Shown: positions 1-32,000 of the stretch, in pieces
Numbering within the stretch: the first letter of the stretch is position 1
Layout of the letters: every line of letters begins with the position of its first letter
DNA from: Rickettsiales bacterium
GTDB taxonomy: Bacteria; Pseudomonadota; Alphaproteobacteria; Rs-D84
Direction of reading: 5' to 3'
Assembly: GCA_031265235.1 (NCBI GenBank)
Contig: JAISCX010000005.1
Span: forward strand, 3,912-35,911
DNA: 32,000 nt
Translations under genes and position numbers: made by a program
Notes under the pieces: model-generated
What the model was told of the DNA's origin: nothing
Databases searched by the model: none
The model's input: the letters and a program-made list of their open reading frames with translations, nothing else

Positions 1-203
1 GCCAGCACGGCACCCGGAAATCCGGCGCCCGCCCCCAGATCGATTATCCTTGCGCCGACCGGCAAATATGCCGCCAATTGCGCGGAATCCTTTATATGGC
101 GCAAATCTATATTCTCCAAAGTGCTTGCAGCCACAAGATTTATTCGCGCATTCCAAATGCGCAACAATTCCTCGTACTTTTTAAATTTTTCCTGAATATT
201 CAT
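1..203 (-). CDS. rsmG: 16S rRNA m7G527 methyltransferase RsmG/GidB, N-terminal part (gene runs off the left edge)
   Basis: Not in the ORF track because it is truncated. The reverse complement from the ATG at 203 reads MNIQEKFKKYEELLRIWNARINLVAASTLENIDLRHIKDSAQLAAYLPVGARIIDLGAGAGFPGAVLA. The WNxxINL segment and the DLGAGAGFPG SAM-binding loop are typical of RsmG. Confidence 0.8.
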   Translation of the reverse strand, partial: MNIQEKFKKYEELLRIWNARINLVAASTLENIDLRHIKDSAQLAAYLPVGARIIDLGAGAGFPGAVL

Positions 204-241
204 CTGGACATTTCCAATGTTTTCAAATAGTATATCATATT

Positions 242-1948
242 ATGAAGAAAGCCACAAAAAATATAAAAAATAACAAAAACACCGGTAATTCTGTAAATCC
301 GGGTAATGTTTTGCCATCAAATCGCATTCTCGTCACAGCGATTGCGGCATGCGGATTTGCCGCCGCAATTGGGTCAGGGCTTTGGACAACGAATTTTCAA
401 GTCCCGGACGATGACATCAATCGAACGTTCAAAGGCACGGATTTCGGGAATTTTTTGGCTATGCACCATGCCATGTATGCAGACGATTTCGATATGGTTG
501 AAAAATATTCCGGACTGCTTTCTAATACACAGATAAAATCTGTTCAAACCAATCGCGCCCTTTCTTTGTTTGTGGCTGGAAAAATTGACGATTCGGCCGG
601 CTTTTTAGAAAAAGATACATCTGTATCCGCGCAAATCGCATATGCCGCGTATTTGATTAAAAACGGCGATTGGGACAGTGTTTATAAACGGTTCAGAAAT
701 AACAATTCGCAAATCCTGGCGCCTATTCGCATCTGGGCCGCTGTTGCAGCCGGGAAATCCGCAGAAGCACTACGGTTCATAGATTCAATCCCTGGAAACG
801 ACTCTTGGCGTTCTTTTATACACGGACAAGTATACGCGGTAACGGGCAAGACAGAACGGGCAAGACAGCAATTTTTGCAAATTCCCGCGGACTTTTTGAA
901 CCTGAATGACTATTTGTATCTTATGGCATTTTACCAGTCGGGCGGATTTGATTCCGACGCGGATGAATTAAGAATCCTTTTCACAGAAAGACCCGGTGGT
1001 CTTTACGCTTTGAATTACAAAGAATACGGCAATTTCGGCGATTTATCCAAGGTTCCCGCAAATCTTCGGTTCGCATTGATTCAATCGGTATCGCACAGCC
1101 CTGTTTTGGCGTCCAGCAGCATTTCATTGCTGTTGCTGCGCATGGCAGAGGTGGCGGACGAGGGACTTGTTCGAAATTCCGACCCGCTGAACTATTATAT
1201 GGGCGCGTTTTTCTATAATTCTGGCAACTATGACAAGGCGAATGAGTTTTTTAATAAAATTGGCACAGATAGTATGTATCAGCCCTTTATTTTACTAAAA
1301 GATGCCGAAAAGGCCGGTAATTTTAACAAAATGCGCCGCCTTTTGACAGCCGCGATTGATAAAAACCCTTTGTTTATGCCGGCAATATTGAAACTTGTTG
1401 ATAAAAACCTTCAAAAAGGCCGGAAAAATGACGCTTTAAAGGTTGTGAATCGCGCTTTAAAAACACCGAACCTGACAGATATGGGCCGCGCCTTTCTATT
1501 GACCTTGCGCGCGCGGGTATATCGGCAGTCCGGCGATTTGCACGCCGCGGATGCGGATATTACGCTGGCTTTCGACCTTTCGCCGCGCGATACGGGGGTT
1601 TTGACCGAACAGGCCCAGATTTGGGCGGAATCCGGACAAAATCTGGACGAAGCATATCAAATCGCAATGATATTGCTGAAAAAATACCCGTCCGACATAA
1701 GTGCGTGGGATACACTGGCGATGATCGTATGGAAAAAAGAGGGACTGGATTCCGCGATTTTAATTTTGCAAAAAATTTCAAAAGTCGCGCAAACAAATTC
1801 GCAATTGTTCGAACACCTCGGCGATATGTATATCGAATCGGGCGACGTCCAAAAAGCACACGACGCATATACGCGCGGATTGGAATTATCCGACGACGGA
1901 CAAACATCAGAATCGGTTTTAAAGAAAAAAATTCGCAAATCCAGATAA
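242..1948 (+). CDS. membrane-anchored TPR-like repeat protein, function unknown
   Basis: 568-aa ORF. A Lys/Asn-rich N-terminus is followed by one hydrophobic helix (ILVTAIAACGFAAAIGSGLW). The C-terminal half has TPR-like helical pairs (GNYDKANEFFNKI, GDLHAADADITLAFDLSP, GDVQKAHDAYTRGLELSDD). I recognise no specific family. Confidence 0.65.
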   Translation: MKKATKNIKNNKNTGNSVNPGNVLPSNRILVTAIAACGFAAAIGSGLWTTNFQVPDDDINRTFKGTDFGNFLAMHHAMYADDFDMVEKYSGLLSNTQIKSVQTNRALSLFVAGKIDDSAGFLEKDTSVSAQIAYAAYLIKNGDWDSVYKRFRNNNSQILAPIRIWAAVAAGKSAEALRFIDSIPGNDSWRSFIHGQVYAVTGKTERARQQFLQIPADFLNLNDYLYLMAFYQSGGFDSDADELRILFTERPGGLYALNYKEYGNFGDLSKVPANLRFALIQSVSHSPVLASSSISLLLLRMAEVADEGLVRNSDPLNYYMGAFFYNSGNYDKANEFFNKIGTDSMYQPFILLKDAEKAGNFNKMRRLLTAAIDKNPLFMPAILKLVDKNLQKGRKNDALKVVNRALKTPNLTDMGRAFLLTLRARVYRQSGDLHAADADITLAFDLSPRDTGVLTEQAQIWAESGQNLDEAYQIAMILLKKYPSDISAWDTLAMIVWKKEGLDSAILILQKISKVAQTNSQLFEHLGDMYIESGDVQKAHDAYTRGLELSDDGQTSESVLKKKIRKSR

Positions 1949-2416
1949 ATTTTACGAACTATTTCTTCCAAGGCACATTCGTTTTTGCGAATTATGAAAA
2001 AACAAAATTCAAAAAAACGAAAAAAGATAGATAGAAATTCTAAAAATCCATAAATCCTGGATTTGTGTCTGTCTTGCAGACCTTGATATCCCGCCATTTG
2101 ATCCAATTTATCGGATTATTATACCAGAATGCATTGCCGCATTTACAGTCGGGAAAAAAACGTAAAAACACACTATTTTTATGCCGCTATTTTATAAAAA
2201 TATCTTTTATAAAATAAAGAAGCGCACTTTTATTTTTCAATTTTTATATCAAAAATAATAATGATTATGATTCCAAATTTATCCGCAAAAATTTTTATGA
2301 ATCTTTATTTGTTGAAAAATATTTTTTGAATCGCGCGATAATAATTCGCACATAAAAACCATCATTCGTCACGACAATCTTTTACATTGAACATGGTTAT
2401 CGCGGTACCGCAATTA

Positions 2417-3007
2417 TCATTTGTCCGACAATTTTTTCGTCGGCTCTTTGAAAGAAAATTCGCATCCGCAGTATTTCTGGCGATAAAAGTCCGATTTATT
2501 GACTGTTTTTTGCCGTAAATCATCATCCCATTGAATTGGAATATAATCGATTGCTATTTGTTCGTCATTTTTTGCCGCATTTCTTGCAGCAGTGTCAACC
2601 TGGAACTGGTCTTTCCATTTTGACACCCCGAAAACCGATGTTATCGCGTTATATCCGTTGTCACGGGCCCAGCGCACGCCAAACGCAAACCGCATTTCAA
2701 AGCACGCGGCGCATCTTTTCCCGCGTTCAGGCTGGTCTTCCATGCCGCGGACGCATTCGCGCCATTTTGCATGCTCTCTTTTATAATCGTCCGCGCCGTG
2801 CACGGCATATTTCACACCCAATTCATTGCACAGCCGGATTTGTTCAGCCAGACGCTTGTGATATTCCGATTCAGGGAAAATGTTCGGATTATAAAACAGG
2901 ACGATAAAATCAGCTATTTCGGGCGATTCCTTTAATTGCAAAAGTGCGCCCGCAGAGCAGGGCGCACAACACGACATCAAAACAAGCTTTATTTCATTTG
3001 TGTTCAT
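2417..3007 (-). CDS. queH: epoxyqueuosine reductase QueH (DUF208 family)
   Basis: 196 aa with the N-terminal CCAPCS motif, CAACFEMR, and the C-terminal YRQKYCGCEFS motif typical of QueH. Its ATG overlaps the metG stop by 4 nt (ATGA). Confidence 0.85.
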   Translation of the reverse strand: MNTNEIKLVLMSCCAPCSAGALLQLKESPEIADFIVLFYNPNIFPESEYHKRLAEQIRLCNELGVKYAVHGADDYKREHAKWRECVRGMEDQPERGKRCAACFEMRFAFGVRWARDNGYNAITSVFGVSKWKDQFQVDTAARNAAKNDEQIAIDYIPIQWDDDLRQKTVNKSDFYRQKYCGCEFSFKEPTKKLSDK

Positions 3008-5004
3008 TTCAACTTGAATTCCGCGCCAATGACCGAATCTTCGGGCATTTCGGCAAGATGTTCGTCATATTTGTCGCTTAACCCTATTTCGTCCGGACCG
3101 CACATCATGCCATAAGACACAACGCCGCGCATTTTGCGCGCGGCAATGGGCGCGTCAGATCCGGGGAGTTGGGCGCCAATCTTGGCCAATACGCCGACAA
3201 GCCCGGGGCGCACATTGGGACAGCCGCATACGATCTGCAACGGCTTGCCATCGCCGGCATCCACGCTTAACACATTCAAACGGTCGGATTCCGGATGCGG
3301 TTCGACAGTTAAAATCTTTGCAATAACAATCTTTGGCGATTTTTTTGTATATTTCTCTGTCATTTCCATGATTTTGGCATCATCTATGCGGTTGAATATA
3401 TTTTCAGGCACAGTAAATGATTCTTTGTCCGAAATGCGCCGTTCATATTGCGCCGGCCATGACAAGTCATGAATGTTTCCAAAAATCGACTGAATTTTTT
3501 CTGCGGCCCCCGGAATGAAAGGTGCAGACACCCGCGCATAAAAATCAATCAGCTGGAAACATTCGTTAAGAACCGCCGCCGCATCCATATCGCCGTTTTT
3601 GATCAATGCCCATGGTTCTGTGCGCGTCATGAATTCATTTCCGGCGGCCCATATTTCGCGGAGCGCAGCAACCGCTTTTCTGAATTCGCAACGTTCCAGC
3701 GCATCGGTAAGGTCGGCAAGATGGGAATTTAATGTAACATCGAGATCCGAATAGTGCTTTGTATCTAGCATTTCGTATTTCGGCGGCACCATGGCACCGA
3801 AATTCTTTTCCGCCAGTTTGCAAACGCGGCTGACAAAATTGCCCAGCATGCCGTTCAGGTCCTTGTTGACAATGTCCGCGAACCGTTGGACTGTGAAATC
3901 GGTGTCGTCCGTTTCCGGCGCGGACGAGAGCAGGGCGTAACGCCACGCGTCCGCGGGCGCATCCTGTGTGGCTTGATTCATAAATATTCCGTTCCCCGTT
4001 GATTTGGAAATCTTGGCCCCCTCGAAATTCAGAAAATTGTTCCCTTTTAACAGATCCACCATTTTCCAATTATCATTCACGGCCAGCTCCATCGACGGGA
4101 ACATGATTGAATGGAACACTATATTGTCTTTGCCCATGAATTGCGCGTAATAGCAATTGTCGCCAGCTTTCCACCAATCCGCCCATTTTTTGGTTGCAAC
4201 CTGTGATATAGAAACATACCCCCAAACATTATCGAACCAAACATAAAAGACTTTTTCGTCATAGCCCGGTTTGTTTACCGGAATCCCCCATTTAAGATCG
4301 CGCGTGATGGCCCGGTCCTGCAATCCCTCTTTCAGCCATTTGTTTGCGATGGAAACCGCCGTTTTGGACCAGTCCGTGCGAGAGTTCACCCATTCTTGAA
4401 CTTTGTCCTGCATCTTGGACAGCCGGAGGTAGAGATGTTTGGTTTCGCGCATTTCTATATCCGTCGCGCCGGATATAACGCTGCGCGGATTGATAAGCTC
4501 TTGCGGCTCTAACAACGCGCCGCATCCGTCATCGCATTGATCACCGCGCGCGCGCGCATACCCGCAATGCGGGCATGTTCCTTCAATAAATCTGTCTGCC
4601 AGGAACATTTTGTCGGTTACGGAATATGGTTGAATGCTTGTTTTTTCTTCTATAAGCCCCTGTTCGTCCAAACGTGTGAAAAGGGACTGGATAAGTTTTT
4701 CATGCTCTGGCGTATGTGTTTGACCATAAAGGTCAAACGACATATTGAAATTCCGGAACCCTGTTTCTTGAATCGCGCGGTATTTTTCGGAATAGGCCTC
4801 AAATGTCATGTTTTCTTTGCGCGCCGCGATTTCAAGCGCGGCCCCGTGTTCGTCGGCCCCGCAAATAAACAGCACGTCATGGCCATATGCGCGGCAGAAA
4901 CGCGCATATACATCGGCGGGCAGATATACCCCGCATAAATGTCCCAAATGCAGATCGTTGTTTACGAACGGCAAAGCTGCCGTTATAAGGTATTTTTTGG
5001 TCAT
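3004..5004 (-). CDS. metG: methionine--tRNA ligase with C-terminal tRNA-binding (EMAP/Trbp111-like) domain
   Basis: 666 aa. It has the class I HLGH signature (NNDLHLGHLCG), a KISKS (KMSKS-type) loop, a CPHCGY...CDDGCG zinc knuckle, and a C-terminal VLSVDAGDGKPLQIVCGCPNV OB-fold. Confidence 0.95.
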   Translation of the reverse strand: MTKKYLITAALPFVNNDLHLGHLCGVYLPADVYARFCRAYGHDVLFICGADEHGAALEIAARKENMTFEAYSEKYRAIQETGFRNFNMSFDLYGQTHTPEHEKLIQSLFTRLDEQGLIEEKTSIQPYSVTDKMFLADRFIEGTCPHCGYARARGDQCDDGCGALLEPQELINPRSVISGATDIEMRETKHLYLRLSKMQDKVQEWVNSRTDWSKTAVSIANKWLKEGLQDRAITRDLKWGIPVNKPGYDEKVFYVWFDNVWGYVSISQVATKKWADWWKAGDNCYYAQFMGKDNIVFHSIMFPSMELAVNDNWKMVDLLKGNNFLNFEGAKISKSTGNGIFMNQATQDAPADAWRYALLSSAPETDDTDFTVQRFADIVNKDLNGMLGNFVSRVCKLAEKNFGAMVPPKYEMLDTKHYSDLDVTLNSHLADLTDALERCEFRKAVAALREIWAAGNEFMTRTEPWALIKNGDMDAAAVLNECFQLIDFYARVSAPFIPGAAEKIQSIFGNIHDLSWPAQYERRISDKESFTVPENIFNRIDDAKIMEMTEKYTKKSPKIVIAKILTVEPHPESDRLNVLSVDAGDGKPLQIVCGCPNVRPGLVGVLAKIGAQLPGSDAPIAARKMRGVVSYGMMCGPDEIGLSDKYDEHLAEMPEDSVIGAEFKLK

Positions 5005-5229
5005 TTTTATTCTCTTAAATTATGGGTCAGAATCCGACGCATTATTATTATGCGTCATACTATATACGGAAAAATAATAAAATTCAAGTCAGCGCGCGCG
5101 GCGCATGAAACAGGGGAAAAAGATGTATGAATAATTTTGCATTTATCTACCGGCCACACTATGCCAAGGCTTTGTGCGGCACTCAAATTTTTTAATCTTG
5201 CGCGCCTTGCGCGCGATAACAAAATTTGG

Positions 5230-5306
5230 TGGTGGACGCGAGAAGACTCGAACTTCCGACCCCCTCCATGTCAAGGAGATACTCTAACCAACTGAGCTAC
5301 GCGTCC
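5230..5306 (-). tRNA. tRNA-Val (anticodon GAC), CCA encoded
   Basis: The minus strand reads GGACGCGTAGCTCAGTTGGTTAGAGTATCTCCTTGACATGGAGGGGGTCGGAAGTTCGAGTCTTCTCGCGTCCACCA. I folded it by hand into a 7-bp acceptor stem, a D arm, an anticodon stem TCTCC/GGAGG with loop TTGACAT, and a T arm GGAAG-TTCGAGT-CTTCT. Length is 77 nt. Confidence 0.9.
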
Positions 5307-5372
5307 AACGGAGTGGGATTATAACAGAGATTTTGAAAGGTGCAATAAAAAAGTATTCGTTCCACTGTCACT

Positions 5373-5396
5373 AAAAAATCGCCCTTTCGGGCGATC
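5373..5396 (-). terminator. rho-independent terminator downstream of pal
   Basis: On the minus strand GATCGCCC-GAAA-GGGCGAT is followed by TTTTTT, directly after the pal stop. Confidence 0.6.
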
Positions 5397-5398
5397 TT

Positions 5399-5818
5399 TT
5401 ATTTAACGGTTGTGGTCGCATTGCGATTCCATTTCCAGACTGATTCGCCCGCGCCCAATTTCCACGGGTTTTCCTTGCCATAAGAAATGATGGATACGCG
5501 CTTTGCGTTAATGCCGTCTTTCACTATTACAGACTTTGCGGCATTCGCGCGGCGATGGCCCAGCGCCAGATTGTATTCCGCTGTTCCGCGTTCGTCGCAG
5601 TTGCCGGCAATCTGAATCTTTGTGTCCGCATGGTTCTTCAGATACAGCGACTGGCCCAACAGGTTGTTGCGTGCCTCTTCGGAAATATTTGCAGAATCAA
5701 ACGCAAAGAAAACGCGCTGGTCGTTCAAGTCCGAGGGTTCTCTGATAGAGCTGGATCCGCCGCATGCCGCCAATGCTCCGCATGCCGTCAGCATCAAAAC
5801 ATAATTTTTAACTTTCAT
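5399..5818 (-). CDS. pal: peptidoglycan-associated lipoprotein Pal (OmpA-like domain)
   Basis: 139 aa. It has a lipoprotein signal with lipobox (LTACGALAACGG) and an OmpA_C core (FDSANI...LKNHADTKIQIAGNCDERGTAEYNLALGHRRANAAKSVIV). Confidence 0.9.
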   Translation of the reverse strand: MKVKNYVLMLTACGALAACGGSSSIREPSDLNDQRVFFAFDSANISEEARNNLLGQSLYLKNHADTKIQIAGNCDERGTAEYNLALGHRRANAAKSVIVKDGINAKRVSIISYGKENPWKLGAGESVWKWNRNATTTVK

Positions 5819-5894
5819 GAAAATACTCCCTTGTATTTTTGTTACTCGCTTGTTATTTTATATCAAAATTAACGCGAAAGCAAGGGGAAATAAG

Positions 5895-6698
5895 ATGTCT
5901 TTGCAGGATTTGGTGCTAGGGGGGGTCCGATGGGAACTTTTTCCCGGATCGGTTTTGCCGATTCAAGAAAAGAACGGGGAATCGAAAACAAAGATCAAAG
6001 TTAACGACAAAAAAGTCGAACCCGACGACAAACCCCCGCTTTCCGTCGTGCCGCCAATTCCAGTCGCACCCCGGAATGAATTGGCCTGCGCGGCAAACGC
6101 GGCGGCGCAGGCGGCCGGGGATGTGGACACCCTGTGCGCAGCTGTCAAAGAATTCAACCATCCCTTGTCCGGTTTTGCAAATGCCGTGATGCCACAGATA
6201 AGAAAAAGGGGGGAAGGGAAAGGAAACCTGATAATAATCACAGACGTTCCATCCGCAGATGATGACGCGAACGGCAGCATAATGACAGGCGCCGCCGGAG
6301 AATTGCTTGATAAAATGCTGGGCTCTATCGGATTGCCCCGCACATCGGTTTCAATAGTGCCGCTTGTATTCTGGCGCACCCCCGGAAACAGGACGCCGTC
6401 CCGGGAAGAACTGGACCTGGCACGACCGTTCGTCATGCAGGCGATCAATATCGCCTGCAAAGGAAATATGGAAGAGGAAAAAGGGAATGATATAATCTTG
6501 ACCCTTGGCGCGCTGGCGGCGCTGGAAATAGGGGGCGCAAAACTGCCGGCCGATCATGGGAAAGAAATTATTCTTCCTGCTTCCACATTCCTTCTGCCTT
6601 GTATTCCCATATGGCATCCCAACTATCTTATATTAAAACCGGACGCAAAGCGCGATGTCTGGGACGCGCTGCAAAAAGTGAGAGAGTTTATGGCCTAA
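5895..6698 (+). CDS. uracil-DNA glycosylase superfamily protein (family-4-like, alphaproteobacterial type)
   Basis: The C-terminal ~170 aa match the UDG family 4 layout (LIIITDVPSADDDANG..GAAGELLDKMLGSIGLPR..FWRTPGNRTPSREE..ARPF...WHPNYLILKP). I prefer the ATG at 5895 (GGGGAAATAAG upstream) over the track start at 5817, which would overlap the pal start. Confidence 0.7.
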   Translation: MSLQDLVLGGVRWELFPGSVLPIQEKNGESKTKIKVNDKKVEPDDKPPLSVVPPIPVAPRNELACAANAAAQAAGDVDTLCAAVKEFNHPLSGFANAVMPQIRKRGEGKGNLIIITDVPSADDDANGSIMTGAAGELLDKMLGSIGLPRTSVSIVPLVFWRTPGNRTPSREELDLARPFVMQAINIACKGNMEEEKGNDIILTLGALAALEIGGAKLPADHGKEIILPASTFLLPCIPIWHPNYLILKPDAKRDVWDALQKVREFMA

Positions 6699-6720
6699 GA
6701 TTTCAATTTGTTTAATTTTC

Positions 6721-6748
6721 TTGCAAAAATCAAACAAATGTTTAGAAT
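6721..6748 (+). promoter_or_regulatory. putative sigma70-type promoter for infC
   Basis: TTGCAA, a 16-nt spacer, then TAGAAT, about 70 nt upstream of the infC start. This is a motif match only. Confidence 0.3.
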
Positions 6749-6819
6749 TTAGTCAAGGATACAAGGTTTTGAAAAATCAGAAAACCTAAACCACAAACCA
6801 TAAGCCTAAGGAGGCGCCA

Positions 6820-7377
6820 ATTAAACCCAATACCAACAATCAAAACAACCGCAGAGATTTCGGTCCCCGGATCAATAACAGAATCTTTGCAAAAAGCGTT
6901 CAGGTAATCGACGCTTCTGGCGCCAATCTCGGCGTCATGCCGACGGCCGGCGCGTTGCAGATGGCATCAGATGCGGAAATGGATCTGGTTGAAATCAACG
7001 CGACCAATATCCCGCCAATCGTAAAGATAATGGATTACGGCAAATTCAAGTACGAGCAAAAGAAAAAAGCGGCCGAGGCGCGCAAAAACCAAAAGCAGAA
7101 CGAACTGAAAGAAATGTATATCAAGCCGTTCATAGAAGACAACGACCTGGGCATCAAAATGAAAAAAGTTTTGGAATTTCTGGTCGACGGCGACAAGGTC
7201 AAGGTATCTATAACAATGAGGCGGGGCGACAAGAAAGTTCTGGCGCGCGGCCGTGATTTCGTGCCGGCACTGCTGCAAAAAATCGCCGGCCTTGTCGGTG
7301 AAAACGGCACCATTGACGGCCAGTCAAAGCCGGACGACAGAACAAAATACATAATCTTTGCCCCGGCAAAGAAATAA
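6820..7377 (+). CDS. infC: translation initiation factor IF-3, non-canonical ATT start
   Basis: The track ORF (6937) starts inside the conserved N-domain. The frame is open back to 6790. The ATT at 6820 sits 5 nt after TAAGGAGG (6807-6814), and the extension reads IKPNTNNQNNRRDFGPRINNRIFAKSVQVIDASGANLGVMPT, the canonical IF-3 N-terminus. The C-terminal domain (KEMYIKPFIEDNDLGIKMKKV..FLVDGDKVKV) is present. Confidence 0.85.
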   Translation: MKPNTNNQNNRRDFGPRINNRIFAKSVQVIDASGANLGVMPTAGALQMASDAEMDLVEINATNIPPIVKIMDYGKFKYEQKKKAAEARKNQKQNELKEMYIKPFIEDNDLGIKMKKVLEFLVDGDKVKVSITMRRGDKKVLARGRDFVPALLQKIAGLVGENGTIDGQSKPDDRTKYIIFAPAKK

Positions 7378-7403
7378 AAAACGCGGATATGACCGCGTTT
7401 TTT
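7377..7403. terminator. bidirectional rho-independent terminator between convergent infC and the lipoprotein gene
   Basis: AAAAACGCGG-ATATGA-CCGCGTTTTT is a GC-cored hairpin flanked by an A-run and a T-run, so it could work on both strands. Confidence 0.7.
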
Positions 7404-7821
7404 ACATTGTCCCGCCATATACCCCGTATTGGGAATCGCCCCCCGAATAGAATTCGACGGCGGCGCTTGAATCGGCGCGCGTCCGGATGTTGCGCGTATC
7501 CGGACAGCTGTATACATTCGCGGTATATATGAACGCGCGTTCCGGACCGAATACGACCCAGTCGTTGGGACGCGTCCTTTCCGACACTATCCAATACGCG
7601 TTTCCGCGGCGAACCTGATCCGCTATGCGGTTCCGCAAATACTGTTCCGCGTCCTTGGAATCATAAACGGACACTTCCGATTCCAGTTTATACAGGAATT
7701 GGCATCCTATCGGCTCTGCCTTTAACAGAACCAGATCGTTGGATCCCACCTCTGGCTCTATCATTCCGGAACATCCAAGAAAAAGCGCCGAGCACAGGGC
7801 ATAAAGCATAAATTTTTTCAT
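7402..7821 (-). CDS. small lipoprotein, function unknown (possibly DUF4156-like)
   Basis: 139 aa with a signal peptide and lipobox (LCSALFLGCSG). The family assignment is from memory and weak. Confidence 0.65.
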   Translation of the reverse strand: MKKFMLYALCSALFLGCSGMIEPEVGSNDLVLLKAEPIGCQFLYKLESEVSVYDSKDAEQYLRNRIADQVRRGNAYWIVSERTRPNDWVVFGPERAFIYTANVYSCPDTRNIRTRADSSAAVEFYSGGDSQYGVYGGTM

Positions 7822-7955
7822 ATGTAAGTCTCCAATTGCATAACATTATAGCATAATTTGGGATTAAATGTAACCAAATCCGTAAAAGCAAAAAATGAGA
7901 CGCTTGATAATTGCCCGGCGCCGGGATATAATGAAAACCGACAAGGAGTTTTTTG

Positions 7956-8852
7956 ATGAGTTCTATTTTCATCTTTCCAGGCCAAGGCAGTCAGACCGTC
8001 GGCATGGGAAAAGATCTTTATGATAAATTTCCGGCCGCGCGCGCAGTTTTTGAAGAAGTCGACGACGCTTTGCACCAAAAATTATCAACCGTCATTTTCA
8101 ACGGCCCGATGGAAGAACTGACGCTGACCGCGAATGTCCAGCCGGCGATCATGGCCGTCAGCATCGCCATGCTTCGCGTTTGGGAAACAAACCGCCAACC
8201 GTTCGCCGATTACCGCCCGCCTTTCGTCGCCGGGCATTCTTTGGGCGAATATACCGCTTTGTGCGCGGCGGGGGCATTGTCGCTTGCCGACACGGCGCGG
8301 CTGCTGCGGACGCGGGGCGACGCAATGCAAGACGCCGTGCCGGTGGGACGCGGCATGGTTTCCGTGATCCTGGGATTGGATATCGACACAGTCCGCGAAA
8401 TCTGCATGGCCGCAGACTGCGACGTCGCGAACGACAACGCCCCCGGACAGGTTGTAATTTCCGGATTAAGAGAGCCGGTTGAAAAAGCAATGGGGCTTGC
8501 AAAAGAACGCGGCGCAAAGCGCGCGATGCCGCTGCCGCTATCCGCGCCGGTGCATTGCCGGCTGCAAGCGGCGGCGGCGGACAAAATACGGGACGCGCTG
8601 GACCGGATTGAAATGCGCGCGCCCACAGTCCCGTTGATTTCCAATAAAACCTGCGCGGCGATGTCCGACGTCAACGAAATAAAGGACGCGCTTGTTTATC
8701 AGATCACGCACGGCGTCCGCTGGCGCGAGACTATTCTGACGCTGCCGTCTCTGGGCATTGCGGAAACCATAGAAATAGGGCCGGGGACCATTTTGACGGG
8801 TCTTACACCGCGCATAGCGCCGACACTTGACGCAAAAAAGCTGGAGATATAA
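7956..8852 (+). CDS. fabD: malonyl-CoA:ACP transacylase
   Basis: FIFPGQGSQTVGMGKDLY and the active-site GHSLGEYTA motif are present. The ATG at 7956 lies 7 nt after GGAG. The track start at 7953 is a TTG one codon earlier. Confidence 0.93.
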   Translation: MSSIFIFPGQGSQTVGMGKDLYDKFPAARAVFEEVDDALHQKLSTVIFNGPMEELTLTANVQPAIMAVSIAMLRVWETNRQPFADYRPPFVAGHSLGEYTALCAAGALSLADTARLLRTRGDAMQDAVPVGRGMVSVILGLDIDTVREICMAADCDVANDNAPGQVVISGLREPVEKAMGLAKERGAKRAMPLPLSAPVHCRLQAAAADKIRDALDRIEMRAPTVPLISNKTCAAMSDVNEIKDALVYQITHGVRWRETILTLPSLGIAETIEIGPGTILTGLTPRIAPTLDAKKLEI

Positions 8853-8853
8853 A

Positions 8854-9135
8854 ATGTCAAAGAATGCCAAACATATACACGAATATAAAAGAGAAAAAAT
8901 CTTAAAGCGCGCGATCCAGGAAGTAAAGAAAACGAAACTGCAACCGCAGGACATACTGATACTGACCGATGCCCAGTTTACAAAAGTAAAAGCCATACAA
9001 AAAATCCACACCCCGAATATGAAGAACGAAGAAGGCAGGCATATGGCGCGGCAAAATTTCCGAAGAAATACCAGACAGATTGACAAATTGTATTTTGGCG
9101 GCGGATATAATTGTATTAACCAAAAGGAAAAATAA
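8854..9135 (+). CDS. 93-aa basic (Lys/Arg-rich) hypothetical protein wedged between fabD and fabG
   Basis: The ATG at 8854 lies 1 nt after the fabD stop, with GGAG 7 nt upstream. Its TAA overlaps the fabG ATG (TAATG). The sequence is visibly more A/T-rich than its neighbours. I recognise no family. Confidence 0.5.
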   Translation: MSKNAKHIHEYKREKILKRAIQEVKKTKLQPQDILILTDAQFTKVKAIQKIHTPNMKNEEGRHMARQNFRRNTRQIDKLYFGGGYNCINQKEK

Positions 9136-9866
9136 TGTTCTTATTAAAAGACAGGGTTGCATTGATAACCGGCGCAACCGGCGGCATAGGCGAGGCGATC
9201 GCCCGCGAATTCGCGCGCATGGGCGCCACGGTTGTTCTTACCGGCCGCAATGCAGACAAATTGGAAAAATTAAAAAATGAAACCGGCGGGATTGTAATAG
9301 CGGCCGATTTGGGGCAGGCGGGCGAAGCAGACCGACTGATCAAAGAAACAATTGAGAAAGCCGGGCGGATAGATATTCTGGTAAACAATGCGGGCCTGAC
9401 GCGCGATACACTTTTGATGCGCATGACCGACGCCCAGTTCGACGAAGTCATGAACGTAAACCTGCGCGCAACGTTCCAGCTGTGCCGCGCATGCGTCATG
9501 CCCATGATGAAGAACAAGTTCGGCCGCATTATCAATATTTCCAGCATCGTGGGATATATCGGCGGTCCGGGCCAGGCGAACTATGCGGCGTCCAAGGGCG
9601 CGATTGTCGCAATGACAAAGTCAATCGCCGCCGAAGTCGCATCCCGCGGCATCACCGCGAACTGCATCGCGCCCGGATTTATCAAAACCGCAATGACGGA
9701 CGTTTTGCCGGACGAATTAAAAGAAACATATCTGAAACAAATCCCCGCGGGGCGTTTCGGCGAGCCAGCCGACATCGCGAACGCCGCGGTATTTTTGGCC
9801 AGTGACGAGGCATCATACATAAACGGCCAAACATTGCACGTAAACGGCGGAATGGGACGATTTTAA
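9135..9866 (+). CDS. fabG: 3-oxoacyl-ACP reductase
   Basis: This is an SDR with TGATGGIG, NNAG, and the catalytic S...YAASK. The length and the C-terminal GQTLHVNGGM are typical of FabG. Confidence 0.93.
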   Translation: MFLLKDRVALITGATGGIGEAIAREFARMGATVVLTGRNADKLEKLKNETGGIVIAADLGQAGEADRLIKETIEKAGRIDILVNNAGLTRDTLLMRMTDAQFDEVMNVNLRATFQLCRACVMPMMKNKFGRIINISSIVGYIGGPGQANYAASKGAIVAMTKSIAAEVASRGITANCIAPGFIKTAMTDVLPDELKETYLKQIPAGRFGEPADIANAAVFLASDEASYINGQTLHVNGGMGRF

Positions 9867-11644
9867 GAATTTTTTTTCATTGCGCGCAATATCACCATCG
9901 TCCCCGATGGCGTGACCCCGGGAATCCGCGATAATGCGGCAATATTTTCCGGGCGCGCGCGTGATAATTTTTCTTTCAATTCATTGGTCAGTCCCGACAT
10001 CGCCGCATAATCAAAATCCATTGGGATTTTGATATTCTTATCCCGCTGATAGCTTTCAATCTCGCGCGCCTGGCGCGCTATATATCCGGCATAAAATTTG
10101 TCATTTTCATTTCTGATTGCTGATTTTTGATTGCTGTTTTTTTCAAATTGTTCCGCTGTAACAAGACCCGATTCAACCCCGATCGACCCCAGGCGGAATA
10201 TCGCGTTGTCCGCGCGCAGCGACAATCTGTATTCCGCGCGTGATGTGAACATACGGTAAGGCTCGTCAACGCCCAGCATCGTAATATCATCAATCAGCAC
10301 GCCGATCATTGAATTTGTGCGATCCAATATTAACGATTGTTTGTTCATCGCATAGGCGGCGGCGTTCGCGCCCGCAACCAATCCCTGGGTTGCCGCTTCT
10401 TCGTATCCGCTTGTTCCGTTTATTTGACCGGCGAAAAACAATCCTGGAATATCTTTGGATTCCAATGTTGATTTCAGCGTGCGCGCGTCAATCGCATCAT
10501 ATTCTATGGCATATCCGTAACGCGCTATACGCACGTTTTCAAGTCCCGGGATGGTCCGCAGGAATTTGTCCTGGACCGCTGATGACATGGATGTGGAAAG
10601 GCCGTTTGGATAAATCATATCGCTGTCGATGCCTTCGGGTTCCAGGAACACATGATGCGACAAATGTTCCGGAAAGCGCATGACTTTATCTTCCAGACTT
10701 GGGCAATACCGTGGGCCGATGCCGGTGATTTCGCCGTTATACATCGGCGCGTCCGATATATTGCCGCGGATTACCGCATGCGTTTGTTCGGTGGTATGCG
10801 TTATGTGGCAGCTTCGCCGCCCGTGATTTGTGATTTGTGACCCTTGATTCGAAAACCACGGATGATCTTCGTCGCCTTGCTGTATTTCGCACTTTGAAAA
10901 ATCTATGCTGTCGGCATAAAGACGGGCGGGCGTGCCCGTTTTAAGGCGAATCAATTCAAACCCGGCCGTCATAAGGACCGCGGATATGTTTTTGTCCGGC
11001 GACTGGTATGTTCCGTCGTCCTGCAAGCGTCCGCTTTCTATTTTTTCCGGACCGCGGTGCACAAGTCCCCGAAGAAAAGTTCCGGCAGTGACAACGACTG
11101 CCTTTGCGCGATATTTTCCATTCACAATTTTATTTTGCAGGTCCAGGGATTCAACGGGTTCATATATGGTTGTCAAATTTGCTCGGTATAAATCCCCTTC
11201 GCTGGCGAAGGGGTGGCAGACGCCGAAAGCGGCTGACGGGGTAGTGGTCATTGATTCATTAATCACTACCCCGCCGCTAGCGCGGCACCCCTTCGCCAGC
11301 GAAGGGGAATTCAGACCGAGCAGGGTTTTGACTGCATCGCGATAAAGATCACGGTCAATCTGCGCGCGAAGCGCTTGTGTCGCCGGTCCGTGCGTCGCGT
11401 TCAGCACGCGGAAATGAATTCCCGCCATATCCGCGGCCCGTGGCATCATTCCACCCAGCGCATCAATTTCCGCCACTAATTGCGATTTCCCAGGTCCGCC
11501 TATGCTTGGGTTGCATGACATCGCGCCTATGTCTGTTTCAGATTTTGTAAACAATGCAACCGATGCGCCGCGCCGCGCCGCGGCGGCTGCGGCCTCTATA
11601 CCTGCGTGCCCCGCCCCGATAACGATAATGTCATATTCCTTCAT
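9863..11644 (-). CDS. mnmG: tRNA uridine 5-carboxymethylaminomethyl modification enzyme MnmG/GidA (carries repeat insertions)
   Basis: DIIVIGAGHAG FAD motif, MSCNPSIGG, GPRYCPSLEDKV, FFAGQINGTSGYEEAA and YRMFTSRAEYRL are all present. The ORF is intact at 593 aa. Confidence 0.95.
   Translation of the reverse strand: MKEYDIIVIGAGHAGIEAAAAAARRGASVALFTKSETDIGAMSCNPSIGGPGKSQLVAEIDALGGMMPRAADMAGIHFRVLNATHGPATQALRAQIDRDLYRDAVKTLLGLNSPSLAKGCRASGGVVINESMTTTPSAAFGVCHPFASEGDLYRANLTTIYEPVESLDLQNKIVNGKYRAKAVVVTAGTFLRGLVHRGPEKIESGRLQDDGTYQSPDKNISAVLMTAGFELIRLKTGTPARLYADSIDFSKCEIQQGDEDHPWFSNQGSQITNHGRRSCHITHTTEQTHAVIRGNISDAPMYNGEITGIGPRYCPSLEDKVMRFPEHLSHHVFLEPEGIDSDMIYPNGLSTSMSSAVQDKFLRTIPGLENVRIARYGYAIEYDAIDARTLKSTLESKDIPGLFFAGQINGTSGYEEAATQGLVAGANAAAYAMNKQSLILDRTNSMIGVLIDDITMLGVDEPYRMFTSRAEYRLSLRADNAIFRLGSIGVESGLVTAEQFEKNSNQKSAIRNENDKFYAGYIARQAREIESYQRDKNIKIPMDFDYAAMSGLTNELKEKLSRARPENIAALSRIPGVTPSGTMVILRAMKKNS
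10113..10140 (-). repeat. degenerate heptamer array inside mnmG (CTGATTG CTGATTT TTGATTG CTGTTTT on the + strand)
   Basis: Period-7 pattern read by eye. The sense strand encodes NSNQKSAIRN. Confidence 0.5.
10823..10841 (-). repeat. heptamer array (GTGATTT GTGATTT GTGAC on +; AAATCAC on the sense strand) inside mnmG
   Basis: Direct tandem repeat encoding SQITNH. Confidence 0.8.
11194..11307. repeat. 114-bp palindromic element inserted in-frame in mnmG (RPE-like)
   Basis: The termini CCCCTTCGCTGGCGAAGGGG (11194-11213) and CCCCTTCGCCAGCGAAGGGG (11288-11307) are reverse complements of each other, and each is itself a hairpin. The central stem is GGGGTAGTG...CACTACCCC (11238-11271). 114 nt is 38 codons. 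Confidence 0.8.
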
Positions 11645-12243
11645 AATTCATTTACCTTTCCGACAATACCGCGCATCATCGCCTCTTTAAAATAAACATC
11701 CGGAAATCCTATCCAGCCGCGGCTTGGGATCGCGCCGCGACAGCGCTTCATTATATCTTCGGGACAATTTATGCAAAGATTTCCATCCGCAGATTCTATT
11801 TTCATGCCTGGCGTGACTTTTTCTTTTCTGTCCGCGATTTCCAAAGCCTGCGGGATAAAACTTTTTACATCAACTTCATAATCGCAATCATACCAACCCG
11901 GCCCGCCATAGCCCCAGATATGATCATCCGCCAGATCACGGGCCAGCGCCATAACGTCCGTTCTTTCAAACGTGCATTTGCCATGCGGAGTATATCGCAG
12001 ATATTCTATTATTTGTTCGTCTGTTTTATTTTTTATCTCGTCAAGCAAGTCTTTGCGGTTTTCCGTGCATCCGCATTTTTCGTTCATATCAAAGACGCAA
12101 TTATCATGATTGCCGCATTCGCCGCATACCCGCCCAATCTCTTCGGCGAATTCGCAGGATAGCGCGATATTTTCGTAAAAACTATTCTCCCTGTATGCGC
12201 ATCGTTCGTGGCACCCGCGCCTACAGTTCTTGTTTTGTTCCAT
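11641..12243 (-). CDS. cysteine-rich hypothetical protein, translationally coupled to mnmG
   Basis: The ORF is open to 12339. I prefer the ATG at 12243 (MEQNKNCRRGCHERC...). It is ~200 aa with more than a dozen Cys in CxxC-like clusters (CRRGCHERC, CGECGNHDNC, CGC, CINC). Its stop overlaps the mnmG ATG (ATGA). I recognise no family, and the start is uncertain. Confidence 0.55.
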   Translation of the reverse strand: MEQNKNCRRGCHERCAYRENSFYENIALSCEFAEEIGRVCGECGNHDNCVFDMNEKCGCTENRKDLLDEIKNKTDEQIIEYLRYTPHGKCTFERTDVMALARDLADDHIWGYGGPGWYDCDYEVDVKSFIPQALEIADRKEKVTPGMKIESADGNLCINCPEDIMKRCRGAIPSRGWIGFPDVYFKEAMMRGIVGKVNEL

Positions 12244-12377
12244 TTTTTCGCTCTTTGCGCAGATTTTATCAAGAAAAAACTGGAAATCCATAAAAACTTG
12301 TATTAGAATATCGGGCATGGCAACAAAAACCATAATCATTATAGAATAAACGGCGATGCGCTTTGGCGTAATGCCCG

Positions 12378-12401
12378 GGCGCGGAATGCGCCTGTTTTTT
12401 T
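12378..12401 (+). promoter_or_regulatory. terminator-like hairpin plus T-run in the ileS leader
   Basis: GGCGC-GGAAT-GCGCC is followed by TGTTTTTTT and ends ~17 nt before the ileS ATG, just before the AAAGGA RBS. Confidence 0.3.
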
Positions 12402-12417
12402 ATTAAAGGAAAAACAA

Positions 12418-15400
12418 ATGTATCCCAAGACCGACGCGCGCGCGAATTTCCCGCAGATGGAACAAGAAATACTTGGCTTTTGGCGCGCGAATGATATTTT
12501 TCACAAATCGTTGGAAAAGACAAAGGACGGCGCGCCGTTCACATTCTTTGACGGGCCGCCGTTCGCCAACGGCACGCCGCACTGGGGGCATGTCGGCGTG
12601 TCCGCGATGAAGGACATGGTGTTCCGTTTTAAAACCATGGGCGGGCGATATGTTCTGCGCGAACTGGGCTGGGACTGCCATGGATTGCCGGCGGAACAGT
12701 CTGTTGAAAAGTCGCAGAAAAAACTGGCCAAAGATATCGTCGCGGGTGCCGGCATTGGCGGGTTCTGTGAAATGTGCCGCGCGGACGTTCTGAAATATAC
12801 CGACGTATTTAAAAACGTATATGAACGCGAAGGCCGCTGGGTCGAAACCGGCCCCGAATTCGGTTACGCCACCATGGATAAAAACTATATGGAATCCGTC
12901 ATATGGGCGATCAAGCAATTGCATGACAAGGGATTGCTATATAAAGATTTCAGCGTTAATCCATTTGATTGGAAGCTTGGAACCGTGCTGTCTAATTCCG
13001 AAGCCGCCCAAGAATACATGGACGTGATTGACGACGCTGTGACTGTCTGGTTTGAACTGGCCGATGGGCGGCGTGTTCTTGCATGGACAACAACGCCTTG
13101 GACGTTGCCAGGGAATTCGGCGCTGGCGGTTAATCCGAAAATGAAATACGCCGTGATGCGTGATACTGACAGCAAAGAATACATAATCGCAGAATCCCGC
13201 GTTTCGGCATATGAAAAGCAACTTGCGACCACCGAGAAAATCGGCGAAGTCATGGGTTCCGAACTTGTCGGACTGCAATATAAACCGTTATTTGATTATT
13301 ATATCAAATCACAAGTCACAAATCACAAATCACTCTATACCGTAATCCCCGCCGATTATGTCAGCGACAGCGACGGCACTGGAATCGTGCATATTGCGCC
13401 CGCATTTGGCCAGGAAGACTTTTGGGCGGCGAAAAATATCGACCAACATTTTCCGGTTATTCTGAATGTGGATAATTATGGAAACTTTACCGATGAAGTT
13501 ACGGACTGGGCGGGCGAAAATATTTTCGAAGCCACGCCGAAAATCATCGCGCATTTAAAAGAATCCGGCAATCTTGTGAAAAAGGACCAGCACAAGCATT
13601 CGTATCCGTTCAGTTATCGCACGCATGAAAAGCTGATCTATCGCGCGGCGGATTCCTGGTATATAGACGTGCCGAAGATTCAGGAAAGGCTGATAGAGAA
13701 CACAAAAAAAACCGATTGGAAATCCGCGGGAGAACGGTTTATGCGCTGGATTGAAAACGCGCGGCCATGGGCGATTTCGCGCAACCGGTTCTGGGGAACC
13801 CCGCTGCCCATCTGGGAACGTGACGGTGAATACAAAGTATTCGGCTCTGTCGCGGAAATGGAAGAATTTTTTGAAACCAAGATTAAAGACCTGCACCGGC
13901 CGACATTGGATGCGCTTACCCGCGACGGATGGACGCGCATTCCGGATGTTCTGGACTGCTGGGTTGAAAGCGGTTCGATGCCTTTCGCCCAACTGCACTA
14001 TCCTTTTGAAAACGCGGAACGGTTTAACGCGACATTTCCTGCGGATTATATTATAGAGGGGCCGGATCAAACCCGCGGATGGTTCTATTCGCTGATGGTG
14101 CTGGCAACCGCTTTGTTTGACAAGCCGGCATTCAAAACCGTTTCCGTAAACGGACTGATTCTGGACGATCAAAAACGCAAGATGTCAAAGTCGCTGGGCA
14201 ATTATGAAGATCCGATGATTTTGCTGGATAAATACGGCGCGGATGCCGTGCGCCTTTACATACTTGGCGGCAACTTTATGAAGTGCGAACCGATCATGCT
14301 GGATAAAGCCGGCACAGTGTTTATAGAACCGACCAAGAACGTGCTGACGCCGTTATGGAACGCGTATCATTTCTTTACCCTGTATGCGAACGCAGGAAAC
14401 ATCACGGCAAAAAAAGTAGAAAAATGGTTTGTTGCGGAAAACGTTCTGGACAGATATATTCTGACAGAGCTGAACGAGCTGTTCAAATCATGCAATGCCG
14501 CGTTGGATGACTATAAGCCGGACACAGCCGTGCGCGCTATCTCTGAATTTTTGGAAATCCTTAACAATTGGTATATCCGCCGTTCGCGCGAACGTTTTTG
14601 GAACGAAGACCAGAATGCGTTCAATACACTGTGGACCGTATTAATCGACCTCTGCCGCTTGATTGCGCCGCTTGCGCCGTTCGTCACCGAATATATATAT
14701 CGCGCGATAACGGGATTGGAAAGCGTGCACTTACAGGCCTATCCGCATTACAATGAAAATAAAAACAGTATGGATTTGCTTTCCGATATGCGAAAGATCC
14801 AGGAAATCATATCCGTCGGGAAACAGCTGCGTGATAAATACGGATTGCGCAATCGTCTGCCGCTGGAACAAATATGGATATACGGCGACAGTTTAAAACA
14901 ATTGTTTATAAACCCTGAATTCGCAAATATTATTCGCGAAGAACTGAACATCAAATCAATGGGCGGAAATAGCGACATATCATCTGTCGCCGATTCGTTC
15001 GTGTATCTGATAACGCCGAAAATAGGCGCGCGCTTGGGCAGCAAATTGAAAGATATAATCGCCGCATCGAAACAGCCCGGGTTTAATCCGGACGCATGGG
15101 GATTGCTGCCGGATGAATTCGAAACGCGTCTTAATATGAAATCCGGCGTCACCGGCGCGGCGCTGCCGGACAATACCGCGGTCGTTGTGCTGGATACGAA
15201 TGTGACGCCGGAACTGATCCGCGAAGGACTTGCACGCGACGCGCTGCGCTTTATCCAAGACATGCGGCGGACGCGCGAACTGGATGTGTCCGACCGGATT
15301 GTTTTGGAATATTCCGCCGATCCGGAACTGGCCCTTGCAATATCCGCGCACGCCGATATGATAAAGGAAAACGCATTGGTTACAGAACTGCGCGAAAATG

Positions 15401-15468
15401 CGGACACCAAAGAATTCGAAACAGAAATCGAAGACAACAAATTCGGAATCAAAATAGCAAAAGCATAA
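12418..15468 (+). CDS. ileS: isoleucine--tRNA ligase (long, type-2/eukaryote-like form)
   Basis: 1016 aa with PFANGTPHWGH (HIGH-type), the WTTTPWTLPGN editing-domain motif, GTGIVHIAPAFG and KMSKS (KRKMSKSLGN). Confidence 0.95.
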   Translation: MYPKTDARANFPQMEQEILGFWRANDIFHKSLEKTKDGAPFTFFDGPPFANGTPHWGHVGVSAMKDMVFRFKTMGGRYVLRELGWDCHGLPAEQSVEKSQKKLAKDIVAGAGIGGFCEMCRADVLKYTDVFKNVYEREGRWVETGPEFGYATMDKNYMESVIWAIKQLHDKGLLYKDFSVNPFDWKLGTVLSNSEAAQEYMDVIDDAVTVWFELADGRRVLAWTTTPWTLPGNSALAVNPKMKYAVMRDTDSKEYIIAESRVSAYEKQLATTEKIGEVMGSELVGLQYKPLFDYYIKSQVTNHKSLYTVIPADYVSDSDGTGIVHIAPAFGQEDFWAAKNIDQHFPVILNVDNYGNFTDEVTDWAGENIFEATPKIIAHLKESGNLVKKDQHKHSYPFSYRTHEKLIYRAADSWYIDVPKIQERLIENTKKTDWKSAGERFMRWIENARPWAISRNRFWGTPLPIWERDGEYKVFGSVAEMEEFFETKIKDLHRPTLDALTRDGWTRIPDVLDCWVESGSMPFAQLHYPFENAERFNATFPADYIIEGPDQTRGWFYSLMVLATALFDKPAFKTVSVNGLILDDQKRKMSKSLGNYEDPMILLDKYGADAVRLYILGGNFMKCEPIMLDKAGTVFIEPTKNVLTPLWNAYHFFTLYANAGNITAKKVEKWFVAENVLDRYILTELNELFKSCNAALDDYKPDTAVRAISEFLEILNNWYIRRSRERFWNEDQNAFNTLWTVLIDLCRLIAPLAPFVTEYIYRAITGLESVHLQAYPHYNENKNSMDLLSDMRKIQEIISVGKQLRDKYGLRNRLPLEQIWIYGDSLKQLFINPEFANIIREELNIKSMGGNSDISSVADSFVYLITPKIGARLGSKLKDIIAASKQPGFNPDAWGLLPDEFETRLNMKSGVTGAALPDNTAVVVLDTNVTPELIREGLARDALRFIQDMRRTRELDVSDRIVLEYSADPELALAISAHADMIKENALVTELRENADTKEFETEIEDNKFGIKIAKA
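13309..13333 (+). repeat. heptamer array TCACAAG TCACAAA TCACAAA TCAC inside ileS
   Basis: Tandem repeat on the sense strand encoding KSQVTNHKS. Confidence 0.8.
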
Positions 15469-15509
15469 AGGATTTAATATGAAACTGTCCGATGTTTTGA
15501 GTTTTATTG

Positions 15510-16181
15510 ATGGCAAATAAAAAAATCTCTTTGACGCCCGATATTTATTTCAGCATGGTGCCGAAAAGCGTGGACATGTCCATACGGTCGGAATTGTATT
15601 TCACAAACGAATTCACATTCGCGGTGGCAGTGATTCTATCCGCCCAGGCGACGGACAAGAAAGTAAACGAAGTCACGCCCGCGTTATTTTCTGTCGCGAA
15701 CACGCCGGAAAAGATGCTGACGCTTGGCGAAGAGGGTTTAAAAAAACATATCAAAGTCATTTCCTTTTTCAATAACAAGGCTAAAAATATTATCGGATTG
15801 GCGAGAGAGCTTGATAAAGGCGCACAAAATTCGGATTATAAATTTCCGGAAATTTATCATGCCCGCGATAAATTGATGAAACTGCCGGGGGTCGGGCAAA
15901 AAACTGCGAACGTTATAATGAACGTGCTTTGGGGTTCGCCCATGGTCGGCGTGGATACGCACGTTTTCCGCAATGCGCACAGATACGGCTGGGTCGGGCC
16001 TGCGGACAATACGCCGGAAAAAGTCGAAGAAAAGCTTTTAAAAATTATTCCCAAAAAGTATCATGGCATAATAAATCATGTGATGGTTCTGCACGGGCGA
16101 TATATTTGCAAGGCGCTGCGTCCATTGTGCGCGGATTGCCCGGTGAATATTTGGTGCGAGGCAAAGGATAAAAAATTATGA
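15510..16181 (+). CDS. nth: endonuclease III
   Basis: It has the HhH-GPD motif (LMKLPGVGQKTANVIMN), the catalytic VDTHV, and the 4Fe-4S cluster loop CKALRPLCADCPVNIWC. The track start at 15507 is a TTG one codon before the ATG. Confidence 0.9.
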   Translation: MANKKISLTPDIYFSMVPKSVDMSIRSELYFTNEFTFAVAVILSAQATDKKVNEVTPALFSVANTPEKMLTLGEEGLKKHIKVISFFNNKAKNIIGLARELDKGAQNSDYKFPEIYHARDKLMKLPGVGQKTANVIMNVLWGSPMVGVDTHVFRNAHRYGWVGPADNTPEKVEEKLLKIIPKKYHGIINHVMVLHGRYICKALRPLCADCPVNIWCEAKDKKL

Positions 16182-16660
16182 CAAAGATAACCGATCAAGA
16201 TATTTGCTTTATGGAAATGGCGATAAAGCTGGCGGGCGAATCCATAAAAAAGAAAACACCATTTGGCGGCCCTTTCGGCGCGGTCGTTGTCAAGAATGGC
16301 AAGGTCATAGGGCGCGGATTCAATCGCGTCATCATTGACCATGATCCCACCGCGCATGGCGAGATTGTCGCAATCCGCGACGCATGCAAAAACATCGAAA
16401 GCTTTGATTTGTCAGGATGCGTGTTATACGCCAGCTGCAAGCCATGTCCGATGTGTCTTGCCGCCGCAGGATGGGCGAACATAGAATTGATTTACTATGC
16501 GGCGAATTCCAGCGACGCGGCAAGGATTGGCTTTCGCGATTCCGTAATGTATAAAGATCTACCGCATCAAAAAGCTGGAACGAAAATAAAATCCCAAGCG
16601 CCACACGCGGCGGAAATAATGCACGAATGGCACGAAAAATTTTATAATTCAATCTATTGA
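16178..16660 (+). CDS. CDA-fold nucleoside/guanine deaminase (GuaD-like)
   Basis: It has the zinc motifs HGEIVAIRDA and CKPCPMCLAA. The overall pattern (PFGAVVVKNGKVIG...DPTAHGE...LYASCKPCPMC...YYAANSSDAARIGFRDS) resembles the small Bacillus-type guanine deaminase more than TadA. It overlaps nth by ATGA. Confidence 0.75.
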   Translation: MTKITDQDICFMEMAIKLAGESIKKKTPFGGPFGAVVVKNGKVIGRGFNRVIIDHDPTAHGEIVAIRDACKNIESFDLSGCVLYASCKPCPMCLAAAGWANIELIYYAANSSDAARIGFRDSVMYKDLPHQKAGTKIKSQAPHAAEIMHEWHEKFYNSIY

Positions 16661-16735
16661 ATACACTATTTCGTTTTCGCAAACTCATCCGCGGATTTCA
16701 TAATTTCAAGAATCAGCGCGTTCAGCGATTCGGTG

Positions 16736-19162
16736 TCACTTATCCCTTATCTTCGCATTAAACTTACATTCCGTGTTCCTGATGATTTCATTTTGCAAAT
16801 CCAGCAAATCCGCATCGGTCATATTAGCGACAGGTTGCAATACTATTTCGAACGCCACAGATTTTTTTCCGTCGCCAAGATCGAACACATCAAATACATT
16901 TGTCTCATAGACGATTTCATTCGCGCCCAGAATCGCGGAAACAATATCCGATGGGTTGATACCGTTGTCCACGATAAACGCAAAATCGCGCGTGATCAGC
17001 GGAAATTCGGGAAAATCATTACGTGATGCGTGATGCGTGATGCGTGATGCGTGACACGCCGTATGTTCCTGCAAAATCTTTATATCGTCGACAATCCCCA
17101 GCACAACGTTCGTCTTGACACCGAAATGCTTTGCGATCAATGGATGCAGTTCGCCGAACTGCGCAGCAACCGTGCCGTTTTTAACTATGCGGCCCGCACG
17201 GTATGGATTCGCCCATTTTTGCGGCGCGGGATCGTTTTCAACATCGCCGCCGTCCAACAGATCCAACAGATCCCGGCGAACGTCGTAAATCTCTATCGCG
17301 CGGCCATGCTTTGCGCCCATGTTCGAACCCGCTATGCCGGTGCGCGCGATTATCAGCTGGTCATGCTGCTGGCCGGGCATATCCCCGTCAAACACGGTGC
17401 CCAATTCAAACAGATTCAGATTCGTCCGCCGAAACCGGTCGTTGAACGCGATCACGTCAAGCATGTTCTGGACCAGTCCGTTCCGCACAGTATTGAGATT
17501 CGCAACAATCGGATTCAAGACAGCGATATTCGGCCGGTCCGATAATAATTTCTCTTTCTCAGAATCGCCAAATCCGTATGTTATGGATTCATAAAGGCCC
17601 AGCGTGCATAAATACGTTTTCAAAGCATCGTTAATAGAATATATGACATCGGTATTATTTTTGCTCGCCACTAATTGCTCTTTGCTCTCTATCTTGTCAT
17701 ACCCATAAATCCGTATCAGGTCCGACACTATGTTTTCCGGTATCTCAACGTCCACGCGGGCGGGCGTGGGAATGATGGTCCATTCATCGCCGTCAATCTC
17801 AACACCGAATCCCAGATTTTCCAGAATTTCTTTCTGTTTTTCGGATGATAAATCAATTCCTGTTTTATGTTTGAACAATGCGGGCGTATACGGTATTCGC
17901 CGCGGGTCCAGAACTTTCAACCATTCAATCCGATCTGAATAATTTTCGGGATTTTCGCCCATGAATCTTAGTTTCGGATTTGTCTTGTCCCAGTCGCGGA
18001 AAGGGACGGCCACGTCACCGCCGCATGCGTCTGTTATGATTTTTGCGGACTGCATTATGCCATGGAACGTTATCGTGGGATCAATTCCGCGTTCATAACG
18101 ATACGACGAATCGGTGGAAAGGCCCAGGCGCTTCGCTGTCTTGCGAATTCCGACGGGTTCGAAATATGCCGATTCCAAAATGATATTTTTTGTATCATCT
18201 GTCGTCATGCCGCGCCCCCCCCCGACAATCCCAGCCAGCGCAAGGATCCCGTCCGAATCTGCGATAACAAGATCGGTCGCGGCCAATTCATGTTCCGCGC
18301 CAAATAGGTCCGTGAATTTTTCGCCAGGTTTTGCATTCCTGATAATTATGTCACCGTTCACCTGATCGGCGTCAAAGCAGTGCATAGGCTGGCCAATGTC
18401 ATAACAAACATAATTTGTCGCATCAATCGCCGCATTTTTGGGATTGATTCCGATCGCCGCCAACCGGTTCGCGATGCGGGGCGATGACGGCGAGATTTTT
18501 ATATCGTTAATTTCGCAGAAATAATATACGGGACATGCGGCATAGTTTTCAATGCGGGCGTTACGCGCACTGTCTTTGAATTCGCCGACATAATTGTCGT
18601 ACTTGTGTATGAATTTTCCCATGCCCGCCGCCGCAAGATCATGGGAGATGCCGCACACAGCCAAATAATCCGGACGGTTTGGGGTTATGCCTGCTTCAAA
18701 AGTCGTGATTTGCGATTTGTGATTTGTGATTTGTAATATCGGCTGACCGACAGTTTCGGATTTCTCATCCAATTCTATTATGCCGTCATGATCATCGCTG
18801 ATGCCCAGTTCTTTCGCGCTGCACATCATGCCGTTTGATTCAAACCCGCGGATTTTTCCGGCCTTGATTTCTATGCCGCCGATTTTACAGCCGGGCAGGG
18901 CGAGCGCAGATACCAATCCGACGCGGACATTCGGCGCGCCGCAGACAACATTGCGCGGCGTGCCCGCGCCATCGTCAACCAATAGCTTGTGCAGATGCGT
19001 ACCCGGAATATCTTCGCATTCCAGAATTCGCGCGGCAATCGGCGCCGGCGCGGTTACTATATCATCAACCTCTAACCCTATGCGCGTCAGGGCGGCGGCG
19101 ATATCCATTGGTGCCGCATCCGTATCCAGATAGTCTTTCAGCCAGTCGTATGTGAATTTCAT
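16736..19162 (-). CDS. pheT: phenylalanine--tRNA ligase beta subunit (carries two repeat arrays)
   Basis: 808 aa with MKFTYDWLKDYL, the tRNA-binding OB domain (VCGAPNVRVG), ITPNRPDY, the B5 domain and the C-terminal FDX-ACB domain (FPLITRDFAFIV). Confidence 0.95.
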   Translation of the reverse strand: MKFTYDWLKDYLDTDAAPMDIAAALTRIGLEVDDIVTAPAPIAARILECEDIPGTHLHKLLVDDGAGTPRNVVCGAPNVRVGLVSALALPGCKIGGIEIKAGKIRGFESNGMMCSAKELGISDDHDGIIELDEKSETVGQPILQITNHKSQITTFEAGITPNRPDYLAVCGISHDLAAAGMGKFIHKYDNYVGEFKDSARNARIENYAACPVYYFCEINDIKISPSSPRIANRLAAIGINPKNAAIDATNYVCYDIGQPMHCFDADQVNGDIIIRNAKPGEKFTDLFGAEHELAATDLVIADSDGILALAGIVGGGRGMTTDDTKNIILESAYFEPVGIRKTAKRLGLSTDSSYRYERGIDPTITFHGIMQSAKIITDACGGDVAVPFRDWDKTNPKLRFMGENPENYSDRIEWLKVLDPRRIPYTPALFKHKTGIDLSSEKQKEILENLGFGVEIDGDEWTIIPTPARVDVEIPENIVSDLIRIYGYDKIESKEQLVASKNNTDVIYSINDALKTYLCTLGLYESITYGFGDSEKEKLLSDRPNIAVLNPIVANLNTVRNGLVQNMLDVIAFNDRFRRTNLNLFELGTVFDGDMPGQQHDQLIIARTGIAGSNMGAKHGRAIEIYDVRRDLLDLLDGGDVENDPAPQKWANPYRAGRIVKNGTVAAQFGELHPLIAKHFGVKTNVVLGIVDDIKILQEHTACHASRITHHASRNDFPEFPLITRDFAFIVDNGINPSDIVSAILGANEIVYETNVFDVFDLGDGKKSVAFEIVLQPVANMTDADLLDLQNEIIRNTECKFNAKIRDK
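17022..17056 (-). repeat. heptamer array (GTGATGC x4 plus GTGACAC on +) inside pheT
   Basis: Four perfect copies plus one variant. The sense strand (GCATCAC) encodes HASRITHHASR. Confidence 0.85.
18705..18737 (-). repeat. heptamer array (GTGATTT GCGATTT GTGATTT GTGATTT GTAAT on +) inside pheT
   Basis: Tandem repeat. The sense strand (AAATCAC) encodes LQITNHKSQITT. Confidence 0.85.
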
Positions 19163-19193
19163 ATTTGCCCACCTCGTTCATAGTGATAATTGA

Positions 19194-20174
19194 TTAAAAC
19201 CCATTCGCGCGCAGCCATCTTGCGTCGCCTTCGGAAAGTTTCCGCCCGTCGGAAAACCCATATTTAAGCATGGCCAAACGGTCCCAGCCGAATCCAAATG
19301 CAAAGCCTTGGTATTCGTTCGGATCGACGCCGACATTGCGCAGAACATTCGGATGCACCATGCCGCCCGGGACCAGTTCCAGCCAGTCGGCGCCACACCC
19401 TATGGCACCAGTTTTCCGATCCCATTGCACATCGATTTCAACAGACGGCTCTGTAAACGGGAAATACGACGGCCGTATGCGCAGCGGAACATCGTCCGTT
19501 TCAAAAAACCTTTGCAGTATCGTTTTTAGTTCGGAAATAAAGTCTGACAGGGTTACGTTTTTTCCTATGCACAGGCCCTCTATCTGATGGAACGACGGAA
19601 AGTGCGTCGCGTCGAATTCGCGGCGGTAAACCGTGCCGGGACAGAATATCTTGATCGGAACGCCTTCTTTTTCCATGGATCTGATCTGCACAGCGGACGT
19701 ATGGCTGCGAAGCAGGTTTCCCCCCTGGACAAAGAACGTGTCCTGCATATCGCGGGCCGGATGGTGCGGCGCTGTATTCAGCGCGGTAAAGTTATGCCAA
19801 TCGTCCTCTATTTCAGGACCGATACGCATTCCGTATCCCATACCGGACAAAATAGTCGAAATTTCCATCAAAGACTGGGTCAGCGGGTGAATGCGCCCGT
19901 CATCGGAATCTTTTGGCGTATCAAACGATGCGGCCGCATCCAGCCGCTTTGATTCCAACCCCGCCATTATCACCGCGTGTTCCAGTTCCAACTCGCGCGC
20001 CTTGAACGCATCACGAAGTGCGGCCGCGTCACTGTTAAGCGCCACGCGCGCGTCATTGTCCAGATTTTTCATATCTTTCAGGCGTATGGTCATGGTGCCG
20101 TTTTTTCCGAATGTACCGGAATACAGCGCCTGCAATTCTTCCAATGAATTTATTTTTGTGATTTGTTCCAGCAT
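19194..20174 (-). CDS. pheS: phenylalanine--tRNA ligase alpha subunit
   Basis: It has class II motifs (RSHTSAVQIR, FRRDxD-like YRREFDATH, GFAFGFGWDRLAM). I prefer the ATG at 20174 (MLEQITKINSLEEL). The track extension to 20252 runs through the rplT terminator. Confidence 0.92.
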   Translation of the reverse strand: MLEQITKINSLEELQALYSGTFGKNGTMTIRLKDMKNLDNDARVALNSDAAALRDAFKARELELEHAVIMAGLESKRLDAAASFDTPKDSDDGRIHPLTQSLMEISTILSGMGYGMRIGPEIEDDWHNFTALNTAPHHPARDMQDTFFVQGGNLLRSHTSAVQIRSMEKEGVPIKIFCPGTVYRREFDATHFPSFHQIEGLCIGKNVTLSDFISELKTILQRFFETDDVPLRIRPSYFPFTEPSVEIDVQWDRKTGAIGCGADWLELVPGGMVHPNVLRNVGVDPNEYQGFAFGFGWDRLAMLKYGFSDGRKLSEGDARWLRANGF

Positions 20175-20190
20175 TTTTCGTGTCCGTTTT

Positions 20191-20222
20191 ATAAAAAATA
20201 AAAACCGCCATGCGGCGGTTTT
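20191..20222 (-). terminator. rho-independent terminator/attenuator between rplT and pheS
   Basis: The minus strand reads AAAACCGCC-GCAT-GGCGGTTTT followed by TATTTTTT, and it ends ~17 nt before the pheS ATG. Confidence 0.6.
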
Positions 20223-20256
20223 ATTGTTGCACATTACGCAAAATATCGCCACCGAA

Positions 20257-20625
20257 TTATTTTTTATCAGCTGTGATAAATCGCTTTGCAGATTCGATCA
20301 GTTTTTCAAAGTTCGCGTCGTTCGCATACGCCATTTCTGCCAGAACTTTGCGATCCAGTTCAATTCCCGCCTTTTTCAGGCCATTCATGAATTGGCTGTA
20401 TGTCAAGCCCGCGCTGCGCACGGCGGCATTGATGCGCACAATCCAAAGGCTGCGGAATTCGCGTTTCTTTACGCGTCTGTCGCGGTATGCGTACTGTCCC
20501 GCTTTTTCTGTTTTTTCCCGCGCCGCGCGATATGTCGAATGATGACGGCCCAGATAACCCTTGGCCCGCCCAAGTATTTTATTATGTTTTTGTTTGACGG
20601 TGGTTCCCCGTTTTACACGTGCCAT
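20257..20625 (-). CDS. rplT: 50S ribosomal protein L20
   Basis: [18 protein letters not shown]...[18 protein letters not shown] is a canonical L20 sequence. Confidence 0.95.
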
Positions 20626-20637
20626 TTTGCGCTCCTA

Positions 20638-20844
20638 TTATTTCTTTAATCCATACGGCGCCATCAATTTAATCTGGTCCGTGTGGGTTTCGCTCATATA
20701 AGATACCTTGCGGCCCTTGACGTTGGCCCGCTTGGTCTTTTTGCGCAAAAAGTGGTTGTGTCCGGAAGAGCCGGTCTTGATCTTGCCGGTCGCAGTCATT
20801 GAAAAACGCTTTTTCACACTGCTGTTGGTTTTTAATTTTGGCAT
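20638..20844 (-). CDS. rpmI: 50S ribosomal protein L35
   Basis: MPKLKTNSSVKKRFSMTATGKIK...HNHFLRKKTKR is a canonical L35 sequence. The AAGGAG RBS lies at 20851-20856. Confidence 0.93.
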   Translation of the reverse strand: MPKLKTNSSVKKRFSMTATGKIKTGSSGHNHFLRKKTKRANVKGRKVSYMSETHTDQIKLMAPYGLKK

Positions 20845-20866
20845 TAGTTGCTCCTTTGCAGTCGCT

Positions 20867-20938
20867 GTGATTTGTTATTTGTGACCTGTGATTTGTGGTT
20901 CGCGAAATTCAGGTCACAAATCACAAATTACCAATCAC
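20867..20938. repeat. inverted heptamer arrays in the rpmI upstream leader
   Basis: The left arm is GTGATTT GTTATTT GTGACCT GTGATTT GTGG. The spacer is TTCGCGAAATTC. The right arm is AGGTCAC AAATCAC AAATTAC CAATCAC. The arms are mutually complementary in several registers. Confidence 0.85.
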
Positions 20939-21125
20939 TCTTTTACCCTTGCGGCTGCCTTGGCCGGTTCAGGCAGGGCGTATTATGGCATGAAATTTTA
21001 AGAAATCAAGGAAATTTAGATGTCATGATGAAAAAATTAATCGATTTGCGGCGGGATATCCAAGATTTTATTGCAAACCGAATATTATTGTTATATAACT
21101 ATCCCTATCAAAAACGGGGACAAAA

Positions 21126-21977
21126 ATGGCCGGCAAATCAGCAAGCTCTAAAATATCGTCGCGAACAAGGGAAATGGCAAAAGCGGGCATTGCCGCCTGT
21201 CTTCTTCCTATTTTTTTTCTATATATGCTTCTTGACAAGCCCGATTACAAAATCATGAACGCATTTTCCGGAATAATCGTTCCCGTCGCGCATACCATAG
21301 GCGACGGGGTGTCCTGGCCGGTCCGCGCAATCGGACGGCTTGCGGGAAATGCCCGCGATCATGCGCGGGCCCTGGACGAAAACAAACGGCTGCGCGCGCA
21401 GCTGGACGCGGCATTAAGCTTGCAGAACGAATGCGCGGTGATGTTCGCGGAAAACCAGCGCATGGAACGCCTGCTGGACATGGCGAAATACGCCCCGGCG
21501 CATGCGATCGTCGCGCGCGTCATCCATGAAAACGCCGCCTTTCGGCACAACACCATTATTCTGGACAAAGGGGAAACCGCAGGAATACGCACGGGCCAGA
21601 CCGTATTAAGCCCGGACGGATATCTGGTCGGAATTGTAATCGACGCGAACCCCTTGCAGGCGCGCGTCCGAACATTGGAAGACGTTAAGTCAAACATATC
21701 CGCGCGCGTCGCGGGATCCAACGTATTCGGATTCCTAAAAGGCATGGGCAACGGCGATCCAATATTTGAATTTTTCAGCGACCAGGAATTCAAGCCGTCC
21801 CGCGGCATCCGTTTGATCACCAGTGGAATAAAGGGAAACCTGCCGAACAACATCCCTATCGGCATCGTAGAGGAAGACGGGACCAGCTCTGCGCGCGTTC
21901 GCCTTGGCGCGGCCAGCGGCAGCGTGCACGACGTCATGGTGCTGGAATTCAACGGCAAGGAAGGATATAAACAGTGA
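21126..21977 (+). CDS. mreC: rod shape-determining protein MreC
   Basis: 283 aa with an N-terminal membrane anchor, a coiled-coil segment (NKRLRAQLDAALSLQNE) and a beta-rich C-terminus (GYLVGIVIDANPLQARVRTLED...ITSGIKGNLPNNIPIG). It sits ahead of mreD-mrdA-rodA. Confidence 0.85.
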   Translation: MAGKSASSKISSRTREMAKAGIAACLLPIFFLYMLLDKPDYKIMNAFSGIIVPVAHTIGDGVSWPVRAIGRLAGNARDHARALDENKRLRAQLDAALSLQNECAVMFAENQRMERLLDMAKYAPAHAIVARVIHENAAFRHNTIILDKGETAGIRTGQTVLSPDGYLVGIVIDANPLQARVRTLEDVKSNISARVAGSNVFGFLKGMGNGDPIFEFFSDQEFKPSRGIRLITSGIKGNLPNNIPIGIVEEDGTSSARVRLGAASGSVHDVMVLEFNGKEGYKQ

Positions 21978-22037
21978 TTTGTGACCTGTGATTTGTAATC
22001 TGTCCGTTCAAATCACAAATCACAAATCACAAATCAC
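21974..22037. repeat. inverted heptamer arrays filling the mreC-mreD gap
   Basis: The left arm is GTGATTT GTGACCT GTGATTT GTAATCT and the right arm is four perfect AAATCAC units. The mreC TGA stop (21975-21977) lies inside the first unit. A 20-nt core (ATTTGTGACCTGTGATTTGT) is identical to 20877-20896. Confidence 0.9.
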
Positions 22038-22042
22038 TTAAA

Positions 22043-22519
22043 ATGCATTCATTAAAACGCATCTTTATCGTAATTTTTCCCTTTGCCATAACACTGTTGT
22101 TATGGCGGCTTTCTATTCCCGTATGGAACCCTTGCGGGATTTTGGCGGCAATTCCGATTTTTTATTATTCGTTTATTTCAGAGCGGCCCGGTTTTTTGCC
22201 CATGGCGATCCTGGGGTGTCTTTTGCTGGACTATAACTTTGACCTGATGCTTTTCTGGACATCAATGTTCTGCATAGCATACGCGGCGAACTATATGCAG
22301 ACCCTGATGCGGGCGGCGACACTTCAAGCGGCGGGGTTCTGGACATTTTCGTCCCTTATCGGAATATGCCTTGCAATCCTTGGAATTCACGCGTTTTTTT
22401 CAACATGGTCCGCCGCCGCAATATTGCAGGCGATATGGATGTTCGTATTAACAACCGCGGGATATGTCGCGTGGGTGAAAATAGGGAGAGTTTGCGGCCA
22501 GCAGTTGACCGCAAGCTAA
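22043..22519 (+). CDS. mreD: rod shape-determining protein MreD (assigned by position and hydrophobicity)
   Basis: 158-aa polytopic membrane protein between mreC and mrdA. The sequence alone is not diagnostic. Confidence 0.6.
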   Translation: MHSLKRIFIVIFPFAITLLLWRLSIPVWNPCGILAAIPIFYYSFISERPGFLPMAILGCLLLDYNFDLMLFWTSMFCIAYAANYMQTLMRAATLQAAGFWTFSSLIGICLAILGIHAFFSTWSAAAILQAIWMFVLTTAGYVAWVKIGRVCGQQLTAS

Positions 22520-22524
22520 GCTTA

Positions 22525-24315
22525 ATGCTGGACAAGCAAATCGCGCAAACTTTTGACCGCAGAGCCGCGCTGTTTATAACCGGCATGGCCGTGCTGACAA
22601 GCATGCTGGTGCTGCGCATGCTGCAAATGCAGGTGTTCCAGCATGGCAAGTACAAGAAGCTGTCCGAAAACAATGCGACCCGCATTCGCGTCAATCTTCC
22701 AGAGCGCGGCAAAATACTGTCCGCGGAAGGCAGCGCGCTGGCCCGGGATGAAAACGTTTACAGAATTTACGTAATACCGTCCGAAGCGGAAGATCTGGAC
22801 GCGCTTATCGACGCATGCCGTCACGAATTGTCATTAAAGCCAAACGATTTGGATCGCATAGATAAAAAAATTAAAAAACAGCGCCCCTTTCAACCGGTGA
22901 TAATAAAGGAAAGCGCAAACTGGCAACAACTGGCGCGGCTTCACGCCATCGGTTTGTCGGGGCTGCATATAGAATCCGGATTTTCAAGAAGATATCCCGG
23001 AAAAAGCCTGGCTTCGCACGTCATCGGATATGTCGGCGGACTTGAACTGACAAAGCCTAATTCCCGCATGCTGGATACCAGCCCGTTTTTAATGACCGGG
23101 ATGAGCGGACTTGAAAAGCAATATAACACGGAATTGGCGGGTGCGCCCGGGCAAAGCGTAATCCAGATTGACGCCGCCGGAAAAATTATCGGGCCCGACG
23201 CATCGCGCGAAGTTCCGGCGGAAGACGGGCGAACAATAAAGACAACTATCCGCGAATCCGTCCAAAAGAAACTTGAAGCCGGGTTAGAGCCGCACAAGGC
23301 CGCCGCCGGCGTCGCGATTGAAATAGCGACCGGAAACATAATCGCGATGGCGTCCGCCCCCGGCTTTAATCCCGATTCCTTTCGCAGCGACATCGGCGCG
23401 GACATTATGGAAAACCTTCGCAAAAATCCGATGAAGCCATTTATGAACAAAGCGATCGAAGGATTGTATCCGCCGGGATCCACTTTTAAAATCGTCGTTG
23501 CGCTGGCGGCTTTGGAATCCGGCGCGATAACGCCGTCCGAAAAAATATACTGTCCGGGACATTGGGAATATGGAAAACACCTTTATCATTGCTGGGAAAA
23601 AAGGGGGCACGGCTGGGTTGACTTAGAGGGCGCGATGGCGCATTCGTGCGACACTTATTTCTATCAGATCGCGCTGCGCATCGGGATAGACGCGATCAAG
23701 AACATGGCTTTGCGGCTCGGACTTGCCCAGAAACTGTTAAACGAACTGCCGCGCGAAAGCCCGGGCGTGATTCCGGACAGAACCTGGAAGGAAAAAAATG
23801 TCGGCGTTCGCTGGCAGCATGGCGACACGATCATATCCGGCATAGGCCAGGGATTCATACTTTCAAACTGTCTGCAATTGTGCGTGATGACGGCGCGCGC
23901 GGTTTCCAACAAGATCGTGATGCCCAGACTGGTTGTGGACGAGATGCGAGATCAGGAATTTGAATCGCTGGGTCTTCAAGAAAAAAATATCAAAATCATA
24001 ATTTCCGGGATGGAAAACGTTTTAAAAGAAGGCGGCACGGCGGCCGGATACGCAATAAATGTCAAAGGCATGAAAATGGGCGGCAAGACGGGAACTTCCC
24101 AGGTTCGCAGAATTTCGGAAGACGAGCGCGCGAAAGGCGTCCGATCCAACGAGCAGCTGCCGCGGCATCTGCGCAACCACGGCTTGTTTATCGGATTCGC
24201 GCCGACCGACAGGCCAAGATACGCCATCGCGACGATTGCAGAGCATGCCGGCGGCAGCAGCCCCGCCGCCAAGGTCGCGGCGGACACAATGCGGGAAATA
24301 TTAAAAAATCAGTAA
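22525..24315 (+). CDS. mrdA: penicillin-binding protein 2 (elongasome transpeptidase)
   Basis: It has an N-terminal TM helix, then GxxLA...N, the transpeptidase motifs STFK and KTGTSQV, and GFAPTDRPRYA. I prefer the ATG at 22525, just after the mreD stop. The track start at 22366 overlaps mreD. Confidence 0.9.
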   Translation: MLDKQIAQTFDRRAALFITGMAVLTSMLVLRMLQMQVFQHGKYKKLSENNATRIRVNLPERGKILSAEGSALARDENVYRIYVIPSEAEDLDALIDACRHELSLKPNDLDRIDKKIKKQRPFQPVIIKESANWQQLARLHAIGLSGLHIESGFSRRYPGKSLASHVIGYVGGLELTKPNSRMLDTSPFLMTGMSGLEKQYNTELAGAPGQSVIQIDAAGKIIGPDASREVPAEDGRTIKTTIRESVQKKLEAGLEPHKAAAGVAIEIATGNIIAMASAPGFNPDSFRSDIGADIMENLRKNPMKPFMNKAIEGLYPPGSTFKIVVALAALESGAITPSEKIYCPGHWEYGKHLYHCWEKRGHGWVDLEGAMAHSCDTYFYQIALRIGIDAIKNMALRLGLAQKLLNELPRESPGVIPDRTWKEKNVGVRWQHGDTIISGIGQGFILSNCLQLCVMTARAVSNKIVMPRLVVDEMRDQEFESLGLQEKNIKIIISGMENVLKEGGTAAGYAINVKGMKMGGKTGTSQVRRISEDERAKGVRSNEQLPRHLRNHGLFIGFAPTDRPRYAIATIAEHAGGSSPAAKVAADTMREILKNQ

Positions 24316-24322
24316 AGCTGAT

Positions 24323-24487
24323 TTTTTAGTGAAAGAAGTGAAACCGCAAAATCGCACAGCGATTTTGCTAAGTGAAAATAGTTAAAATGTGTCACGCAAA
24401 GCGCGACAACCACAACTTTTTTCACTTCTTTCACTGTTAAAATATGCAAAGCATATTTTAACTATTTCACTTTTTTCACTAAAAATT
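24323..24487. repeat. structured spacer built from GTGAAA-type repeats and nested hairpins (mrdA-rodA intergenic)
   Basis: TTTTTAGTGAAAGAAGTGAAA (24323-24343) pairs with TTTTCACTTCTTTCACT (24418-24434), and its start pairs with TTTCACTAAAAA (24474-24485). AGTGAAAATAGTTAAAAT (24371-24388) pairs with ATTTTAACTATTTCACT (24455-24471). There are two perfect hairpins: GCAAAATCGC-ACA-GCGATTTTGC (24346-24368) and GTTAAAATATGC-AAA-GCATATTTTAAC (24435-24461). Confidence 0.85.
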
Positions 24488-24502
24488 ACGGAGTAATTTT
24501 TC

Positions 24503-25687
24503 ATGGCAAAACAAGTCCGGGTTTCAAAATCGCAAAATATGACATTCCGCGAACGCACGCGCCTGTTCGGCTGGCCGCTGTTTATCATTATGTGCATAAT
24601 TCTGGCGCTGTCCGTCGCGACGCTATACTCCGCGGGCGCGGCCGATTGCACGCGACTGCCGGAATTCTGCGGGACATTCGGATCATGGCGCCCGTATGCG
24701 CTGTCCCAGCTTTCCAAGATAGCCGCCGGCATGATCATTTTCTTTATCGCCGCGTTTTCGGATATAAAGACATGGCTGAAATCATCCTATGCCATTTACG
24801 GGCTGGCGCTGCTTCTCGTGATCCTTGTGACATTCGTCGGGCACACCGGCATGGGCGCGCAACGGTGGCTGAACCTGGGCTTTATCCACATCCAGCCGTC
24901 GGAATTTATAAAGGTCGCGCTGATCATCGGTCTGGCGCGGTATTTCGCATGGATGAATTCAAACGATCTGGAACGTCCGGGCAATTATTGGATTCCGGCA
25001 ATAATGGCGCTGGTTCCTTTTTTGATGATCGTGGCCCAGCCCGACCTTGGAACCGCGCTTTCGCTTCTTTTCATAGCGGCCGGATTTTTCTATATCGTCG
25101 GCGCCAATAAAAAATGGTTCCTGATTCTGGGCGTTTTGGCCGTGCTGGCCGCGCCGGCCGTATGGTTCGCCGGACTGCACGGCTATCAGCGAGACAGGAT
25201 ACTGACGTTCGTGAATCCCGAACGCGATCTTCAAGGCGCGGGATACCAGATAAACCAGGCGAAGATAGCGTTCGGGTCCGGCGGCATTGTCGGCAAAGGA
25301 TATCTGAACGGCACCCAGTCGCATTTGTCATTCCTGCCCGAAAAGCAGACCGATTTCATATTCACGATGTTCGGGGAAGAGCTGGGCTTTTTCGGCGGAT
25401 TCATCCTGATACTGCTGTATTCCGCCATGATCGGGATAATGTTCTGGTATGCGAAAACGACCAGGAATAGATTCGGACAATTGGCATGTTTTGGTTTTAT
25501 GTTGAATTTCTTTGTTTATTACTTTATAAATATCGCCATGGTTTTGGGACTGATGCCGACAGTCGGCGTTCCATTGCCTTTCATGAGCTTTGGCGGGTCG
25601 TCGCTTCTTTCGCTGATGTTCGGGCTTGGACTGGTCCAGAACGCGCATATAAACAAGGACCAGCAGCTTTCCGGAAAAGGCTATTAA
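24503..25687 (+). CDS. mrdB: peptidoglycan glycosyltransferase RodA (SEDS family)
   Basis: 394-aa polytopic protein of the FtsW/RodA/SpoVE family with QPSEFIKV, PDLGTAL, LPEKQTDFIF and VGVPLPFMSFGGSS. GGAG lies 8 nt upstream of the ATG. Confidence 0.9.
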   Translation: MAKQVRVSKSQNMTFRERTRLFGWPLFIIMCIILALSVATLYSAGAADCTRLPEFCGTFGSWRPYALSQLSKIAAGMIIFFIAAFSDIKTWLKSSYAIYGLALLLVILVTFVGHTGMGAQRWLNLGFIHIQPSEFIKVALIIGLARYFAWMNSNDLERPGNYWIPAIMALVPFLMIVAQPDLGTALSLLFIAAGFFYIVGANKKWFLILGVLAVLAAPAVWFAGLHGYQRDRILTFVNPERDLQGAGYQINQAKIAFGSGGIVGKGYLNGTQSHLSFLPEKQTDFIFTMFGEELGFFGGFILILLYSAMIGIMFWYAKTTRNRFGQLACFGFMLNFFVYYFINIAMVLGLMPTVGVPLPFMSFGGSSLLSLMFGLGLVQNAHINKDQQLSGKGY

Positions 25688-25704
25688 TAAAAAAGAGTTT
25701 GATT

Positions 25705-28086
25705 ATGAATTTGCTTATCGTTGAATCGCCTGCAAAAGCAAAAACCATTGAAAAGTACCTTGGGCGCGATTGGCGCGTCGTGGCGTCCGTCGGCCATGTG
25801 CGCGACCTGGTCCCCGAAGACGGCAGCGTGGACCCGGACAAGAATTTCGATATGAAGTGGCAAATCATGCCCGGCAAGGAAAAGCAGATCAAATTGATCT
25901 CTGACGAATTGAAAAAGGCGGACGCCCTATATCTGGCGACCGACCCCGACCGCGAGGGCGAGGCCATCAGCTGGCACCTGTATGATATTCTGAACTCCAA
26001 GGGCGTGCTTAAAAACAAAAAATCATTCCGCGTGGCATTCCACGAAATTACAAAAAAAGCCGTCCAGGATGCGATAGAACACCCGCGCGAAATAGACCAG
26101 AACCTGGTGGACGCATACCTGGTGCGCCGGGCGCTTGACTATCTTATCGGGTTCAAGCTTTCGCCCGTTCTGTGGCGTCGCAATCTTGGCAAATCCGCCG
26201 GCCGCGTGCAGAGCGTCGCGGTCGCCCTGGTCGTGGACCGCGAGCGCGAAATAGAGGCATTCAAGCCGGTGGAGTATTGGTCTTTGGATGCGCTGTGTGC
26301 GCCCAAAGAGAAACCAGGGACAAAAAGTAAGAGACAAGACTTTACCGCCCATCTAACTAAATTCAACGGTGAAAAAATTGAAAAGCTATCAATTGAAAAC
26401 AAGGAAAAGATGTTTTCGATTCTGCAATCTTTGACCGATGAATACAAAGATATCGCCGACATATCCCAACTCTCTGACCTGGGCTCTCTGCTTTCCGCCA
26501 CTGTCGCGTCGGTCGAAAAAAAGAAATCGTCCCGCCGCCCTGCGGCGCCGTTCACGACGTCAACCCTGCAACAGGAAGCGGCGCGGAAATTATATTTTTC
26601 TTCCAAAAAGACAATGTCGGTCGCGCAAAAGCTTTATGAGCAGGGATTGATAACATACATGCGAACGGACGCGACCGCGCTGTCCGCGGACGCCGTGGCC
26701 GAAATCCGCGAATTCATCGGCGAAAAATACGGCGACGCGTTTCTGCCGAAATCGCCGAACATTTACGTCACGAAATCCAAAAACGCCCAGGAAGCACACG
26801 AAGCGATCCGTCCAACGAGTGTCAGTGCAAGTGCAAGTGTCAGTATAGATGGGGACGAATACAAACTTTATGATCTGATCTGGAAACGCACGGTCGCATG
26901 CCAGATGACCAACGCGGAATTCGATTCGGTGTCCGTCGATATAGAAACCCGATCGGCAATCTTTCACGCCGTCGGCACAACGCGCACATTTGACGGATTT
27001 ATGAAAGTATATATCGAAGACAAGGATGACGATTCGGATAACGCCGCGGGGACGGGTCCCGCCCGCCATGAAGACGACGGCGAAGCAAAACTGCCGCCGC
27101 TTGCCGCGGGCGACGCGATTGATATCACAAAACTTATTCCGGAACAGCATTTCACAATGCCGCCGCCAAGATATTCCGAAGCGTCGCTTGTGAAAAAACT
27201 TGAAGAACTGGGCATCGGCCGGCCGTCGACATACGCGGCGATCATGTCGACAATCGTCGATCGCGAATACGTCCGCGTGGACCAGCGGCGATTCTTTCCG
27301 ACGCCGGCGGGATGGCTGGTCGCGGCATTCCTCGCCAAATATTTCAACGATATAATCGCGGTTGATTTTACGGCGAAAACCGAAGACACGCTGGACGATG
27401 TCGCGGACGGCAAAGAAAAAAAACTGCCCGCGCTTGCCGCGTTCTGGAAACCGTTCAGCGCGACCCTTGCATCCGCCAAAGATGTTCCGACCCCGGAAAT
27501 TATGGATGAAATAAATAATTCCCTGCGCGCGCACCTGTTCCCCGACGACAATGACAAGTGTCCGGAATGCGGCGGAAAACTGGGACTGAAAGTGTCGCGT
27601 TACGGCCCGTTCATATCATGCGGCAACTATCCGGAATGCAAATGGACGAAACATCTAAGCGCAAGCGACATTGCGGGCGCAGCCGGCGACGATTCCGACA
27701 CGGCTTTGCGCGCAAATACCAATGCCGGCGCTGATTTGGGCGAAGACATAAAATTCCTGGTCGGCAGATTTGGCCCGTATGTGCAGCAAGGCGCGGGCAA
27801 GGACGCAAAGCGCGCGGCCGCAAAAAAATACACGTCGGAAACAATCACGCTGGAAATCGCCAAAGAATTATTGGCCACCGGCGGCAAGGCGGAACCCATA
27901 AACCTGGGCAAGAATCCCGCGACCGGCAAAGACATACTGTTCTATCCGACCGGACGATTCGGCCCGTATATATCGTCAAACAAAGTAAACGCCAGCGTCA
28001 AGGAACAACCGTCGCTGGACGACGCCGCGGACCTGATCAACAACAAAAAACCCAGCGCACGCAAAGGATGGGGAAAAAAGAAATAA
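25705..28086 (+). CDS. topA: DNA topoisomerase I
   Basis: MNLLIVESPAKAKTIEKYLG (Toprim), DPDREGEAISWH, the active-site region TYMRTD, one CPECGG...CGNYPEC zinc ribbon, and C-terminal GRFGPY repeats. The track start at 25486 overlaps rodA. Confidence 0.95.
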   Translation: MNLLIVESPAKAKTIEKYLGRDWRVVASVGHVRDLVPEDGSVDPDKNFDMKWQIMPGKEKQIKLISDELKKADALYLATDPDREGEAISWHLYDILNSKGVLKNKKSFRVAFHEITKKAVQDAIEHPREIDQNLVDAYLVRRALDYLIGFKLSPVLWRRNLGKSAGRVQSVAVALVVDREREIEAFKPVEYWSLDALCAPKEKPGTKSKRQDFTAHLTKFNGEKIEKLSIENKEKMFSILQSLTDEYKDIADISQLSDLGSLLSATVASVEKKKSSRRPAAPFTTSTLQQEAARKLYFSSKKTMSVAQKLYEQGLITYMRTDATALSADAVAEIREFIGEKYGDAFLPKSPNIYVTKSKNAQEAHEAIRPTSVSASASVSIDGDEYKLYDLIWKRTVACQMTNAEFDSVSVDIETRSAIFHAVGTTRTFDGFMKVYIEDKDDDSDNAAGTGPARHEDDGEAKLPPLAAGDAIDITKLIPEQHFTMPPPRYSEASLVKKLEELGIGRPSTYAAIMSTIVDREYVRVDQRRFFPTPAGWLVAAFLAKYFNDIIAVDFTAKTEDTLDDVADGKEKKLPALAAFWKPFSATLASAKDVPTPEIMDEINNSLRAHLFPDDNDKCPECGGKLGLKVSRYGPFISCGNYPECKWTKHLSASDIAGAAGDDSDTALRANTNAGADLGEDIKFLVGRFGPYVQQGAGKDAKRAAAKKYTSETITLEIAKELLATGGKAEPINLGKNPATGKDILFYPTGRFGPYISSNKVNASVKEQPSLDDAADLINNKKPSARKGWGKKK
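26818..26844 (+). repeat. hexamer array AGTGTC AGTGCA AGTGCA AGTGTC AGT inside topA
   Basis: Tandem hexamers in frame, encoding SVSASASVS directly after the conserved AQEAHEAIRPT. Confidence 0.6.
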
Positions 28087-28117
28087 TTCTGGATACAAAA
28101 ACATTTATTTTCCGCAT

Positions 28118-28146
28118 TTGCTAATTGCCAATCGCTGGTTTATAAT
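28118..28146 (+). promoter_or_regulatory. putative promoter positioned for a leaderless dnaG mRNA
   Basis: TTGCTA, a 17-nt spacer, then a perfect TATAAT. The last -10 base is 28146 and the dnaG ATG starts at 28153. No Shine-Dalgarno sequence lies between them. Confidence 0.45.
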
Positions 28147-28152
28147 CCGCGT

Positions 28153-29802
28153 ATGGCTGGATATTCCAACAATTTTAATGACGAACTGCGGGCGCGATTG
28201 TCTATCGTGGACATTGTCGGCCGCAAAGTGCCTTTGGTCAAAAAAGGCCAGAATTTCTGGGGATGCTGTCCTTTTCATAATGAAAAAACGCCCAGCTTTT
28301 CCGTAAACGAGCAAAAGGGATTCTATCACTGTTTCGGCTGTGGCGAGCATGGCGATATAATCGGCTTTACCATGAAGACCCAGAATATGGGATATGTGGA
28401 CGCGATAAAGGAACTGGCGAATCTGGCGGGCCTTAAAATGCCCGATTTCAAGCCAAAAACCCCGGAACAGGCGGCGCGCGAGCAAACTTTTATTGAAATA
28501 ATGACCGCCGCTGCCAAGACATACGCGGATGCGCTGTTCTCGCCCGCGGGCGCCGGCGCACTTGAATATATCCGCAAACGCGGGTTCTCGGACGAAGTCA
28601 TAAAAAAATACGGTCTGGGCTATGCCCCGAAAAACAACACAATCTCTGCAAAATTCGCAACCCAGAAAGAACAAAACCTGATTGCGACCGGACTGGTCCG
28701 CCGCGGGGATTACGGTCTGTATGACTTTTTCCGCAACCGGCTGATGTTTCCCATATTCAATCCGAACGGCCAGACGATCGCATTTTCCGGGCGCAGCCTG
28801 GACGGATCCGAACCGAAATATATCAACACGTCCGACACCGAATTATTCCATAAACGCCGGACAATCTTCGGACTGAATTTCGCGCGCGATGCGATTTACA
28901 AAGCCAACCGCAGCATAGTGGTCGAAGGCCAGATCGACGCGATCCAGATGCAAACGCACGGATTCAGCGAAACCGTCGCGCCGCTGGGAACGGCGCTGAC
29001 CGAAGAACATTTGCAGATTCTTTGCAAATCGAACCGCAATATTACATTCTGTTTTGACGGGGACGGGGCGGGGCAAAAGGCCGCCGCGCGCGCGGCGGAT
29101 TTGATGATGCCGTTGCTGCGCGACACTTCGGACGTGCGATTCGCTTTTGTGCCGTCAGGCCAGGACCCTGATGAAATATTAAAGAATACTAAACAGGGAA
29201 CGGAATTGATGGAAAAGATTATTGATTCCGCGACGCCTATTGTTGATTTTTTATGGGGTCTGGCGAACAAGAATTATTTGACTCAAACGCCCGGCGGACG
29301 GGCAAGCGCGGAAAAATTCTTGCAAACGGAAATTGAAAAAATTACAGATCCGAACCTTAAAAACGAATACAAACAGGAATACAGCCAGCGAAAATTTAAC
29401 GAATGGCATAAATGGAAAAAGGCCGACGCGGGGGCGCATGGAAACGCGCCCGTGCCAAACGCCGATGCTTTGACCCGGAAAACATTATCAGAAGTCGCTG
29501 CGACATATCCGGAATTAATTGAAAAATATGCGGAATTCTTGGCAAAAATCGGAATGGGCTTTTCCGAAAACAAATCTCCTGATCTTCAATCTCCGCTCTC
29601 GCAAGCGGACGCCGAAAAATTCATCGTGTCCTTAAAGTTGAAAAATTATTTGGAAATGCTGCGGCGCGACAAGAAAAATATAATGGCGAAAATGCTGGCG
29701 TCCAAGGAATCCGACGACCAGAGCCTTGCCGTCAAATTAAAAACCATAGACGAAGAAATAAAAAAGGCGTGCGAAAAAACAACCAAGCTTGCGGACATAT
29801 AA
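28153..29802 (+). CDS. dnaG: DNA primase
   Basis: It has the zinc-binding CCPFHNEKTPSFSVNEQKGFYHCFGCGEHGD, an RNA polymerase core (LMFPIFNPNGQTIAFSGR), and Toprim (VVEGQIDAI...FDGDGAGQKAA). Confidence 0.93.
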   Translation: MAGYSNNFNDELRARLSIVDIVGRKVPLVKKGQNFWGCCPFHNEKTPSFSVNEQKGFYHCFGCGEHGDIIGFTMKTQNMGYVDAIKELANLAGLKMPDFKPKTPEQAAREQTFIEIMTAAAKTYADALFSPAGAGALEYIRKRGFSDEVIKKYGLGYAPKNNTISAKFATQKEQNLIATGLVRRGDYGLYDFFRNRLMFPIFNPNGQTIAFSGRSLDGSEPKYINTSDTELFHKRRTIFGLNFARDAIYKANRSIVVEGQIDAIQMQTHGFSETVAPLGTALTEEHLQILCKSNRNITFCFDGDGAGQKAAARAADLMMPLLRDTSDVRFAFVPSGQDPDEILKNTKQGTELMEKIIDSATPIVDFLWGLANKNYLTQTPGGRASAEKFLQTEIEKITDPNLKNEYKQEYSQRKFNEWHKWKKADAGAHGNAPVPNADALTRKTLSEVAATYPELIEKYAEFLAKIGMGFSENKSPDLQSPLSQADAEKFIVSLKLKNYLEMLRRDKKNIMAKMLASKESDDQSLAVKLKTIDEEIKKACEKTTKLADI

Positions 29803-29805
29803 AAT

Positions 29806-30246
29806 ATGCAATCCAAAAATGATATTGAAATCTTAAAGGAATACTTGGACACATGGGCTTTGTATTGGGTGGCCAGAGCCACGTTTGATTATATCCATAA
29901 CACCATTGCCGGTTCAAACGTCCTTGATTTTGGAATTGATAGCCACGGACATGAAATAACGGGCCACATAAATAATTTCCATTCCACGCTTATATCCGCA
30001 GAATATGACGCATGGCCGAACGGGGCCCCTATGGTAAGCTCTTATAAGCCCTTGCCGCTATATATGCGGGTTGTGTTTAAAAATATATGCGACCAAAATG
30101 GATTGTCAGAAAAACTTTCTGATAGAGATAAAAAAAACATCGCGAATGCGAACATATACAGGCGGCCCTTTATAGAACTTGCGGCAAAAAACTATGGCAT
30201 AGAACAAGTCCTTCCGATGATAATTCCCTCGAAATCCAGAAATTAA
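29806..30246 (+). CDS. 146-aa hypothetical protein directly downstream of dnaG
   Basis: The ATG lies 3 nt after the dnaG stop. I recognise no motif. Its stop overlaps the stop of the convergent 30243-30872 gene (TTAA). Confidence 0.5.
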   Translation: MQSKNDIEILKEYLDTWALYWVARATFDYIHNTIAGSNVLDFGIDSHGHEITGHINNFHSTLISAEYDAWPNGAPMVSSYKPLPLYMRVVFKNICDQNGLSEKLSDRDKKNIANANIYRRPFIELAAKNYGIEQVLPMIIPSKSRN

Positions 30247-30872
30247 CCGAAATCCGGACCGCATAGCTTGTTCAAACGGCTGCCGTCGTCATGCTGATCC
30301 ACTTTCTTGTTTCGAATTTCTTGTTCCGCGTTTATTTTCTGCCGCATCAGTATTATATCTGGATGGGTTTGCAGTTCTTGCTCCATCCGGTCCAGCGCCG
30401 CATCGGTGGGACCGCCCTGCGGCACGAATATCGGCATTATGCCGTCTGCGGCGCGATCCACCGCCAATTCTATATCGCGCGCGGCATTCTCGATCGTTGT
30501 CAAATGCGCGGCGATATGCTGATCCTCGTGTTCAAGCGTGACATTGTATCCGCAAGAACCGACGCGATGCCGCGAATCAATCTGAACCAGGAAATCCGTG
30601 TATCCGACGGATGCGTCCACGCCGGTCAGAACAACGCAATATCCGCCCTGAACCGGTTCCGCCGTCGCGCGCAGATTATAGCTTTCGATAAAACTGGCCG
30701 ATACGTTGCCGTGCAGTAAATCCATCGGCTGCGACGGCTGGACCACTGATTTGGTCCATTGGGGCACGCTTATGCGAACATCGGGGATTGTTTTGTATGC
30801 AATGCAATCATCTGCAAGAAGTGTAGAGTGTAAAAGTGTAAAAAGTGTAAAAGTGAATGCTGCACGTTTCAT
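30243..30872 (-). CDS. secreted hypothetical protein with an HExxH motif (possible zinc metallopeptidase; occupies the slot after virB4)
   Basis: 209 aa with a hydrophobic N-terminus (AAFTFTLFTLLHSTLLA), HEDQH within TLEHEDQHIAAH, and a helical C-terminus. Its ATG overlaps the stop of the four-helix-bundle gene (ATGA). Any family assignment (DUF922-like? VirB5-like?) is a guess. Confidence 0.55.
   Translation of the reverse strand: MKRAAFTFTLFTLLHSTLLADDCIAYKTIPDVRISVPQWTKSVVQPSQPMDLLHGNVSASFIESYNLRATAEPVQGGYCVVLTGVDASVGYTDFLVQIDSRHRVGSCGYNVTLEHEDQHIAAHLTTIENAARDIELAVDRAADGIMPIFVPQGGPTDAALDRMEQELQTHPDIILMRQKINAEQEIRNKKVDQHDDGSRLNKLCGPDFG
30820..30855. repeat. left inverted array AGTGTAGAGTG TAAAAGTG TAAAAAGTG TAAAAGTG
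   Basis: It matches the reverse complement of 31250-31284 with about one mismatch and one 1-nt indel. Confidence 0.9.
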
Positions 30873-31243
30873 TGTTTTTTATTTTCTTTTTCAAGATTAT
30901 TCTTTGCGGTTATTATTGATGAATTAAGCATTCTTCCTATTTCTAGGCAATCATTATAAATACTTTCAAATTCTTTCTCTGATAAAAATTCCGCGTTTCG
31001 TAATGATTTTAACCAATGTCTTGTTTCAGCACATTCTTTGAGAGATATTCCAAGTTTGCAAACAAAGTCTTTCTTTGTAAAGGCCGAACCAGCTTCGGCT
31101 ATATTTGCACCAATACTGGTCCCTGAACGTAAAACCTGTTTTGATATTGTAAATTCTTTCTTTTCCTTGCACAAATATTTATGCATATTTATTATTCTGG
31201 TGGTAAATGTTTCACTTTTGTCACGTAATACGCTTTCTTTCAT
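30869..31243 (-). CDS. four-helix-bundle protein (23S rRNA intervening-sequence protein / Avd-like family, PF05635/TIGR02436 type)
   Basis: 124 aa from the ATG at 31243 (the track uses a GTG at 31252 inside the repeat). The diagnostic core is SKQVLRSGTSIGANIAEAGSAFTKKDFVCKLGISLKECAETRHWLKSL. This is recognition from memory, not a search. Confidence 0.8.
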   Translation of the reverse strand: MKESVLRDKSETFTTRIINMHKYLCKEKKEFTISKQVLRSGTSIGANIAEAGSAFTKKDFVCKLGISLKECAETRHWLKSLRNAEFLSEKEFESIYNDCLEIGRMLNSSIITAKNNLEKENKKQ

Positions 31244-31249
31244 ATTCAC

Positions 31250-31284
31250 CACTCTACACTTTTTACACTTTTACACTTTACACT
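31250..31284. repeat. right inverted array CACTCTACAC TTTTTACAC TTTTACAC TTTACACT
   Basis: It is the reverse-complement partner of 30820-30855. It fills the gap between the virB4 stop (31287) and the four-helix-bundle start. Confidence 0.9.
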
Positions 31285-31286
31285 AT

Positions 31287-32000
31287 TTAAACGTTCTGCC
31301 GTTTAAGATATTCTTCAACAAATTCCGTGCCGAATGTTTTATATAATTCTTCGGCCAGCAAAACGCTTGCGCGGCCGGATTCAAACAGGCGGATCAGCGG
31401 CCCCAGCCCCCCAAGTTCTGTATTCAAAATAACGGATTCCCCGGTGACCGGCCGCGACAACAGCAATCCGCGTTTTATATTCGGATACGCTTTCCCTTGA
31501 ATGAACGCCATTTCTAACGGATTCAGTTTCCAGTGCTCGTAATCGCTGGCATCTGCCGCCGGATTACGAAAGAACATAACCGTTTGCGCCTGGCCGCGGA
31601 CGACATCCCCTATGCCAAGCTTATCAATAACATTCGCGCGCTGAAACGCGGCCATATACGCTTGCCTGTTCTTGCGGCCTTCCTGCAAGCCCGTTATAAA
31701 ATTCTCTCTGAACATGGGATTGGCCAGCATCGGCGCAGTTTCGTCGATCATGATCAGCGACGGGTTTCCGCCGGCGACGGTCATTTGGTTGATGCGGTGA
31801 ATAATGTATGAAATCACCGCCGGCGCCAGCGTTTCGTCCGACAAAATATCGGTAAAATCAAAAGTTGTCAGCCGCGAATACAGATCCAGCGTATCCCTTG
31901 ATTCATTGAACACGCCGCCGTATTGCAGCGGATCAACCCATTTTTTTAGCGCGGGCCGCATGGCGCCATCGGACGCAAAGCACGCAGTCCAAAGATTGGA
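31287..32000 (-). CDS. virB4: type IV secretion ATPase VirB4, C-terminal part (gene runs off the right edge)
   Basis: It has Walker B LIMIDETAP, RKNRQAYMAAFQ (the RKxN region), VMFFRNPAADASDY and LNPLEMAFIQG, typical of the P-type VirB4/TrbE C-terminus. The frame stays open to base 32000 upstream of the track Met. Confidence 0.85.
   Translation of the reverse strand, partial: SNLWTACFASDGAMRPALKKWVDPLQYGGVFNESRDTLDLYSRLTTFDFTDILSDETLAPAVISYIIHRINQMTVAGGNPSLIMIDETAPMLANPMFRENFITGLQEGRKNRQAYMAAFQRANVIDKLGIGDVVRGQAQTVMFFRNPAADASDYEHWKLNPLEMAFIQGKAYPNIKRGLLLSRPVTGESVILNTELGGLGPLIRLFESGRASVLLAEELYKTFGTEFVEEYLKRQNV

Follow-up and report, generated by a model that had tools for sequence, protein, structure and literature searches.

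The window, a stretch of 32 kb, carries on its minus strand (9863–11644) an open reading frame of 593 residues that encodes MnmG (GidA), the product of an essential tRNA-modification gene. NCBIfam model TIGR00136 (mnmG_gidA) recognizes it with 665 bits (cut-off 524.85), the E. coli MnmG structures 3cp2 and 3ces match it at E = 4e-156, and the coding sequence, which was also modelled with AlphaFold, is intact. Within it and in frame lies a palindromic core of 114 bp (11194–11307), whose 38 codons are translated from the minus strand as SPSLAKGCRASGGVVINESMTTTPSAAFGVCHPFASEG; the insert peptide stretches of this MnmG include SPSLAK and VVINESMTTTPSAAFGVCHPFASEGDLYR. An in-frame insertion of 38 codons that leaves the frame open had been proposed in the initial annotation, and we confirm it. 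The accompanying estimate, from a comparison with E. coli MnmG, that the segment is longer here by about the length of the element was roughly right: HMMER aligns residues 119–175 (57 residues) to 23 residues of 3cp2, an excess of ~34. Two of the six reading frames of the element lack stops, and the other four contain 3–4 each. The identical MnmG protein, with the identical element, is also found at locus L124 of an independent assembly (Logan SRR14710921), so the element is no assembly artefact.

The element is symmetrical at several levels. Its core begins and ends with hairpin 1, the left copy (11194–11213) reading CCCCTTCGC-TG-GCGAAGGGG (20-mer CCCCTTCGCTGGCGAAGGGG) and the right copy (11288–11307) CCCCTTCGC-CA-GCGAAGGGG (20-mer CCCCTTCGCCAGCGAAGGGG); the two 20-mers are reverse complements of one another and each folds on a perfect 9-bp stem, as first described. 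Next to these lie the copies of hairpin 2: GCAGACGCCGAAAGCGGCTGAC on the plus strand (11216–11237), paired in the DNA fold and subject to compensatory changes family-wide, and CCGCGCTAGCGGC on the minus strand (11273–11285), aligned to the hairpin-2 positions of our covariance model R1. The centre (11238–11272) is a stem-loop in which GGGGTAGTGG, a 15-nt AT-rich loop and TCACTACCCC follow one another, the flanks of the loop being the conserved tails of the two half-units; the 9-bp central stem noted earlier (GGGGTAGTG / CACTACCCC) is confirmed and, with complementarity falling to 83%, can be followed over 18 nt. The left half-unit (11189–11247, plus strand), formed by AAT, hairpin 1, TG, hairpin 2 and GGGGTAGTGG, and the right half-unit (11263–11312), inverted so that its module reads on the minus (coding) strand, both match R1 over the full model length (62.2 bits, E = 2.6e-19 and 64.3 bits, E = 4.8e-20, respectively). 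The next-best R1 match in the window reaches only 7.8 bits, and the scan finds a single copy of the element in the 32 kb. A degenerate hairpin-1 20-mer occurs twice in the window against 0.00 expected from its dinucleotide shuffles. Folding is extreme both as RNA (−87.5 kcal/mol, z = −13.75) and as DNA (−53.1 kcal/mol, z = −12.63), with none of 200 shuffles as good in either case. The covariance model shows a basic module of ~55 nt (hairpin 1, TG, a hairpin 2 that may have any sequence but always pairs, and GGGGTAGTGG) and shows the mnmG copy to be two inverted modules around the 15-nt loop, framed by short outer inverted arms.

These outer arms, GCTCGGTATAAAT at 11181–11193 and AATTCAGACCGAGC at 11308–11321, emerged from an inverted-repeat search and extend the terminal inverted repeats, themselves 26-nt arms of 96% complementarity. 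Similar arms (…TCGGTCTAAATT / AATTTAGACCGA…) flank some copies elsewhere and the mnmG copies of three relatives. Because they recur at other loci, the full mnmG element is probably 141 nt or 47 codons long (11181–11321, boundaries within a few nucleotides), not merely 114; the extent given initially stands as the palindromic core of a dimer of a modular unit that reaches ~13 nt further on each side. The AAT reported at both ends is indeed present, but it is part of the AATT junction and the inverted outer arms and occurs at most family copies, so it does not demonstrate a target-site duplication.

The initial annotation had suspected a multicopy repeat, and the assemblies of relatives reveal one. 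The exact hairpin-1 20-mer occurs at no fewer than 120 loci in at least 41 species-level assemblies of alphaproteobacterial type, including at least 49 copies in the MAG Nl494_bin11, all of these counts being biased lower bounds because genomes were scanned by exact hairpin 1. The covariance model generalizes hairpin 1 to CCCCTTCGC-YR-GCGAAGGGG and, as R1, returns 385 matches (E ≤ 0.001) when run over related loci totalling 716 kb; among the matches listed, well over 200 are full-length units and the others are partial or opposite-strand matches to the palindromic hairpin 1. Complete half-units with an exact or one-mismatch hairpin 1 number 142. Nearly all host MAGs bear the label of a gut alphaproteobacterium, either Ca. 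Enterousia or a 'Rickettsiales' bin from termite gut, a host range consistent with the reduced-genome order Rs-D84, in which Ca. Enterousia has been placed (PMC12306168). Bins labelled Deferribacteraceae, Spirochaetia and Schleiferiaceae also hold copies, perhaps through mis-binning or through transfer, with blastp matches of only 38–46% to the other loci. Where the 20-mer appears in Rhodanobacteraceae, Terriglobia and Streptomyces, the rest of the module is missing and we attribute the matches to other repeats or coding coincidences; occurrences in an Actinomycetota MAG, in Synechococcus/Prochlorococcaceae and in a few other non-alphaproteobacterial MAGs were set aside on the same grounds. 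Rfam returned chance-level matches only (gathering thresholds for the whole window, E ≤ 10 for 11100–11400), and blastn of the element against PLSDB plasmids gave no match. We regard the repeat family as previously undescribed.

Within the module, the parts evolve very differently. Hairpin 2 takes 111 distinct sequences among 115 unique units, of which 99% fold better than their own shuffles. At three of the four modelled pairs, two-sided changes are found in 48–73 of 134 distinct sequences (15 at the fourth), and the covariation score of 0.264 compares with 0.050 in shuffles, none of 500 reaching it, and with at most 0.04 in slid controls. Judged by this covariation, hairpin 2 is evidently selected for pairing, not for sequence. 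GGGGTAGTGG, by comparison, is near-invariant family-wide, and the GTAG within it, immediately 3′ of hairpin 2, is invariant. About half of the hairpin-2 loops have the form C-GNA-G. This is the d(GCGNAGC) motif, which forms unusually stable DNA mini-hairpins, and these loops may be taken as a hint of single-stranded DNA handling.

Most family copies sit just 3′ of genes. Fifty-three half-units lie downstream of a frame that runs on their own strand for 100 codons or more, ~20 of them with the stop codon 1–7 nt before hairpin 1, and only 31% of hairpins fall within open frames of at least 600 nt, compared with 74% of random positions. Copies inside other genes, which the initial annotation had anticipated, exist too: in relatives, in-frame copies flanked on either side by Pfam domains interrupt unrelated housekeeping genes (those for PriA, MutS, RecG, XseA, ArgRS, PheT, a radical-SAM protein and Nth), the in-frame counts being subject to ascertainment bias since frameshifted copies escape gene callers. 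We interpret the mnmG element, with a probability of about 0.8, as a copy of a non-autonomous hairpin repeat family whose architecture and distribution are similar to those of REPs and REPINs and whose in-frame gene habit is similar to that of the Rickettsia palindromic elements (RPEs).

Comparison of MnmG proteins bears on the age of this copy. The closest ones, like the family copies, stem from gut MAGs that carry the labels Alphaproteobacteria, 'Rickettsiales bacterium' or Ca. Enterousia. In 113 of the 120 closest orthologues the segment is absent and the site loop measures only 2–6 residues, confirming an insertion. Three relatives (P0003, P0004 and P0008) carry a like element at the identical mnmG codon, that of P0003 collapsed into a single hairpin; P0005 has an empty site at the DNA level and is too diverged to fix the element boundaries. 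P0002 and P0041 have unrelated palindromes within the same loop, and one orthologue of 695 residues (compared with ~550) contains three or four in-frame palindromic inserts. All four carriers, the window included, share the left junction codon and near-identical outer-arm sequence. Their left arm matches that of the window at 23/23 nt in P0004 and 22/23 nt in P0003, where third codon positions agree at only 47–48% (third-codon-position identity is 47–48% for two of the three carrier relatives and 44% for the third). As three deeply diverged relatives share the element at the same codon, the mnmG copy is probably not a recent insertion. The four carriers form a clade in the neighbour-joining tree of MnmG, which favours a single ancestral insertion; bootstraps of the nested carrier clades are low (59%, 50% and 23%), so we state only as likely that the copy was inherited from the common ancestor of the four lineages.

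Each mnmG copy nevertheless has a lineage-specific hairpin-1 subtype, both arms changing together in each lineage, and in the P0008 genome nth contains another copy of exactly that genome's subtype (centre GGGGGAGCTCCCCC), a finding as compatible with recent insertion or conversion as with inheritance. These subtypes could mean that the four copies are independent, recent and site-preferring insertions of the active subfamily of each genome. The loop has demonstrably been struck independently by unrelated palindromes, and the weak bootstraps leave room for such a history. Against it stand the carrier clade in the best tree, the identical left-junction codon with near-identical outer arms in all four, a search in which no target motif common to mnmG and other insertion sites was seen, and a family to which no active transposase has been linked; overall we find it possible but rather unlikely. 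In our preferred reading, an inherited copy of the repeat family, the element would since have stayed palindromic and in step with the subtype of each genome, perhaps by arm-templated correction, gene conversion with other copies or re-insertion. Survivors are presumably only those insertions that are of 3n length, stop-free and located in a permissive loop, and selection of this kind would account for three kinds of palindrome in the same MnmG loop across lineages.

The same conservation might instead reflect purifying selection on a hairpin co-opted for a host function, as an RNase site, pause or stabilizer in the mRNA or as a protein-bound DNA site. Arms kept at 22–23 of 23 nt where neutral sites are 47–48% identical, concerted change of both arms in each lineage, abundant compensatory changes in hairpin 2 family-wide, intergenic units placed directly after stop codons like mRNA-stabilizing REPs, and an identical hairpin 1 in at least 41 assemblies all speak for it. 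Concerted evolution with other genomic copies accounts equally well for the conservation, however, and 113 of 120 close orthologues manage without the element. Its reduction to one hairpin in P0003 and the unrelated palindromes that occupy the loop elsewhere point to permissiveness rather than need, and no promoter or terminator consensus was found at the mnmG element, nor does an Rfam family cover it. A host function therefore seems to us unlikely.

At the protein level, the AlphaFold model (mean pLDDT 80.4, pTM 0.80) places the insert in a loop of the FAD-binding domain, between helix 98–108 and a helix/strand at 149–161. Residues 113–149 have pLDDT below 50 (block means 23–39) and residues 111–148 lack secondary structure, whereas the flanks are confident; the proposed surface excursion of 38 residues agrees with this prediction of an unstructured insert between confident FAD-domain elements. 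Judging by the intact frame, the ribosome would read through the element, and MnmG would thereby gain a net 42 residues for which no structure is predicted. The 48-residue insert and the mirror-frame peptide match nothing in NCBIfam and Pfam at E ≤ 10 except for a chance radical-SAM match of 12 bits, and a search of the insert peptide against 1.84 billion representative proteins returned four marginal matches, to multi-repeat proteins, none of them significant or suited to a census of copies. The very stable GC-rich hairpin (−87.5 kcal/mol) inside a coding region and the lack of modelled structure might suggest that the insert is missing from mature MnmG, by translational bypassing as with the mitochondrial 'byp' hairpins or by removal from RNA or protein. 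This is very improbable: the insert is 3n and stop-free in the frame that is used while four of six frames have 3–4 stops, every related insert, whether in MnmG or in the seven other genes checked with Pfam, likewise keeps the frame, the end codons (AAT and GAT) lack the match expected of a take-off and a landing codon, and no intein or intron signatures were found. Retention in frame in four lineages might speak for an MnmG loop with a protein-level role that is palindromic incidentally, an idea scarcely credible given that dozens of genomes have the identical 20-mer, and entire modules, in non-coding DNA and in unrelated genes (multicopy evidence that already contradicts it), that the peptide has no significant relatives among those 1.84 billion proteins and is predicted to be disordered, and that from one lineage to another the DNA hairpins persist but the peptides are very different.

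How a repeat family of this kind would move is the weakest step of our interpretation, for which the genomic context offers no support. The most likely route of spread would be as folded single-stranded DNA acted on in trans by an enzyme, perhaps an HUH/Y1 (RAYT-like) transposase. Using phmmer with RayT and IS608 TnpA queries, which served only as a lead, we obtained one open reading frame, subsequently confirmed with NCBIfam and Pfam: a RAYT gene in Nl494_bin11, the most repeat-rich MAG (L050, 6018–6515; NF047646, 80 bits, E = 1.5e-22). It is flanked by other palindromes and not by family units; three RAYT homologues in other bacteria are likewise flanked by their own, different REPs. Because these flanks carry different palindromes, the link to RAYT is weak. 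The 32-kb window yielded no RAYT gene. Across ~0.9 Mb of loci, seven forward-then-reverse pairs of units enclosed neither a transposase nor a parent autonomous insertion sequence, six being compact elements and one surrounding a non-transposase gene fragment. The latter, a 771-nt case at L029 73–969, was considered as an autonomous parent and dismissed, as it encloses a beta-propeller-like gene fragment.

Among known systems, the initial annotation had proposed a selfish element like the RPEs of Rickettsia; the analogy holds, while by sequence the element appears not to be an RPE. RPE-1 to RPE-10 were described by Ogata et al. (2000, 2002) and are outlined in PMC10969869 and PMC3733652. Shared with them are palindromic repeats of ~100–150 bp in a reduced-genome alphaproteobacterial lineage (here a 114-bp core, 141 bp with arms), copies both between genes and in frame in unrelated, still intact housekeeping genes, encoded peptides tolerated as protein additions, and some old insertions common to several species; as far as these summaries go, a cognate transposase is known for neither. 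In contrast, the peptide of the new family matches no NCBIfam or Pfam model (a weak negative, confined to these peptide model libraries), its hosts are gut alphaproteobacterial MAGs (Ca. Enterousia and relatives) and not the genus Rickettsia, its copies lie mostly directly 3′ of genes, and it is built of modules, in each of which one hairpin and the tail are conserved and the other hairpin is hypervariable; such modules stand singly, in inverted pairs or in tandem.

The RAYT-mobilized REPs, BIMEs and REPINs, including intragenic REPs (Di Nocera et al. 2013, PMC3733652), are similar in having short GC-rich hairpins as units, which stand alone, join as inverted dimers that fold into longer hairpins or line up in arrays, in their location mainly downstream of coding regions, in a minority inside genes, notably of replication and repair (here PriA, MutS, RecG, XseA and Nth), and in that at least one of the host group's repeat-rich genomes contains a RAYT gene. 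In a canonical REP the tetranucleotide tag (GTAG or CGTC) stands 5′, at the hairpin base (PMC3733652), whereas the GTAG here is contained in the tail GGGGTAGTGG that follows hairpin 2, and thus differs in position and polarity; unlike in a REPtron, family units are absent from the flanks of the RAYT gene that was found. REPs are near-identical within a genome, whereas hairpin 2 is hypervariable within one genome, and in-frame intragenic copies seem far commoner in the new family. Bacterial MITEs such as Correia/NEMIS, ERIC and Nezha (reviewed in PMC10969869 and PMC3184786) share the size of 100–150 bp, the non-coding nature, terminal inverted repeats, in-frame fusions and long hairpins. They differ in that the new family has no established target-site duplication and no parent insertion sequence with the same ends in the ~0.9 Mb covered, and in that its half-units occur alone. 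In integron attC sites, conserved short end motifs flank a centre of free sequence and conserved pairing. The likeness is one of logic only: units follow genes in uniform orientation and the design implies recognition as folded single-stranded DNA, but the present units are spread over the whole genome, beside housekeeping genes or within them, with no integrase, cassette array or R/L box motifs.

A more far-reaching proposal, which we advance tentatively and hold to be doubtful as a whole, is that gut Alphaproteobacteria of the Rs-D84 type harbour a second, independent system of protein-coding palindromes, with structure-defined units, a dedicated single-stranded DNA enzyme and actively maintained copies. 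Each unit would consist of a recognition hairpin that does not vary, a paired hairpin of free sequence whose GNA triloops are of the DNA type, and the tail GGGGTAGTGG, likewise invariant. Maintenance by selection or active homogenizing would explain how a near-perfect palindrome persists in mnmG across lineages despite near-saturated synonymous sites.

With this repeat family, a second alphaproteobacterial group displays the RPE-type phenomenon through unrelated repeats. Genomes in the Rs-D84 order of Ca. Enterousia are reported to be smaller than 1 Mb; in-frame palindromes occur at high density and affect core genes of replication, repair and translation. They provide an independent comparison for why small genomes tolerate or accumulate such elements, for which protein loops are permissive and for the upkeep of perfect hairpin repeats. 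In practical terms, the repeats make gene calls in these MAGs too long or break them up and can mislead marker-gene alignments and phylogenies, and they could serve as lineage markers.

We confirmed the palindrome at 11194–11307, which lies inside the minus-strand ORF 9863–11644 (593 aa), a clear MnmG (TIGR00136, 665 bits vs a cut-off of 524.85; matched by E. coli MnmG structures, E = 4e-156). Its 20-nt termini, CCCCTTCGCTGGCGAAGGGG and CCCCTTCGCCAGCGAAGGGG, are mutually reverse-complementary and each forms a perfect 9-bp hairpin by itself; the central stem (GGGGTAGTG/CACTACCCC) and the translation of the 38 in-frame codons are likewise exactly as the initial annotation had them. The degenerate 20-mer occurs twice in the window vs 0.00 times expected from window shuffles, and the folding energy of the segment is −87.5 kcal/mol (z = −13.75) for RNA and −53.1 kcal/mol (z = −12.63) for DNA. 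AAT, described as flanking both ends, is present there, but as part of an AATT junction within an inverted repeat that continues outward (11181–11193, GCTCGGTATAAAT, pairing with 11308–11321, AATTCAGACCGAGC); its full length is thus likely to be 141 nt (47 codons). Of the element's six frames, only that in use and the palindromic mirror of it are open; each of the remaining four holds 3–4 stops. Gene and element recur unchanged in an independent assembly (Logan, SRR14710921). Directly upstream of mnmG lies a cysteine-rich ORF (11641–12339, minus strand, 232 aa), whose stop shares 4 nt with the start of mnmG; the P0003 loci (P-numbers denote MnmG proteins close to that of the window) have similar-sized ORFs (184–191 aa) upstream of mnmG.

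Scanning one genome per species (GTDB representatives) with the 20-mer returned at least 120 loci; those from Rhodanobacteraceae, Terriglobia, Streptomyces and cyanobacteria come without the surrounding module and are unrelated. The contexts read reveal a recurrent module, ordered as a short A/T-rich flank (AATT or AAGT, with …CGGTCT ahead of it in some copies), hairpin 1, TG, a GC-rich hairpin 2, GGGGTAGTGG and AT-rich sequence. At least 142 such half-units have an exact or one-mismatch hairpin 1, 115 of them unique. A covariance model (R1, built from 51 half-units) matches the mnmG element twice at full model length, at 11189–11247 (plus strand, 62.2 bits) and 11263–11312 (minus strand, 64.3 bits), and scores at most 7.8 bits in the rest of the 32-kb window, besides partial or opposite-strand matches to the same two copies. 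Two modules in inverted orientation, separated by a 15-nt loop, thus make up the mnmG element. Across 716 kb of related loci R1 gives 385 matches at E ≤ 0.001, a count that includes partial and opposite-strand matches to the palindromic hairpin 1. Single copies are the commonest arrangement there, accompanied by inverted dimers of 94–142 nt like the mnmG element, hairpin-1-to-hairpin-1 dimers, tandems and units collapsed to a single hairpin 1 flanked by AATT. At four loci of one MAG, Hs463_bin75 (L012 4432–4510, L030 6918–7018, L052 2559–2638 and L063 4626–4724), two hairpin 1 copies stand opposed, with a conserved ~40–60-nt spacer (…ACTTCGTTTCAA…GCAGGCCATCAAATT) between them and the remainder of each unit directed outward.

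Hairpin 2 retains its pairing while its sequence is free. The 115 unique units hold 111 distinct hairpin-2 sequences, 99% of which fold better than their own shuffles, with stems of 4–12 bp. Three of the four modelled pairs show two-sided changes in 48–73 of 134 distinct sequences (the fourth in 15 of 134), and the covariation score of 0.264 compares with 0.050 in shuffles, none of 500 reaching it, and with at most 0.04 in slid controls; the alignment was fitted to R1 and is biased towards structure, and independent folding of each sequence agrees. Roughly half of the loops are of the form C-GNA-G (CGAAG 18, CGTAG 13, CGCAG 13 and CGGAG 6; CAAAG occurs 8 times). Because d(GCGNAGC) sequences form unusually stable DNA mini-hairpins, these loops do no more than hint at a role for the element in folded, single-stranded form. 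As for the near-perfect pairing, templated correction between arms by quasi-palindrome template switching, a known mutational mechanism, could maintain it.

Alignment of MnmG orthologues bears out an insertion. Among the 120 closest proteins the loop at this site has 2–6 residues in 113 and 17–54 in 7, with a net gain of 42 residues in the window MnmG; P0005, 78% identical over aligned columns, has an empty site at the DNA level. P0003, P0004 and P0008 share the window's architecture at the identical codon, after K-x-L and starting CTCGG(T/A)CT…. P0004 has a full two-arm element (hairpin 1 CCCCTTCCC(T/C)…GGGAAGGGG), as has P0008 (CCCCCTCC…GGAGGGGG, centre GGGGGAGCTCCCCC), and both arms share one variant within each carrier lineage. 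P0003 keeps a single hairpin 1 between outer arms, as a deletion between the two copies of hairpin 1, themselves also 90% direct repeats, would leave behind. A neighbour-joining tree groups the four carriers as a clade, with bootstraps of only 59%, 50% and 23% for the nested groups. Outside the element their coding sequences are 69–72% identical (44–48% at third positions), whereas the left arm CTGCTCGGTCTGAATTCCCCTTC of the window is identical to that of P0004 at 23 of 23 positions and to that of P0003 at 22 of 23; the element is either constrained or homogenised, or younger than the carrier lineages. A second copy of the exact P0008 subtype lies in nth of the same genome, which shows copies within one genome to be mutually related. 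The loop of P0002 holds an unrelated long palindrome (z = −8.8) and that of P0041 an AAAGGAC-heptamer palindrome (z = −8.6), which makes the loop a permissive site with repeated hits.

The E. coli MnmG HMMER alignment is interrupted exactly at the insert, in the loop after the helix ending …AVRTALEN of the FAD-binding domain. An AlphaFold2 model made with the 120-sequence alignment (mean pLDDT 80.4, pTM 0.80) agrees with the suggested surface excursion: residues 113–149 fall below pLDDT 50 (block means 23–39) and 111–148 lack secondary structure, between confident flanks (helix 98–108 and helix/strand 149–161). We infer that translation includes the insert and that MnmG tolerates it as a flexible excursion.

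Other repeats occupy the same gene and its surroundings. The window mnmG also holds short in-frame arrays, a heptamer array at 10823–10843 (minus strand, TCACAAATCACAAATCAC, encoding GSQITNHG, at a variable WFS…CYITH site) and a period-14 array at 10109–10142 (CAGCAATCAAAAAT…, encoding NSNQKSAIRN). P0004, P0013, P0012 and P0041 have longer inserts at the WFS…CYITH site. P0004 itself (L123 528–2615) reaches 695 aa vs ~550, with three clear palindromic in-frame inserts, namely a hairpin-1 family element at the window's mnmG site, a second family copy at FLEPEG|…|IYPN (hairpin 1 CCCCTCCTTAGGAGGGG) and a DNA palindrome of GAGCGCA-type heptamers at YFS…CYITH, plus a fourth, short one near NAAAVA…LDRT (GTAGGGGCAAAT…ATTTGCCCCTAC). 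A second window family of GTGATTT/CAAATCA-type heptamers (20867–20938, 21973–22038, 13305–13333, 17022–17054 and 18705–18734) forms intergenic palindromes with arms of 36 nt and 30 nt; within long ORFs, among them the IleRS-like ORF 12418–15468 and ORF 16736–19162, it is present as short tandem arrays. Nested AT-rich inverted repeats at 24323–24485 (for example, AGTGAAAGAAGTGAAA/TTTCACTTCTTTCACT, 16 nt at 100%) occupy the gap between ORFs 22366–24315 and 24503–25687.

The initial annotation's reading, an in-frame RPE-like selfish element, is supported, with the refinements described. At least 41 assemblies contain the exact hairpin 1 together with its surrounding module, several copies lying in frame within unrelated genes. 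With few exceptions these assemblies are MAGs from human, ruminant, horse, deer or termite guts that go under the labels Ca. Enterousia, 'Alphaproteobacteria bacterium' or 'Rickettsiales bacterium', and one MAG, Nl494_bin11, has at least 49 copies in 151 kb of its DNA. In long ORFs of that MAG (L032 1401–1453 region, L109), including RecG and a 794-aa acidic protein, a recurring in-frame peptide NHP(A/G)xxGxTPPPLAGN points to another, GC-rich palindromic family (GGTGGGG…CCCCGCC) colonising its genes. Ca. Enterousia belongs to the order Rs-D84, whose genomes are reported to be mostly <1 Mb and possibly partner-dependent (PMC12306168); that paper makes no mention of repeats, and literature searches linking repeats to Enterousia or Rs-D84 gave no relevant results. 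A few copies, both full elements and half-units, sit in bins labelled Deferribacteraceae (TD116_bin76; L002, L013, L014, L068, L077, L096 and L113), Spirochaetia (MS502-68; L053) and Schleiferiaceae (L073), several of which probably come from gut-type communities; either these contigs are mis-binned or the family crossed phyla.

Only 31% of hairpins lie inside open frames of ≥600 nt, vs 74% of positions drawn at random from these loci, so the family is mainly extragenic. Fifty-three half-units lie downstream of a same-strand frame of ≥100 codons, with the stop 1–7 nt ahead of hairpin 1 in ~20 of them (the flank TAAAGT/TAAATT contains TAA), and at 24 an opposite-strand gene ends at the tail side; REPs show a like gene-relative distribution (PMC3733652). 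A substantial minority of copies sits within genes, in frame and flanked by Pfam domains on either side (PriA, a HemW-like radical-SAM protein, MutS, ArgRS, XseA, RecG and PheT), and the Nth-like gene of the P0008 genome contains a full element. Recurrently encoded peptides are VPFAGEGVDGxAGRGSGN, SPSLAKGW…DGVV, TTTP…TPSPAKGT and HPFASEGE.

No transposase was found between inverted units in the related loci. Used purely as a lead, phmmer with RayT and IS608 TnpA queries returned one ORF, in Nl494_bin11 (L050 6018–6515, within the L050 region 5822–6550; contig JAITCH010000004.1; 165 aa), which matches the REP-associated tyrosine transposase (RAYT) family NF047646 (80 bits, E = 1.5e-22) and Pfam Y1_Tnp, with HUH motif MPNHIHII and Tyr motif YIHNNPV. 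Its flanks contain no hairpin-1 family units and instead other palindromes (GGGTGGGGGTCAGGAGACCCCCACCC and related; GGGGCGGGGTCTCCTGACCCCGCCCC and CGGGTGGGGGTCAGGAGACCCCCACCCG), with a direct repeat GTGATAAAAT…GGGTGGGGG on each side; it looks like the REPtron of a different repeat family within that genome. Homologues (~60% identity) belong to other bacteria, of low GC and without genome reduction, and every one has REPs of its own on its flanks. By analogy, the most plausible means of spread would be a Y1/HUH enzyme that works in trans on the element folded as a single strand, a mechanism that the genomic context does not support.

Of known families, REPs/REPINs come close in how their units are built and in lying mainly outside genes, and REPs have also been described from within replication and repair genes (PMC3733652); the family differs in that its GTAG lies outside the canonical position, and neither the RAYT locus nor the related loci yielded a REPtron bearing hairpin-1 family units. 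RPEs, in the passages of PMC10969869 and PMC3733652 that describe them, share the palindromic repeat that sits in frame in housekeeping genes of alphaproteobacteria with reduced genomes. The lineage differs, however, and the encoded peptide matches no family, so by sequence comparison the element would not be classed as an RPE. Set against MITEs, it has no target-site duplication that could be defined, and no parent IS turned up in the related loci. The repeat family is apparently new and undescribed, although of a known kind, and it matters chiefly as a second, independent case of protein-coding palindromes in small alphaproteobacterial genomes.

Follow-up and report, generated by a model that had tools for sequence, protein, structure and literature searches.

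A gene for a four-helix-bundle (4HB) protein located at the 3' end of virB4 probably represents (at a probability of roughly 0.6) a copy, resident at this site, of a discrete and widespread cassette, in which a 4HB gene of the PF05635 family is ended by inverted arrays, each comprising about five short units in tandem. A normal unit of the cassette would be 7 nt long and contain an A-R-T-K core. The ORF-carrying intervening sequences (IVS) of 23S rRNA would be cassettes of the same kind lodged in rRNA, and the copy described here, found in a stretch of 32,000 nucleotides (the window), would be lodged in the virB3-virB4-p209 operon.

The features of the cassette and the other arrays of the window are collected in Table 1. 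The sense strand of the 5' arm reads AGTG-TAA-AGTG-TAAA-AGTG-TAAAA-AGTG-TAG-AGTG, the unit being AGTG followed by 3 to 5 nt (length of 7 to 9 nt, mean of 8 nt). At 30819-30855, Tandem Repeats Finder detected 4.6 copies of an 8-nt unit. The arms are 97% complementary over 30 nt (30820-30849 versus 31255-31284), and pairing reaches about 35 nt with one indel. The word GTGTAAAAGTGTA occurs three times in the window versus 0.22 expected by chance. Between the arms are 394 nt that contain an ORF on the minus strand (ATG at 31243, stop codon at 30869-30871). The virB4 stop codon (31287-31289) is separated from the 5' arm by 2 nt, 6 nt lie between the inner end of the 5' arm and the 4HB ATG, and 13 nt separate the 4HB stop codon from the start of the 3' arm. 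Since only the C-terminal part of the VirB4 family model was matched, virB4 evidently runs past the edge of the window at 32000. RNA folding of a 501-nt segment (-120 kcal/mol, z = -4.9) was not equaled by any of 100 shuffles, and the paired arms formed the outer stem in both the minimum-free-energy and the centroid folds. The cassette therefore has the terminal inverted repeats and the long stem around an ORF that define an IVS and, as in the Coxiella IVS, arms made of short tandem units (each with 4.6 copies of a unit of 7-9 nt). A preliminary description had reported two near-perfect inverted arrays, a 394-nt segment with essentially one ORF, and the same three spacings. The array coordinates were exact to the base, the segment and spacings hold, and the arms do pair as the outer stem.

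Table 1. Position of the cassette, of its neighbors, and of additional arrays in the window.
Feature	Coordinates	Strand	Remarks
5' arm of cassette	31250..31284	-	five AGTG cores
3' arm of cassette	30820..30855	-	complementary to 5' arm; five cores
4HB gene	30869..31243	-	124 aa; PF05635/TIGR02436 profile matches
virB4, 3' part (ORF)	31287..31961	-	match to positions 573-786 of 792 of the VirB4 family model
p209	30243..30872	-	209 aa; secreted protein, invariant HExxH motif
ORF-less hairpin	20867..20938	+	sense orientation, upstream of mreC; inverted arrays of TGTGATT-type heptamers
ORF-less hairpin	21974..22038	+	inverted heptamer arrays; z = -7.9
Compound ORF-less element	24323..24485	+	between the PBP2 gene and rodA
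Solo heptamer array	17022..17054	-	in frame in pheT; CGTGATG x4.7 on + strand
Similar solo array	18705-18734		pheT
Similar solo array	13305-13333		ileS
Similar solo array	about 10822-10842		gidA

The 124-residue protein is a clear member of the PF05635/TIGR02436 family, as had been anticipated, with scores far above the cut-offs (PF05635: E = 6.9e-28, 97.4 bits, cut-off of 33.8; TIGR02436: E = 3.2e-29, 101.3 bits, cut-off of 24). The nearest solved structure is 2RLD (E = 5.5e-34), an entry comprising five chains. The conserved family motif is reported as GxxRxxxSxxxNxxE (Lin 2006; Zhang 2013). Residues R39, S43, N47, and E50 of this motif are present and invariant in the alignment, the first position being occupied by Q36 rather than G in the clade of the window protein. 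The GC content of the 4HB gene is 31% versus 51-54% in the adjoining genes. Neither the cassette nor any other part of the window encodes a recombinase, a nuclease, or a reverse transcriptase, which counts against the proposed cassette.

The survey of 4HB genes comprised 80 loci that were the best matches to the clade of the window rather than a random sample of PF05635. In this set, a flanking inverted-repeat score of at least 30 was obtained for 62 of 79 4HB genes, belonging to many phyla, versus 1 of 156 random segments of the same loci. The absence of a strong inverted repeat at the remaining 17 genes is counted against the cassette reading. The period was 7 in 61 of the 63 significant arms. 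Strict period-7 arrays were present at 0.65 per kb near 4HB genes versus 0.044 per kb elsewhere, arrays of other periods at about 0.003 per kb. The rotation-optimized logo of the unit was NNARTKN, with A and K each found in 63 of 63 units and an information content of 5.85 bits versus 4.74 +/- 0.13 for the null. Outside the A-R-T-K core, the unit varies from locus to locus. The median number of copies per arm was 4.6 on both sides, corresponding to five cores, and the arms of the window contain exactly five. Variation of the arms falls on the R and K of the core. Mismatches between arms fit a sense RNA in 44 cases and an antisense RNA in 53; since this reveals no G:U bias, it gives no evidence that selection acts solely on an RNA stem, and it is counted against the cassette reading.

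The cassettes are mostly sense-oriented inside co-directional strings of genes (co-directional with both neighbors at 48 of 72 loci) and are AT-richer than their hosts (GC content of the 4HB ORF below that of the flanks in 78 of 79 loci). Complete plasmid records of strains in culture contain nine loci with the same design, and cultured Nostoc, Treponema, Euhalothece, and Dolichospermum carry it in bracketed form. The bracketed architecture is thus general for the family, and the preliminary description understated the finding. A phage collection contained just two matches, both unannotated.

The 80 species-representative genomes contained no near-identical cassettes (85% over 396 nt for the most similar pair), and Nostoc plasmids were therefore required to address mobility. 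Between the cassettes of pNPUN02 and pNFSY06, identity of about 88% sets in at the outermost base of the 5' array and ends with the outermost base of the 3' array, with identical arrays and unrelated flanks. Since similarity is bounded exactly by the outer edges of the arrays, these data indicate that the bracketed cassette can be transferred as a discrete unit, the arrays being, as judged from this comparison, its physical termini. A C5-methyltransferase gene that is intact in PCC 7120, with a single CAATTCG at the junction, is interrupted in some strains, its catalytic core being displaced by the same family of cassettes. The plasmids, the methyltransferase gene, and the states of the virB4 junction (see below) together fit the operational definition of a discrete mobile cassette, which asks for one unit with sharp edges in unrelated contexts and for its presence or absence at orthologous sites. 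At locus L176, a 25-nt insertion is mirrored in both arms. Work on small dispersed repeats in Nostoc, reportedly by Elhai and colleagues in 2008, may bear on this insertion. The mirrored insertion and the concerted changes of units point to arm-to-arm copying or to a fold-back single-stranded stage with the stem as duplex. Target-site duplications were absent from the junctions of the window, L168/L170, and L177, another observation counted against the cassette reading. The element does not qualify as a transposon or a MITE, since its arms differ between loci, no duplication is present, and 4HB is the sole ORF.

Syntenic loci carrying the cassette at the virB4 junction were found in the window and in L081, L097, and L105. 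The dN/dS ratio of the cassette ORF at these sites, 0.07-0.11, points to its maintenance by purifying selection in the four lineages. The preliminary description had suggested relatives as the place to look for an empty site. Junctions devoid of the cassette do exist, but ORF-less inverted arrays stand in its place in others: such arrays were present in 11 relatives and absent from 54 more distant ones. In lineages other than the four, the cassette ORF has been lost or replaced by ORF-less inverted arrays. This replacement at an orthologous junction bears out the earlier guess that the ORF-less arrays starting at 20867, 21974, and 24323 are relatives of the element. For the sister-lineage units AAGGCAT, AAGGAAT, and AGAGCAT, the two arms are exactly complementary in each case. 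The ORF-less arrays of the junction are often devoid of the A-R-T-K core, and this also counts against the cassette reading. The clade that has arrays or cassettes at the junction also shows a 15-fold higher frequency of heptamer arrays elsewhere. Inheritance of the cassette looks vertical in the lineage of the window, evidence for mobility coming from Nostoc only, and this too counts against the cassette reading. Junction gaps of 710-760 nt in distant relatives, considered as candidate cassettes, turned out to be tandem p209 paralogues.

The cassette had been placed between virB4 and the next gene. It does lie directly after virB4, but its 3' arm is located within p209 and not in an intergenic region. 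The p209 ORF was absent from the preliminary account. The ATG of p209, a gene conserved beside virB4, overlaps the 4HB stop codon (ATGA). The start codon and the n-region are in the loop of the hairpin, and the 3' arm encodes codons 6-18 of the signal peptide (FTFTLFTLLHSTL). Rich in pyrimidines and free of stop codons, the 3' arm has been co-opted to encode the hydrophobic core of this signal peptide. Because the start codon is in the loop, excision at the stem would take it away. A cut in the stem would part the start codon from the body of a gene that is nonetheless conserved, and this is counted against the cassette reading.

The remainder of the window consists of housekeeping genes. The hairpin upstream of mreC has a predicted folding energy of -32 kcal/mol (z = -6.8), and the following one occupies exactly the interval from the mreC stop codon, located inside its first unit, to the ATG of the next ORF at 22043. 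Both are composed of 7-nt units, as are arrays of the STRR and TAACTGA types, which are defined by at least 3 tandem copies in intergenic positions near start codons. In the compound element, an AGTGAAA-type outer stem surrounds three inner hairpins (-70.5 kcal/mol, z = -10.9). The intercistronic hairpins of the window are all in the sense orientation. For all solo arrays of pheT, ileS, and gidA, the coding strand is the stop-free AAATCAC-type strand, and gidA additionally carries a 122-nt palindrome. An Rfam scan of the window detected tRNA only, with no known RNA family overlapping the element.

In the 23S rRNA IVS of Coxiella, the 5' arm contains three to four copies of GACAGAT, a number that differs between strains, and the 28-bp stem is cut by RNase III in vitro at the first repeat (PMC4990558). 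The IVS of Coxiella burnetii and Leptospira resemble the window cassette by an overall size of about 430-465 nt and by a terminal-repeat stem whose loop contains a PF05635 ORF. They differ by their host molecule, an rRNA instead of an mRNA operon. In addition, the Coxiella unit is 7 nt long whereas the window unit averages 8 nt, the Coxiella ORF appears decaying and unexpressed whereas the window ORF is under purifying selection, and translation of p209 runs through the 3' arm in the window. The proposed architecture of an ORF between inverted repeats inside a protein-coding operon agrees with ORF-carrying 23S rRNA IVS, including the short tandem units of the arms. Insertion into rRNA, which also characterizes IVS, was not observed, as rRNA similarity was absent from the window and from all of the 170+ loci fetched.

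Arrays of heptamers have been described in cyanobacteria, Bacteroidetes, and Beggiatoaceae as STRR, TAACTGA repeats (PMC4679880), and Nostoc heptamers (bioRxiv 10.1101/2022.06.06.494920), their role and binding partner being stated as unknown (PMC4679880; bioRxiv 10.1101/2022.06.06.494920). They share with the arrays found here tandem units of 7 nt, 2-6+ copies, a mostly intergenic location close to start codons, a matching taxonomic range, and indels in steps of 7 nt. The arrays beside the 4HB genes of Nostoc, Euhalothece, and Dolichospermum are of this published type. In contrast, the papers describe direct arrays, without inverted pairing or PF05635 genes. A full-text literature search returned no description of heptamer-bracketed 4HB genes outside the Coxiella IVS, and the proposed link between 4HB genes and heptamer arrays has no precedent in the searchable literature. 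The form A-N-T-G-NNN accommodates STRR units, for example CCCCAGT and TTGGTCA.

REP/REPIN elements and their RAYT genes also associate a single gene with flanking inverted copies of a short repeat, which is additionally scattered through the genome as ORF-less hairpins at intergenic and intercistronic sites. The catalytic fold of RAYT, a tyrosine transposase, is known, and REP sequences are conserved within a genome. The 4HB cassette differs by a 3-nt spacer that varies by locus and by a repeat that is a tandem array; the 4HB protein is not known to have a catalytic site. Rickettsia palindromic elements form conserved families of 100-150 nt, without tandem heptamers or an associated ORF. The window resembles them in tolerating repeats in frame in housekeeping genes, namely the arrays of pheT, ileS, and gidA and the gidA palindrome.

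In the transcript, the arms of the cassette would pair over about 35 bp, and the loop closed by this stem would contain the 4HB ORF. This stem is a putative substrate of RNase III, as with the IVS of Coxiella and Leptospira, and the virB4-p209 mRNA may be cleaved by this enzyme. Since the stem places the 4HB start site at its edge, ribosomes terminating at virB4 would need to open it. A homopentameric 4HB protein would bind the five-core array, with one core per protomer, and this binding would govern stem formation, 4HB translation, or propagation of the element. In the Avd pentamer, all five protomers contact an RNA stem-loop (bioRxiv 10.1101/2023.10.23.563531). A bolder proposal, which we regard as possible but tentative, is that PF05635 proteins are the missing partner of heptamer arrays and that the bracketed gene is the autonomous form of a mobile cassette without recombinase, which would represent a new class. 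The homopentamer would then read five A-R-T-K cores at a spacing of 7 nt, with the strand wrapped round the barrel, and propagation would proceed via a single-stranded fold-back intermediate. ORF-less hairpins and solo arrays would be non-autonomous or decayed derivatives, as would cyanobacterial STRR, TAACTGA arrays, ORF-less rRNA IVS, and the in-frame arrays in housekeeping genes of the window.

It is conceivable, if rather doubtful, that the cassette is a selfish palindromic element acting purely at the DNA level, like REPIN/RAYT, MITEs, and Rickettsia palindromic elements, and that the RNA stem is a by-product. The arrays would be the ends that a mobilizing factor recognizes, either 4HB itself or a trans-encoded enzyme, and ORF-less hairpins and solo arrays would be non-autonomous or decayed copies. 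Sharp edges in unrelated contexts speak for such an element; the lack of a catalytic domain in the 4HB protein and of a target duplication speaks against it. The insertion into, or replacement within, the methyltransferase gene, the insertion mirrored in both arms, the AT-richness of the ORF in 78 of 79 loci, the in-frame arrays of pheT, ileS, and gidA, and the 15-fold excess of heptamer arrays in the clade carrying arrays or cassettes argue for action at the DNA level. The same applies to arm mismatches without G:U bias and to conservation of the A-R-T-K core in excess of the needs of pairing. However, the sense bias in operons and at all intercistronic hairpins of the window is hard to accommodate without a constraint at the transcript level, and processing at the RNA level has been demonstrated for the rRNA members. 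Action at the DNA level overlaps the cassette reading and does not exclude it.

It is improbable that there is no element, the arrays being local microsatellite hairpins that act as ordinary intercistronic mRNA stem-loops (stabilizers or translation-coupling devices) with a 4HB gene between them by happenstance. ORF-less hairpins do fill the intercistronic gaps of mreC-mreD-pbp2-rodA and, in relatives, of virB4-p209, and the lone CAATTCG of the PCC 7120 methyltransferase gene could seed local expansion. This view is already largely refuted by the counts of bracketed genes in many phyla versus control segments and by the boundaries of the Nostoc plasmid cassettes, with their identical arrays in unrelated contexts; a GC content of the ORF far off that of the host and the occurrence of the architecture inside rRNA also stand against it. 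A remnant or accessory of a DGR, in which the protein would be Avd and the repeats degraded template/variable-region or priming structures, is very unlikely. The four-helix-bundle, pentameric barrel fold family is common to both, but the matches to the Avd models are weak and far under the cut-offs (PF22296: 19.4 bits, cut-off of 40; NF033474: 22.2 bits, cut-off of 80). In addition, the 32-kb window contains neither a reverse transcriptase nor a template/variable-region pair, and a reverse transcriptase was not seen in the inspected contexts, most of the other loci being unannotated. Membership of a DGR was rejected on the basis of the Avd scores and the absence of a reverse transcriptase from the window. 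Chance similarity, or faulty assembly of a low-complexity region, is scarcely credible even though the window comes from a metagenome-assembled genome, in which repeats can mis-assemble. It is refuted by independent assemblies sharing the cassette, the unit type, and the site (L081, L082, L083, L097, L098, and L105), by the identical design in finished plasmid sequences, and by the fold and GTGTAAAAGTGTA word statistics reported above.

The cassette would join three loose ends in one testable model: the role of the '23S rRNA intervening sequence proteins', which are scattered over rRNA genes, cas operons, and other operons; the nature and the binder of heptamer arrays in cyanobacteria, Bacteroidetes, and Beggiatoaceae; and the sharp transferable edges of a gene-sized element devoid of recombinase. 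The survey provides handles in the form of the NNARTKN motif, repeated about five times in each arm, and of a stoichiometry that fits a pentameric protein. Cultured carriers, such as Nostoc punctiforme PCC 73102 with its plasmids, are amenable to binding, RNase III, and mobility work, and the virB4 junction offers an orthologous site in cassette, ORF-less, and empty states. For annotation, the cassettes split or remodel adjoining genes, as illustrated by the repeat arm turned signal peptide in the window and its relatives and by loss of the methyltransferase catalytic core in Nostoc, and they seed in-frame repeat insertions in essential genes. As a reason for the core, the provision of stop codons in all frames fits many units, including AGTGTAAA, and fails for AATGCAC, AGATTAC, and AATTCGC, so that it was discarded as a general account. 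A resemblance to the Shine-Dalgarno sequence is displayed by some units only.

The 4HB gene (four-helix-bundle protein, PF05635/TIGR02436) and its two inverted arrays were located around 30820-31284 as the preliminary description had stated, and a profile search gave the unambiguous PF05635/TIGR02436 assignment claimed there. The two arms (the arrays before and after the ORF) are 97% complementary across 30 nt and each contain five AGTG cores separated by spacers of 3-5 nt; the array unit word had 3 matches in the window versus 0.22 expected by chance. The predicted fold of RNA 30800-31300, which had been proposed as a check, pairs the arms as an outer stem (z = -4.9). The 4HB gene is poorer in GC than its flanks (31% vs 51-54%; GC3 22% vs 60%). 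The window is from a metagenome-assembled genome labelled Rickettsiales. No reverse transcriptase was found among its genes, the rest of which are housekeeping genes. We estimate at about 0.8 the probability that the element is an IVS-type mobile 4HB cassette (IVS, intervening sequence of 23S rRNA). The earlier classification as IVS-like was correct, although the design extends more widely across the family than had been realized. The position described between virB4 and the next gene holds on the virB4 side only: the 3' arm, as had been missed, lies inside p209, the 209-aa ORF downstream of the 4HB gene, and corresponds to its codons 6-18 (FTFTLFTLLHSTL).

Coordinates of the cassette and of other arrays and palindromes in the window
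Feature	Position	Strand	Description
virB4 stop codon	31287-31289	-	
5' arm, 35 nt	31284-31250	-	AGTG-TAA-AGTG-TAAA-AGTG-TAAAA-AGTG-TAG-AGTG, directly after virB4
4HB ORF	ATG at 31243, stop 30869-30871	-	ATG 6 bases past 5' arm
3' arm	30855-30820	-	reverse complement of 5' arm, 13 bases past 4HB stop
p209, 209 aa	30243-30872	-	start overlaps 4HB stop as ATGA
ORF-less hairpin	20867-20938		z = -6.8
ORF-less hairpin	21974-22038		z = -7.9
Compound element, PBP2-rodA gap	24323-24485		z = -10.9, -70.5 kcal/mol
Solo heptamer arrays in pheT	17022-17054, 18705-18734		in frame
Solo heptamer array in ileS	13305-13333		in frame
Solo heptamer array in gidA	~10822-10842		in frame
GC-rich palindromic insertion, 122 nt	11190-11311		in frame in gidA/mnmG (9863-11644, -)

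The bracketed array design is a rule for the 4HB family. We surveyed 80 homologous loci from species-representative genomes (Acidobacteriota, Bacteroidota, Clostridia, Lentisphaerota, Ignavibacteriota, Cloacimonadota, cyanobacteria, and proteobacteria) by aligning, for each gene, its 150-nt upstream flank to the reverse-complemented 150-nt downstream flank, equal-length random segments within the same loci serving as the control. An inverted repeat with a score of at least 30 was detected at 62/79 4HB genes versus 1/156 random segments. Significant arms had a period of 7 in 61/63 cases and of 8 in the other two. Strict period-7 arrays occurred at 0.65/kb up to 200 nt from 4HB genes versus 0.044/kb elsewhere in the same loci, and arrays of periods 5, 6, and 9-11 at about 0.003/kb. 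Unbiased rotation led to the unit consensus N-N-A-R-T-K-N, with A and K in 63/63 units and three non-core positions that vary between loci (5.85 bits vs 4.74 +/- 0.13 in within-unit shuffles). Copies per arm varied little: the median was 4.6 for 5' and 3' arms alike, corresponding to five cores and four spacers (32 nt), and exact-match core chains displayed a modal length of five with a steep drop beyond. The GC content of the 4HB ORF was below that of its flanks in 78/79 loci (mean gap, 10 points). None of the fetched 4HB loci had an rRNA context. Cassettes reside mostly sense-oriented in operons, co-directional with both neighbours in 48/72 loci.

Finished plasmid sequences of cultured strains displayed the same design: Nostoc punctiforme pNPUN02 (CAATTCG x4.6 on both sides of the gene) and pNPUN01, N. 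flagelliforme, Dolichospermum, Euhalothece (CCAGTGA units), and Treponema saccharophilum. pNPUN02 and N. flagelliforme pNFSY06 are about 88% identical over a segment that coincides exactly with the cassette, both arrays included; the arrays themselves are identical, similarity ends right outside them, and the neighbouring genes differ. The cassette is a discrete unit that has the inverted five-core arrays as its termini. The same cassette family was found inside a C5-DNA-methyltransferase gene of two other Nostoc plasmids (loci L175/L177 931-1827 vs L178 401-1162), replacing about 330 nt that include the PCQ and ENP motifs of the intact PCC 7120 homologue; the catalytic core is lost, and annotation treats the two remaining pieces as distinct genes. 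Where the left junction falls, the uninterrupted PCC 7120 gene has one CAATTCG unit.

The cassette of a Nostoc sp. UHCC 0870 plasmid (L176; 89.5% amino-acid identity) carries a ~25-nt insertion (GACTAACGTCCCGCTCCGCTAACG), which may belong to the small dispersed repeats of Nostoc, at mirror positions of both arms (1062-1156 and 1546-1618). These arms agree at 42/43 positions. Since independent origin of the mirrored insertion is implausible, either arm-to-arm templating or a fold-back stage with the stem handled as a duplex is indicated. Arms that are complementary despite locus-specific spacers, and the absence of G:U bias in arm mismatches, would follow from the same processes. Cassette arms thus evolve in concert. 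The 5' arm of L176 also contains a second, different insertion.

Additional arrays accompany some cassettes: in T. saccharophilum pTS1, a full ORF-less hairpin of GGAAAGT units lies directly upstream of the 4HB gene (L171 1335-1495), and in Dolichospermum an unpaired AATTTGG x6 array adjoins the paired AATTCGT array (L173 1350-1420). Nostoc plasmid cassettes adjoin an Rpn-family nuclease gene (L170 826-1440) or XisH/XisI genes and TnsA (L169 1995-2731). According to MacGregor, the taxonomic distributions of TAACTGA arrays and XisH/XisI are similar; proximity of the cassette to XisH/XisI may be fortuitous on plasmids that abound in mobile elements.

The virB4-p209 adjacency was recovered from metagenomes in 72 distinct junctions. 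The 54 more distant junctions (64-120 nt) have an ordinary signal peptide and lack arrays, except L166. All remaining states were found in one 18-junction clade, to which the metagenome series that yielded the closest relatives of the window contributed many members. The cassette is present in four (the window, L081, L097, and L105), all with AGTGTA-type units of 7-8 nt. Another ten have ORF-less inverted arrays whose loops span 3-100 nt; the other four are array-free and provide the empty sites for which a search had been suggested. The units of the ORF-less arrays (ATTGCTG, AATTAAC, GGATGAG, AGATGGC, AGTGAAT, AGAGCAT, AAGGAAT, and AAGGCAT) are quite unlike those of the cassettes. In one subclade, AAGGCAT, AAGGAAT, and AGAGCAT differ by one or two bases, both arms having changed together. 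The closest relative of the window, L084, whose virB4 C-terminus is 98% identical, lacks the ORF and has arrays of an unrelated unit, a change that looks more like replacement than drift. The four junction 4HB genes are saturated at synonymous sites, with dN/dS of 0.07-0.11 and distances that follow the host tree. Thus, the ORF is under selection at this junction, and the cassette is an old, functional resident whose ORF was repeatedly lost or replaced. Heptamer arrays elsewhere in the flanks were 15-fold commoner in the clade than in array-free relatives (0.062 vs 0.004 per kb).

Other insertions were seen at these loci. In L084, virB4 and p209 are separated by a hexapeptide-repeat transferase gene of opposite orientation, with the last 18 nt of virB4 (AAACGTCAAAATGTTTAA) duplicated on either side (3142-3159 and 3974-3990). 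The wide gaps of L130, L131, L143, L145, L146, L149, and L154, which are among the more distant relatives, were considered as cassette sites and rejected, their content being a tandem p209 paralogue (HEQDH motif). In the syntenic relative L081, the coding region of lpxK contains an inverted pair of heptamer arrays, the first GGACGAT-type and the second CCATCAT-type (258-324).

The 3' arm has been exapted as the signal peptide of p209. At most array-bearing junctions, the loop contains the p209 start codon and n-region, and the sequence coding for the hydrophobic core is the 3' arm. The pyrimidine-rich array strand is stop-free and encodes F, L, T, I, H, and Y, and can therefore replace a signal-peptide h-region. 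The conserved p209 (also loci L084-L167) is a secreted protein in which an HExxH motif is invariant and cysteines are conserved; it matched no Pfam or NCBIfam family.

The element is an ORF-bearing intervening sequence. The Coxiella IVS has a 28-bp terminal stem and three to four tandem GACAGAT heptamers, strain-dependent in copy number, between a putative ribosome-binding site and the ORF, and RNase III cuts in vitro at the first repeat (PMC4990558). The window cassette has the same anatomy (terminal stem, tandem short units, ORF) but differs from ORF-bearing IVSs in residing in an mRNA operon, with one translated arm. PF05635 genes also occur inside cas operons, e.g. between cmr3 and cmr2 (PMC3936711), and in rRNA insertions of CPR bacteria; the papers on these cas-operon and CPR genes do not comment on flanking arrays. 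Function and binding partner were called unknown for the heptamer arrays of Beggiatoaceae, cyanobacteria, and Bacteroidetes (PMC4679880) and of Nostoc (bioRxiv 10.1101/2022.06.06.494920), and PF05635 is absent from these papers. A full-text literature search found no general account of the association, and the family-wide rule appears to have no earlier description.

By analogy with the rRNA members, the arms would pair in the transcript and could be cut by RNase III. A cut at the window's stem would detach virB4 from what follows and also remove the p209 start codon, so cleavage would have to be partial or the stem held open by ribosomes; we regard cleavage at this stem as possible, with the odds slightly against it. 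Ribosomes that end translation 2 nt before the 5' arm and begin it 6 nt after could open the stem, which would then amount to a translational-coupling device. The nearest solved structure to the window 4HB protein is 2RLD, with five chains in the entry. All five protomers of Avd, the retroelement accessory protein of the same fold, grip one RNA stem-loop with the same residues (bioRxiv 10.1101/2023.10.23.563531). This precedent, the match of five cores to five protomers, and core conservation beyond pairing needs suggest that a 4HB pentamer might bind the five cores of an array, a proposal that we consider rather unlikely. The window cassette exposes a family-wide rule that is open to direct testing.

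The ORF-less hairpins and the compound element of the window lie in intercistronic gaps of mreC-mreD-PBP2-rodA, with the G/T-rich strand sense in all. The compound element comprises two interleaved AGTGAAA-type array pairs and three small GC or AT hairpins, has a very stable predicted fold, and could be two nested elements. The solo arrays in the essential genes pheT, ileS, and gidA have 2.6 to 4.7 units, the coding strand being always of the stop-free AAATCAC/CATCACG type. The gidA palindrome is not built of heptamers and is similar to Rickettsia palindromic elements; it has 26-nt arms (96% complementary) plus an inner palindrome, and breaks the GIDA domain match in two.
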